A stretch of 63,953 nt of DNA, the filler included, from Collodictyon triciliatum (Eukaryota): the NCBI GenBank assembly GCA_043381765.1. It is 11 parts of 11 records of this genome, joined end to end, with 100 filler letters (N's around TTAATTAATTAA, not from the genome) between each part and the next. Parts side by side here need not be neighbours in the genome. Positions count along the whole stretch, not along the records: positions 19,375 to 25,725 come from JBHJMP010004520.1; 10 more parts are not named here. One strand, written 5' to 3'. Below are positions 1 through 63,953 of the stretch, piece after piece. The notes below the pieces were generated by a model that searched no databases, was not told the DNA's origin, and saw only the letters and a program-made list of their open reading frames with translations. A program made the translations under genes and the position numbers. Numbering within the stretch: the first letter of the stretch is position 1; each line of letters begins with the position of its first letter.

Positions 1-93
<93 letters not shown>
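1..93. repeat. (AAT)n microsatellite
   Basis: Perfect AAT tandem. Similar arrays at 2829-2857, 12921-13050 and 62646-62737. Confidence 0.95.
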
Positions 94-94
<1 letters not shown>

Positions 95-311
95 TGGGCA
101 ATAGAATTGAACCATTAAAAAAGGCAATTTTTTTAAGGAAAAGAATTTAACCCATCTTCTCCGTGAAAAATGATTCTTACGAGGAGCAATATACCTAATT
201 TTAAAATTGAGAGAATCGGGTCATCTTTTGAAAATATTTTTCTTATTTTAATTCTACCTTTCAATTTGTGAAAATATGTCTTCTTATAAACAATCTCATA
301 TGTTGTGCTTT

Positions 312-2797
312 TTAATAGATTTCCCCCCTTGAATTACCATTTTTGCAGGAAATAAGCGCGGCTATAAGGATGAAAGCGACCAAACCAAATGCAAAATAAA
401 AAATTCCGATGGCTGCACCAAGAACAGAGGCCGTTATGTCAACCCACGATGTATAATTCCTTATATTAAATATCCCATTCCTGTACAAAAACCAATTAAA
501 GGGGATAAAAAATCTTGAGAAAAAAAGGACTGGAGTCATCTTAGAATCGTAATCGAGATGCGCCCAACATTCTCGCCTCTCGTATGTGCCCCACCGAATC
601 GCTTTCCTGAATACAATATGTACCCAATAATAGAACGACATATATGCCCTGTAAATATGTCTCAATGGAAGCAATATATTGACTGGAGCTGGAAGGGCGT
701 CTTCTTGCATTTCTAGCACAATGTCAGTGCGAACAAGGTCATATTGTCTCTTCGAGTCGACAATCACCTCCTCGTACTTATGGCTGAGTACTGCTATTAA
801 AAGGTTGATGAGAAGGATGTTGAACATAAACAAAAAGCCAAAATAGAGGGCAGGACCGAGAACTGGACTCGCCGTCTCGATATCTTGAAATTCGAGGCCA
901 CCAAACATAAGAGAGATGAAACTGTAACCAACATCTACGCCACTGGACATAGATATAACATTCTTTCCCACAACGACATATGTTGCCGTTCCAAAAGCAG
1001 CCATAAACACAATAATAATTATAAAAAACATGATCATATCACCAAACATTTGGTAAATGATAGTCAGCAATAAACCAAATTTTCTTTGCGCTTGAAGGAA
1101 GTAAAGTATTCTTGTCCAAGAGAAAAAGTTCAGCATACTGAGAAAATGCTGCTTCACATAATCAAACCGAACTATTTTGTGATAATTTTCGAACTCCTTT
1201 GCAAATGATCTATCTCCAAACGAATGATATGGAGATAGAGTATTAACATAAATGTGTATGCCGATTGTAGTCACCAACAGCAAATTAATTGATGCATCGA
1301 TCAAATTCCATCCAGAGGTCACAAATAAGTTTATTCCCTCCTCAGCAGCTTGGTCGATTTCATGAATTAAAAATCCAAATGCGTACAACAACAGTACAAT
1401 TCCAACAAAATTCGAAGATAGATGGCTGGCATAATTTAGTCGAACAACAGTGTAAACCCTTGTTGAAATTATATTATCCCCAGAGGCAGGATACTCAATC
1501 ATTTGAACGACATATGCCAACAAATTGGCATTATCGCATGCGACCAGAATTTCAAGAAAAACAACTCTTGATTGGATATCCAGCCACCCACTATCCTGTA
1601 GCTGATTCAATCGCAATACAGCTTCAGTTTGATTGATAGGCAGATCTTCAGCAAATCCACCGCCGTGGTACCATATTCGTTGTAGACCGTAAGTGCTAAT
1701 ACCAGATAAATCATATTCGCTCTTCCAATTAAAGCTTTCAGGGTAACCATACTCGTTCTTATCTTCATGGTCTTTGTTATAAGAAGACACGCACTTTGTA
1801 TCGTTCGACAGAGGAATGCTAACACCCGGTAATGGTTGGGTTCCACAGCTGTGAATTTTCATTCGAAGCTGACGTATTCGAATCGGAGAGGACAGTCGAT
1901 AATATGATAATCTTTCAGATTCAGAGGTTCCTTGTGAAAGATTTCCATTTGTATTCCAGCCATTATACGCAGCTGGGATGAATATCCCCTCTACATAGTT
2001 GAACAGCCCATTCGATAGCAGAGGTCTATCCTCATGCTTAATATCGAAAGTATCCTCCAATGTCTTTGTGAAAAAAACTGAGGAAACTCCATCTGACAAG
2101 TTTTGGTTTGCTGTAAATATAGCCAGCGTTACAATATACATCATATAAAGAAAAAAGCAAAGATAGAAATTCCCTCTTGGAGACTTTGAAAATGTGGCGC
2201 TGTACTTGAAGAAATTAAAGACAAATCCGATCTCTTTGTCAAACATCTTGAATCTTTTCTGATGACCAGAGTGTTTTCCCGTTGTTTTTGAATTTTCGAG
2301 ATTCTCGACATCACTGCTAACCAGGTCTTCTTCATACTTACATTGGTTGAAATTTTCCTTCGAAGACATTCCAGGTCCGATGTAAACTATCTCTTCAACA
2401 TGTTCACCGCGTGAAGAGTTGCCGATCCAAATATCACTAACTTTCTTTGATACATTAGGGTTCGATAGAAAGTATTTTGCTTTAGCTTCGCGAGCCTTTC
2501 TTATGTAGTTTTCAGGTACTTCGTAGCTACCTCTTATTATTTCTGACCTTTCAGCTTCTTTTTGGATTAACTTCACAGCGTAAAAGTCAAACATTATAGG
2601 GATGCATGGATCGTTGATGGATGACTTTCGAAGCGAGTCTAGTACTCCAAGAACCCTCTCAATAGGATCTCTTGTCCGTTCATCATTTGCCACATAGAGA
2701 GGTAAGAGAGCTTCAATAAAACGGCTGAAATCACCCGGATTTCCTTCGAGAGTTAAATGCTTCAGATGTAAAATGGAGCAAAGCTCGGGTGGAAATG
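312..2797 (-). CDS. Polycystin/TRPP-like cation channel exon (PKD_channel domain), probably the 3' part of the upstream LRR gene
   Basis: 793-aa ORF with polycystin hallmarks (IRIRQLR, YHGGGFAEDL, LQDSGWLDIQSRVVFLE, WNLID, six TM segments, pore region, LLINLLIAVLS). The frame stays open upstream to a CAG acceptor at 2800-2798 and encodes an LRR (FPPELCSILHLKHLTLEGNP). Confidence 0.9.
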
Positions 2798-3046
2798 CTG
2801 TATTTTAGAATTTTAATCACGTTTGACAATAATAATAATAATAATAATAATAATAATNNNNNNNNNNNNNNNNNNNNNNNNNNNNNNNNNNNNNNNNNNN
2901 NNNNNNNNNNNNNNNNNNNNNNNNNNNNNNNNAAGCGGTATTAAAGCTCTTTTGTTTTTAACATATCATCGTATGACTTAAGAGAATGAAGGAAGTAAAG
3001 AACGAAAATAAAAGGATATGATATTTTGAATAATACGAAATCTTAC

Positions 3047-5777
3047 AAACTTCATGAATATGATACCAAACATCTGGATTTTGTGCGGGGTCGATTGAAG
3101 GGTCTTCAATTATCTCTAGTCGGTTAAAATCAAGATTCAATACATGCAAGTTAGATAGATTGCTTATAAAAGATGGAACAGAAGTAATCATATTGTGGCT
3201 GATATTTAGCTCCACTAAATCTTTCATATACTGTGTTTGCTCTGGAAAAATACGAAATCTATTTTTCGATATATCAAGTGATGTTAGTCTGGTGAGGTGC
3301 TTCGAGAAATTACTCAATATTATGATTTCTTTTTTTGAAATGTTCAATAATTTATCTCGATTTTGAAAGGAGTCCCACATAACTCCTTCAATCTTATCAG
3401 GACAGCTCAATACAATTCTATCGATATGTAGAAAAATTCCAATATTTTCTGGAATTTCTGTAAATTGATTATTTTTTACATCTAAGGTTCTTAAACTCTT
3501 CAGGTTTGCGATTTCCTGGGGAATAGATGTAAACTTGTTGGATGATATACCGAGATATTCAAGCACAGTAAGGTTTTCAATGCTTCTGGGAAAACATCGA
3601 ATGAAGTTTTCATGTAGAGATAAGCTTACTATTGATTCAAGATTCATAAATATATCAGGAATCTTATCGAGCTGGTTTCCAGATGCCAATAGAACTCTAA
3701 TGGATGAGAGATTTGAAAAACTTTTCGGCAAACTTGATATTCTGTTGTACGAAAGATTCAGTTCTGTTAATCTGATTAGACATGATATTTCTTCGGGTAA
3801 GAACGAAAGCGCGTTTCTTTCTAGGGTTAGAAATTCTAATTTAGTTACTCCCCTCAAACCAGATACCCTCTCAATCATGTTTGATTCTAGCATCAAAATT
3901 TTTAGTCTTGGAAGACTTAAAATTCCATGGAAGTCCTTAAGTTTGTTTTTCCGAAGATCAAGCTTGGTCAAACTAGTGTTTGCAACTCCATCGTAGGGTT
4001 CCTGGCTCCTTAGTGCTAAGGCTGATATACGATTGGAGCTGACGTTCAGCTGTCTTAATGTTGAAATGTAAAGTATTTTAGTGGGCAGTTCACTAATTTT
4101 ATTATTTCCCACATCAATCGAAGATATCACGGGCGAAAAAGTATTAAATGCTAATGACGTCAACTGGTTGGAAGAAAGATCGACATGTTCTAGCGACGAT
4201 AACATTTCAATGTCTTCTAATCCGTAGAGGAAATTACGGATTGCTCTCAATTCTTTCAGTTTATTTGGTAGACCAGATAAAGATTTCAGCATATTTTCAG
4301 ATACATCCACAGTAATTAATTGAGTCAAGGAGGAGATATCGTATGGTAGTCTAGTGTAATCGCATTTACGAAGGCATATTTTTGTCACATTTTTCATTTC
4401 CTTGAGGTTGTGCATAATGTGATTCGCTCCGATATTTTCAATAATATTTAAGGACCGAATATCACTATTTATTTGATGTTCAGACGAATTATGTGAATCA
4501 AAACCTGTATGTTTATTATTCATCGATAGAAATCGACAACCACGGAATGATGAACCACGGGTATGTCCCTCACTAATCATATCGTCATCGATTTCCCAAA
4601 AATCAAGGCGATTTAGAAATTTCTGCAGGGCATATGTTAAATCCAGATGTTTATTTTTTTTCAGAAGTATAATTTTTAGACTATCCAGAGCCTGAAGTGC
4701 GTCATCGATGTTCCTTAGGTCATTTTTTGTTAAATCAAAAACTTTGACATATTTAAGCTTAGGTAGCATTTCATGTGGAATTTGATGTTGTTTGTTGCCT
4801 CTCCAAGATAATTTTTCGATCCGCCCAGACAAAGATGCATGGTCAAGGTATTCTAGCGACAACTCAAGGCATTTTTTCTGATCAGTTGACTTGATTCGTA
4901 AACTTTCTGATTTGATATGGTAATAAACCGTGTATTCTACTTTATTCAGAGTATATCCATGAACTAGGCGAACATTAATTGATTTGCTTTTAGGGAGCTC
5001 CTGGAGAAGTGCACATGGATAAGGATTTCCATCCAGATTCAATTCAGACAAATATCTCAATTTGTATATACTTGAAGGAAGTTCGATAAAACAGTTGTTG
5101 CTGATGTTCAGGTGAATCAAATTTTTAAGCATAGTGATTTCATCAGGAAGTAAACTAAATCTGTTATTAGCTAACGTAAGGCGTTCCAATGAAAAAATAT
5201 CGGCCATGTTGGATATTGATGAAGCCAGGCTCGATGGAAATTCATTTGATTCAAGATGCAGCCCCTGATCTTTTATCAAGAGATTGGTCTCATCACTATC
5301 CAATTCTTGGAGGCTTTGAAGGCGTGGTTCGAAGTACATAAGCTCTAATGAGCACAGTTTTTTGCATAAAACAATACTCTTGGGGATAACTAAGGAGCGA
5401 TCTGATACAAATGACAGTTTTAGATACTCTAGACTTTTATTTGTATGCTTAAAAATAGTCTGTAAGGTTTCTAATGCAACATCTTCAGCATAAACGCGAG
5501 ATAAATTTTGCATTGATGTCAAAAGCTTGAGGTCTTGATTCTGGATACTGATGAAAGCATCGGATTCATGTGCCAAGGTACCATCTCTGGGCGAAAGACT
5601 GCTCGGTTGATTATCCTGTGCACACTGAGGCCCTTTTATTATGACAACCTGACTGTCGGAATTTCTCCCTGTAAAATCAACTAATTTTGAACTTTCTGGG
5701 CGAATTATATTTCTTCTCAACCCTGCATTAGGCAAACTACCATCTAAAGACTCCACATTTGCTGAGCGAGGAATCAT
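3047..5777 (-). CDS. Large leucine-rich-repeat exon (about 910 aa, more than 20 LRRs)
   Basis: Repeated LxxLxLxxNxLxxLP motifs throughout ORF 2958-5777. GTAAGA donor at 3046. Confidence 0.9.
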
Positions 5778-6405
5778 CTATTAATAAGCAGTTAGCATGT
5801 TTAACTTTTTAAAAATGTAAAAGGATTTACGTCCCATGGACATATTTTTATTCTTTTTACATAAAAATCAGACCATTCAATTTTATTGCGTAAGTTTCTT
5901 TTTTCTTTTACTTTCACTATTATAATAACTATTTGTAGGATTTTCTGTGGTCGCGCAGAATTATAAAAAGAAATTGAGCCAAAAATACGTTGACTTGTGT
6001 TGTTTTCGTGAAAGCAAATAATTGATTTATACTAAATCTCGCCACACTTATCAAAATAAATAAATAAACATTTGGACTAGAATTAAAAAAACACCGAAAA
6101 ATCCAGAATAAAAGTAAAAAATAAAAATAAAAATAAAAATAAAAATAAAAAATAAAAGAATCAATAAAAATAAAAATAAAAAATAAAAGAATCAAATAGT
6201 AAAGAATAAAAAGAATAAAAAGAATAAAAAGAATAAAAAGAATAAAAAGAATAAAAAGAAAAAAAGAAAAAAAAAGAAAAAAAAAAAAAAAGAAAAAAAG
6301 AAAAAAAGAAAAAAAGAAAAAAAGAAAAAAAGAAAAAAAGAAAAAAAGAAAAAAAAGAAAANNNNNNNNNNNNNNNNNNNNNNNNNNNNNNNNNNNNNNN
6401 NNNNN

Positions 6406-6417
6406 TTAATTAATTAA
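6406..6417. other. Artificial contig linker TTAATTAATTAA flanked by Ns (stops in all six frames)
   Basis: The same linker occurs at 6406, 12865, 19319, 25770, 32219, 38654, 45099, 51544, 57988 and 62590. Confidence 0.98.
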
Positions 6418-6767
6418 NNNNNNNNNNNNNNNNNNNNNNNNNNNNNNNNNNNNNNNNNNNNAAAAGAATAAAGAAATAAAAGAATAAAGAAATAAAAGAA
6501 TAAAGAAATAAAAGAATAAAGAAATAAAAGAATAAAGAAATAAAAGAATAAAGAAATAAAAGAAATAGAGGTATAAACAAAGAAAGAACGAAATGCATTT
6601 AAAACAAAGAAAGAACGAAATGCATTCAAAACAAAGAAATGTAGCCTATTTTAGCATTAGTGCATTAAATTCGAATAAAGGGAAAACCATATAAGCGCAC
6701 AAATTTCTCCAGACGATGTCATTTTGTATTTCCAATTATTGCACGTGATTCACTTTCTACAAAATAG

Positions 6768-9700
6768 CCTCGAAGTGAGAATTCAATCAGTTCAAGGACT
6801 GCACTAATAAAAGGGCTCGGTTTAGAGAAAGTTTACAAGCGCAACAAAGAACGAGGTGTGAATAATACTCAGTATAACCCAAATTCATCCTTTGAAATCA
6901 CCCAACCACGTGGAATGCTCCACATATTGAATTATCCTGTATATTAATTTTGAAGTGTCTATTTTTTCGCTTTCTTTCAATGTGGAGGACATAGTCAGTA
7001 TCGATCAATTTGGATGATATATGATTATTTTTTTTGCTTTATTGCAAATTTTCTGATAAATGGCACGTTCAATCGAGTCACAAATCACAATATTTATCTC
7101 CCCCATCACATAACAGAGCAGCCATTGCAAACAACGTTGGAAATGATAATCGACCATCTTCTCAATCCTTCCAAAGAGCGCGAAGGTGCCCACAACACTG
7201 ACCCACTTGCATCGTCGCTCACAAGAGGTGTACACGGACTCGCAGCCAATGATGGACTGGCCTCACAAGTACCACAAAGCCTTGTATCAACCGCGCCCGC
7301 TGCCAGGAAAATATCGCAGTCATCTCCGTCTCCCGCCCATGGCATCAACCCAGCATCGAGCAAACCCTCTGGTGCAAATGCTGGGCCATCTCCTGTATTA
7401 TCCGCCCAACACCAGCCCGAAGGTGGTTTCGATGCGAAGAAATCCAATATAGCCAAGGTATATAAAGCCGTCACAGAAAATGACGACTCTCATGTGCCAC
7501 AGAGACCCTCTTCATCTGGAAAACGCAGGCCAAAGAACGACGCGCCCAAGTCGTCATCTGGTGTGTTCGAGGGGAACGAAAAGTTGCTCATGGAAGACTT
7601 TGGAGATGAAGATGGTCACTCTCACTATCACCAGCCATCAGGTCGCCATGTCTTTTACATGAATACTCATCTCTGTATCCAATCAAAACATGCTTCATTG
7701 AATTTTACCACTACACACACCCATGTGTGTGAGTGTGTGTTGTGACGCTTTTTTTTTTATCCCATAAGTCTAGATATTTGATTGAATTGGTTCGTGAATA
7801 TTCAATGTTTTATTCTATCTTAGGTGGAAAACTCGCATCTTCCTACCCGACTCAAAAGCGAGCCCCGAAAGGAATCCCTATCCCCATCGATACAGCCAAG
7901 CAGTTACGATTACTAATGTTTGGAAGAATGGGTTCGTTCAATGAAGAGTGGAAACAAGGCTTTTACTATGATAATCACCAGAACATACGTTACGGGCTTG
8001 TGCAACAAAAGGTGAGGGAATTTGTTCCCTGGAATCAGGCTTTACCATCTTAAACTTTGAATCGCATAAAGCAGATCCCCTGAATTCAATCAATAACAAA
8101 TTGCGTATCAAAAAATTCTTATAAACCCCCTTTACCAATAAAAAGGATTCCTTCTCTCGTGTGAGAGTTTTTCGTTGAAGCCAATCCAACATATTTTTTT
8201 TATATCATAGTTATGTTAAACTTCGACCTGCTTGACAGTTTTCTTTAAAATATGAATTGCTTTTTTAATTCACTTGAACACTAGGGCGGTCCTTGTGGGG
8301 TCATTGCGAGTGTGCAGTCATTCATCATCATGCAGCTTTTGTACAAACTCGAGAAAGAGCCAAAATCATCGTGAGTCAAATATATACCTTTTTCTTTCAA
8401 TGTCATACCTGTTTGACATGACTTATTTAATCGACCATACCGTAACATATACAGTATAACCTTTCAATGAACCCACAACACTAAAGATGAAATCATAAAA
8501 TATAAATCACCCGTCGTTGTAGGCCACTGAATCCATCAGATAAGCATCGTCGAAAGGCCTTGGTTGAAGCCATGGTGGACATTTTATGGCAAATTGGTGA
8601 TCGTAGGATTGGGCGCTTATGCATGTTTGTTTTGTTCATGATTCTTTTTTTTTTTTTTTTTTTGGGATTCAATTATTCTCTTATCAACTTGAGTTCGGAT
8701 TGGATTTATCATTTCCCCTCTAACTATTCATATCTTAACTCATCTCGCTGTCGAATATCTGATAGGCCTGGAGCCAAGCGTGATTATGAGCCAGCTGCTG
8801 AGTACAAGGCAGATGGGTACACAGAATATGCTGTAGTATATGATTTCCTAACACAAGATGATTTGAGAGATTATCTGACTGAAAGCGTTGACCAGGTTAT
8901 CTCTCATCTCATAAAGCACTGCGCTGATGTAACTGATGTCTAGTTTGAATGTATCTAGAATTTGTTCATTTGTTTGTTCTCTCATTTTAAACGAGTTTCT
9001 TACATTATTTCACCATCAGTTTATGACGCCCAATGGCAGGGGAATAATATTCTTCACATACTCTGCAATCCTATCCCGGGGGATATTCAGCTTACGAGAA
9101 GACATGGATAACCCTGATGGGTGCTTAATGGGCGCTCATGGATATTGTACTCTGGTACACACGCTTTTTTTTTTTTTATAGGCCATTGCTGAAAATTTCT
9201 GGTGAAAGTCTTGCGTAGAGGATATATGACCCACTCCACTGAAAATTATTTTCACCAAATATGTGAGGGTAGGAATTAGTCAATCTCTTGCTACATGGAC
9301 GAGCACATTCAAATGTATTTGATGGTCAGCTTATGCTCGGGGATGGAGGTGCTGACAAAACTATTCTGCGAGGAATTCAAAGGCAAAACCACATAGGATT
9401 TTTAACTCTTTTTGAACACTACAATTCTCTTAAGGTTTGTCATATTCACATGATTTTCAAATATATCAGTTCTCTCTTTTTTTCCTCTCTCTGTTCTTTT
9501 CATAACCATATCTTATGTCTTGAAAACCTTTGCATAGCCTTTATTCTTTTCCTCTTGCTTTTTTTCCCGGTCTTATTATTGATAATCAATATTTTATTAT
9601 TATTTCTTGTGTGGTTTATTTTTCCGTGTCTTACCTACTATTCGATGCTAGGTGGGCGACTATTACAAAAAACCAAAATACCCCATCTGGGTTATTTGCA

Positions 9701-10059
9701 GTGAGAGCCATTTTACAACCTTGTTTGCCTTGGAGCCGATATCGGACACGCAGAAGCGCTTCGAGCTTCTATACTACGACGAGCTCGCCCATCAGGACGA
9801 CGAGTACCGGCTGGGAATAGGTAATTGTTTACACGCATTTTACTCTGAACTTTGCTCCGTTCTTTTCTTCCTCCTCTTCTTTTCCTTTTTCCCGTCGCCT
9901 CGGCCAGTCCGCAGCTCAGGTTAATATTCTGCAGACCTGACCAACCCACAGCCCGTGCCGCACAAAGATGGGGATTTGACACCACCTTTGGACCTTTGCA
10001 TCCGCACAAAGTGGCCTAATGCCCGAGTAACGTGGATTGGGTGTGAACCCATTCTGTAA
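6768..10059 (+). CDS. MINDY4: MINDY-family deubiquitinase MINDY4 (FAM188B)-like, multi-exon, 5' end missing
   Basis: Exons encode [48 protein letters not shown] (catalytic Cys), [34 protein letters not shown] (catalytic His) and C-terminal [25 protein letters not shown] (TAA 10057-10059). Confidence 0.9.
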
Positions 10060-10596
10060 ATCTGAAGGCTGGTGTGGTTTGTCATGAATAGTACGCAACC
10101 CAAGGCAATACAAGACAAGACAATAAATAGTCAAAAAAAAAAAAAGAAGAAAAAATATTCTTCATGAGATTAAAAACAAAGGTTTGAAAATATAGTGTGG
10201 GCTCCAACGAACCACCCCGCGGACGGATAGAATCCCACCCAAACCAAAATGTTTCTCCCTCTCCGTTATTATTTGCTTGTTCCGTCTCGTTGATTCTCAC
10301 TCGGAATAAAGCTCTGATTACCATCACATCTGTTTGATTTAATCTCATTTGCCCGTGCGCAGAACGCAGAGCAGGGGCGAGTCCATTTCCCGGAGAAAAA
10401 AACAACTATAGCTGGATTTGCTGTATGATTGGGACCCATTTCTTTTTTTTCTTTCTTTTTTTATTACTATTATTATTACTTAGCGATTCTGACGACATTA
10501 GGCACATATTTTTTTTTTATGACGTTGGGCACCGATAAGAGGAAAAGAAAATCATGCAAAAGGAATTTCTACTTTTACTTTTATTTTTATTTAAAG

Positions 10597-11914
10597 GAGA
10601 AGAAAAGATACATGAACCAAATAAGCGAGAGGCTGAGGCTTGGCCTGTTCGGTTGTGGGGCTCCTACCAGCAAACAAATCCGGGGAGCATCACGAACTCC
10701 GAGTCTTTTTCCGGTTGACATGTTGCTTTTGAATACAAATCAGACCCAAATTTGTGCGCATGTTTGATATTTACTCGCCGCGTTTGGCAGATTCCGTGTT
10801 TTCCTTTGTTTGGTTCGCCCCAGCAACACGAAAGGATGGGCAAACGCGACAAAAGGAATGGTTTAATGGCAACTGTACAATAACGAACACAATCATAAAG
10901 GCGAATGACGGGAGTGAAAAACAATCGAAGCAACGCATTTTCGGGTGGTCGATCGAGTCGGTGGGCACTTCATTCCTCCTGGGAAAAACCATACAGCCTC
11001 TAAAGAAAAAAAAAAAGGGAAAAAAGAGTTCATTTCTTTGTCCACATATTCCATTTCACTCATCCGAGGAAATTCGATAACAGTAACAACAATAATGCAT
11101 ATAATAAACATTCAGACCATTCAAACGCACTTTGCGATCTGTGGCATTAGGAAAACAGGAAAAAAAATGTTGTTCAACCTCTGATAAAGAGAAAGTACCT
11201 ATTGAAAACATTTATTTATTTTTTTTTTAGAAAAGAAAAGACGCAAGCAAGAAAGGAAGCATCGAGGAATCTCCCAAGGGCCGCTGTATTATTCACGTTG
11301 ATTTTGACTCACTCAGCTCATTTATAAGAACCAGGACAGCCAAGATGGATGACAAACATTTGCTGCACTCAAGAAGTCAGAGAGAGAATTCACTCCTTCG
11401 CATAATCTCTGCCGACAAAGGATCTCTCGTGGTCTTAACCTTCGACTCTCTGGCCCTAAGCGAAGTCTTCCGCAGCGATGAGTTCCCCGAGGACTTGGAG
11501 CCCAGTGAGTCGCACAACCTTACACAAGCAAGCCAACACTCCTCTTCCAACGTGAGCTCTTTAGAATCTGGAAAGCAGGAACACCTAGGGAAAGCAAAAA
11601 CCTCGTTGAGTTTCAAAAAGACGAGAAATAAAGGTACAGGGCCGGTCTACTGCGAAGAGGGGTTGACTGATGAGCAGAATCCTCCAGAACGATTCAGTCC
11701 CCCACCTGCTTTCTCAATCTTGCGCAGCCGCTCAGATGGTTCTTTGCCAGTCGGAGCTGCCGATGGTCCAAAAACGCAATCGCAGAGGAAAGTATCCTTG
11801 GCAAACATTCTCTCACGAAGGCAGAACGCACAGACAAGAAGGAAGGATCCACAAGCATCGCCAGAATCATCGCATACACACGGCGACAAAGCTGGAGATA
11901 CGGGTACTGCATAA
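10597..11914 (+). CDS. Hypothetical multi-exon protein with Ser/Gln-rich disordered C-terminus
   Basis: Phase-compatible exons at about 10597-10713, 10791-10960 and 11231-11914 (the last contains ORF 11345-11914). No recognisable domain. Confidence 0.4.
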
Positions 11915-12920
11915 ACCAAAGTTTATCTTTGTTAATTTTATTTTCCCCTTCTTTCAGCTGACAAGCTTTCTATTTCACCAAATGATATGCACAAAATGCA
12001 ATTAATCTCGTTTGGTTTGGTTCCATTCAGTTACACAGCCTGATGAAAAGGCTGTTCTGTTTTTTTATTCATATATTGATGTACCTTTTCCAAATATCAT
12101 TTCTGATTTCAAAGAAGCCAAATAGCTAACGTGTCACGATTTATTACAAAGAACCTGAAAAAGTCGTGGGCGCTCTGGATCTTAACTTGTGTGTATCTTC
12201 AAGAGCTTCCAACCTCGCCGCCAAGTATGAATTGAACCTTAATTATTCTACTCCAGTTTCTTTTTCATATTTTCCTCTTTTTCATAGGTTTACCACATAT
12301 ATTTATACAAACACCTGATAATATTATCGCATTCACGAATTAAGCGTGTTCCTTGATAACTTTTGCTATTCGCTATATCAACAGCATAAATCCCTCTCTT
12401 ATTTTAATTTCTCTGATAACATTTTTGAAAAAAATAAAAATAAAAACAAAAATAAAAACAAAAAACAAAAAACAAAAACAAAAACAAAAACAAAAAAATA
12501 AAAAAACAAAAATAAAAAAACAAAAACAAAAATAAAAATAAAAACAAAAACAAAAATAAAAACAAAAATAAAAACAAAAATAAAAACAAAAATAAAAACA
12601 AAAACAAAAATAAAACAAAAATAAAACAAAAACAAAAACAAAAATAAAAACAAAAAAACAAAAACAAAAAACCACAACATAGTGCCAAGCCATTCGAAGA
12701 TGTGCTAGATAAGGATATTATAGATATTTCGGTACTTAGGGCATACTCAACAACAGGTTTTGTGAATTTGCGGCACCAAAATGATAAAATATAGATACTC
12801 TTAGCTAGTGAATGTACACANNNNNNNNNNNNNNNNNNNNNNNNNNNNNNNNNNNNNNNNNNNNTTAATTAATTAANNNNNNNNNNNNNNNNNNNNNNNN
12901 NNNNNNNNNNNNNNNNNNNN

Positions 12921-13008
<88 letters not shown>

Positions 13009-13234
13009 CATAATAATAACCATAATCATAATAATCATAATAATAATACTAAAAACATATTCGCCGTATCTTGTGTCTTATTGCAAACATTCCTTCAAAT
13101 GTTTTATTTTGATGATTTGCATCGGATAATGGCCTGTTTTTTTTCTTCATCTTTCTTCTGTATTCCTTGGATGCAGCCGAATCAAGCGTTCGTCAGAGAT
13201 AAGAAAGCGCCATGCAACAGCACATCTCTTCGGC

Positions 13235-14656
13235 TTAGTATTGGTATACGATGCAATCTCGGCAATTGACAACGTAGAAGTGGTTGTTGATACCGAATGT
13301 GATTCCGCTGGGCAGAACTTGTTTGATGGAGTGCAGCTTTGTTCCATCTCCATCATAAAAGGCGATGGTATCGCCACTGCAGTCCGAGACAGCAAAGTCT
13401 TTCCCACCACAACGTGTAAGAAAGTTCCAATTGTCTCGTGTTTTTTGGATCGGAATGTACCGGATAAATGTCCCGTCTGTGTCAAACACATGGACTTTAT
13501 CATCCGGGCGAGATAAAACATAGACTTCATTATCATCGTTGATCATTATCCCATGGGGGTTCTGTACATGATTTGGCGACGTCGATCCACCAAACGACAT
13601 TAAGAACTCTCCACTCTTTGAGTATTTTGCTACGCCTGCGTTGGACACAGCAGCGTAGATGTTGTTGTCCTCATCAAAGCAGATCCCGAAAGGAGAGCAT
13701 GTCCGAACCTCGGTGGGGTGTTTGCATGGGGTGACTGCAGTCAGTTTGTACGAGCTGTTGAAGATTTGGATTCTGGAATTCCCGCGGTCAGCCACTGCAA
13801 TCACTTCCCCATCAAACGAGACAGCAACATCACTAACATCCTGGAAGCAGCCTTTACCATTCCCCACTGATCCAAAGGTAGTTATCAACTGGAGGTCATG
13901 TGTGAAAACAACTACACGCCCATGATTGTTATCAGCAACCAAAACGTTTCCATTCACAGGGTTTACAGCAACTCCAGCTGGATTACCAAGCTCATGTGAC
14001 ATCTCATCAGCCTTGCCAGTGGTACGTATATGATCGACTATCGAAAATATATTTCTTTCGATAGGTTCAAACCCTAAATACACAGCACGGTGATAGATTT
14101 TTTCATTTGTGGGGTCAAACTTAATCTTGGGTATGTTTGTGCGGATGTTCGGTATTTTGGGAGACTGCTCGGCAAGTTCTGAAGCCAAAGACGATATTCC
14201 ACTGACAAGATAGCTCATCTTCAGTGATGACACAGTCCCGATTTCGGATTTTTGATCGTAAACACGTTTGCTAGTGATTGAGATGCCTTTAGCGAAGTTT
14301 TTTAATGTCATGAGAGAACCTTCTTTCGACGATGCTTTTTTTGTGTAAGCTTGGCGAATTGCTTCTAGCTGAGATGTAGATTAGAATCAGTATGTAAATA
14401 TTGTGTCATTTGAATGGATTAGAGAAAAATGGGCAAATGACGCTAACTTATAGTAATGGTACAAGAGGAAGGCATTGTAATTATTGTTACTTGTCTCAAA
14501 ATACTCTCTTCTGTGTTACCGAGGGCAAGAAAGAGACTGCTATGCTTTTTTAATATAATAACATCAACAGCCTCGAATTCTTCGTTGACCTTTCCCATTC
14601 AGAATATCATAGTATGAGGTTATTTCATCGCATTTGTTAGTATACTTCCACTCCAG

Positions 14657-14688
<32 letters not shown>

Positions 14689-15129
14689 TGTATGTATGTA
14701 TGTATGTATGTATGTATGTATGTATGTATGTATGTATGTATGTATGTATGTATGTATGTATGAGTTTATATTTATATTTATATTTATACTTCTCTTTGTC
14801 TTTGTCTTTGTCTTTGTCTTTGTCTTTGTCTTTGTCTTTGTCTTTGTCTTTGTCTTTATCTTTATCTTTGTCTTTGTCTTTGTCTTTGAGCTGCCACCGC
14901 TGTTTAAGAGAATAACAGTTGGAAGTGCTCATTTTTTTTTTCACTCTGCCTTTTTTTTTTCCGCGAAAGAAAGGAAGAGGAAGAAACTGTCGGACGTTGT
15001 CAGAGGCAAGAAAAGTTACCTTGTCGACAGCTTCTTCGAACTGGCTGCTCCTTTTCCTGGCGATCTCGGTATGCTCCATGATGGAAGGCAAAGCGTGTCC
15101 GTGGATTGTCTCTTGGGCAACTCCCTTCT
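13235..15129 (-). CDS. NHL-repeat (six-bladed propeller) protein with upstream helical/coiled-coil exons (TRIM/NHL-like)
   Basis: ORF 13235-14311 has NHL repeats (LGNPAGVAVNP..VLVADNNHGRVVVF, FGSVGNGKGCF..VAVS..IAVADRGNSRIQIF, NPHGIMI). Short upstream exons near 14370, 14490-14540 and 15021-15129. Confidence 0.75.
14660..14887. repeat. Compound microsatellite (TATG)n + (TTTATA)n + (TCTTTG)n in an intron
   Basis: Directly visible tandem arrays. Confidence 0.9.
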
Positions 15130-15371
15130 TAAAGTGCGCGATTTATTAGCCTTGGCGTCGTTTTGCAAGCCACTCTCCAGCGACAGGCAGACGGCTGGAA
15201 AAGATCGCAAGGGAAAGAGAACACACACAGCAAACTGCACCGCGCGTCTCCTTTTCTCCCACAGTAAAATATGTTGATCCCAAAAAAAAAAAAAAACAAA
15301 GAAAAAAACAAAAGAAATACTCAAGCGCACCCACCACATATTTGGACAGTTCTTCGTTTCTTACTGACTCT

Positions 15372-15910
15372 GCTCTACCTTTCAATTTTGTGCATGATGG
15401 TGAAGATGTTGGCTTTGGTTCGTTAGCCATCGTTTGCATGGACGCTACTTGGTGGCCGGGTGGCGCAGAAGTAGTCGGTAATCAGGATTTGCATCCTGCA
15501 GTTAGGCCTGTAGCCTGGGTCTTGTGCTCGCATGAGAGAGACAAGGCGAGGTTTAATATCTTTCTCAGCTTCTTTCCACATGTCTCTTCTCACGGGTCGG
15601 AGTAGTAGAGAACGTGCGGGTGGGGAAGAAAGCTATTGAGGAAAGATATTTGTATGATGTCATTCAGCCTGTTATCAGGAATGGGTGGCTGGTTGTTGAA
15701 TCATGCTTTGCGTGAGTATATGCGCGATATCCACATAGTCCATAGCAAATGGCCTCGCGTCACTGCCCAGAATGTTTTCGCATCTGAATGCAGCTGTTGC
15801 AGAGGCCCAAATATCGCCTGGATTGGGCCAACAGCCGCAGCCGTCTTGGGTGTCAGTCGAAGAATCTCACAGGCTGTTTTGCGCAGGTTTTGAGTGAAGG
15901 GAGCATCGCT
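15372..15910 (-). mobile_element. Degenerate 3' remnant of a non-LTR (LINE, L1/Tx1-like) retrotransposon
   Basis: Minus-strand translation PFTQNLRK..IQAIFG..FWAVTRGHLLWTMWISR..KA*FNNQPP resembles the C-terminus of L1-clade ORF2 (LWxIWxxRNxxxF). It ends in a motif shared with the copies at 16699 and 25631. Confidence 0.6.
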
Positions 15911-16211
15911 TCACGAATCAACAAATAAATAAATAAAATAAAAAAACGAATATGCTTTTTTTTTTCTTTACAGCGCTTCAATAGATTCTTTACAATTTTA
16001 ACATTAATGTTAATTTGCATCGATTGATAGCCAAACTAAAGTAACAAGATCATGCTTATGATTCAACAACAGTAAGAAAATGGTTATCAAAAGCTTTTGA
16101 AAGGAATTAGACTCTGTCAATGGCTATTCACCAGAGTTTTATGAAGGAAAGCAGAGTTAAAAAATGTAAGCATATGGTAGACATAAAAAAAACTTTGTTA
16201 AACCAATTATT

Positions 16212-18465
16212 TTATTCTCCGATGTAATCCAGTAACTGAATGCTGCATGAAGGTAGAGATTCATCAAAGTGATTCATGTGCTGCCAGAACGGGAGAGTTG
16301 TTATTGCATAAGGTGCCTTAATTCCCTATTAGAGAGCAAATAATGGAGTTATGTTTGATTAATTCTAGATTATTCATTTATTCGTCGAAGAGGGAAAACA
16401 TGTTAATTTAATTACATTAAAATATATCTATGAAACGGCACGTTTGATTACCCTGAGAAAGCTCAAGAATAAACAAACTCACAAGATTACGTACCTGGAT
16501 AGATTCCCCAACAACAAGTGTTGATAATCTTTTTAAATTAGTTATCCAATGTGGCAACACCTGAACCTTTTTTAAAGCAAAATAAAAAGGAAAAGAGTAG
16601 TAAACAAGGGCTAGCGATAAGGGTAGAAATCAATGAATTTCTTGAAACGATTATATAAGATGAGAAATAAATTCAAAGAATTATGTATCTAATGTGCCAA
16701 GCCAGCATCTCCTCCATCCTGCACAAAATTGAAAGGAAGAATAAAAAAAAAATGTTTATAATGTGCCTACGGGATTATTTTCCACTGAAATAGAGCAGAG
16801 ATTTGTCAGGTACATTAGTTGATGCGGGAGCGAGGTGAACTACAATTGTTTATTTTATCATGATAAGTTTATGGAATTATGAGAAAAAAATCGTTATTTT
16901 AGAGAGATTGATAAAAAAAAATGTACAAAGGAACATATAATATGCGTCGGTATTGCATCAATAGAGTGCCATTTTGAAAAGCACCAGGGTCGTTGAACGC
17001 ATACATAGTTTTTCGAGAGGCATATACTGGTCAGTTGGGTCAGAGTGGAAACTTGATCTGGGAGCTCGTAAAGCTGGTCATGTCAAAACAAAACCGGTAT
17101 GGTATGGTTTTACATAGCATAAATTGCAATTAAGAAAAATGAATTCATGTATAAAGTTTCAAAAAATGAAGTCCAGGAATGAGACGAAGAAAAAACCTGG
17201 TTCGAGCGCACATCTAGTTTTTCAAGACTTGATAGGCAATCGAGAATTCCTGACAGCGCATCCGCGCTCATCCCAACAAGAGAGAGTTCTTTGGCAAAAG
17301 TTTTCCCGTTGTTGATAGGCTTTAGAGAATGGATGTGTCTTGTACCAATGTTGCATTTGTCCAGATTCATTGATTGCAACTCGGTGTCAGACTTTTTGTG
17401 CGCCAACATCCATAAATCTTCTTGAAGCCCGTTTATTTGTTGGCGAAGTATTTCATTTTCACTTCGCAACAAATACAACTTGCTTTCTAATTCCAAGCAT
17501 TCTTTTCTGAGAAGCGTGAATTGCTTTCGAATAGATTCTTTGCTTTTCTTTTCCTCATGAAGACATTTTGTCATGGACGTCATTTGTTGAAACGATTTCT
17601 GTTGAGAATCAGCGAAGGCCATCTTTTGCTGGTGACAGGTTCTCACTTCGGAGCGCATCAGATGAAGTTGATCATCAAGTTTCTTCTTTTCAATCCCAAC
17701 ACGATGTCGCTCGGTTTCTAGCGAAGCCTTCACATGTTGATCGTATATTTCTATTTCCTTCCTTAAACTGTGAAGCCGTATCTCTTCCAGACGGAGATTA
17801 TCCTTTTTTGCTCTTACCAACTCCATTTCTTTGTGTAGAATGAGTTTGTCTTTTTCAAACACTTCTCTTTCTTTTTGGAATAACTCTTTATCTTTGCTGA
17901 ACTCGAGCTTTTCGTTCTCAAATAAAATTCTCTCTTGCTTCAATAAATCCTCATCAGAAGCCTGGGGTCTCTGTGAAAAAAAAAAAATACAACAATAATA
18001 TTATAAAAAAAAAGAGAGAAAGGAAAAGGAAAAAAAAAGAAGGTGTTGATGACATTTGCAAATAACTGCGATATAAAAAATATTACGAATGACAATGATC
18101 TTTCTCTTTTTTCTGGGGCAGCCAAAAGAGAGTTTATCTCGTTGAGTTGTTCGAGCACAGTCGAGACATTATCAACAGCAAACATATCAATCAGGGTCTG
18201 GTCAATAATATCATGGCTAGAGACATACCAAAAGTTATAAATGATATGTTGGCGATCAGAAAGTCGTGTATTCAAATCTTTGAGAAAAACATATCTTTGT
18301 ATTATGATGACAATTGCTAATCATAGCATCCCATAATCTGAAGAATGGAGGGTGAATTCAGCAACTATGTTTCAAGTCGGAAACAAGTCATTTCAGTAGA
18401 GTGGATTATAGGAAAGAAACCTATGCGTGCTCTCCATCCTGTTTTCGAAATTTGTGAAGATAATC
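16212..18465 (-). CDS. Coiled-coil plus LRR protein, multi-exon
   Basis: Coiled-coil exon (ORF 17110-17943) ending LSSLEKLDVRSNQ. LRR exons follow: LYELPDQVSTLTQLTSICLSKN, FTSLPHQLMYLTNLCSISVENNP, VLPHWITNLKRLSTLVVG. Last exon GIKAPYAITTLPFW..YIGE* (stop 16212-16214). 5' boundary approximate. Confidence 0.7.
16699..16751 (+). mobile_element. 5'-truncated retrotransposon 3' end with poly(A) and 16-bp target-site duplication
   Basis: AAGCCAGCATCTCCTCCATCCTGCACAAAATTGAAAGGAAGAATA(n), flanked by ATGTATCTAATGTGCC (16683-16698) and ATGTTTATAATGTGCC (16752-16767), 14/16 identical. Confidence 0.75.
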
Positions 18466-19557
18466 TAAAGAAGAAAAGAAATACATAAATAAAGAGATCA
18501 AGAAATAAAGAAATAAAGAAATAAAGAAATAAAGAAATAAAGAAATAAAGAAATAAATAAATAAATAAATGATATAATTAAATAATCGACCTTGTATTCG
18601 AAATGGAATATTTATCGCCTAAACAGCAAAAGGATAAAAAAAAATTAGAAAAAAAAGAAGAGGTAAAACAAAGAAGGTGAACGTTTATACTACCTCCTGA
18701 AAAAAGCACGCTGCGCAGCGTTCAAGAGGCTGGGCAATCAATAAGATAAATAGCCCATTGTTGAAATAAAATAGTAGAGTGAAAAAAAATGCAGGAAAAG
18801 GAAGAAAATCATGATCGTTTGAAAGAGTTGCTTGTGAACAAATAAAATAGTTAAATAGACATGTTAATATTCAATGTCTGCAACTTTGATTTTTTCGAAT
18901 AGCTTATTTCATCATTTCAAGCTAGTTTTTTTTTTGTGTGTTTTTTGTGTTTTTTGTGTTTTTTGTGTTTTTTGTGTTTTTTGTGTTTTTTGTGTGTTTT
19001 TTGTGTTTTTTGTGTTTTGTGTGTTTTTTGTGTTTTTTGTGTTTGTGTGTTTTGTGTGTTTTTTGTGTTTTTTGTGTTTTTTGTGTTTTTTGTGTTTTTT
19101 GTGTTTTTGTGTTTTTTGTGTTTTTGTGTTTTTCTTTTTCTTTCTTTTTTCTTTTTTCTTTCTTTTTTCTTTTTTCTTTCTTTCTTTTTTCTTTCTTCTT
19201 TCTTCTTTTTTTCTTTTTTCTTTTTTCTTTTTTCTTTTTTCTTTTTTCTTTTTTCTTTTCTTTTTTTTTTTCTTNNNNNNNNNNNNNNNNNNNNNNNNNN
19301 NNNNNNNNNNNNNNNNNNTTAATTAATTAANNNNNNNNNNNNNNNNNNNNNNNNNNNNNNNNNNNNNNNNNNNNATAAAAATAAAAATAAAAATAAAAAT
19401 AAAAATAAAAATAAAAATAAAAATAAAAATAAAAATAAAAATAAAAATAAAAATAAAAATAAAAATAAAAATACAAATAATAGCAATAAGAATCAGATAC
19501 TTCACTCCTTTAAATGGTGAGAAATTAAAAACGAAAGGAATAAGTACCATCATTATT

Positions 19558-22365
19558 TCAACTTTAGCATTTGGGTACATATGCGAATAAAATTGAAGGT
19601 ATTGAAAAACGCAGTTTCTGCCACGAACAAAAGCCTCTTTCAAGGTAATATTATGCGAGCCATCGGATAGTGCATCCTTGACTATGTTTAAGTATAAAAA
19701 TAAATTCATTTGATACATTTTAAGTAGTAGAATAATTAATTTTTTTATTAAAAATATTAAACATAGCTAGGAGTTCCTCGTTGATTTTGGGTGAGGTATT
19801 TGTATGATAATTAGCGTACACCCCATATCCAACATTAAATCATACTAATTTCTTCCATTGTTTTCGATACCAAGGTCGCGATTACTTTCTGATTCATCGC
19901 AGGTGGAAATAAATCGGGATAAAATTGCAAAAGCTGTCTCGGATCAACATCGCTTTTCTTAAAGTTAACAAGAGCTTGATCAAAATCAAGATCGCAGTAA
20001 AATGCTATAGCTACATCTGTCATCAACTGGCAAACAACTTCGCTCTGTATGTAAAATAAGCTTAGTACATGCAGAAAAGGCTAACTTACATAGTGCATGA
20101 ATTTAACAAATAATCAAATTGTCATCACCTCAATATTTCCTTGGCTGTCAAGCAATTTTAATGCCGTGTTGTACTGCTTAAGAGAGATAGCCTCTCGCAC
20201 CTAATCAATTCGGCTTAATACCTTGAACGAAATAAAAAATGAAAATGAAAATGAAAATGAAAATGAAAATGAAAATGAAAATGAAAATGAAAATGAAAAT
20301 GAAAATGAAAATGAAAATGAAAAACCAAACTTAATTACAAACACCTCAGTAAAGGTTCACATTTGGGCTTTTTTTTTTGCCTAGGATGTAACATACTTGC
20401 ATACGAAGAGGGACCAGGGCTAAGCAAGACAGTTTTGATGATGAAAGAATATAAATAAGTTTATCTCCTGGGGCTATGGCTAGAGGAGAAGGATATGCTA
20501 TAGTCTGTAAAGTCTTCTGCTCCTCCAGTGCATATACATCAATAGCTCGATTCATGGCCGATATAACATATCCCTTCCACTCACCTAGGTTTTATTTTGA
20601 GAGGGGAAAATACCATTTATTATACGGCATGGTTTAAATCACTTTCTCAAGGTCATTTGAAAACCATACAAAATTCTTTTGGCTTTGATGAGAAGCTTAG
20701 TGGTGCTCTTGATGGTTGCCCCTTTTCAGTGCACATGACAGCTAATTCTGTTTCAGGTGCATATAAAGTGATTCAATTCTTGCTGGAGTGAAAGTAGCAT
20801 TTAAATATGGCCATTTGCCTTTCTTATTTTGATTTTGTAGAATATTACATACGTTCAAATAGATACATGAATTCATTGGTCCTTTGTATTGATTTGAGGA
20901 GAGGAGGCTTATCTGTGATAGGCTGCAGCTCCTCAATTTCTCTACTTAATGAATTCAATATGAAAAAAATTTTCTTCGTTCCAATCAATACGTAATCTCC
21001 TATGCTTGCCATGCTTAGTGCAGTATTGGTGATTGTGTATTCCTAATAATGTTTGTTAAGTTGATCTAGAATATGTTGCAAATATGATTCGATTGGTAGT
21101 AATCAAAGTGTGTTTATAATGAGAATAAAGATCATGATACATAAGCTGATAACTATGTGTTTTTGTTCTCGTTGTTTACCTGGACACATTCCATTTTTTG
21201 TTCCTTTATGTAATACTTGGAAAGTCTTTTCTTCGTGGATAGATATAAGATGATCAAGTCATCCTTCGATGTCACGGAGATACACTCAACATTCTTAATC
21301 CCGGGTGCAGTGCAAATCGGTTCAAGGGTGAGCATGTCCAGCATATGAACGTTTCCATCTGAATTATATCGATAAAGCAAATTGATAAAGCAAACCAAGA
21401 AGCAAATCAATCAAAAAAAAAAAAAGATGATGGAAATCACACAATGTCACATAAAGGAACATTAAAGACCAGTGAATATACGGAATAATAAAACAAAAGA
21501 TTGAAAATGGTAATAAATATGAGAAGAACCGCATAGGACTAAAACAGCATTTGCGCTTGGTATTGCTTCGATCCGTTCTACATTTTTCTTGCCATTGGCG
21601 AGAGAGCGCTTGGCGATAAGCATCAGCTCCGACGTTGGCAGAGTCTAAATTATAAAAATAGTAAAAAAAAAATCATTTATTGTATCCAACATAATTTAAT
21701 TCTCAGTATGAAACAATAGAATCACCATATTAAAGATTGGGCAGTGTGTGTTTTAGAAGAAAAAGAGGAAAAAGAGGAAAAAGAGGAAAAAGAGGAAAAA
21801 GAGGAAAAAGAGGAAAAAGAGGAAAAAGAGGAAAAANNNNNNNNNNNNNNNNNNNNNNNNNNNNNNNNNNNNNNNNNNNNNNNNNNNNNNNNNNNNNNNN
21901 NNGAAAAAGAAGAAGAAAAAGAAGAAGAAAAAGAAGAAGAAAAAGAAGAAGAAAAAGAAGAAGAAAAAGAAGAAAAAGAAGAANNNNNNNNNNNNNNNNN
22001 NNNNNNNNAAAAAGGACGAACTATATTATGGTAAAAAATAAAATGAAATACCGCCCCAGAAAACGATCTTTTTGTGGACACCTGCTCACGGCGATATAGA
22101 TAAATATGTGAGTCATCAGAACCCACATATATCTGTGGCTCTGTTCGCAAAACACAGTTAGTTAATACGTTAGGCGAATAGAAGTTTTTATTTATTATTT
22201 GTTGGTTTTTTTATTAATTTTTTTTTTTAAAAAAAAGGAAAGATGGGCCATAATAAATAGCTGATCGAAAAGAAAGTGGGGAATAAACCCACCAATGACG
22301 GCCAAGGAAACTCCTTTGTGAGGAAGTTGCTCGAATAGGTAGATGTTTTCGAAAATAGTTGGCAT
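19558..22365 (-). CDS. Vps39/Vam6 or TGFBRAP1-like protein (CNH domain), multi-exon, 3' truncated by the contig end
   Basis: ATG 22365 MPTIFENIYL.., IYVGSDDSHIYLY, VERIEAIPSANAVLVLC|DGNVHMLDMLTL, IDVYALEEQKTLQTI, LALVPLRMQ, FDQALVNFKKSDVDPRQLLQFYPDLFP. Confidence 0.8.
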
Positions 22366-22834
22366 GACTACAGCAAAAGATCTGGGCGTGTCCCTCCTTC
22401 TGCACCAGTATTCTGCCAAAGAAAAGAAAAAGAAAGCAATGAGCCAGAAACACACACACATACAGACAAGAGGGTATATATTTATAAAAGATGATTAGAG
22501 GTCACAGATACCAGCAGCATTTACAACCACAAGTAGCTATAGAAATCGTGGAAGCCAGCAGGAGAAAATTGTAAGACATAGAACCGGGAGGATCGGGTGC
22601 ATTGACGGGCCTTTTGTTTGTTAACTGGCTGATTCATCTTTTCACTTATTCCATCTCATTCCATCTCATTTCGTTTTTTTTTTTTTGTTTTAAAAAAAAA
22701 GCAATATTATATTTGCGAATGAAACGTTTCTTAAAATGCATTATACATCGTCATATGTTCCATCCCCCCACCCCTGTTCTCCTCTTTTCCCTTGCTCCCA
22801 TTCTTACTATCTTACTTTTCTTTTCATTTGTATA

Positions 22835-22990
22835 CTAGAAGGGGTATATCAATCGAAAGATTGATAAACCTGGTGCGCTAGTACCCAAGGTCTCACCACT
22901 TTTTTTAAACAAAGGTTGCGTAGCATCGAAGGCTGCCAGGAAAGACCCGACAGCCTATTATTCTAGAGGAAGGTGTATGCATATTTTGAA
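22835..22990 (-). ncRNA. Putative Fanzor omegaRNA scaffold / element 3' end
   Basis: Three consecutive hairpins at and after the Fanzor C-terminus (22931-22955, 22871-22898, 22843-22870), ending in CTAG at 22838-22835. The position matches TnpB/Fanzor omegaRNA organisation. 5' boundary uncertain. Confidence 0.6.
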
Positions 22991-24889
22991 GAATGGAAAG
23001 AACTTTCTTGAGTATTTTATTAGCGCTGTTAAAGTCCCTTGTCAAGGATACACTTTGTTTGCTTTCTGAGCGATTGCATTCTTTACATATGAGATATCTA
23101 TACACTTTTTTTTTGTATTTCCTTTCAGTGTCATGTATCCCAGTTTCTTTTCGCAGTTGCGACACATCTTGGAGATTCTAAATTCAACTACACTAACTGC
23201 TTCAAAACGTTTGGATAGTATTTTTCGTAATCCTCTTCCGATTGCTGGCATAAAATAGTTTCAACTGACATTTTCTGCTCCAGTATCCATACGCCAGTAC
23301 AACATCCCGCCAAATGTCTTTTCGATTCGGTCCATAAACAATTCTTCACTTCGTTTTGTATTATCATATTGTCTCCATCTCATCTTTCGAAAAGTTACTT
23401 GTTCATACAATTTAGATAATTCTCTCTGGTATCTTGATTTCATAGATACTTATTTTCGAAATTTTTCATAATCGACAGCGTATGAATTATGTTTACTCAA
23501 TTCTGTCTCTAAATCGATGAAAGATACTCTTGATGTCTCAAACGGCTGATTCTCTTCAAAAAACCTGGAATAAAAGAAACAGCACTTTGTAAACATGTTG
23601 CCGTGCATATCCCTGAAGCTTCGTACTTTTCTTTTTTTCTCGCACAAGAGTATTTTGTGATTTTAAAGAGATTTGCTATCATGTATTGTTTGGTGCCGTG
23701 TAACGTGATTTCTTACCTGTCTCATCCACCATGTAAACCAAATATACTTGCCTGCGTCCACTCAAACTATTTTTTTTCGCTAATAAAGATAAATGCTCCT
23801 CGAAACTTCATCTATATAAACATATTCTTGAGGTTTTTTTAAATTGGATTTCGAATTTGAAATACCTTTCTTCTCAAACAATAATGACACCGTCAAGCCG
23901 TCTGTTTGTATCATGTACTTGAAATTGTAATCCCTTTGATGAAACCCCTTTTCTTCGTTTCAAAGAACTTATCCCATAGTTTCTCTTTGCGTCTTGATAT
24001 ATTCTTCAGTAATAATGTTTTCCAGATAATACTAATAGACCTATCTAACATACAGCATCTAGAGTAATATGACATGGTATATTGTCAGTTCTTTCAGAGA
24101 TTGGTTGAAACAGTTTGGTACCAATGTCCTCAAAAATGGGATTCATGTAAATCAGACATGGAATGTGCTTATTTGGATTGGCTTTGGCATCATATTCGAT
24201 ACCTTTTACAATATCGCTGGGAATGATATGATGCAAATGCGTTGTAGCCCATCCTTATATTGTTCCAGTATTTCGAGATTCTTGAAGATGGCTTTTTTTT
24301 TTTAACTTTTGTAACATTGCCTTTTTAATAGCTTCCGTAACATTCTCATCTTTAGGTACTGTTTGATTTATAAAGCGCAGTAACCTCTTTGCAAAATGCT
24401 CCTCAATGCTATTATGATAAGCTGTTAACATTTGATTCGCCAAGTACGGTAATACGCGAGACAGTTCAACCAACCGAGAGCATTCTTCTCGGGACAAAAG
24501 GAATCGAAAATCATTGAGATAAAAAGTCATCATGTCTTTACTCATTTCTGTTTTTTTTTTTTTTTTTTAATTTTTTTTTTTTTTTTAACTTGTGGGTCTA
24601 TCTTGTGGAACTATTCCAACTTTCTTTAAAGCGTACAAAAAAAACATTTCATCGATTGTTGGGAGTTGTTGTAATTTCAATATGTAACATCTTGCAAACA
24701 GATAAGTGTTGTAACCAAGTTATGACACAATGAAATCGTATCGTTGATTTTGTCATAGTTATCCGCATTCTTTGCAATCGACTTTAGATATGTTTTCACA
24801 TTTCGATAGTCTGGTTTAACATATTTTATATTCTCATACCCAAGACGTTTTCTTTTCTTTATCTGAAAATTTTTGGTTTACTTTTTCAT
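22905..24889 (-). pseudogene. Fanzor1 (eukaryotic TnpB-related RNA-guided endonuclease), disrupted by stops and frameshifts
   Basis: Fragments in order: KKRKR..VKTYLKSI, YLFARCYIL..LPTIDEMFF, YLANQMLTAYHNSIEEHFAKRLLRFIN, KLFQPISERT..HITLD, IQTDGLTVSLLF, RuvC-I IV*VDAGK (D 23756-23758), ETELSKHNS..DYEKF, RKMRWRQY, VLAYGYWS, MPAIGRGLRK, RuvC-II VEFRISKMCRNC (E 23183-23185), CKEC, RuvC-III TRDFNSANKI (D 23034-23036). Confidence 0.9.
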
Positions 24890-25630
24890 TTAGAAAATCT
24901 ACCTAGTTTTCAAATTTAATAAAACTTAAGTCAATCTGTCAATTTAATAATAATAAAAATAATAATAATAATGAAAAACTGCATAAAATCAATTTATGTA
25001 AAATTAAGCATCTACCGAGACTCTCAAAATATGCACATTGTGGCAAACAAACACACATAGTTTTTTTAACAAGTGATTTGAGACAAAACGCTGAGAACCG
25101 ACTCGGCGAGTTCGAAAGGACGGCCGTATAGCAATTGTGATTGAAAGTTAACATATCGGCCCAAACAACATGATTACCGCCGCAAGTGTGGATAGTATGT
25201 TTTTTTGATATGCATGTTTGGTGACAGGTTTATAGGGTGGGTTCTGTCGGGGCCAAGGCAAGGGCTTGTTTGTCATTTTTTGAATTTTAATGATAATATT
25301 GCATAAATGAAAAATAATATAATTGATTATATGAATATAATGAGATTATAAAGTATTTTTTAAACTTATTATATACTAATCATACTATTATATTATTCAG
25401 GTTGTTTCTTGGATTCACCAAAGCTCCTGCTTTTGTCAATCCATATTTAATTCGATGGTTTTTTTGTGCAATAAACGGCTTTATATGGGTACACCTTCGC
25501 TGTATAAAAAGTGTTGTGCCTTGAAGGCGTAAAACCAAGTTTCTCACAACCCCTGCAATGAAGTTTATCCATTTACAGGCTGAATGAGAACGAATAGAAA
25601 GGAAAGAAAAAGTTTAAGAAAAGAAAAAAG

Positions 25631-25674
25631 AACATCTTCATCATCCTGCACAAAATTGAAAGGAAGAATAAAAA
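25631..25674 (+). mobile_element. Third copy of the retrotransposon 3' end
   Basis: AACATCTTCATCATCCTGCACAAAATTGAAAGGAAGAATAAAA, flanked by AAGAAAAGAAAAAAG at 25616-25630 and 25675-25689. Confidence 0.65.
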
Positions 25675-26009
25675 AAGAAAAGAAAAAAGAAAAAAGAAAA
25701 AAGAAAAAAGAAAAAAGAAAAAAGANNNNNNNNNNNNNNNNNNNNNNNNNNNNNNNNNNNNNNNNNNNNTTAATTAATTAANNNNNNNNNNNNNNNNNNN
25801 NNNNNNNNNNNNNNNNNNNNNNNNNATCTTTTTTATCTTTTTTATCTTTTTTATCTTTTTTATCTTTTTTATCTTTTTTATCTTTTTTATCTTTTTTATC
25901 TTTTTTATCTTTTTTATCTTTTTTTATCTTTTCTTCTTTTCTTTTCTTTTATCTTTTATCTTTTTTTTCTTTTTTTTCAACCGTAATCAAATAGAATTTA
26001 TCGCAATAG

Positions 26010-28556
26010 ATGAGACTCTCCCGAATGGCGGCAATATTCTTTTGCCGACTAATTCATGCGGCCTTGCCCTCGATTTGATTGAGATTCTGAGCAATCAGAT
26101 AGCGCAAAGAGCCTTTCCGGTCCGTAAATTATTCAAATTTGGGATATGAAATATATATAATGCATCTTATTCCTTGCAAAATTGTCAGCTTCATCAATTT
26201 TCAATCTTACTTCAATTTAAAGAAGGACAGTTTCACGTTTTGCATGCACATGAATTATAAAAGTAATTAGAAAATTACTTTAGTATATGATTTATTTTGT
26301 TTCTCCGTCCGCAAAAGGAGTTCTGGAGTATGGAAATATACTAGGAGAATGGTGAAAAAAAATTTCGAAGAATTGCTTGCTTTTATATCAATCCCATTTC
26401 ACAAAGATACGTAATAGGGACAATCTCCCAGCATACTCTTCACTCTTCTGCTGTATATCAAAATAATTCAAGACAACATTATTGTTTCATATTTGCAATA
26501 AATTAATTTAATCTACCTGTTACCGCAAATGAAAACATAGGCTTGCGCCCGTCAAAAGAGATAGGATATACCTACCCGGACCTCCATTTTACTACAAAGA
26601 ACTCATCAAACTAGGAATACTAGAGTGTGTTCCGGAAATCACCTCAAAGTTTGCCTCGAAAATGAAGGTGACCCGAAACTATCAAATATCGGCTTTACAA
26701 GTCAAAGATTCCTTTCGATGACATGTTGGGTCTTATGATATGAAACTTCATTTTACATTCCTAACATGTTTAGGAGCCTTGTATTGTGATAACCGGCCAT
26801 CCCAGTCTTCGCTTCGGGGAAGTGATTCATTTTATAAACATGTGGAAAAATAAGCGGGAAAATACACTTATAATCACAGGTTAAATATCTTTATAAAAAT
26901 TTTAAACGTCATGATTTTGTATTATATAAAAGCTATACACAAAAGGATTATAAAAGAATTACCTGTGATTTCTCTAACAAATTAAAAAGTACAGAATTAT
27001 GATGTCATTTTAAAAAAATTAATTTTATTAGATTCTGATTATGATTTCCACACTGCTGTATCCGCCCACCAACCTATGAGCATGAAGGCTGTATATTGCC
27101 CCATCGACACCCGAGTCAACTTTGTTGAAATGACATCCCTCATCCAAAAAATTGATACAAGTGATATATTTGTTCCAAATTCATATCTGGACGAATCCAT
27201 GGGGTCAGTTTGTGTATCTTTTAACGAAGAAAATGGTGATACAATCACAAATATGAATTGATATGAGAAATTATCATAGCTATACGCGTATTCACAGCTG
27301 GGTTATCTTTTCGTTGTTGTTGTTGTTGTTGTTGTTTGGTTTTTTTTCTGTCCCTAGGCCACAACGCTCCTTCGCCCCGCATCCAAAGTTGAAAGGATTT
27401 TCCTCGAACTTGGGACTTTCTATTCCCCTGAAGAGAAAGTATGAAAAAGCATTTGTAGCTCCAAAGGTTTGCTGAATGTCGTCCCCGTGTATATGCACTT
27501 GATTCTGAAGTGTTTTTTTTTTTATTATTTGATGATTTGATGCGAAATAAAAAAAAGGCTACAATTATTTTCGACCATTTAAATTATTTTGGTTTTGGTT
27601 TTGGTTTTGGTTTTGGTTTTGGTTTTGGTTTTGGTTTTGGTTTTGGTTTTGGTTTTCGCTTTTGTTTTCATTTGGCATTTCGCTTTTGATCGAAAATCAA
27701 TCTTCTGTTTGTATTTTGATAATTTTGCTCCATTTCTCTCTCTGCAGTTGGCTCAGTCCATCGACTTGGAATCTGTCTCAGAGACAGAGTGTCTTGGGGC
27801 AGTCAAAGGATTACTTAAGATTAAACACAGCCAGTTTTACATCGAACCAAATCAGCCTGGCATCCAGCATCCTGTCACTGTAATTGATGTGATAATAATA
27901 ACACTACTATACCCCTATCATGATATATATATATTACTCTCCTGTGGATGCTTTCGGTTCACTTAATATTTGGAAGGTTGAAAAAAAAATTAAGGAATGA
28001 AAATATTGTTGACCAATCAGAAATCAGATGGACATTATTTATATGGGAAATTATCCGTTTTTTCAATTTCAGATTACCTCAGTCAAGTGAGTTCTATCAT
28101 ATTATTAAGATTCTTTTCAACAGCCTTTAAATGCTTTATTGCAACATGTACCCCTTTTTTTTAAAAAAAAAAATCACTTTTATTAAGATGACATGTTTGC
28201 TTGATTGTTTTTCAAAAGAGAAAAATTAAACTCAATTGCTGCAACAATCGATTTATTGTTGTTGCCGCCTTAAACAACTTGGGGTTGATTCATATCGTTT
28301 TCCTCTTTTTGTTAATTAGAAGACAGGCCTCCATTACCAAGTGGAAAACCGAAAAGGCGAGTTCGAAGCGACCATTAAAATTCGAGACTGGCGCGCAGAA
28401 ATACGCATCCACCCAACGAATCCGATTCAGATTGAATGTGATGGTTCGCTTGCAAATCTTGTCGAATGCCAAAGGTTGGTGCGCTCCCTTTTGTCGCCGT
28501 CTCTTGGCCAGCATGCAAAAGCACATAGAAGCGAGCTACAGAGTGCACCTGAATAA
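26010..28556 (+). CDS. INTS9: Integrator complex subunit 9 (beta-CASP family), 3' part, multi-exon
   Basis: Exons: NGGNILLPTNSCGLALDLIEIL, YFVSPSAKGVLEYGNILGEW, RIYLPGPPF, PCIVITGHPSLRFGEVIHFINMW, HQPMSMKAVYCPIDTRVNF, IPLKRKYEK. Last exon ends at 28556. Confidence 0.9.
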
Positions 28557-29064
28557 ATGAATTGTAAGGGAAAGCGGAAGAGAAAGAAAGAATCGATGAG
28601 AGAAAGAAGAAGAAAAAAAAAAGAGAGAGAGAGAGAGCCGAAAACAAATACAAAGTCATGCATTTTGGCTGTTTGAATTATTCTGAAGAAAAAATTGAAG
28701 AGATTAAAAGATACTTGCCATACAGAGGATTGGATAATTGTGATTATGACAACGATGCAGATAAACATGAAAGAAATAAAAGTGTTGAAATCGTACAAAT
28801 CTCTTTCATTAGAAATCACAGGGTATTTAACAGCGCAAATAAATCTAGAAAAAGAAAAGTAATAATAAACAGGTACACAAAGGAGGTACTCAGATAGAAT
28901 GGGGCGGAATAAATCCACTTGATTTATTTTAAATTATATAGACAACCGTATGACAACGCTGAACGAGACGGGAAGAAAAAGAAGAGTCAGGAAACATACA
29001 TATTTCACATGCTTTTCTGTTACATTTCCGTTGCATTCCTGTTGCTACAGCTACTAAAGTAACT

Positions 29065-29083
29065 GATGATAATGATGATGATA

Positions 29084-29123
<40 letters not shown>

Positions 29124-29172
29124 CGATGATGATGATAATCATAATAATAATAATGGTGATGAAGATGATGAT
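29065..29172. repeat. (GAT)n/(AAT)n microsatellite
   Basis: Directly visible. Confidence 0.9.
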
Positions 29173-29179
29173 GGTTTTC

Positions 29180-31117
29180 TCATCCTTTCTTGCGCCTCCT
29201 CTCACTGGAGACACGCCTCCAGTCCTTTTTGCTCTTTGCCTGCCTCCCATTGACCGCTTCAACCGCACCCACAGCTCCTGAATGCGGCTCTGGCCTGCAC
29301 GAGGCAACTGTAAACTCGGACCACATGAGCGACGCATTGTTCTTTGCAGGAGAGTCTGGCGGACTGACAAGGAGACCCTTCCGCAGCCTCTTCAAGGCAG
29401 CCTCCTCCCGGCCCTCCCAGGCAGAGCTGTCCAAGCCGCCGGACACTCTCAGATCCGAGGACGGGATATCGGCCAGATCCACGGGCTCCAGGACAGCCTG
29501 ATACATCTGCCGGATGCGACGGAGATGGAAGACGTCGGGCAGAATCTTGTCGAGGGGATACGACAGGGCCTTGGCAGCAACCATCATGTGCAGACAGGCA
29601 GCGACCCGCGGCGAAGAGGCGTCCTGCAAGCCGCCGGCAAACGGCGCGGCCTCTGTGCCCGAAGCGCATGTGCCGCTGCAGCTGCATCGCAACCTGCCGA
29701 GATGGACCGAGAAGCGGGCGGGGCCGACAAGGACGTAGGCAGCCTCGGACGAGACCGGCGCCACCTCGAGCGACCTGCCCGGGAAGAGATCCGCACCCAG
29801 CACGCGGAGAATCTCGTCTGCAACGGCCTGCCCGGGCGCGTAGACGCGGACGCTGCGGCGGTGATGCTCCGTCTGGACGTGGCGAAGCAGCTCAAAGACC
29901 ATGTCGAACCACCCGAGCGCGGCAACGCGGCCCAGGAGACGCGGGACACTCTCGTCGGCGGGCAGCAGAGCATGGAGCAGGACGGCGCGCTTTGCCGGCA
30001 CAAAGGCGGCAGCCCAGAGCCTCGGGTCGAGCTCGCACGCGGCGTCCCACGTGTCGGGCCACTTGAGGCGGAGCTCCTCTGCGAGCGCGGCATACTCGGG
30101 GGCGGACGCGGCGAGGGCTGCGCGGTGCAGGAGCGCAGAGGCCTCCGGCGTCGTGTGCCGGGAGAGAAGCGCGAGAACCGCGTCCCACGCGTAGACATGC
30201 GCGCACTCGGGCAGGACGCGGGCGGCGGCGGCAACCAGCGCTTTGGGGCGGGCAGAGACGAGCGCGACATCCGCCCAGGCGTGGAAGCCCTGCGCCCCGG
30301 CCTCTGCCCGCAGCGTCCTGAGGAACCACGCCCACGTCTCGGCCGTTGCTGCGCCGCAGACCGCCGCAAAGCACACGACCGCCGCGCGCCCTTCGCCGTC
30401 GGCCCCGGCCGCAAGCAGCAGCGTCCCGCCCTTCGCCGTCTGCGCCGCCGCCTCCCACAGCCGCACGAGCGGCAGCCCCAGCCGCAGATACGCCCCGCCC
30501 GTCGCCGGCTGCACAAACGCCCGCCCAAACGCCTCGCCGCCCGCCACAGCCGCAGCCGCAGTCGCAGTCGCGTCCACAAACGCCGCAGACCCGGGCATCG
30601 CCGCGCATATCCGCTCGCACAGCCCCGGCAGCAGCCGCACATCGCCGCCCCCGCCCGCCATGGCCCCCGGCCGCTCCGCCAGCAGCTCCTGCACCCCGCG
30701 TCCGACGCCGCTGCCCACGTGGATGCCGAAGCGCCGCCCGAAAAAGTCGCGGATTTGGCGCACCGTCATCCCCGTCGTGGCCGCAAACGCGCTCTCGGCC
30801 TGCAGCGACTTGGCCAGCCAGTGCTTGTCTGCCGGGCACAGCCGCCTGTGCAGCTCCGGGTCGCACGTGTGCTGCTTGCAGACCGCCGTCAGGACAAGTC
30901 CCTGCTGCGTCCCTGCTCGTCGCCCAGTGATGCGGAAGCTGCAGTCGAGCGAGTGGCACCCCACTGAGTACAGGTTCGCTTGCGAGTAGTGCACCCGCGG
31001 GGTTCGGTTCGTGAGCACGCAGTGTGTTGTGATCGCTTCCTTCAGCTCCTCCACGCTGCTGAACTCGGCCCCAACTTCGATCACCGGCTCGTAGTTCGTC
31101 TGTGTTGTCTCCCCCAT
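29180..31117 (-). CDS. MuDR/MULE transposase-derived protein with SWIM zinc finger, catalytic residues altered
   Basis: Intact intronless 645-aa ORF: IEVGAEFSSVEELKEAI..C..C.FRI..HTC (MuDR DNA-binding domain), GGTLLLAAGADGEG..FA..ETWAWFL (MULE domain), CSC..CLH (SWIM). Confidence 0.85.
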   Translation of the reverse strand: MGETTQTNYEPVIEVGAEFSSVEELKEAITTHCVLTNRTPRVHYSQANLYSVGCHSLDCSFRITGRRAGTQQGLVLTAVCKQHTCDPELHRRLCPADKHWLAKSLQAESAFAATTGMTVRQIRDFFGRRFGIHVGSGVGRGVQELLAERPGAMAGGGGDVRLLPGLCERICAAMPGSAAFVDATATAAAAVAGGEAFGRAFVQPATGGAYLRLGLPLVRLWEAAAQTAKGGTLLLAAGADGEGRAAVVCFAAVCGAATAETWAWFLRTLRAEAGAQGFHAWADVALVSARPKALVAAAARVLPECAHVYAWDAVLALLSRHTTPEASALLHRAALAASAPEYAALAEELRLKWPDTWDAACELDPRLWAAAFVPAKRAVLLHALLPADESVPRLLGRVAALGWFDMVFELLRHVQTEHHRRSVRVYAPGQAVADEILRVLGADLFPGRSLEVAPVSSEAAYVLVGPARFSVHLGRLRCSCSGTCASGTEAAPFAGGLQDASSPRVAACLHMMVAAKALSYPLDKILPDVFHLRRIRQMYQAVLEPVDLADIPSSDLRVSGGLDSSAWEGREEAALKRLRKGLLVSPPDSPAKNNASLMWSEFTVASCRPEPHSGAVGAVEAVNGRQAKSKKDWRRVSSERRRKKG

Positions 31118-32289
31118 GGGCCTGGCGTTCGTTTAAATTAGTGCATTTGTTTTGTTTTATTTTTTTCTGGTTTATCCTTTTCATTTTCTTTCCTTAGTTT
31201 ACTTTGTAGATTTGTTGTTGTTGGAATCGCGTCAAGACTTTGACAGACATCGCGGTGGCGGTCGAGTGAGGCGCTGCAGCTTGGCAGCCAGATTCATCTG
31301 CACATCTGATTCGCTGTGTTTCGGCTGCAGGTACCGTACTCTTTATGTGTCTGTCTGATTGTGGAAGATACGTTTTCCGTCGCTTTTGTACTGTTTGCGA
31401 GGTGGCACTGGGGAAGTCTTGTTAGTGTCCTTGAGCATTATTTTGTCTAGATTGGATGTAACTCCACAGCATCGCAAACCCGGCTAGAGGTTGGCGAGAC
31501 TTACACATGTCCATCACCCTCTTTGCCCGAAGGCTCTGAGTCGTGGACACGTGCGTGCGGCGCCTCGCTGCTGCAGAGCCCTTTTCACAGTTGGTTTACT
31601 CAGGTTTTGACGCACTGTCCTCATCGACTGTCCTTTCCTTGTGGAATCAGCAATCTCGGCACCACAACAACCCTGAGATGACTTAAGCATGCTTGTCATA
31701 AGAACAACTTTCCATTAATCTGTAATTGTTTTCTTATTGGCTGGAGTTTGCGTGTGTTGCTGATGGGTGCTATATTTCGACTTCCACTTGTGGGTTGGCA
31801 CTTGTTTTGCAGTTTGCACAAATGGAACGTTGAAGTTTGTAGCTGCTGGGTAGCATGAGTATCGATACTCTTTGTATTAATTGTAGATACATTATGCATA
31901 ATTTATTTATAAGTGCGATTTTATAAGGCTCAATTAATCGATGGATACAAAATCATTTATATTCCATATCTGAAATAACGGTATTTGAGTGCTTTGCGAA
32001 TGCAGATCGAAGCTCATCGCGCCCATCAAATCATTTCCCAGCGAGGAAAAAAAGAAAAAAAAGAAAAAAAAGAAAAAAAAGAAAAAAAAGAAAAAAAAGA
32101 AAAAAAAGAAAAAAAAGAAAGAAAAAAAGAAAGAAAAAAAGAAAGAAAAAAAGAAAGAAAAAAAGAAAGAAAAANNNNNNNNNNNNNNNNNNNNNNNNNN
32201 NNNNNNNNNNNNNNNNNNTTAATTAATTAANNNNNNNNNNNNNNNNNNNNNNNNNNNNNNNNNNNNNNNNNNNNAATTTTTTTTATTTC

Positions 32290-33225
32290 AACATCCCAAT
32301 ATTTCTTTTTTTTTTTTTTTTTTTTTTTTGTATTGCCTTGACTTTAAGAGGTAACTTAATTCAAAGTTGGAGTGGGGACGGCATGTGAATGCACAACAAA
32401 GAGCAAAACAGGGTTTGAAAGAAAATAAGTTGAAAGGACTTTTGGAGCATTTTTGTCATGTGCTCAAGTAAGGGCACCGAGGATGGGAGGAATAAAACGG
32501 GGCTTCCTTGGTGAAAGTCAGAATCCATTAAGAAAATCGATACCGCACCGCTTCGGATTGAAGCTTTTCGCTGATTTCGGAGCACCACAACATTCGTTCG
32601 ATGAACAGGTGATAATGATGCAGAGTAAATCAATGTTATAAAAAAAAGAATCCAAGAATAATCTATTCGGATGCCTGTGATATGCAAGAGCGCAGATACA
32701 AATAAAGGTTCCCGGTCCACTAAGGGTTTTGCATTTAAGAATATATCTCTTCAACACATGACTACTTGGGAGGCATAGGGCGTATGGCATCATGATTTTG
32801 GAGTACGTTTTGGTTGTTTAGACAGGAAAGGGTCAATGACGGAACTCCTTTGGTTCTGCGCGTTCTTCATATTTCCAGGCCGTCGTTATTCCTTGGATTT
32901 TTTTTTTATAACATGAATTACTCGCATCAATATCACCTGTTCATCGGAACGAATGTTGTGTGCTCCGACAATCAGCGAAAAGCTTCAATCCGAAGCGATG
33001 CGGTATCGAAATTTCTTAATGGATTGCTGACTTTACCAGGAGTAGCCACCGTTTTATTCCTCCCTCTGCAGGGCCCTTACTTGAGCACATGACAAAAATG
33101 CTCCCAAGAAGTCCTTTCAACTTAATTTTTTCAAACGCCTTTTTGGCTCTTTGTTGTGCAGTTCAACATTGCCGTCCCCACCTCCCAACTTTGAATTAAG
33201 TTTAACTCTTAAATCAAGGCAATAC

Positions 33226-33256
<31 letters not shown>

Positions 33257-33270
33257 ATATATGTTGTTGC
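32290..33270. repeat. Long imperfect inverted repeat (arms about 430 bp, spacer about 110 bp)
   Basis: The left arm (about 32290-32720) is the reverse complement of about 32835-33270, including poly(T)/poly(A). Differences are mostly 1-nt indels. Confidence 0.9.
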
Positions 33271-33409
33271 ACATACAAAATCTTTTTTTCCAAAAGAAAA
33301 AAAAATCAATCAAACAAACGACTCATGTTGGGGTTGTGCTTTCCATAGCAAAAGTGTGAAGCAAAGTATTGCGTTATTGATGTCTTGGATTACTTTTTTT
33401 TTTTTTATC

Positions 33410-33610
33410 GCACACATAGCCTGTGATTCTCTTCCCTGACAGGCTCATCCAATCTCTAGTGAGAATTCATCCCTCCGTTCTTTCAAAAGCATGCTGTGGT
33501 TCATGGATGGGTATGAACAAGCTGCCTTCGATATGCCCTTTGTTGTATTTTTCTCTGGCCTCATGTGCCGCTCCATAATGAAGCGTTAACGACCAGCGCG
33601 CACAGCACTG
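33410..33610 (-). pseudogene. Possible rhodanese-domain fragment
   Basis: AREKYNKGHIEGSLFIP resembles the rhodanese Y..GHI.GA..IP motif. An in-frame stop follows at 33467. Confidence 0.35.
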
Positions 33611-35492
33611 TCCTCCACAAAATGATATTAATCCCATCCATAAAACCACCGTGACGAAAATATCGCCTATTCAATGAACATTTTTTCTAAGACTCCATCA
33701 ATCCCCTGTAATTAAGATTCCCCGCCGCATTCTCTGTCTCGTAAATACATAAATACTGTGTGGTGGGGTGTCTTCTTAAAATCATCCAGTTTCCGGTTAC
33801 TATGGAATGATTGATATATGATTTGGAATACGGTGAGGCAATATAAAAAAACAAGTGTGCCTTCAATATCGTCATTCGAGCTCCGTCGGAGCCAAGTATA
33901 TCATATCCCTTGGATTGCTCTGATTTCCTCTGATGCCTGGTGCTGTTGGTGGCAGTTGAGCATACCAAATAAGCTGCTTAATTGTGGAATATAAAATCGA
34001 AAAGTCATATAGCTACCATGCAGCCATATGATACCACGCAGTAGCTATAGTTGCATATATAATTTTGTCTGTTGTTAATTATTGTGCATTTCAATTGATG
34101 TCAACGTTTGTTTAACTAAATCAGATGCTTCTGTTGACATCAAACACAGTTTCCAAATACAGCGAAAATCCAAAAGTAGGCAGTCGACAACACGTGACGC
34201 AGTTCGGTGAAAAAAAAGTGACAGAAGGCGTGATGCATTGAATGTGCGTGCCCTTATGATTCTTTAGTAAATGATGTCGTGGGATGGGTATTTGCACTGT
34301 CTCATTAAAGGTGGTTTGTGAAAGAGCAACGCGTCGGGTGTCCGGCCAGACTTCAAGCTGTTTTCTGTCGCTGGCGGCTGGATTTTTTTCATCTGTAAGA
34401 TGTGCGTTTCGAGACACACGCAAAGCATTGGAGCAAAGTGGACAAGAGCTGGCTAAGACACAAGCGCGAAACAAATCGTGCAAATGGAAAAGGGTGGGCT
34501 TTTTGTTGTGGCGCATTTGATTGCGTGAAACACATATTCCAAAAAGGAAAAAAAGAGGAGGGTACTTCAGCCAATACTTGTGGCCTAAAGACCAACTAGC
34601 CCAAGTCTGGTGATTTTCAAGACCACCCTTTTGTGCGTTCGGCAACCTAGCGAAGCCTGAGCACAGCCACAGCCGAAGGAAAGTTGCGCTGGTGGAACAT
34701 CCTTTGGCTTTTCGAGCTTATTCATGGCCCCATGAAACAGGTACCAGACACACTGGTCTGGGGTACTGTGGTTGCATAGCGGTGGCAGGGAAAGCCACAT
34801 GTACCCGGCTGCAGGCTATATAAACGAAAAAGAACCAGCCCTGAATTCGTATGACTTTTGCACTAAAGCTCCCACCAACCCGATATCAAGCTAAAGACAC
34901 CCAGACGAGGCACAACCCGGCCAGCTCTAAGTAATCATAGCGCTCTTTTGAATAGTCACGCAACTTACTTGCTTGCCCATCTCGCAAGTACAATAAGCTT
35001 GCTCGCTGCCAGAATCAACACCACACGAGACTGCAGCAAACCATGCCCATTGTTGCCCCATCTTTCTCCATCAAGAATTATTTTATTGAGTGACTCGAAA
35101 AAAGAAGCAAATGTGTATAACAAAGTGCTCCACACAGGCACTCGAGCACGGATGTTTCAACACAATCCGATCCACTACAAAACCACCAAACACCAAACAT
35201 TCAAAAAACAAAACAAAAACAAAGAAATAATAGAAGACTAAAGCGCTTCCACAATGTAATAATTTATCATCCTCACTCACCACCTTTTCAATGCTGTTAA
35301 ACCACCCGACCAAAAAACATGCAGCACGCGATGGCAAAAAGGAGCCATGCTAGTTTTCTCTCTCCCTCGCGAAAAATAAATTCAAGACATGTCCAATTAA
35401 AGGAGCACATCGAGAAAACTTCCTAAACAAAGACATTTTCCTCTGTGTTATTCATTCAATCACCCAACCTCCCATCAAAAAGATGATGACAT

Positions 35493-36580
35493 ATGGAATT
35501 ACCTATCAAACGTTCTAAAGGCAAAGCATCCTCAAAACACAAAACACATCGACAGCTGAAAGACATGTCAGGACACAGCAACCTGCCCTCCACACCACCG
35601 CAAACACCAGGCTCCGGCTGGGAATGCACATATCCACTTTTCTCCGAACTGGCTGACCTGTCACCCGCAGCCTTCGCGTCTCCGTCTCCAAGAAAGCATT
35701 TCACAGCCGATTCATCAATTCCTACAGCACACTCATTTCACAGCAGCCCCAGTGCAAACTTTAGTGGGAGCGACTCTGGCGGAGGAACTGCCTCATCGAC
35801 TCAGATAAGCATTAGTAAAGCGCTGACATCGAAGCAATCGAGCATTCCGTCCCAAACGTATAAATCGAGCGCCTCGTCCACATACTCTCTTTTCGCCCTA
35901 ACCCCCCAACAACAAGCGAAGGTGGCCCCGAAAACCAACACTCCGTGCCACCGTATTCACTCGCAAAGGTCGTGCTGCTCCCACAACCTTGTGTTGCAGG
36001 GTCTCTATGCTCGACTGCAAAGGAGCCGGACGCTCCACCCGAGAAGAAAGCCCGGACATACATCACCATGTGGCATTCTTACGAGAACCCCAAAAGCCGC
36101 CGCGCAGCAAACAAATCAAAGTGCTTTGCAGTGCGTGATCAATACGATGCAAAACAATTAATTACAACGCAGTTACATAGGCGAGATCCGCAGAGTATCC
36201 GCCAAAATGAGCAAGGCGAGGTGCTGGCAGCCACGCGCAGAGTCCAGAGTCCAGAGAAACAGCAGCCTTTGGAGCACAACCCGGCAGCCAGAAACGATGC
36301 AAGAAGGTATCTAATGCCGAAAGAGCTTTGCAGGAGTGATCAGGAGGCTGAACCAAAAGCTAAGGCACCACCCGCATTCAAATCTCATGGCCAGAAGGGA
36401 CCCTTCCTTCGATTCTACGCAGAGGTACATTTCACTGTTCAAAGAGAGAACTCGTCTGTCTCGCACGGCGAATTGATGAGAATCATCGCTGGGATGTGGC
36501 ATCAGCTGGATGAATCCCAGAAAGAAATCTATCGTACACACCAAGAAAGCACACATTTAAAGTTTGTGGACATGTCCTAG
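35493..36580 (+). CDS. HMG-box protein with low-complexity N-terminus (frame change near 35815-35945)
   Basis: C-terminal PFLRFYAEVHFTVQRENSSVSHGELMRIIAGMWHQLDESQKEIY is an HMG box. The N-terminal Ser/Pro-rich ORF is in a different frame. Confidence 0.65.
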
Positions 36581-37190
36581 AACACTTGCCATGCCCTGAT
36601 ACCCTTCTTCCCACTTGATAGTGCTATTTCCTCCACTTGTGCTTGCTCTTTCTGTTCTTCACCCAACCCGCTCATTTGACCCCACCCTGACATCTCCAAA
36701 GAGTCTTGTTTTCCTTCGTTACACATTTACAGTACCTCACTCGCGTGATTAAGATATAGCCAGAATAAAAGCAGCCGGCAACACATTGCAAGTGTCCCTT
36801 ATTTACAAACTTCCATATAGCCGCGCGTAGAAGGGATCGCCATGATATAATAATGGAGTTGGTACCAGAGTGCTTCTGCGCACACACAACGCAAAAAGAA
36901 AACTGGGTAGATGAAGGCGCGTGACAGTGAATATGCCAAGTGTGGAAATATCAAATTGGATGCGATATATAAATCTCAATGCATTTATTACGATACCTTT
37001 GTATTATATCTTTGCTCTACCAATTCCAATCGCCATTCTTTGAAACTAGCTCACTTCTGACCTTGCCTCATGCAACTTTCGTTATCTTTACTCCATTCCA
37101 CTTTTTTCCCGTTTATTTATTTATTATTTCATCGCGCTAGGTAAGGTGAACCGTGGCGACGTCCGTCGATGTTAATGCGCCCAGAAGTGG

Positions 37191-38503
37191 TCAGAGACGA
37201 GGTCGAGGGGTTTCATCTTTTTTCAGACCGCCAAGATGAAAGTGATACACATTTTGGATCTCTTTTACTTCAAATCCAACGTTTTCGTACAAATGCCGTG
37301 CACGTGTGTTCTGCAACTGCGTGTATGCATGAATATAGTTGTATCCACAAGATCTAAAGTACGAAATCCCGTGCACAGTGAGCAGGTATCCTAATTTCTG
37401 AGCCCGGCGGTCTTTTGTGACAGAGAGTAGCGGTGCGATGGCTTCTCCGTCAGGCGCCTGCCCCAGCACAAGAAGTCCAAGAATTTTTCCTTGCGGGTTG
37501 TAGCTATGATACATTTGTTGGTGTGTTAATGTGCGGTTGCATATGATTTTTGTTTTCTATTGCAGACATGCTAAAATCACAAAATGTTTTCCTTTCCTTT
37601 CCTTTCCTTTCTTTTCTTTTCCTTTCCTTTCCTTTCCTTTCCTTTTGTTTCAACTCTCTTCATTTTCTGGAGTTGGACATACCCTTGGTCTTTGGTAGTG
37701 ATGACAAGCACCTCGTTGGCAAGACTTCGGTTGACATAGTTTTCCATCATTCGATGGTACATCTTTGCAAAGCCTTTTACAGGGACGTGTTCGTCCCGAT
37801 AGAAACGCGATGTCCCACCTCCCTGAACAGCAATATTATACATCTGCTCCGTGGGTGGCGCATCTTGGGGGTACCGTCTGGTTTATCACGGCATAGTGTA
37901 AGTCAATTCGAGTGTTAGGAACAATAGTAAATTGAAAGATAAAGCTCGATGAAGGAAAGACACACGCACAATATACTTTTCCCTTTTTAAATTGGGTGTG
38001 AGAGAGAAATGAGATTGTACTTTATTTGAAACTCCGGTTGTGATGCATACATGAACTTATAATACTCCGCAAAGTCACATTTTCGCATGTCAAGAATGTA
38101 GTGAACTTTTTCATCGGCCAGAAAACCCTAAAAGAGCAGCATTGCAGCAAAAAACACGGCCATGAAAAGCATATATAAAAAAAAGGCAGCCAGTTTATTT
38201 ATGTGTAGGGAGATAACGCAATCATGTTTAAATATACATTATTCTGGCAAATGTGTTCGTTCGTCTCCTTGTCGGTTGATGATGTTGTACAGTAGACAAG
38301 CTTGATGCCTTGCTTATCCAAATACTCGAGGGTCATCCTCAATACCTCAGAGGAGGGAATCTGAGTTACAATGCGCAGTTGTTAAAGTTCAGAATACATA
38401 TGCGTTATACAGTATTTGAATTGAGATGATTTCTGTGAATCTGTAACCAACAGAGGTAGCGCATCGGAAGCTTTGGATACAGATATATCAAACCCAATAG
38501 CAG
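37191..38503 (-). CDS. GNAT acetyltransferase, WecD/RffC (dTDP-fucosamine acetyltransferase)-like, intron-containing, 5' truncated
   Basis: Exons: AIGFDISV, YLDKQGIKLVYC, GFLADEKVHY, SRFYRDEHVPVKGFAKMYHRMMENYV..ANEVLV, LLSVTKDRRAQKLG..YTQLQNTRARHLYENVGF. Confidence 0.75.
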
Positions 38504-38504
38504 C

Positions 38505-38609
38505 TGAATAAAACAGAATAAAACAGAATAAAACAGAATAAAACAGAATAAAACAGAATAAAACAGAATAAAACAGAATAAAACAGAATAAAACAGAATA
38601 AAACAGAAT
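38505..38609. repeat. (CAGAATAAAA)n minisatellite at the contig end
   Basis: About ten 10-bp units. Confidence 0.9.
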
Positions 38610-38708
38610 NNNNNNNNNNNNNNNNNNNNNNNNNNNNNNNNNNNNNNNNNNNNTTAATTAATTAANNNNNNNNNNNNNNNNNNNNNNNNNNNNNNNNNNN
38701 NNNNNNNN

Positions 38709-41219
38709 NGGGACTATTGGGTGAATAAAACGCCTTTCAACAATCTTTCCCTTAAAAGAACTTTTTGCTCCACCAAATGCCTTTTTCAGTATTGTCCAAA
38801 TGACAGGGAGAGCCACAGATAATAGTTTCACAGCGATATAGCCATTCGAAATCATCACCAACACAATCAAGACAGCTTCAACCGCCCCATTAATTTCGGA
38901 ATATCGGAAAAGCGGGCTCAGCATCAAGGTGAAGTAGAGAACCAACAAAGACTGTAGTTGGGTTGCTTTCAAAGTGCTAGACACAAACGGCTGATAGTAA
39001 ATTGTGGATGCTATCACGATAAATATCAACCATATTCCAAAATATATCTGTAATGAGGACGGAAAAAACACACTTATCATCACGACAAAAAGCTTTTGCA
39101 TCATTAGTACAATTTCCCAATAGTAGCACTTGTCTGTGTATCCATCCACAACAAATCGCAGCAACAGATACGCATCAGAATGTTCGTCCAACAAAGACTT
39201 TCTCTTGTAAATCATGTATGCCAGCAATATGACAGGCCCCATGAAACAATACAGAGTCACATATACAAATGATATATTTCTCCAATCTGCATAATCGGAA
39301 TCATGACATCTTATTGACATATCTTGCCTCAGGTAGGTATCTTCTCCCAAATTTCGACATGGAAATATCACAGATACATTTGCAGTTATTGTTGGATGAA
39401 TAAAAAAGCACATGACAAGTGCTGAATGAAAAAAATCCCTGCGCAGCTGTTGGAAGTAGAAGCCGGAAAAATTATTCTTCATTTTGTAGGCATTCCAGAA
39501 TATCTTGGCTAACTCTGCTACAAACACAATTGAAATCAAGATCAACGGCATGAGCATGGAATAAAAAACTTTTTCATAGACACTCCATCCAAACTGGCAA
39601 TCCATGGGAAAGCTGTCCACGGAGAAGGAGAAGGAAAATAATGCTGGTATTTGCATAGCTGAAATCAACGTGGAGCTCCAGTTCACATCAAAGTTGGCCA
39701 AATATGACAAAACTTGAAAGTGTGTAGACAGAGTTTTAATCATTTGGACGTTATCATTTTTAGGCTCTCTAGATTGCTCTATCATAAATACTGTGAATCC
39801 AATTGGTATTACAACACTTAGAAACACCAAAAACCCAACAGCATTGCTCGCTGGGCATTTCATGCAAATAATTCCAGTTTTTCCATGTCCTGTCTCACAA
39901 ACACTACACAAAGGCCCTGTATAACCTGATGCACACGTACCGTTTCGCCCTTTGCAAGCATCTTGATTGAGACACTTGTATGCCACTTACTCATCGCGCT
40001 CGCTTTTTTATTGCCAATATCCAGGAGCTACCTTAACATCACTGGTGCCATCGCAAATGAACCCATAGGGGCACTTGATACACTGCCAACTTTTTCCGTG
40101 CAGATAAAATGAAGGAATGCGCTTGCAATCATAGATACTTGTAGATGCATTGTTTAGATTATATGTTCCAGGGCCGCAGGTTATGCAAGCACTGGAGCTT
40201 GTTGAGCCAAATTTTGGATTGTATGTTCCAGCTGGGCATGATTGACAATTTTCTTGACCGGTTGGTGGGTTGTATGTTCCAGCCGCACATGAAAGACAAG
40301 CAGGCTTACCAGTTGATGGGTTGTATGTTCCAGCCGCACATGAAATACACGCACTGGAGTTTGTTGAGCCAAATTTTGGATTGTATGTTCCAGCTGGGCA
40401 TGATTGACAATTTTCTTGACCACTGGATGGATTGTATTTGCCAGGAGGGCATAAAGAACAAGATGACGTTCCACCAGCACTATAGCTTCCAGATGGGCAT
40501 ATTTGACAAGACTTTGAAAATTAATCATAAAACTGACCAGCAGAAAAAATTAACTCTGGAGCATCTCAGATTTTGATTCTATTATCATAACTTCCAGAGA
40601 CAATATTTGGTCCGTCAGGAGTAACAGCAACACTATAAACACTGCTTGTATGACCAGTCAATGTGCGAATCAAAGCTCCATCAGAAAGATTCCAGATTTT
40701 GATAGCATAATCCCAGCCTCCAGAAACGATTTTTGAACTATCAGGAGTAACAGCAACACTGTAAATCTCATATGTATGACCAGTCAATGTGCGAATCAAA
40801 GCTCCATCAGAAAGATTCCAGATTTTGATTGTATTATCCAGACTTCCAGATACAATTTTTGAGCCATAAGGAGTAACAGCAACACTGTGAACACTGCCAG
40901 CATGACCAATCAATGTGCGAATCGAAGCTTCATCAGAAATTATCCAGATTTTGATTGTATGATCGTAACTTCCAGAAACAATTCTTGAGCCATCAGGAGT
41001 AACAGCAACACTGTAAACAACACCGGTATGACTAGTCAATGTGCGATTCGAATTATCTTGTCCTTCAACAAGACAAAATTGGCAATGGAGCATCAATCCT
41101 AAATATATATCAATTAAAATCTATGTAATTTGAAGTCAATAAAATTAAAACAATTAAAATATCATTAATAACTCACCCAAAAGCAACAGAGCTGCAAACG
41201 ACTTTGAGTTTAATATCAT
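38709..41219 (-). pseudogene. Signal peptide - WD40 x4 - Cys-rich (CPxGTY, GCC2/GCC3-like) repeats - multipass membrane domain, with four in-frame stops
   Basis: Exon 1 41219-41177, intron 41176-41099, then a single frame 41098-38709 with TGA 40568-40566 and TAA at 40523-40521, 40010-40008 and 39989-39987. The C-terminal region has CASGYTGPLCSVC followed by many TM helices (YYWEIVLM motif). Confidence 0.8.
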
Positions 41220-44200
41220 TCTAAACTAATGTGATGAGTGTTAAAACATTTATACAAAATTTAATGAAATGGTGTTATACCTAGTCGACATATTTTCTTA
41301 AAATTTTAATATTAAATCATCAAATACTACATTTTAATTAATTTATTCAGAAATAAAAAGCAATAAAGATTATCTACCCTAACTTCAATAATACTCATAT
41401 AATAAAATCTCTTAAAATTGAGTACTCTTATTCATATCGATTGTTAAGCTTTGACGATATTATTTGATGATATGGTGATTTTATCAGTTCATTCATGACA
41501 ATTATTAAGAATGCAAAATAGTCATCATCTCAAATTAAATCGATATCAACTCACAATTTTTTTCATAAAACTATTTAAAATAATTCATTAGTCTAGTTTG
41601 ATGTTTTAATAAAGTCGTTTTTCTATCAATAATATGAAATTTAAATGCGGTACTTCAAGGAAAATCACCAATAAATTATTATATGATTTATTTTTTCAAT
41701 AAAAATAAATCATTAAACGACATACGGACACGATATTAAATATTGGACTCATGCAAATTCGCCTTATTGTGAATAGGAAATGATAATAAATCAAGGGGAA
41801 AATCAAGTTTAAGATTAAATGATAGGATAATAAATGTTTCAGTTTGAGAACAATAGGTTTGGTTCGTCTAAGTCATAAATCAATAAATTGTGATAACAAA
41901 ATAGCCGATGATTTCAAAAAAAAAAATTTTTTTCAGTCAATTACATTCATTTTAAAATCAAAATATTATATCACATCTATAATTAAAAATATGGAATTAA
42001 TTATCATAATTCAAACAATTAATACGATTTTAAAAAATGAAATATGAAAAAAACAATTATATGTTATGCGTATCAATAATTTATGCGTATATCAAAATTA
42101 TGAATAAAACATGTCATCAAGGAAATCATACATCAATTATTTGGTTACATTTTTGTTCCCATATTTCGTATATAATATTTGATAAAATAAAGAAATAGTA
42201 ATAAAGAGGCTGTTCAATCATGTATCCTTTATAATCTTTGATTCGAATAAAGGAAAAATGTATCCTTTATAATGGCTTCTTGATTTACATAATATTATTA
42301 TTTATTTAATTTAATTGACAATATATCATAAGTCCTTGTTTTCTCAGCATTACAAAAATTGGAAGAGCGGATTATATGGTGTTTAAGATCAAGAAGTGGT
42401 TAATGGCGTGTAATTTTATGAACTAATGTATTGACATATTGATTAATTATGAGATTTATGGAATAAAATTGAAATTGAAATGATTTACGATAATTAATTT
42501 AAGTGCAAGCATAAAAAGATTCTTGATCAAATGAATATTATCAAAATATAATCTCATAAAATATTCATTTCCAGAATCAGTGATATACTTTAAAAAAAAT
42601 ACTTTATTCGTTGAAAATTTATATTAATATTCCTCTAAATGAAAAACTATAAATACCAAAATATTCCAATAACATTAATCAGTATATTATTAACTATTCA
42701 TTATCATAATGTCCATATTTATCGAGATATATATTAATTCGAATATTTTTATTGCTTCCGTATAATATTTATACATATAATTAATCAGACAATCATAACT
42801 GTGAAATATTCATATTGTTAGATAACTTATATTGGTTCGATGATAAAAATAAATCCTGTACGCTGGACTACATCGAATAAATATCATAGGAGCAAACAAA
42901 AATATTTTCTTTAGAACACGGATTTCGATAATCTGATAGAAATTAATATTATGATTTAATATAACTTAGCAAATTGTCTTTCAGTTAACTATATTATTAT
43001 TCTATTTAAAAAATGCGTAACCCATGAGGAATATCCGTCTATGTACAAAATAGGGGCTAAAGCGATGAACTACATCCTATTATTCGGTAAAATTTTATCA
43101 ATAACTGATTTCAGGAATAAAATATGTTGTGTGAGTATTGTATATCATCTCTAATAGGTTTCATTATTCACAACCAGTTTCAGTATTATTTTGCATTTAT
43201 TTCCCTGATTCATATCAATTATTTTCTCATTTTGTATCATATGTCTCTAAAATAGTGATTTCTAATCAAACTATCATTAAATGACATATTTGTCACAGTT
43301 ACCATATTAATATGATTCATAGAGCTAAAACCAGCTATACTAATCAAAACCAAAGCACACTGATAAAAAATTGGTAATTATTTTGACTATTAACAGTGAT
43401 ATATTATATGTAAATCCTATATTTCATTGAGAATTTGAAGACTATAAGCTATAAAGGTTCTTAGGAGCTCTGAATAGAATAAGTCTATTAAACTAAGGTT
43501 ATCACTAAAATTTTGATACAAAATATAATTATTACTACAAGAAAGGAAACAAAGGTCTGAATATTAAAAAATTTACGAGCGCAATCGTTTCAAAGGTAAT
43601 TTATAATTGAGAATTTTGTCATTTAGGTGTTTTACGTGTGCATCAATACAGATATAATGTTCCTAGTTGAAAATTGATGAATAATACATAAAAAAATTTA
43701 ATTGTACATATTTATTTCTAGCACTCCGCCATATTTTGATCAAATATAAAAAAACTGAACAATAACAGACTTAATCATATGATAGAATCATCGATATGAA
43801 ATAATCATAGAAGTCATAATGTATGTGGTGGATTAACTAAATAAATCATTCAGAAATCAACATAAATATAAGAGAATATTTGGATACATAAAAACGATTT
43901 TATGAATATAAGTGAATGATAATAATCGAAAAAAATAAAAAGGACGTGAACCGTCTACCATATCCTTGGTTAGTCGGGACACCGCAGAAATGAATATCGG
44001 TTTGCTTTTTTATTACCTCTGATTGATTTGGAATTGAAAGTAGAGGTTTTGTTGGATTTGATAAATCGACATCTAAATAACCAAGAGAGAAAATTGATCT
44101 AATATAGATAATTTAACAACGATTAATTTTCATTAGATTTATTTATTAAGCGATAAACCTACAAATCATTTTTCCTTGGAGAAACGAACAAGGTCTTGTT

Positions 44201-45154
44201 AGGTGAGGGGTATGGGCGTGAAGCTGTGGATAAATGATTGCAGTTCAGTCAAGGGGAGGGGTGGTGAATCATTCAGCGGCAAACTGGGTTTTTAGCGAGA
44301 ATATGGTATGTGTTTTTCGATTTGGATATTATAATGGTTCATATGTTGGTTAGTTGGTTTTTTTTTAAAAAATTCACATTTGATGCAAAAGTGTATCTAT
44401 TGATTTAATTAAAACGGAATTTAAAAAAAGGATACCAAGGGTATGCAGATAACAAAAAATTTCTAGTAGATACGTAATTTAAAGATTTTTCTATAGATTT
44501 AGTATTCACAAGGCGATATGTGATACGATTATTGAAAAATAAACGACGTAGCATGACTATTCTGTAGGCAGACCATTTCATCTCTGTTAAATCTCCTTAG
44601 TAAATATATAGCTGATATTATTGTATTTATTGTAAGTATTACAATATTGATTCCATGTATTTTATGCTATTAATAAATCTATCAACTTAATAATAAAATA
44701 CCTAGGATGGCAAGACTCCGATGATAATTCTTAATTTTATAGATTTTTGTACTATCATCATAAGTAATTGTTTTACAAGAGAAATATTTTTAATTATAAA
44801 CTATTCGACTTTATGCATGCTGTATTTTATATGTTAAATAGGTAAAGTTTTCAAATTAAATAGTCTCCTTACCGCAAAAAAAGGATAGATGACTTTTGAT
44901 TACAAAAATTTACCACGAATATTATTTTATTTATTTTTTGGTCATGAATGACTCGACAAAGACATACTTACTTCCACACACAACACAACCCAACACCCCC
45001 ACCGTACGTTCTTAGACCTTTACTTCAGACCATCGGGAAAACTAGGAGCCGCCGNNNNNNNNNNNNNNNNNNNNNNNNNNNNNNNNNNNNNNNNNNNNTT
45101 AATTAATTAANNNNNNNNNNNNNNNNNNNNNNNNNNNNNNNNNNNNNNNNNNNN

Positions 45155-46709
45155 TTCACATAATCAGTGTGAACTTTTATATCTTGGACTAATGTTCCAT
45201 CAAAAAAATTCCAAACTTTGATTGTTTTGTCTGAACTTCCGGACACAATTTTTGAATTATCGGGAGTTAAAGCAAGGCTCGTTACAATTCCAGTGTGCCC
45301 AGTTAACGTACCAGTTACAGCTCCATCTAAAATGCTTGTAATTTTGATTGTTTTATCGCTACTTCCTGAAATAATTTTTGTTTCATCTGTAGTAACAGAG
45401 ATGCAGTTCACTGATTCAGAATGTATTTCAAATGATTGAATAAAAGACCTGTCGTCAACATTCCATACTTTTATTGTTTTGTCTGAACTTCCAGAAATTA
45501 CTTTGGAGCTATCTGCTGTTAAAGTTAGTGCGTTAACGACATTAGTGTGTCCAATCAATGACCTAATTAAATTTCCATTTAACAGATTCCATATTCTAAT
45601 GATATTGTCTGAGTGCCCTGATATAAAAATTGATTTTAAATGAGAAGAAATAACACACATAACCCTATAACTTCTGGTGTAGATAGTGCTTCCATCAGAG
45701 AAATTCCAAAGTTTGATTGTTCTATCCCAGCTTCCAGAAATAGTTTTTGAGCCATCAGGAGTAACAGCAATATCGTCAACACGACTGTTATGACCAGTCA
45801 ATGAGCGAATCATAGCTCCATCAGAAAGATTCCATATTCTAATAACCCAATCATCGCCACCAGAAACAATTTTTGAACCATCAAGGGTTACAGTAATGCT
45901 ACGCACCCAAGTAAGACCAATCCAGGTGCGAATCAAATTACCGTCAGAAATATTCCAAATTTTGATTGTTTTATCATCACTTCCAGAAACAATTTTTGAA
46001 CCATCAGGAGTAACGGCAACACGGTTAACAACATTATTATGACCAGTCAACGTGCGAATCAAAGCTCCATTAGAAAGATTCCAAATCTTGATTGTATTAT
46101 CACCGCTTCCAGAAACTATTTTTGAACCATCAGGAGTTACAGCAACACTGACGACAGAACTAGTATGGCCAGTCAACGTGCGAATCAAATTACCGTCAGA
46201 AATATTCCAAATTTTGATTGTATCATCACCGCTTCCAGAAACAATTTTTGAACCATCAGGAGTAACGGCAACACTATTAACAACATTATTATGACCAATC
46301 AACGTGCGAATCAAAGCTCCATCAGAAAGATTCCAAATCTTGATTGTATTATCACTGCTTCCAGAAACAATTTTTGAACCATCAGGAGTTACAGCAACAC
46401 TGACGACAGAACTAGTATGGCCAGTCAACGTGCGAATCAAATTGCCGTCAGGAATATTCCAAATTTTGATTGTATTATCCTGGCTTCCAGAGACAATATT
46501 TGAACCATCGGAAGTAACAGCAACACTACGAACATTACCAATATGACCCGTTCCAACTGTGTAAATCGAAGAAACTTGTGCAGAACTCGACGAAATGTAC
46601 TCAAGGATGGTGATTGCTATAAACCATTTGTTATAATAGAAATGAGAATAATTCAGAATGAAAAGGGCTTACCCAGTATTATTTGCTGAATATGTAGACT
46701 TTTCCGCAT
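45155..46709 (-). CDS. Signal-peptide WD40 protein with at least 11 highly similar repeats, 3' truncated
   Basis: Exon 1 MRKSLHIQQIIL (ATG 46709), intron 46672-46617, then AITILEYISSSSAQ and repeated TLTGHxxxVxSVAVTPDGSKIVSGSxDxTIKIWNxxDG. Confidence 0.85.
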
Positions 46710-49700
46710 TGCTGTAGAGCCTATTGACATTTTATAATTCATCAGATTTTTCAATAAGCAGCAAATTTTAACCTTCTTGATTCATCCAATTTTCTTTCGT
46801 GTAATTTTCAGCCTTCTGTTTATTAATTAATTCGAATATTGTGATTTCTATTTGATAATTACTAATATGCATTAAATTAACGTAATTCAGATTTTTTATT
46901 AACTATTTTCAACGGAATGCAAATATGAAATGTTTTTTCACTCATTATTAAGTGTTTTAGAAGAATTTAATATAAACTGATATGATGTGATGTAAGAAAT
47001 ATAATAATAAAATAAAATAACAATTAATTAAAATTAAACACAATATAGTTGCACAGTAGTATATCATTTGACTAAATATGATTTATAAATGACAATGGTG
47101 AAGTATAGACAAGACTCTGTAAGAATTTTTCTACTTTTTTTATAAAATTTTTTAATATGTGGATTTTTGGTAAATTCCGAAATTCCAACGATAATTTTAA
47201 TACATTAATTTCAAAAAATTGTTGATATTCGAGAAAATATATTCAGAGCTTATTTCACTTTGTAATAATGCAGGTATATTTTTGCCCTTTTAAACTCATT
47301 TTTCGATTTTTAATCCATATTTAAAATGTCAAGTTCATAGAATATTGAAACAAATTTAATTATGAGTCAAAAATTATTACAAATAAAAGGAGAAGAATAT
47401 GTACTAAATTGTTGCAGAAATCATTCAATTATAATAGATACTTTCAAAAAAGACTTAATTTTTTGTATTTATATGCAATATGCATTTGAAAAGTATTTAA
47501 TCAAAATGTCCCTTAATTTTATTAAATTTTTACATATTTTACATTATTAAAATGAAGCAGATAAAATAATGTATATTGACTAAAGTGTGACAAAGTGTGA
47601 TTTAAAATAAATAAATGAATAAATAGCTAAAAAATGACCCTTTTTAACATTTATAATTCAATTTCCTGAAGTCATCCATTGTACAAAAATTTATCATGAG
47701 AAAAAACTTTGAAATTTAACATAATATTATTCGTTCATCCAGATCAAACTTCAAATTAAGCAAATAAATGTTTCCTTTTTTCCTTATGCTAATCAAAAGT
47801 ATATAAAATATCCTGAGAAGCCTAGGTCTATTATATTTCAAGCAGGTCGATAGAAAGATATAGCTTCATATTTCTTTTTTATAAGAAATTTTTAATTTTG
47901 TTTCCGATTGATAAGTGCCACTTCTAAGCAGATTTATCAACAAATGCTATAATGATGAGAGGTCATTTTAACAAAAAAAAATTATTGTATTCATTCCGCT
48001 ATAATTATAAGAATTCAAAATAATTAAAGTCCATATTTTTTGGATCCGAAAAAACCAAGAAAACGAAATCAAATACGATTTAAATAATATCAATCGAAAA
48101 AAGAAATGTGGAAAATATAAAATTACCATTTTAAATTGAAATTATTTAGCATTTTAACTTTCACAATTATTTTTGTACTTTGAATTTGAGACGTGGGAAG
48201 ATAATTATTTCCTCGCTTCATACTTGCCGGAGCTATACACCATAAATCCACGGAATATCTAATAATGATAAGAGGGAATATTAAACCCTGGCGTCATCTT
48301 GATTAAAGGATTTTTATATCTATGTTCCGAAAAAAAATAATTATTTAAAATATAAAGTAGGTAAATTTAAGGAATTTCTAATCAATGAGTACACTGTTTC
48401 GAAGGAACTTAATTTTCCACGGACAATTAATTCTAGAGCAGTTGTCCAAGAATTTAAAGAATGTTATTTTTGGTATCCGTCGATCATATTAGAATTACCA
48501 ATAAGATTGGCAATATAGCTAAGCATAGATAGAACTTCATGCAAACAATTCTTCATTCCGAATTTTTTCAAAAAAAAGTCATTTAAAAAGTAATATTGAA
48601 AATAAAAGTAGGTTTCCAAAATGATTTGTGCCTCATCGTCCAAGATGCTACTGTTAAGATAAATAAAGGGATTTTAACTGCACTTAAGCCTACCAAATGC
48701 ATGATGGGATAAGAAATTTTCGTAGAGGTTCAATTAAAATATGATATAGGCGAACATTTTTTTATTATCAATTTTAGTATCTGTAATTTAAATAATCAAG
48801 AACAAAAAGAAAAATCACATATAGGAAAATAAATTCGATGGTCTGAAGAAATAAAGTTACAAAATTCCAAAATTGGTTTGAGTGATGGAAACGATACATA
48901 TTTGATGGTTAATGGTCAAAGGAAAAGGAGCATTTATGACACACAGAGTCACATTAAAGGCACCAAAACCCAAAAAAAGTTGCGGCCATAAAAGATTTGT
49001 TTAGTATGATTGCATATTAAGGAGATGGAATGTGCAATACTATCGATATTAAGTTACGTTATTTAAAAAACAAAAAATTCGTGATGAGGCATGTTTTGTA
49101 AAACCTGAGCATATGAAATATGCTAAACCGGGTAAGAATCAAAGGAAATCGAAACATGGCATGTGGGTAGGCGCAAAGTTAATTATGAACTTCTCTTGAT
49201 TATAAATATGCCCAGAGTCCTCGTTCGTATCTGAATTGTTGGTAGTTACAATGTCGAAAACTCAATTATATGTATAAACCATCGAAATAAAAATCCATAA
49301 TTCGTGCAAAAAAGTATGTTGCATCGAAAAATGGTACAGTATATTCAAATCGTTTTTTTTTTTTAATGAAATGCCTACTTATTGACATAAATATTTCAGA
49401 AATTGTCACTGGATATGGACAAACCAACGATTTATAGTCCTGGATGTTTTCGTACGCAAGACCATCGTGACAGAAAAATTTAATGAAAAAATGCGACATG
49501 TGTTTCTTTGGTCATTATTTCCTAAAAAAAAAAACTGGAAGAAAAATTATATTTCGCATGATAATTGATCGATAAAATGGCATTTGAAAAAGAGAGTAGC
49601 TACATAATGCTTCTCGTGTATATGGGATATTTGAGTAGTTGATTTCAACCTAGACACATAAACTAAAAATTTACTCAATGAATAAATTAAGTGCAAAACT

Positions 49701-51339
49701 CTCACTCGTCTCGAAGTTAAATCAATAGCTTTAGATTCGCCTTTACATGTTGGTCTATCAAAATTAGAAGACTTCATTTCTCCTGTGCCGCTGAGGAAAG
49801 ACTGCCAGTCCACGACCCGAATAACCCGGAACCTTTCTAATGGAAGAACTGGATTTTATAATATGAAAAGCCATTAGGGGATTTAGACTCTTCGCGACCA
49901 TTTTCCAACAGGAAAGGAGCTTCTTCTGCAATTCTTTTCAAAGTAACGCATGAAAAAAGACACGCTTTGGGGTCAAACAGTATTTATCCGCATTGCACAA
50001 AAGGATTTTTCTCATTTTATTCCTATGTAAGTGATTGTGACCTCGATTGAGAAAGAAATCGGTGAATACTGGATGAAAACTTAACTTGACGTAAACATGA
50101 GCGTCGCCACCTTCAGAGTCAGTGTTGTGTGTTTCTTGCTTGTGATTAATAAATCCATGTTCGGAGTTTTGAAAAATATAAAAGGCTGAGCCAGTGTTCG
50201 CGGCATCAGCTATATACAATTGTGGAATATAACAATTGATGACGAAGTTGATTACGATTTTCTAATTTGTACACCAATTATGGAATTTATAATAAATAAT
50301 CATACTTCGGCGGATTAAAGATTTCGATTGTTGATGTGAACTAAATTTCATAATGAATATATAAACTATACACGACTCAAGGCTGCAAGCCCAACACATG
50401 CGTTCTTTTTGTAGCATGTAGTTGGACAGTGATTAGAACAATAAATGATTATAGCATAGAACAAAAGAATCGTTTTCATCTACATCTTTTTCCAAAACTC
50501 TGAACGACGCCATCACTACAGCATGAATATCGAAAGCAGAGAGAGGAAAACAAGAGTATTCCAGTAGGTAATATTAAAAAAGCCATGTGCGGCACGCATA
50601 TTTCGGGTGATGATTCAGTTTATGTCTGATTGAAACACCAAGTCAAAGCATAAGTTGAGACTTGAGGTGTTTTATACTCAACTGTGACTCTTGCTAAAAA
50701 CCAGATGCATTTCACTTGGAAGTTCGCGTTGGCATCCGTGTTTTGGACCTCGATTTTCCCCCTCTTGTTTCTGACAGCGGCGGGTGGGAAGCCCTCACAT
50801 GTGTCTATTTTTTGATTTTTATCGCCGACAGATTTTCAAATTTCTGTAACATCTTATATCAGTTCCCCTTCTACAAATCCCTGCTTTCTATTCTTATGCC
50901 CTTACTACTCTCCTGGTTGAAATGTTCGAGTACAGCTTCCTTTCGTGCATAGTCTGTGAGAAGAGTTCATGATTCCTCATAAAACTAATATGTAAACAGC
51001 CAAACCCAAAATATCGCATTTTTTTAATATCGAATGTTCCGCTCAAATGCGACTGTATTTTTGTTTTCATGATTAAACCAGGTATTATGACCGCATTTAC
51101 AAGTGGCTTGATGCGTTAAAGTCCTTCATCCTTTTAAACCAACATTGTCTAGTTGCAAATCTAAGCGAATCATACCTCTAAAAATAAGCTGCACGAATCT
51201 ATTGTTGGCAAACGGAGATGGGCTCCTTGGTTTCGTGGCCAGAGCCTAAAAGTCTGGAAATAGAAAAGTTCGACTCTACATCTCATAACTTTTATGCCCC
51301 TTGCATTTTACTGCACAAGATAATCCTTAAAACCTATAA

Positions 51340-51499
51340 AACAATAAAATAATAAAACAATAAAACAATAAAATAATAAAACAATAAAATAATAAAACAA
51401 TAAAACAATAAAACAATAAAACAATAAAACAATAAAACAATAAAACAATAAAACAATAAAACAATAAAACAATAAAACAATAAAACAATAAAACAATAA
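51340..51499. repeat. (CAATAAAA)n tandem repeat
   Basis: Directly visible. Confidence 0.9.
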
Positions 51500-51600
51500 N
51501 NNNNNNNNNNNNNNNNNNNNNNNNNNNNNNNNNNNNNNNNNNNTTAATTAATTAANNNNNNNNNNNNNNNNNNNNNNNNNNNNNNNNNNNNNNNNNNNNC

Positions 51601-51775
51601 ATTTCGGAATTGGATGATCGATTTATCCAAATCCACAAATCCGTTATTGTCAATAAAGACCCCCATCGGGCGCATCAGTCTCAATGACAACACCGTGACG
51701 ATTCAGAAAAGGACCTTTCAGATCGGCCGCTCTTTTCGCCGACTGCTCGTTGAAAAGTACAAAGAACGTTTATAG
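51601..51775 (+). CDS. C-terminal end of a bacterial LytTR-domain response regulator (apparent +1 frameshift in the C-run near 51660)
   Basis: LDDRFIQIHKSVIVNKD then IGRISLNDNTVTIQKRTFQIGRSFRR..ERL* (TAG 51773-51775). Confidence 0.7.
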
Positions 51776-51785
51776 TAAATCCCGT

Positions 51786-53687
51786 ATGAATACTTTACCC
51801 TCCACCTTCATTTTCATTTTTCTTCGATCTGCATTTGTGATATACTTTTTGGGTACCTTCACTACCCAAGCCCAAACCTTTACTTTTTCCGATACTTACC
51901 CCACCAATAACGTGGATAGCCTCGAAAATTGGCTAAAAACCCACCCGCAGCCGACGCAGGAACGGCTGAAAAACCTGATACGGTTAAAAAGAACCTATTT
52001 TTTTTCGTACCCTGAACGAATAAATCGCGATACGCTCGAAATGCGCCAACTATCCCAACGGCTCAATCAGCCTGTGGGAAAGGCAATTGTCACCTTCTGG
52101 AAAAGTAACAACTTTAATGAGCTATACCAAGTGTTTAAAACATTTGAAGCCCTCAAAGATACTTCGGGTACGGTCTACACCCTTTCGGGTTTGGCTTCCT
52201 CCAATTACACAATTAATGCGTTGGACAAAGGCGATAAATACGCCGCGCAGGATTTTCTACAAAAAGCCCGTCAATTGTTGAAGGCGCGTTTTAATGCTCA
52301 CGATTATTTTATTCTTGAAAGGGCTTTGTTGATGCATCAACTCAGTACGGACGAAAGCAACCTTAAAGAACATTTAGCATCGCTTCAAAAAGCCCTTGCG
52401 CTATCCAAAAGCAAGCCTGAGTACGAATACATACGGATAACACTCAAAAGTTTTATTGGTACTGTTCACGGATATCAGGGCGACTACGCCACCTCTTATG
52501 CTACCTTCAAAGAACTTTTAACCCAACTCAAGCCCGACCAAACCGAGGTAAATCTTCTTCTTTCTCAAAACTTAGCCATGGATTGTGAGGAATTGGGACG
52601 CTACGACGAACGGTTGGCTTTGTGCAACAAAATAGCTGTCTTGCTGCGTAACTATTCCAAAAAAAGCACTCCTTATTTCTTTTTGACGCTATACGAAATG
52701 ACCAAGGAGGAAATGGATCGACGTGGGCGTTACCAAGAAGCATCTGCTTATGGTGACAGCATCGCCACCATGAAGGATATTATCTATGAAAAACAGCGCA
52801 AGGAAAAACTGATTGAATTTCAAGCCCAAAATAAACAAACGCAAATAGCCGAACTTACTTTTCAGCAAACCCAAACCGAAAAGCGCAATCTTTTAATTAC
52901 CTTTTTTTTGATGGCGGCATTGGCCGCGGCCGCGGCGTTGGGCTATTTGGGCTGGCGCTTACGACAATCAAACGCCCGCCTCAATGCGCTCGTATTGCTG
53001 CGCGATGAGTTTATCCGCATCATTGCTCATGATCTGCGCCGCCCGCTGCACGCCTTTTACGGATTGAGTGAGGTATTTGGTAAGCTGCTCCAGCGCGGTG
53101 ACCAACAGGCCATCGTTAAACTCTCACAGTCTATTGACCAATCGGGGCTGTACATCCGTCAAATGCTCGACAATCTGCTTTATTGGGCATTGTCCCAAAA
53201 AGGAAAGTTAGTATTCAGCTCTTCTGCCTTTGCCCTTCACCCCCAACTAGCGGCTCTGGTTTCGGTTTACGGAGCCGTTACGGCCATTAAAGGAGTCGCC
53301 CTGGAGTATGATTGTCCCCACAACCTAATGGTCTGCACCGATGTTAACGCCTTGGACCTTATCCTGCGCAATCTCATTGACAACGCCACCCAACACACTT
53401 CTGCGCAGGGCATTATCCGCCTTGAAGCAACCCCTTCAGCAGATCCCGAACAGGTATCTGTCCGAATCAGTGATACCGGCAAAGGAATGACGGAAACGCA
53501 ACTGCAATTGGTAAGGGAGGTATTAACTGCTCCCCAACGGTTTCAACCCAAACAGGAAAACCTGGGCTTGGGCCTTATTGTTGTCAGCACGTTTGCCCAG
53601 CAGGCGGCGATTGCAATAACTGTACAAAGCCAAGAAGGAGCAGGAACCATATTTGAGATCAATGTGAAACGCGCATCTCAGGGGTAA
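51786..53687 (+). CDS. Bacterial sensor histidine kinase (helical periplasmic sensor, TM, HisKA, HATPase_c)
   Basis: IIAHDLRRP (H box), LDNLLYWA, ILRNLIDNA (N box), ISDTGKG (G1), GLGL (G2). Likely start is ATG 51786. Confidence 0.92.
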   Translation: MNTLPSTFIFIFLRSAFVIYFLGTFTTQAQTFTFSDTYPTNNVDSLENWLKTHPQPTQERLKNLIRLKRTYFFSYPERINRDTLEMRQLSQRLNQPVGKAIVTFWKSNNFNELYQVFKTFEALKDTSGTVYTLSGLASSNYTINALDKGDKYAAQDFLQKARQLLKARFNAHDYFILERALLMHQLSTDESNLKEHLASLQKALALSKSKPEYEYIRITLKSFIGTVHGYQGDYATSYATFKELLTQLKPDQTEVNLLLSQNLAMDCEELGRYDERLALCNKIAVLLRNYSKKSTPYFFLTLYEMTKEEMDRRGRYQEASAYGDSIATMKDIIYEKQRKEKLIEFQAQNKQTQIAELTFQQTQTEKRNLLITFFLMAALAAAAALGYLGWRLRQSNARLNALVLLRDEFIRIIAHDLRRPLHAFYGLSEVFGKLLQRGDQQAIVKLSQSIDQSGLYIRQMLDNLLYWALSQKGKLVFSSSAFALHPQLAALVSVYGAVTAIKGVALEYDCPHNLMVCTDVNALDLILRNLIDNATQHTSAQGIIRLEATPSADPEQVSVRISDTGKGMTETQLQLVREVLTAPQRFQPKQENLGLGLIVVSTFAQQAAIAITVQSQEGAGTIFEINVKRASQG

Positions 53688-54243
53688 TCCGTCTGAAACA
53701 CCGATTTTTTCAGGCATTTTTCACTGACAGATATGAGTTGCCCGACTCTTTTTCTCTTCACATTCAACCACCGACACACCCTTTCCGTTTAGAAAGAATG
53801 ACGACAATTGGACGAATGTGCTTTCATTGATCGGTATCCTGCACAGGGCTTCAGCAATAAAAACCTGCTTTAAAAAGATTTGAACAGCGCTCGATACTGT
53901 CTCACAAGGGGCAGTTATTGAGCGCTGTCACAATGAATGCACCGGACGGTTCAACGGTCATTACCCGCGTTTCCATTGCCCTGTGTATTGATGCTGCAAA
54001 CTCCTCAATATCCGGGTGCCCATCCGCTTTCCTGCTCCCGAATTCTTCCGGCCACACTCTTTAGCATGGCTTTTGTTATCCTTTTATGCACTCAAAAAAT
54101 ATCCTTACTCAGCCGCTTCCCTTGGCAGTTCTTCCGCAAATCACTACAGGTTATCACCAAATTGGCACATAAATACTGCCCCTTGCACGAATGTTGATTA
54201 CCGGTTGGAATATCAATATCACATGATCACTGATTGTACATCT

Positions 54244-57200
54244 ATGTCTAACTTTACTTCATTTTCGGTTAGGTTTGGGTTTCAGCCAATTGAGCGAAAA
54301 ACCCATCTTCCTGCAAAAGGCAATGGTATCATTTATACCGGTTTGTGTATTTTTCTTGTGTCTCTCTTCTCAATGAGTGCCTTTTCCCAAGTGAGCGGTA
54401 CCGTTTTTCGAGACTTTAACGGCAATGGGACCCGAGATACCAACGAACCTTTGATATCAGGGGTAACCGTAAACGCCTACAAAGCAAACGCGGCCACCCC
54501 GTGCGGTACAGCTACCACCGCGGGCAATACTGCCCCCAATTATTCCCTGGCCGGTTGCAGTACCGACGACGTCAGGATTGAGTTTGTATTGCCTGCGTCC
54601 GGCTCCTGCGTCAACAGTGGTATTGATTATTCATCGCCGGGCGGTACTGCGTATGGCTCTTCGATACAGTTTGTGAAAGGGAACAGCCCCAATGTGAATT
54701 TTGCCCTTCACGCTCCATCAGATTACAATACAGGTACCGCCGGGGTAAATGTGTTTATACCCTGCTACATCAGCGGCGACCCGTTAGTAGCGGGAACGGT
54801 GGCATCAGGTGATTGGTTTGTCGGATACCCATATACCAATGTTACCTCAGACCCTAATACCTCCAATCCTGTCGGTCCTGCCCCAAGTCAAAAGGTCAAT
54901 GGCAGTATCATTGGACCGACCTGGGGTGTAGCATATAGCAAACAGGCAAAAAAAGTCTTTACATCGGCCTTACTAAAAAGACACTCCGGATTGGGGAAAA
55001 TGGGCAGTGGCGGAATATATATGCTTACACCTACGGCCACTTCTTTTACTGTGACCGAGTTTTATGACATGGATGCCAATAGCCATCGAACAAGGGCGGA
55101 TGCCTCCGCACCCGCTTATGGAGAAGGGACAAGTTATTCCATAGCCGCCGATAATTCAACGATTACGTATTTAGGCTCAAATGACCCACTCACCGGAAAG
55201 CCTTCCGGATTGGGCGTGATCGGTACCAATGCCCAACGGGGATTGACCGCAAATCCATTAGATCCCAGTCATGACCCTGCGGCTTTTGACCAAATAGGGA
55301 AAGTAGGTTTGGGAGATATTGACATCAGCGATGACGGCAAATATCTGTTTGTGATGAATTTGTATTCAAGAAAAGTATTCAGACTTGAATTGAACGACGC
55401 TTATACCCCAACAGCAGTAGTGAATGTAACGAGTTATGACATTCCTGCCACTACCTGCACTAATGGCGAATATCGCCCCTGGGGATTAAAATTTTATAGA
55501 GATAAACTATATGTTGGGGTGGTTTGCTCTGCCGAGAATGCCGGAACCACTGCAAACTTAACAGCCTCAGTATATGAACTGAATAACCCAACTTCATCGG
55601 CTGCGTTTAATACAAATGCAGTCCTAACTTTACCACTCAATTACAATAAATCAGGTGACTATAATCCGTGGACTAAAAATAGCGGAAGTGTCACAGGAAC
55701 AACATATCCTCAGCCAATACTTTCAGACATTGAGTTTACAGACAATGGAGATATGGTATTGGGGATAATGGACCGGGCCGGGCATCAGTGGGGAGAAAAT
55801 AATCGTAAATTTTTAAAGACCACCACAACATCCATCACTGTTTCAACATCCGGTGACATACTCCTTGCGGGTTTCAATTGCAATTCAGGCGTTTATACAT
55901 TGGAAAGCAACGGTTCCCTCACCTCAGCCAATGGTGCAACACTTACAGGCGTAAATACCCAAACAGGTGAAGGGCCGGGTGGAAAAGAGTTTTTTAATGA
56001 TAACGCTACGACCGGAGACACCCATGATGAAACGGCAACAGGAGCGTTAGCTGTTTTAAAAGGGCAAGGTGAAGTAGTATCTTCCGCTTTTGCGCAGACA
56101 GACAGATCCGGAGATGCAGGAACTATGAAGTTATCTACCGCCAATGGTGCGTTTAAAGCTTACTATCAGCTTTATTACAGAAGTAATCCTCCCGGTGTTT
56201 TCGCAAAGGCAAACGGCTTGGGAGACATAGAACTCTCAAGTATTGAAGCCCCCATCGAAATCGGTAACCGCATCTGGAAAGATACCGATAAAGACGGTAT
56301 TCAGGATGCCGGTGAAGTAGGGGTCAATGGCGTAGAAATCGAATTATATGAAGGCACCGCAGCCACCGGCACACCTGTTCAGACGGTGACATCCGCCACA
56401 CTCAACGGACAGGAAGGCAGCTGGTACTTTACTGATTTAAAAGCCAATCAAGACTACGTCATCAAAGTTAAAACAGCTCTGGGAGCAGGTGCATTGGCTA
56501 CCTGTACGGCTTTTTCTCCCACGGGTGTCGGAACCGTATTAACTGATAACAATACATCGACCGGTACCATTGCCCTCAAAACAGGCGGAGCAGGTGAAAA
56601 TGATCACTCGTTTGACATTGGTGTTACAGAAGGAATAATCTGCGTCAAACCCAATGCAGGTACCGACCAGGCACCCACTTGCGTAGGCAACACCGCCATC
56701 ACGACAGCAACATTAGCGGCCACAGCCGTTACAGGCGGTGCTTGGACACAGGTAGGGATCTCCCCCAATACCGCCACGATTACAGACCCAACCTCATCCA
56801 CGTCTACCGTGACGGGCTTAGTACCGGGCGTGTATCAATTTATCTGGGCTACTTCGGTCACTTGCAGTGATACCGTGAAAATCACCATCCCGAATTGTGC
56901 ATGTGTAAAACCAAACGCCGGTACCGACCAGGCACCAACTTGCGTAGGCAATACAGCAATCACCACCGCGACCTTGGCAGCTACCGCCGTAGCAGGCGGG
57001 GCTTGGACACAAGCTGCAACCAATCCGGCAGGAGCAGTCATTACGACCGCAAGTTCAGCCACATCAGGTGTAACCGGTTTAACTCCGGGCGTGTATCAAT
57101 TTATCTGGGCTACCTCAGCTACCTGTAGCGATACAGTTAAAATTACGATACCAAATTGTAATACTAAAACCACAGGCTGGAATTTTACCTGCGCTGATGG

Positions 57201-57943
57201 CGTAAAAGTTGATGTTGTAAGTAAAGGAGTAGGACAATCGGAACCGGCTGTCGGCTGCACCGGTAGCGGCACAGCTACAATGACTGTTCTAAATGGCAAC
57301 ACCGCCGACAGCATCTATGTAGAAGCTATTTATGAAAACGGCAATCCCAGCCCAACCATCACGTTCAAAGATGCGGCGAACAATAATTACATAGCCAATA
57401 GATTTGAAATTGGAAATGGCGAATACGTTTACCGTACCAAAATACCCGCCACCACCGGTATTTCTACCACCGACAATACCCAATTCTGCAAATTACAATC
57501 GTTAGTGGCTTACGTGTTCCGTAAACAAACAGGTTTTGCTTCGGTAGGCTTATACACTTGTGCATCAGGCAATGAAAACAGTACGACAACACTCAACCTT
57601 GCTTTGCCAACGCGCACCTCTAATTCTAACATTACAGTGTGTGTTCCTATTTCTGAACTTTCTAACGATGGTCGCCCATTACAAATTAGGGTTACAGCGG
57701 GTGCAATAGTCAAAGATACGACCATTACAGGTTCAGACCCGGCCACAGGAACATGTTGTGTAGCAACCCCTAAGTTTACACTCAATGATGTCCTTCCGGG
57801 TACTTCTGCCATAAAAGTAGAATTGATCTCTCCTACTAATGGACAATCGTTTGTAGCAGGTGCTTTTGCCAATATTCAATGTGAGACATGCACACCGCCC
57901 GCGCGTTTGGTAAGTGCCACCGACCCAACCTGCACCGTAGCGG
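54244..57943 (+). CDS. Large secreted SdrD B-like domain protein, Bacteroidetes type, 3' truncated
   Basis: Signal peptide ..SMSAFS-QVSGTVFRDFNGNG, IEIGNRIWKDTDKDGIQDAGEVGVNGVEIELY, Thr/Cys-rich Ig-like repeats. Start codon uncertain. Confidence 0.88.
56641..57160 (+). repeat. Two tandem 87-aa (261-bp) repeats within the SdrD-like protein
   Basis: CVKPNAGTDQAPTCVGNTAITTATLAATAV.GGAWTQ..GVYQFIWATS.TCSDTVKITIPNC occurs twice. Confidence 0.9.
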
Positions 57944-59309
57944 NNNNNNNNNNNNNNNNNNNNNNNNNNNNNNNNNNNNNNNNNNNNTTAATTAATTAAN
58001 NNNNNNNNNNNNNNNNNNNNNNNNNNNNNNNNNNNNNNNNNNNTTTTTTGTTTTTATTTGTTTTTATTTGTTTTTTTTTGTTTGTTTTTTGTTTGTTTTT
58101 TGTTTGTTTTTTGTTTGTTTTTTGTTTTTGTAGATTTCATAATTTTCAATAATCAAGTAGTCGGACTACAAAATCTTCTATTTATTATATCAATACTCTC
58201 TTCAAAATCAAACAAGTGATATGAAGTGGTGATGCTCGCTCAATTTATAGTATAGATGAGTGTACTCCTATGAATCCGCTAATGTGTCAGATATAAAAAA
58301 AAACCAAATTTTTCTCCTTTTCATCTGTAAAATCATCTGCTCGTCCTTCAACTGTGTAGTTACACCGAATTGCAGTTGCTTCCATCTTCCTTGTAAACTT
58401 CCACTCTCATCCGCAGTCCACCCCATGCTTTCATGTACACAAAACTTGATGGGCTACATCACAGACACATCAACACCCCCACCAAAGCTATTGCCTTTTT
58501 GTGCGACGGAGTATCAGCTTCCTTTCATGTCGTCCTGTTACCTTTGTCTGCATTGGAGGCTTTTCCTGCTTGTTCTTGCGACCGAAGCAGGTTTTGTGCG
58601 AGTTGGGATTCGAACCTGGACGCAGGAGGTATTGCTCTGAACGGCACACCACAAAACGTTGTACATTCAAAGCTGCTTCGTTCTTGTTCGCAGGTCGAAG
58701 GAAAAGGAGTGCAGGCAGCAAGACGGACGTTGTTGANNNNNNNNNNNNNNNNNNNNNNNNNNNNNNNNNNNNNNNNNNNNNNNNNNNNNNNNNNNNNNNN
58801 NNNNNNNNNNNNNNNNNNNNNNNNNNNNNNNNNNNNNNNNNNNNNNNNNNNNNNNNNNNNNNNNNNNNNNNNNNNNNNNNNNNNNNNNNNNNNNNNNNNN
58901 NNNNNNNNNNNNNNNNNNNNNNNNNNNNNNNNNNNNNNNNNNNNNNNNNNNNNNNNNNNNNNNNNNNNNNNNNNNNNNNNNNNNNNNNNNNNNNNNNNNN
59001 NNNNNNNNNNNNNNNNNNNNNNNNNNNNNNNNNNNNNNNNNNNNNNNNNNNNNNNNNNNNNNNNNNNNNNNNNNNNNNNNNNNNNNNNNNNNNNNNNNNN
59101 NNNNNNNNNNNNNNNNNNNNNNNNNNNNNNNNNNNNNNNNNNNNNNNNNNNNNNNNNNNNNNNNNNNNNNNNNNNNNNNNNNNNNNNNNNNNNNNNNNNN
59201 NNNNNNNNNNNNNNNNNNNNNNNNNNNNNNNNNNNNNNNNNNNNNNNNNNNNNNNNNNNNNNNNNNNNNNNNNNNNNNNNNNNNNNNNNNNNNNNNNNNN
59301 NNNNNNNNT

Positions 59310-60500
59310 GTCTGTAATATCATGCTTAGCAAGCTTAAGTACACTCGATATTGCCGGAAATAGGATATCGACCATTCCCTCCGAAATATCTTTTTTGACA
59401 AGACTAGAGTCTCTCAACTTAGACTACAATGCTTTATCTTCAATTCCATTCGGTGTACTCTATCTGACTAACATGAAAAGCCTTCTTTTAAGATACAATG
59501 AAATATCAACACTCCCGCCCGAGATATCATTGTTGGTTGCTCTTACGGCGCTTGATGTCACCCAAACACCTGTAAGCTTGATAAAGTAAAATCAGATTCA
59601 AAAGCACACATCCATACATATACTTATATTTACATCATATTGTGGAGATTTATTTTTTTCCTTTATTCGATTCAAAGTTATTGTGGAGATTTATAAACCT
59701 AAATCCCCAGATTGTCGAGCTTCCTCTCCAAATCACGGCTCTCACGGACCTAGAATACCTCGTCATTAATCAGAGGAATGTAGCCTCTATCAAGAGGGCA
59801 CCAAGTGGAATCACAAATTTGCCGTGTTGGCACGAAGAAAAAACTAAAGGTCAAATCAGGTCACTCCAGCTCTACGATACTGTAAGCTGCTTCTTTTTTA
59901 TTCTTCTTTTTATTCTTTTTATTCTTTTTATTCTTTTTATTCTTTTTATTCTTTTTATTCTTTTTATTCTTTTTATTCTTTTTCTTTTTCTTTTTCATTT
60001 TCATTTTCATTTTCATTTTCTTTTTCATTTTCTTTTTCATTTTCATTTTTTCTTTTTATTTGGTTCCATATCCCAGACACACGCTTGCATTCCATCTCTT
60101 AAATTCTCCAATCAGATTCCATCAATCACCCACTCCCCGTGGACTCCAAGTGCCTCTCAAGTCGCATTCGTGTCTCTCAGTTTATACGGAGCAGGCCTCA
60201 CAACGCTGCCATCTACCATCACCCTAATGACAAACCTCTCGTTCATGTGTCTCAGTAGAAACTGTGTACTGATTTAATTACCATAAGCTATATATGTATA
60301 CCCGCCAACGCTGGTCTTTCAGCTGTATCTTTTTCAGCTGATTTGAATAGCAACGAATCAGACGCACATGAAAGAGAGCGACTGAGAACATCAACTCATG
60401 TATTTGAACGACAAAATAGCTGAAGGAGCTTCCAGAGTCAGTGTGCAGCATATCGTCGATAGTGCACCTTGATATCTCATACAACAAGGCAAGCTTACGA
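59310..60500 (+). CDS. LRR protein fragments, multi-exon, possibly pseudogenised at the 3' end
   Basis: LSTLDIAGNRISTIPSEISFLTRLESLNLDYNALSSIP, IVELPLQITALTDLEYL, LTTLPSTITLMTNLS, LKELPESVCSISSIVHLDISYN (preceded by stops). 5' part lies across a long N gap. Confidence 0.7.
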
Positions 60501-61819
60501 TATGACAAGAGTCGACATATGAGATAACACATCAAGTAGCGATTGAAGATAAGGAGAAGAAAGAACAAGCGGCGGTTTTTCTTACATGCATCCCATTTCT
60601 TAACAGATAACACGAATCACAGAAGCAATCAACCACCTGCAAATGCTAGAGACACTGGACGCATCAGACAACATGGTAGGGTATGTGGGGTCGTGGAAGC
60701 CAAAATGATGAGTAGAAACATCCCACATGGACAGTTTTCTTGCGAAGTGTTACGAGTAATATCGTAGTCTTCTGTTTTACTTACGAATAGGATATGCACA
60801 CCAGATCTATGGACTACCAGTCTTTCGTGACGTGACGGAAAGAATCGAGAGCGAACATGGATTTGTTATCGGGACTCGAATTCCAGGCACCAAAAAGAGG
60901 CACAGGGTCAACAGGGTATGTATCACGATATATCGAAACATCCGTGTACTTATGCACACAAATGTTGCAGGTAGGAAACAAATAACCAGACATGCGATGG
61001 ATAGAAGTAAAGGGAATAAAAGAATCTGTTTAAAGACAAGTAATTGTTTTTTTTTTCTCATTTTCTTTCACTTTCCCAAAAATGATTTTGTGGATACTCG
61101 TTAACCTTTTATAGGTTATAAATGGGGGGAAACTATAATAGCTTTTAATAATCTTTTCATTCTTTTACATCAAGATGGATTATCAAAATCATTCGTAGTA
61201 TATTGACAAGATAGTGCGTGTTTATCAAGCAATTGCAAACGGTGCGCTGAGAGCAAACCTCATCACAAAAGCTTAATGACTAAAAATAGACCACGTAATA
61301 CCAATAATGATGACGATGTTAGTAAATACCAGGCATTAATTTAAAACCGTCTGCTACTCTGCCGCAAGCGAAGAGAGATGTGGGAATGTGTCGTGCGATA
61401 TCTCCCACAGTATATCCAACCCCTGCTGCCCACGCAACCAATCAACCTGTTGGGTCGCCCACCTGATCAACTCGTATCACTGATTTCTTTCCAGTGCTAC
61501 CCTCTCCACGCTAGTCTTCTCCTACTCGCGTTTGCTCTCTCCCATGCGCTCCAATCTCGCCCCTTTGTATGGCATAACCTCACTGCACTTTGAATCGAAC
61601 AAAGGGGAAAAAAAAATTAAAAAAACGTCTCTTTTGGTTATATCGTGTGTGATTATCTATTCACCGGCCTAGTTTCTTTTTCATATTGAGATTTATTTTT
61701 TCTAGATGCATAGCGTTATGGTGGTTAAAGTTGCGCTTCTTTTCACCCAAAAAAATCGCCATCTAAAATTTGGATGAAAAATAATCATTTAGGGGGAGCT
61801 GCTTGCTGGTTGCGGTCTT

Positions 61820-61891
<72 letters not shown>

Positions 61892-62459
61892 CCTTTATTC
61901 ATTCAAGATAAGGTATTTTTGTATTATGTTTTTCTACAGTCCGACATAGATGTTTTGCCTGCTGGTTACGGCCTTTATTATTCTTGAGGAACAATACACG
62001 ATCAATTACGCCCATTGTAGTCATGAATCCGTGGCTCGTGGTGTTCACTTTGCTCATAAGGAATAATTCTCAAGAATCCAGACTCATTTAGCTCATCGGT
62101 TATTAAACCTGAGTCTGCTACATATGGCGCAGTTGATGTTAGAATCGAGACATTGTTTGATCCGTGTGTCGGTGATCCTCTGTCATGTTTGGGCAAGCAG
62201 AACAGCTCCATCGCAGTTGTTTCAGAGCGAAAGGATAATTTTTTCCGTTTCCTTTCATTTTCATGTTCCTATGTAATGTTCCATTAAATTTTTAAACAGA
62301 ATCCCCTCCCTCCTAGGCACAAGAGTATTATAACTGCGTACAACATATTGATTCAAACGAACGATATAGCATTTAAATGAGCAAGAAATGTTTGGCTTTT
62401 TGTTTTATTCATGTCTATGGTCATGGTTGCAGTTTTGGTTTGACATATTTGAAAAATAC

Positions 62460-62491
<32 letters not shown>

Positions 62492-62645
62492 TTTTAAATT
62501 TTTTTCCCTTTTATAACCTTTATAAAGAACCAGTCTTCCTCAATTNNNNNNNNNNNNNNNNNNNNNNNNNNNNNNNNNNNNNNNNNNNNTTAATTAATTA
62601 ANNNNNNNNNNNNNNNNNNNNNNNNNNNNNNNNNNNNNNNNNNNN

Positions 62646-62738
<93 letters not shown>

Positions 62739-63473
62739 CAAACACACACACACACACACACTTTTTCTTCGTGTAATAAGGTCATCCCATGGCCCTACCA
62801 AGGCGCATTTATATCACCAAGAGAGAGTTCTCAGAGTTTATGCGGGCGGGGCGGGCGGTTGGCCTTTGGCCACTTTCTTCTCGTCTTTTATAGGTAAAAA
62901 AAGGCGTGAGAGAATGGCACCATATAATTATACACACGATAATAAAAATAAAAAAAAGCAAAATCATAAATATCGAAATAATCAGGGATATTCTCATTTA
63001 AACATAAACCATTAATTGTCGCATGAGGAAGGGTAATGTATAAATCAAAAGAAATAATGCAAAAAGAACGCCGCCTTACTCTGACTTGTTGCGATAAAGA
63101 GGAGCTCAATGGACGCTCCAGTTCCATACGATATCAAGAACAGTTTTCCATAAAACCACGCTTTGCTGTATTGTGAAAAAGTTTATAAAATGTTTATTAT
63201 CGTTATTGTTATTATAATGCCGATTTTTGCGACAAGGTCAAATATAAATCACGATACATGTAGAAATAAAAAAATATCCACAAGCCTCATTCTCACTCTT
63301 GGCTCTCTATTTGCACTGAAAGGGACGCCTGTTTGTCTAACTTTCGTATGGACGAGGCTGCTTGAGTTGGGGACCAGTGTACATAAGATGAAGGTGATTT
63401 ATTTTTACACAACCACATCAAATCTTTTGGCTTTTGGGTAGGGGTGAGTGGCATTGGCCAGAGAAAGAGATGG

Positions 63474-63745
63474 AAAGAAAGAAAAGAAAAAGAAGAAAAG
63501 AAAAAGAAAAAGAAAAAGAAAAAGAAAAAGAAAAAGAAAAAGAAAAAGAAAAAGAAGAAAAAGAAAAAGAAAAAGAAAAAGGAAAAGAAAAGGAAAAGGA
63601 AAAGGAAAAGGAAAAGGAAAAGGAAAAGGAAAAGGAAAAGGAAAAGGAAAAGGAAAAGGAAAAGGAAAAGAAAAAGAAAGAAAAAAGAAAGAAAAAAGAA
63701 AGAAAAAAGAAAGAAAAAAGAAAAAGAAAGAAAGAAGAAAAGAAA
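63474..63745. repeat. Purine-rich (GAAAAA)n/(GGAAAA)n microsatellite
   Basis: Directly visible. Similar arrays occur at many contig ends (6110-6361, 12430-12670, 18927-19274, 21757-21983, 32045-32174). Confidence 0.9.
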
Positions 63746-63953
63746 GTAATAGAGAAGAAAGGAAGAAAGTCAATGGGCAGGTACAATTTTTTACAGATTG
63801 AAATAAGACTGTTGGAACGATCGGAAATCATAGCACGGTAAAAGCGTGACGTTTACTTGGCCCCGCTGGCTCGTTGGGCTCTCTCACATGTTTTTCCTTC
63901 TGACACACACACACCACACACATACATGCATACACACACACACACACACACAC

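Follow-up and report, generated by a model that had tools for sequence, protein, structure and literature searches.

The 63,953-nt stretch of Collodictyon triciliatum DNA analysed here (the window) carries the right end of a decayed Fanzor1 element, and its minus-strand segment from about position 22966 to 22834/5 most likely represents what is left of an omegaRNA scaffold (probability roughly 0.55). Fanzor proteins are eukaryotic RNA-guided DNA cutters. As knowledge of their guide RNAs dates back to 2023, one decayed example adds little, and the feature in the window is most likely an ordinary, decayed representative of a known kind of element. In the proposed layout, a hairpin of very high stability covers the end of the nuclease ORF and is followed by the stop codon, 70 nt of non-coding sequence holding a second strong hairpin, and a short CTAG-containing tail that would close the fold. 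In working copies, the RNA would be transcribed together with about 15–20 nt of flanking DNA (in the window from 22833 downward), and the Fanzor protein would bind it as a guide for the cleavage of matching DNA beside a short motif. The window copy is unable to make its own protein; supply from other copies is conceivable. The positions of all features are listed in Table 1.

Table 1. Features of the Fanzor1 element and of its 3' end, in window positions.
Feature	Position	Strand	Description
Fanzor1 gene, full-length but broken	22905..24888	minus	putative start near 24888; stop codon TAA at 22907-22905
Candidate left-end region	24900..24912	minus	TTGAAAACTAGGT; likeness by eye to AAAACTA(C/T) of the relatives
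CTAGAA	22961..22966	minus	nested partner of the terminal TTCTAG (22840-22835) in the MFE structure
Hairpin 1 (H1)	22955-22931	minus	GGCTGTCGGG-TCTTT-CCTGGCAGCC; 10-bp stem, 11 bp with the flanking A-U pair
Hairpin 2 (H2)	22898-22871	minus	TGGTG...CACCA with inner ACC/GGT and ACTAG at 22882-22878; weak
Hairpin 3 (H3)	22870-22843	minus	GGTTTATCAATC-TTTC-GATTGATATACC; 11 pairs and a T.T mismatch in a stem of 12 positions
Tail after H3	CTAGT at 22838-22834	minus	CCTTCTAG (minus-strand reading)
Element right end	22834..22842	minus	terminal CCTTCTAGT; scaffold probably gives way to guide after G 22835 or T 22834
Candidate guide source	22814..22833	minus	ATACAAATGAAAAGAAAAGT; flanking DNA, placed from the boundary and the S. 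punctatus Fz1 transcripts

A full-length but broken Fanzor1 gene

Judged by its sequence, the gene is a full-length Fanzor1 pseudogene and dead, since blastx against the best full-length match (P0004, 634 aa) covered residues 2–617 of that protein in four pieces over 24856–22932, the conserved motifs are spread over different frames, and the reading frame is broken by several in-frame stops and about seven changes of frame. The longest open stretch has 96 codons, whereas the relatives have 590–700. The read-through translation of 24021–24560 (minus strand) matched PDB 9CER, the Fanzor1 of Guillardia theta (GtFz1), with an E value of 2.7e-9 and 39.4 bits (query residues 47–226 on chain residues 502–694), and a second frame gave a match at E 0.066 on the RuvC part. 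When the read-through translation was searched against 1.84 billion representative proteins, 299 homologues were obtained at E ≤ 1e-3, 53 of them at E ≤ 1e-10. The GtFz1 match, the homologues and the coverage of P0004 identify the ORF as a Fanzor1 relic, in support of the original interpretation.

The motifs RuvC-I (VDAGK), RuvC-II (VVEFRISK), CxxC...CxxC (CRNC...CKEC) and RuvC-III (RDFNSAN) are legible in the translation and align with D372, E530, and R580-D581, residues that are invariant in 30 relatives. The translation of the pseudogene contains the RuvC D...E...D triad, with a C4 zinc finger preceding the RD; Bao and Jurka reportedly gave the motif as D-X-[TS][TS]-X-X-[C4]-X-RD. Searches of Pfam and NCBIfam with the ORF pieces and three read-through frames gave no match near threshold, word-indexed protein searches with the N-terminal part and with the 86-aa C-terminal ORF gave no match, and a search for a second copy within the window returned low-complexity matches only. 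Two long poly-A runs at 24545–24600, in the N-terminal part of the pseudogene, hold two in-frame stops; read depth was skipped there as repeat. The window copy exceeds its relatives by about 34 codons in the region of roughly 23510–23615.

The right end of the element and its copies

A search of public sequencing runs listed four holders with a small share and no RNA holder. Contigs of four public runs (X1–X4) were placed on 22600–24700 at a likeness of at least 80%, which yielded 393 (X1), 101 (X2), 243 (X3), and 11 (X4) contigs. Those of X1 are spread over likeness classes (28 at 99% or more, 90 at 95–99%, 165 at 90–95%, and 110 below 90%), which indicates that the family is multi-copy. The X1 depth per 71-nt bin decreased from 169 at 22884–22954 to 21.7 at 22813–22883 and to 0 at 22742–22812; depth in the last of these bins was 0, 0, 1.5, and 0 in X1–X4, respectively. 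The first X1 record, a contig of 385 nt, fits the window from 23087 to 22834 with its letters 1–253 and continues with 132 letters that do not fit, so that similarity is lost at a sharp boundary with unrelated flank beyond it; the position of this boundary to the base rests on this one bridging contig among the contigs listed. The scaffold had been predicted to end near 22835, and both the loss of similarity in the bridging contig at 22834 and the drop of X1 depth to 0 agree with that position. The distance from the stop codon to the element end is 70 nt, as compared to 45–105 nt in the relatives.

The flanking DNA adjoining this boundary (Table 1) would supply the guide if the RNA were made, a prediction that follows from the boundary at 22834/5. 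According to the account of S. punctatus Fz1 in PMC10432273, transcripts extend 14–15 nt beyond the conserved scaffold. The placement of the element end to the base fixes the would-be guide and offers a handle for collecting further copies from the host.

Other contigs contain single-base insertions or deletions at 23257, 23307/8, 23742, and 24017, which match frame-change sites of the window copy. This coincidence suggests that better-preserved copies probably exist in the same runs, or that assembly errors occurred at those sites. As other copies are free of several of the indels of the window copy, the protein could come from elsewhere, and the seemingly better-preserved family members could be a source of a working pair of nuclease and RNA. 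Some X1 contigs skip or replace 90–240 nt within the gene (23476–23717, 23743–23866) and are thus variants of the family with internal deletions or replacements.

A candidate for the opposite end of the element was recognised upstream of the gene (Table 1). A search for terminal inverted repeats around the element found microsatellite matches only, and the CTAG at 24906–24903 was rejected as an inverted-repeat partner of the terminal CTAG, with 5 of 10 bases in common by eye. Microsatellite blocks with N runs flank the element at 21740–22100 and 25660–25980 and are the source of the sole "inverted repeats" there. Islands of elevated G + C content (up to 0.59) are located at 28000–32000 and 52000–58000, the rest of the window having 25–39% G + C.

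Hairpins and predicted fold of the 3' end

Direct reading of the minus strand recovered all three hairpins that had been named before at their coordinates, along with the unpaired ACTAG and the terminal CTAGT, and confirmed that the latter two are complementary. H1 is GC-rich and sits inside the last ~17 codons of the Fanzor1 ORF, at a distance of 97–121 nt from the element end, and H3 lies in the 3' untranslated part of the gene. Folded as RNA, the minus strand of 22815–22990 (176 nt) has a minimum free energy (MFE) of -45.7 kcal/mol, as compared to a mean of -34.0 (sd 3.9) for shuffled sequences (z = -2.96), and 2 of 200 shuffles fold equally well. Single hairpins were ranked against 20,594 sampled 30-nt windows from the minus strand of the whole 63,953-nt window. 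H1, at -19.7 kcal/mol, is the most stable of all (fraction at least as stable 0.0000), and H3, at -12.1 kcal/mol, ranks in the top 0.46%. H2 is no better than chance at -6.7 kcal/mol, a value equalled or exceeded by 6.9% of the sampled windows. The base-pair probabilities follow the same order, being 1.0 for H1, 0.86 on average for H3, and 0.3–0.4 for H2, although the last rises to 0.58–0.74 if the RNA ends at 22834. Counting hairpins with at least 10 pairs brought no information, since the minus strand has 120 and 20 Markov simulations average 115; the count was dropped for matching the random expectation, energies being used in its place.

The original prediction had also described the stems as better preserved than the ORF. 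This is unsupported: the bridging contig is about 81% alike across both, with 44 other letters and 5 gaps in 254 nt. A diverged copy in X3, represented by a loose end before 22964, has kept the loop and the five visible pairs of H1 with three one-sided changes, which is weak evidence.

The motif CTAG occurs three times in the 161 nt of 22830–22990, where 0.2 occurrences are expected from the background rate of the window (76 in 62,335 called bases), corresponding to a local enrichment of about 15-fold (Poisson P ~0.001). Two ways of closing the fold make use of these motifs. In the MFE structure, the 3' terminus forms a nested CUAGAA/UUCUAG helix that encloses all three hairpins and whose probability is 0.70–0.99 if the RNA ends at 22834 and 0.19–0.27 if 20 nt of flank are added; the putative scaffold would begin at about 22966. 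The fold proposed originally was an omegaRNA closed by a pseudoknot between ACUAG (22882–22878) and CUAGU (22838–22834), as in TnpB. The complementary bases for such a closure are indeed present, the three CTAGs are far above expectation, ACUAG is partly unpaired in the ensemble (0.41–0.99 with the RNA cut at 22834), and PMC10432273 describes a pseudoknot as common to TnpB and Cas12 guide RNAs. However, the pseudoknot would comprise only 5 bp, its ACUAG strand is a loop within the weakest of the three hairpins, and when the two pairings were compared by duplex energy it reached a weak -3.1 kcal/mol versus -4.3 kcal/mol for the nested helix, which claims the same terminal bases. The relatives, too, close their 3' terminus with a nested helix and not with a pseudoknot (six-helix structure, 65 sequences; see below). 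Moreover, the solved SpuFz1 complex contradicts the earlier premise of a closing pseudoknot in Fanzor omegaRNAs, its omegaRNA being described in PMC10432273 as having no pseudoknot of the TnpB type. Thus, the complementarity of ACTAG and CTAGT stands, but the nested helix is the thermodynamic favourite for the closure, and the pseudoknotted fold is very unlikely.

A structured 3' RNA in intact relatives

An alignment of seven sequences was used as query in scans of metagenome contigs, from which 80 of 519 relatives were kept (L001–L080), and of IMG/VR, from which 80 of 424 were kept (L082–L161); many of the latter are named giant-virus MAGs. The ORF is intact in 78 of the 80 metagenome loci and in all 80 viral loci, and the closest intact protein relatives of the window gene share ~30–39% identity with it. 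In every subgroup of this giant-virus and aquatic-metagenome clade, nucleotide conservation runs 45–105 nt beyond the stop codon and then stops abruptly after GGTGTAA, a motif that is exact in 68 of 78 metagenome and 71 of 80 viral loci. The upstream genes in six loci that were checked encode a PIF1 helicase, a DUF5710 protein, an ORF without a family match, a kinase, a patatin, and a DEAD helicase. Because flanks and upstream genes vary between loci, the loci represent independent insertions of a unit of ~2 kb. On the other side of this unit, conservation sets in at AAAACTA(C/T), ~50 nt ahead of the start codon, and no terminal inverted repeats are evident.

The structure of the conserved 3' region was assessed on 65 sequences. 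From 78 sequences, ten without the exact end motif were removed, of which L003, L008, and L056 were restored because they are clear variants; removal of five exact duplicates and of L034, which has extra inserted hairpins, gave the final set. RNAalifold predicted 22 pairs for this set, 16 of them with compensatory changes. A six-helix structure of 33 pairs, which was written by hand, is paired at 87.9%, compared with 43–53% when the partners are slid, and has a covariation score of 0.313 versus 0.085–0.14 for the slid versions. None of 500 shuffles matched the six-helix structure on four of five measures, and 35 of 500 matched its count of further pair types. Examples of this RNA are located at L012:4736–4901 and L001:3338–3503. 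In two loci, L084 (3866–3948) and L086 (3809–3904), translation stops 82 and 95 nt, respectively, before the element end, as compared to 45–46 nt in close relatives, and the sequence is kept all the same. Retention of sequence past these early stops argues for constraint on RNA or DNA there and not on protein. Based on the conservation past the stop codon, the covariation, and these two loci, the lineage has a structured RNA that lies over the ORF end and reaches the right end of the element, and in this the RNA resembles the published omegaRNAs of Fanzor1.

The covarying RNA of the relatives also bears on whether the 3' end of the window copy ever had a role in guiding or transposition. The hairpins could be features of an mRNA 3' end that act in stability or termination, or chance palindromes, and 22834 could be the mere end of a repeat family. 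Such a view would account for a pseudogene whose second hairpin is at chance level, whose strand carries no more hairpins than random expectation under the lax count, and whose 3' end has no homology to modelled omegaRNAs in Rfam or in two models built for this analysis (see below), but it leaves aside that the most stable 30-nt hairpin of the whole strand and a further one ranking in the top 0.46% are found no more than 125 nt from the end of an element with a gene for an RNA-guided nuclease, at the very place where intact relatives have kept a covarying RNA. We regard it as distinctly improbable, and a relic scaffold as the better explanation of this arrangement.

With its cleanly covarying 3' RNA and near-invariant GGTGTAA end, the giant-virus clade is ready for a covariance-model search. 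Some loci of the clade show peculiarities of their own. L034 (2485–2636) has ~151 nt between stop codon and GGTGTAA, versus 75–80 nt in its subgroup, and contains extra inserted GC-rich hairpins. Seven loci (L013, L016, L026, L027, L032, L047, and L053) have a common coding tail upstream of the left end, lysine-rich and of the form ...EYA.RAYL.KK..., which may reflect a preferred insertion site or be part of a larger unit, and the upstream ORF in L043 (1175–2509) ends in a DUF5710 domain. In L018 (606–2514 with 2922–4815) and L017 (641–2558 with 2688–3978), a second long ORF on the same strand lies beside the Fanzor ORF; these may be tandem copies.

Comparison with known guide RNAs

The sequence of the window stretch was compared with modelled RNAs and with the 3' ends of the relatives. 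R1, a covariance model built from the 65 sequences, gave 25 matches at E ≤ 10 across the whole window, the best with E 0.16 at 33263–33379, and R2, built from the 11 closest sequences, gave 26 matches in 20000–27000, the best with E 0.87 elsewhere; no match of either model fell on 22815–22990 of the minus strand. Rfam at gathering scores had 0 matches. With blastn and nhmmer, the 3' region of the window matched the ends of the relatives in the coding part only, and a search of viral contigs with P0002 as query found no closer relatives. The pattern of H3 had 0 matches in viral contigs and one chance match, to Lysinibacillus, among genome contigs. Homology of H1, H3, and the linker to the helices P1 and P3 of the viral clade was considered and rejected, as R1 and R2 miss the region. 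The look-alike words GTCTTTC, AAAAAGT..AGACC, and ATCAAT..ATTGAT.TAC were discounted as signs of homology because they lie at different distances from the end. The stretch is thus without detectable homology to an omegaRNA described in Rfam or modelled by R1 and R2.

This qualifies the proposal that the element has an omegaRNA-like 3' end. The proposal holds in so far as the structured stretch is on the strand of the nuclease gene, overlaps its last codons with H1, and runs 70 nt past the stop codon with H2 and H3, and in so far as relatives have a covarying RNA at this position; it fails where homology to modelled omegaRNAs is concerned. Since the protein of the host copy is recognisable while its RNA misfits the model of the viral clade, scaffolds would seem to diverge fast relative to the protein.

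Compared with the RNA of the viral clade, the window stretch has the same arrangement of a helix over the last codons, a stop codon, a non-coding part (45–105 nt in the clade), a helix that closes the terminus, and an abrupt end. The lengths to the end are also similar, amounting to ~145 nt in the window (from the TPSS codons) and ~153 nt in L001 (from the RPxxF codons). In contrast, the clade ends in GGTGTAA and the window in CTAG(T), and the clade has five or six helices as opposed to the two strong ones of the window.

Likewise, the Fanzor1 omegaRNAs of SpuFz1, GtFz1, and PpFz1 are on the nuclease strand, overlap or follow the 3' end of the ORF, and end at the right end of the transposon with variable flank beyond; a position at or overlapping the ORF 3' end and a reach to the transposon right end are reported for Fz1 omegaRNAs in PMC10432273 (Saito et al., 2023). 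The candidate scaffold in the window measures ~130 nt with two to three stem-loops and falls within the published range of 75–150 nt and two to four stem-loops given in PMC11423790 (Xu et al., 2024). It differs in that its first stem has 10–11 bp, whereas SL1 has 7 bp in all three solved Fanzor1 complexes according to the same source (PMC11423790), in that the window copy is a pseudogene, and in the lack of detectable sequence or structure homology.

The omegaRNAs (reRNAs) of TnpB in IS200/IS605 elements such as ISDra2 offer a more distant parallel, as they too derive from the right end of the transposon, overlap the nuclease ORF, and take their guide from the flank. They are prokaryotic, however, and the pseudoknot that is a defining feature of the TnpB omegaRNA fold corresponds in the window to a 5-bp possibility with a better nested alternative. 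A far-reaching version of the scaffold reading would be that the host carries an active multi-copy Fanzor1 family with its nearest intact relatives in giant viruses and a rebuilt guide RNA whose first stem is long and rich in GC, with one more stem and with the CTAG palindromes as its closure, which may be a TnpB-like pseudoknot. This is speculative and has a slim chance of being correct; if true, a pseudoknot would be seen for the first time in a Fanzor1 omegaRNA, and guide RNAs would have turned over between the lineages of virus and host.

Likeness to Helitron ends

The terminal hairpin and CTAG could also be a DNA signal for a mobilising transposase, for example the 3' end of a Helitron, with the Fanzor gene as its passenger and no RNA scaffold involved. 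Helitron1 elements are characterised by one 3'-subterminal hairpin and by 5'-TC and CTRR-3' ends and are known to carry Fanzor1 genes, as described in PMC3627910, and Helitron insertion between AT or TT is described in PMC10288648. The window has matching features: H3 is a subterminal hairpin that ends 4 nt (CCTT) before CTAG (22838–22835), a terminus of the CTRR type, the next base is T (22834), and the similarity of the bridging contig runs through this T and then stops, as expected of a conserved target base. The ~15-fold local enrichment of CTAG would fit as well. The resemblance is incomplete, however, as H3 is AT-rich and is separated from CTAG by those 4 nt only, and no 5'-TC end preceded by A or T (A-TC or T-TC) is evident by eye over the ~70 nt that precede the ORF start. 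The ends of the relatives (AAAACTA... and ...GGTGTAA) are unlike those of Helitrons. Furthermore, a Helitron end leaves H1 unexplained, the strongest hairpin, which lies 97–121 nt from the end and over the coding tail, as in omegaRNAs. In the exclusive form that denies any RNA scaffold, this explanation is therefore unlikely, albeit with some chance of being right. In TnpB systems, the transposon end is both a DNA signal and part of the RNA; since transposon ends serve both roles there, the Helitron and the RNA readings of the window can both hold.

Follow-up and report, generated by a model that had tools for sequence, protein, structure and literature searches.

A decayed Fanzor1 gene with giant-virus relatives in DNA of Collodictyon triciliatum

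What is the stretch of about 2 kb at 24889–22835 (minus strand) in the Collodictyon triciliatum sequence analysed here, can it still specify a protein, and how might it have come to lie next to a host gene? The window, by which we mean the whole stretch of DNA analysed (63,953 nucleotides, filler included, joined from 11 parts of assembly GCA_043381765.1), contains this region in the part derived from JBHJMP010004520.1. Fanzor1 proteins are eukaryotic and viral relatives of TnpB, RNA-guided DNA endonucleases that are borne on transposons, and members of the Fanzor class have been catalogued in their thousands. The window copy is an ordinary member of this known class, Fanzor1, but it is non-functional, and it lies in eukaryotic DNA. 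The full explanation that we favor, a Fanzor1 pseudogene left behind by a transposon with a virus-linked history, is very probably correct.

Translation of the window in six frames gives 1,847 fragments of 20 aa or longer, and each was scored with a profile HMM of the family drawn from 43 intact relatives. All 12 top-scoring fragments are on the minus strand between 22908 and 24877 (E values from 2e-20 to 0.07), the closest matches being 24048–24254 (E 2e-20) and 24258–24566 (E 5e-18); 11 of the 12 have E ≤ 0.0043, and the next-best fragment, elsewhere in the window, has an E of 0.2. These matches are far above chance level. Residues 2–603 of P0007, an intact 634 aa metagenome relative, align by tblastn colinearly with 24856→22968 in three frames (E 3e-37, 7e-34 and 1e-10), with nothing else matched anywhere in the window, and the minus-strand fragments can thus be ordered into a full TnpB-like protein as the original prediction had claimed. 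A frameshift-aware alignment, which that prediction had proposed as a check, was run with five guide proteins and likewise spans the region, with starts at 24866–24662 and ends at 22935–22879 (one guide, P0021, is without its N-terminus, which affects the range of starts).

Among solved structures, P0007 matches SpuFz1 (E 9.2e-37, residues 14–607), Parasitella Fz1 (E 7.2e-34) and Guillardia Fz1 (E 7e-16). Fanzor1 chains account for all three of its matches at E ≤ 1, and no TnpB, Cas12 or Fanzor2 chain matched at that threshold. On sequence grounds the homology is therefore read as full-length and as being to characterised Fanzor1, not to Fanzor2 or TnpB, by the transitive path from the window to P0007 and from P0007 to SpuFz1, PpFz1 and GtFz1. 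The predicted Fanzor1 identity is sustained both by this path, in which one protein matches the window and only Fanzor1 structures, and by the profile ranking, in which the top 12 fragments all fall in the region. Single fragments were also searched directly. Fragment 23042–23260 matches Parasitella Fanzor1 weakly among the solved structures (E 0.67, at the EFRISKMCRNC motif), and two other fragments have no Fanzor or TnpB match there; a TnpB-type Pfam family was found in none of ten single fragments, and when the 103-aa fragment 24255–24566 was compared with proteins by word index, 0 of 67 candidates reached E ≤ 0.01. The PF07282 cut-off is reached by only one of five homologues. Identity between the window copy and intact relatives is about 30% by tblastn, and at best 40% over 511 columns.

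Every motif quoted in the original prediction is present in minus-strand stop-to-stop fragments. The pseudogene as a whole, supported by tblastn with P0007, the guide alignments and the profile, extends from an ATG at 24889–24887, followed soon after by an in-frame TAA at 24880–24878, to 22835, where the last fragment ends. A basic patch, KKRKR (24845–24859), which is read directly and lines up with the N-terminus of P0007, itself basic, is a putative nuclear localisation signal, a Fanzor trait according to PMC10530073. The N-terminal half (23960–24877, from the guide alignments and profile, and named the WED/REC part by analogy with SpuFz1) contains frameshifts near 24709, 24302, 24253 and 24017 and stops at 24587, 24569 and 24047. 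It is followed by IQTDGLTVSLLF (23876–23911), which matches the family-conserved QTDG.SVSLLF, and by the RuvC-I motif VDAGK (23747–23761, catalytic Asp at 23758–23756), which aligns with GADPGK of P0007 and DPNK of SpuFz1 and is flanked by one stop and frameshifts.

The segment VLAYGYWS (23277–23300) occupies the canonical RuvC-II position with Gly replacing Glu, i.e. a rearranged site, and is out of frame with its neighbors on both sides (frameshifts at 23308 and 23258); the corresponding family columns Y495, W498 and S499 are invariant, and G496, the Gly of AYGYWS, is nearly so. The relocated catalytic Glu (23185–23183) and the first zinc-finger CxxC lie in EFRISKMCRNC (23153–23185), whose columns E530, T533, S534, K535, C537 and C540 are invariant in alignment A1. 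The Glu of VVEFRISK is on invariant column E530, which in P0007 is 34 residues from the AYGYWS Gly. The rearranged RuvC-II site described in PMC10530073 has an inactive residue where the canonical Glu would stand and a conserved Glu further downstream, and the window copy has this Fanzor1 arrangement. The second CxxC, CKEC (23076–23087), follows an A-run frameshift at about 23116; CRNC and CKEC fall on columns C537, C540, C564 and C567, placing a zinc finger between RuvC-II and RuvC-III. Finally, the RuvC-III motif TRDFNSA (23022–23042, Asp at 23036–23034) aligns with the RD motif of P0007 and SpuFz1, so that the region would encode the split RuvC of Fanzor1 with both the RuvC-I and the RuvC-III Asp. 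The whole order of domains has been kept, as have the catalytic residues (two Asp and the relocated Glu) and both CxxC pairs, and the three acidic residues and four Cys predicted to be retained are each seen at their motifs.

Notwithstanding this signature, the reading frame is extensively damaged. Alignment against the five guide proteins gives 11–14 frameshifts and 4–9 in-frame stops, so the 'several stops and frameshifts' of the original prediction were present but understated. All five guides concur on frameshifts near 24709, 24302, 24253, 24017, 23961, 23746, 23308, 23258 and 23116, on one more near 22925–22964, and on stops at 24587, 24569, 24047 and 23452; TAA, TAG and TGA are all represented. 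With this many frameshifts, and stops of three kinds, the window copy cannot make the protein, and it is a pseudogene of the family rather than a working member, dead as had been predicted. Of 158 related loci, by contrast, 157 have an ORF that runs unbroken for 520 aa or more, whereas the window copy has no ORF able to encode the nuclease.

It is extremely unlikely that the gene is nonetheless alive and that the breaks merely reflect introns, a variant genetic code or homopolymer errors in the assembly, a reading that is already largely refuted. Fanzor genes can contain introns (as noted in PMC10530073), and a poly-A tract at 24594–24553 begins with GT and ends with AG, but the alignment with relatives is colinear, with shifts of 1–2 nt and no intron-sized gaps, the first intron of the neighboring host gene being about 150 nt. 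Two of the breaks, at about 24302 and 23116, are located in A-runs, but homopolymers hold only a minority of the shifts and most lie elsewhere; moreover, the same sites differ among other copies, which shows genuine mutations, and exons 1 and 2 of the neighboring gene on the same contig join by direct reading into one open frame. No single code reassignment helps, because the stops include TAA, TAG and TGA. Two specific candidates were tried and rejected: a ciliate-type code, prompted by the TAA after the ATG, would not remove the TAG and TGA stops or the numerous frameshifts, and an intron at the poly-A tract is needless, the frame being the same on both sides and the segment coding in relatives.

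The pseudogene is not the only copy of its kind. Copies were counted at 80% likeness on contigs of runs X1–X4. The run search turned up neither the source reads of the assembly nor an RNA run among the matches listed, none of which had more than 0.06 of the words. In X1, 475 contigs match the stretch (32 at ≥99% likeness, 110 at 95–99%, 198 at 90–95% and 135 below 90%), and there are 274 matching contigs in X4, 118 in X3 and 22 in X2. These contigs show single-base length differences at the frameshift sites 24709, 24017, 23742, 23692, 23308 and 23257, and the stop at 24047–24045 is altered in all 13 contigs covering 24046 (seven in X1, two in X3 and four in X4), which by our reading of the change would carry a sense codon there. 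Thus other copies, whose existence the original prediction had implied, are indeed present among the run contigs and are without several of the lesions of the window copy. The 136 aa protein P0001, 72% identical to the window over the RuvC-II part, has its AYGxWS segment out of frame just as the window copy does, which indicates that P0001 and the window copy have the shift at about 23258 in common, and P0001 reads in a single frame across the junction at about 23116. Because some lesions are unique to the window copy while at least one occurs in other copies too, broken copies evidently kept duplicating.

The window copy is one of a diverged multi-copy family, and the multi-copy status shows that it was mobile or was duplicated. 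The repeated unit includes an upstream non-coding stretch (24890–25300, minus strand), present in diverged contigs of X1, X3 and X4 at ORF-like depth, within which 24898–25090 is skipped or replaced in contigs; at the other end, multi-copy similarity drops near 22880–22930.

The host gene beside the pseudogene had been described as intron-rich and Vps39-like. It occupies 19835–22364 on the minus strand (from exon joining and Atlas leads), with its ATG at 22364 and a first GT-AG intron from about 22293 to 22142 whose removal joins exons 1 and 2 into one open frame. The Atlas leads are all eukaryotic and of the beta-propeller plus TPR/clathrin-repeat type, and these weak leads suggest a HOPS/CORVET-like protein of that architecture. 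The Vps39 label has them in its favor; against it, five single exons have no Pfam match and comparison with the PDB gives only TPR look-alikes or nothing. Other elements of the predicted setting held. The distance from the ATG (22364) to 22835 is 471 bp, in agreement with the roughly 470 bp proposed, and since the neighboring gene has a GT-AG intron and the sequence runs without interruption (no N in 22009–25725), the surroundings are eukaryotic DNA.

A mis-joined contig, in which the Fanzor segment is not truly beside the Vps39-like gene or does not belong to the genome of this eukaryote at all, is improbable. It would draw on the fragmented state of the assembly (the window is a chain of contigs of about 6.35 kb, and a bacterial-type contig is also in the assembly), on the multi-copy nature of the element and the viral affiliation of its nearest intact relatives, and on two features of the intervening DNA, a poly-A/T tract at 22660–22720 that separates the Fanzor segment from the host gene and an absence of contig cover at 22497–22593 in runs X1–X4. 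Nonetheless, 22009–25725 is free of gaps and the base composition of the Fanzor region, at 30–37% GC, agrees with that of the adjoining host DNA. Extensive decay and diverged copies numbering in the hundreds also suit a resident eukaryotic repeat, whereas in viruses 157 of 158 relatives are intact.

Where do the intact relatives lie? They are encoded in 273 of 381 candidate stretches from viral contigs and in 502 of 598 from metagenome contigs, and both of the viral records searched (2/2) contain an NCLDV major capsid gene. In a quick LG+G4 tree search, midpoint-drawn and covering viral and metagenome sequences only, the window read-through falls in a nine-row set (SH-aLRT 98) with L001, L002, L003, L005, L082, L083, P0021 and P0024, although its branch is long (1.23) and is joined to another long branch, that of P0024. 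An affinity to giant-virus Fanzor1 is supported by this placement, in keeping with the giant-virus-type resemblance that had been suggested for the motifs.

These relatives also display the features expected of mobile elements. First, terminal inverted repeats (TIRs) of about 30 bp are found at both ends of 27 distinct elements. Second, a DDE_3 transposase is present in 49 of the 158 related loci, as in L001:2638-3678, which matches PF13358 (DDE_3) with 51.4 bits. The viral elements are either about 2.4 kb (Fanzor only, as inferred from size) or about 3.1–3.8 kb (with a transposase where checked). Third, the 3′ end has a covarying structure: both partners have changed in 13 of 17 pairs, none of 500 shuffles reaches the observed score, and the version in the nearest clade has 39 pairs, 22 of them compensatory. 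This RNA, which is 155 nt long for the L001-type gene, takes the TIR into its last helix, and the structure is best described as omegaRNA-like.

None of these features, whether omegaRNA, element ends or transposase, was detected in the window. Two covariance models, R1 (31 sequences) and R2 (the seven nearest relatives), run over the whole window and locally, gave no match at the 3′ end of the pseudogene, the best local score being 7.3 bits (E 0.2) within a poly-A tract. The window was not matched by nhmmer with the 3′ profile of the relatives, and there are no Rfam matches. The inverted-repeat search of the window yielded low-complexity repeats only and no TIRs, a TIR pattern allowing three mismatches had 0 matches, no transposase remnant was seen (best E 2.6), and the L001 transposase and small upstream ORF gave E ≥ 1.1 against the window. 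Residence in a transposon is accordingly not visible at the locus through ends or transposase, and the enclosing DDE_3 TIR transposon is seen in the relatives and not in the window. By eye, sequences near the ORF end bear a likeness to the stems of the relatives (GTCTTTC...AAAAAGT..GAGACC and a TCAATC/GATTGA hairpin), an observation that we do not count as evidence.

At the 3′ end of the coding remnant (22843–22956, minus strand) there are two stable hairpins (22956–22930 and 22870–22843), at the position where relatives encode the omegaRNA but unmatched by R1 or R2; the fold z-score is −1.95 and seven of 200 shuffles fold equally well. These hairpins, together with the location of the remnant immediately upstream of the host ATG and in the same orientation as the host gene, are what would favor co-option, either through use as a promoter or 5′ regulatory sequence for the downstream gene or as a non-coding RNA source at the hairpin-rich 3′ end. 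We regard this as very unlikely, given that conservation is no greater than expected of a repeat family, that the z-score is only −1.95, that multi-copy similarity drops near 22880–22930, and that there is no sign of selection. The remnant is better regarded as an inert pseudogene, and no part of the RNA-guided machinery is demonstrably working at the window locus.

We propose that a Tc1/mariner-type (DDE_3) TIR transposon, bearing a Fanzor1 gene together with a 3′ omegaRNA, entered the genome of this eukaryote, and that the ancestral element would have resembled the intact elements of giant-virus contigs. Exchange between virus and host is the likely route, in either direction, and after entry the element would have proliferated before decaying. 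In the intact relatives, an RNA overlapping the end of the ORF and the right TIR is expected to bind the nuclease, and its 3′ extension into the flanking DNA would guide cleavage of matching sites beside a TAM, which may aid persistence of the element. A stronger version, in which the host Fanzor1/mariner-type family has been exchanged with giant viruses and was recently active, with some copies elsewhere intact and equipped with their own omegaRNA, is a doubtful possibility. Were it true, it would provide a natural host-virus pair with an RNA-guided nuclease transposon moving in both directions, and also a nuclease with its natural guide, a set that would be new and different from the Fanzor1 enzymes characterised so far.

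The window copy and P0007 share the same end-to-end domain order with SpuFz1 (PDB 8gkh) and Parasitella parasitica Fanzor1 (9cf0), and P0007 and these enzymes have in common the motifs DPxK in RuvC-I, E(F/Y)xTS with the relocated Glu followed by CxxC, and RD in RuvC-III. These two enzymes are distant homologues, to which single window fragments have no significant direct match; unlike them, the window copy is interrupted by lesions and no omegaRNA was detected for it, and its closest relatives occur together with a DDE_3 transposase between TIRs of about 30 bp. The nearest intact relatives found are giant-virus Fanzor1 genes (e.g. L001:4001-5905) and the metagenome protein P0007, of identical type, which agree with the window copy in all motifs, in a length of about 600–634 aa and in the basic N-terminus. 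The viral genes are intact, bounded by TIRs and accompanied by a covarying 3′ RNA, whereas the window copy is without detected flanking features and is about 30–40% identical.

Three further comparisons are by description or association. Preprint 10.1101/2023.08.09.552727 describes, in Spodoptera frugiperda ascovirus 1a, a non-autonomous transposon whose sole product is a Fanzor1 of some 600 aa; its TIRs are short, and the scaffold of its RNA includes the TIR. By description it resembles the 2.4-kb class of relatives, and while the transposon type is called unknown in that preprint, the relatives here include DDE_3 versions. Similarly, Fanzor1c is defined in PMC10530073 as Mariner/Tc1-associated Fanzor1, and the Tc1/mariner-type DDE transposase beside Fanzor1 in 49 of 158 related loci would make these Fanzor1c-like by association. 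TnpB (IS200/IS605 and IS607) and Fanzor2 have in common with Fanzor1 the RuvC fold, the zinc finger and RNA guidance from the 3′ end, as set out in PMC10432273. They differ in that no serine-recombinase or Y1 TnpA partner accompanies the relatives of the window copy, which carry DDE_3 instead; with no TnpB or Fanzor2 match at E ≤ 1 as well, the element is not of the Fanzor2/IS607 type.

Since the copy is inert its direct value is small, and in itself it extends by one the list of eukaryotic genomes with Fanzor1 remnants. Its family, though, is tied to an extensive radiation of intact genes on giant-virus contigs. Viruses have been proposed to ferry Fanzors between eukaryotes, and the window copy and the viral radiation together support that idea. 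The more useful by-product is a collection of hundreds of intact Fanzor1 relatives that are candidates for biochemistry, with clear element bounds, TIRs of about 30 bp, a DDE_3 transposase in some and not in others, and a 3′ RNA supported by covariation. These relatives may also name the transposase type of the viral Fanzor1 element class that preprint 10.1101/2023.08.09.552727 called unknown.

All of the motif strings quoted in the original prediction, which had proposed a Fanzor1 element at 22835–24889, are found in minus-strand stop-to-stop fragments at that place. None of ten single fragments, each too short for the curated libraries, matched a TnpB-type Pfam family, and solved structures searched with three fragments gave a single weak match (E 0.67), at the RuvC-II/CxxC motif of Parasitella Fanzor1. 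When the 72-aa fragment at 23042–23260 was used in an exhaustive HMMER search, it returned 19 proteins at E ≤ 1e-3, among them P0001 (136 aa, 71–72% identical) and the full-length metagenome relative P0007 (634 aa). P0007 has matches to three distinct PDB sequences at E ≤ 1, each of them a Fanzor1: those of Spizellomyces punctatus (9.2e-37, residues 14–607), Parasitella parasitica (7.2e-34) and Guillardia theta (7e-16). By tblastn, its residues 2–603 are colinear over 24856→22968 in three frames (E 3e-37, 7e-34 and 1e-10), with no further match elsewhere in the window. A profile from 43 intact relatives was scored on every six-frame window fragment of 20 aa or more (1,847 in all). Its 12 top matches were minus-strand fragments within 22908–24877, with E values from 2e-20 to 0.07; the one after them had E 0.2. 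PF07282 (Cas12f1-like TNB) is seen in all five homologues tested, above the cut-off in one. The Fanzor assignment is confirmed, far beyond chance. One source names P0005, a 378-aa Fanzor1 fragment, '6-pyruvoyl-tetrahydropterin synthase'; since it aligns with the Fanzor1 family, this looks like a mis-annotation.

The catalytic signature can still be made out: Asp in both VDAGK and TRDFNSA, CRNC and CKEC, Gly at the canonical RuvC-II site (AYGYWS) and a Glu in VVEFRISK. Every one of them falls on a column of the family alignment that is invariant or nearly so. The arrangement matches the rearranged RuvC-II reported for Fanzors by Jiang et al. (PMC10530073).

That the copy is dead, as predicted, is borne out by frameshift-aware alignments to five guides (P0007, P0021, P0024 and the ORFs of the related loci L003 and L005), which give totals of 11–14 frameshifts and 4–9 stops. 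The guides agree on frameshifts near 24709, 24302, 24253, 24017, 23961, 23746, 23308, 23258 and 23116 and one near 22925–22964, with one to three more between 23560 and 23800, and on stops at 24587, 24569, 24047 and 23452; whether extra stops appear at 23782/23764 or at 23681/23678 varies with the alignment path. A TAA lies three codons past the ATG. The frameshifts are of 1–2 nt and most are outside homopolymers. A variant genetic code was considered and rejected, because stops of all three kinds are present and no code change restores the frame. There is no intron-sized gap in the alignments to relatives, and the one long insertion relative to P0007 (~23700–23480) is also coding in the related P0004.

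The window is made up of several pieces joined end to end rather than a single molecule (nine of ~6.35 kb, then 4.5 and 1.3 kb), so gene context is valid only inside one piece. Ten spacers, each N44 + TTAATTAATTAA + N44, lie at 6362–6461, 12821–12920, 19275–19374, 25726–25825, 32175–32274, 38610–38709, 45055–45154, 51500–51599, 57944–58043 and 62546–62645, and most pieces have simple repeats at their ends. Within the piece at 19375–25725, N runs occur only at 21837–21902 and 21984–22008, and the pseudogene, a 471-bp spacer and exons 1 and 2 of the downstream neighbour are therefore on uninterrupted sequence. The neighbour starts at ATG 22364, and joining its first two exons at GT...AG (~22293 to 22142) gives a single frame reading ...LAVIEPQIYVGSDDSHIYLYRREQ; the predicted position of the pseudogene, ~470 bp upstream of an intron-bearing gene, thus holds. 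To judge by the N-terminus of the Vps39 family, a Vps39-like identity is plausible for this gene. Single exons have no Pfam match; Atlas leads, and they are leads only, are all eukaryotic, of beta-propeller types for one exon and of TPR/clathrin-repeat types (the Vps11/Vps41 kind) for another.

The contig at 51600–57943 has a bacterial look, with long unbroken ORFs at 44–51% GC, including a HisKA + HATPase_c sensor kinase (51699–53687) and a 1,335-aa ORF (53992–57999), and could be assembly contamination or a symbiont. A 650-aa minus-strand ORF at 29180–31132 sits in an island of 59–73% GC within otherwise AT-rich DNA. A MuDR-type DNA-binding domain is recognised in it (PF03108, 25.1 bits; cut-off 25), along with a faint match to MULE, and the ORF is possibly a foreign or newly arrived MULE transposase. 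Long arrays of near-identical repeats lie in separate contigs at 40566–41120, 45103–46668 (minus) and 40008–40520 (minus), one type reading GHTSSVxSVAVTPDGSKIVSGS...IKIWN, presumably WD40-like, and the other a Cys-rich CPAGTYNP repeat.

A search of sequencing runs found none that contains the pseudogene stretch itself (shares of at most 0.06). Contigs of the four runs listed were aligned to it at 80% likeness. The figures, which are contig counts and not copy numbers, are 475 in X1 (32 at ≥99% identity, 110 at 95–99%, 198 at 90–95% and 135 below 90%), 22 in X2 (1, 4, 1 and 16), 118 in X3 (2, 48, 34 and 34) and 274 in X4 (6, 68, 99 and 101). Cover extends from ~22885 to 25300, the end of the stretch compared, so that a minimum of 410 bp of sequence before the ATG belongs to the repeated unit. 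It falls sharply in 22788–22884, piles up on simple repeats at 22594–22787 and is nil in 22497–22593. This poly-A/T and simple-repeat tract at 22594–22787 separates the pseudogene from the host gene. Contig depth on it is very high in every one of the four runs, reaching 7,550 in X1, and it is a likely place for assembly joins to arise. Contigs differ by single-base lengths at six frameshift sites (24709, 24017, 23742, 23692, 23308 and 23257), at the last of which the other state accounts for roughly half of the depth in X1 (79 of 167.5). All 13 contigs over 24046 (seven from X1, two from X3, four from X4) differ from the window within the stop codon at 24047–24045, where by our reading of the change they carry a sense codon. 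Many lesions are therefore private to the window copy or to a subset of copies. In P0001 the AYGxWS segment is out of frame and the next in frame, exactly as in the window; the shift at ~23258 is thus shared, and already-broken copies were duplicated.

Intact relatives are numerous. Scans with the family alignment found them in viral contigs, in 273 of the 381 candidate stretches, and in metagenome contigs, in at least 502 stretches among the 598 candidates listed. Many of the viral contigs, up to 254 kb long, have giant-virus MAG names, and in both viral records searched NCLDV major-capsid genes pass the Pfam cut-off. Of 158 related loci, 157 have an ORF that runs for at least 520 aa without interruption. 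Nucleotide conservation continues ~50–95 nt past these ORFs and ends abruptly after ...GGTGTAAA, and the last ~33 nt recur inverted upstream, defining 27 distinct elements with both ends: 13 of 2.36–2.40 kb, which by size would hold the Fanzor only, 11 of 3.1–3.8 kb, two of ~4.4–4.6 kb and one odd 620-bp pair. Their termini are TTTACACC...GGTGTAAA, and left and right TIRs co-vary between element sub-families. On the giant-virus metagenome contig L001, the TIRs of an element of the 3.1–3.8 kb class (2637–5952) also enclose an opposite-strand 346-aa ORF with DDE_3 (PF13358, 51.4 bits) and HTH_28 domains, from which we assign it as a Tc1/mariner-IS630-type transposase; 49 of the 158 loci have a homologue. 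A 69-aa upstream ORF is present in nine. Complete elements in these relatives consist of ~30-bp TIRs, an optional opposite-strand DDE_3 transposase, Fanzor1 and a covarying 3′ RNA with the right TIR in its final helix. Earlier reports already place Fanzor1 in giant viruses (PMC10432273), associate it with Mariner/Tc1 (PMC10530073), and describe a virus-borne non-autonomous Fanzor1 element whose TIR forms part of the RNA scaffold (preprint 10.1101/2023.08.09.552727).

The 3′ region of the relatives folds into conserved helices. Across 31 sequences, the share of cells that pair is 93.7%, compared with 77% in shuffles and 34–55% when slid; both sides change in 13 of 17 pairs, and none of 500 shuffles reaches the observed score. 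For the seven nearest relatives RNAalifold predicts 39 pairs, of which 22 show compensatory changes; the final helix includes the TIR. Such an anatomy is what an omegaRNA should show, and the structure may be called omegaRNA-like; a guide function would follow by analogy with the mechanism published for Fanzor and TnpB (PMC10432273, PMC10530073). At the pseudogene, two covariance models built from relatives gave a best local match of 7.3 bits (E 0.2) on a poly-A tract, and searches of the whole window gave no match of E ≤ 10 at the ORF end. Neither nhmmer with the 3′ profile nor Rfam gave an RNA match in the window, and no TIRs, no transposase and no small upstream ORF like those of L001 were found there. 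Two stable hairpins (22956–22930 and 22870–22843, z −1.95) occupy the place where the relatives' RNA is encoded.

The window copy was placed with a read-through carrying X at every break, in a 47-row tree. Besides the window copy, which is its only Fanzor1 from a eukaryotic genome, the tree has 34 viral and 12 metagenome rows; similarity reduction took 157 ORFs down to 43, and P0015, P0021 and P0024 were added. This was a quick LG+G4 search with midpoint root. The read-through falls in a nine-row set with L001, L002, L003, L005, L082, L083, P0021 and P0024 (SH-aLRT 98), at a best identity of 40% over 511 columns, on a long branch (1.23) that joins another long branch. The predicted giant-virus type stands in one sense only: the closest intact relatives to turn up come from viral or metagenome contigs. 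What lies at this locus is a genuine Fanzor1 gene copy, now dead, from a repeat family that has decayed in its eukaryotic host genome. Among the viral and metagenome sequences compared, its nearest intact relatives are mariner-type Fanzor1 transposons of giant viruses.
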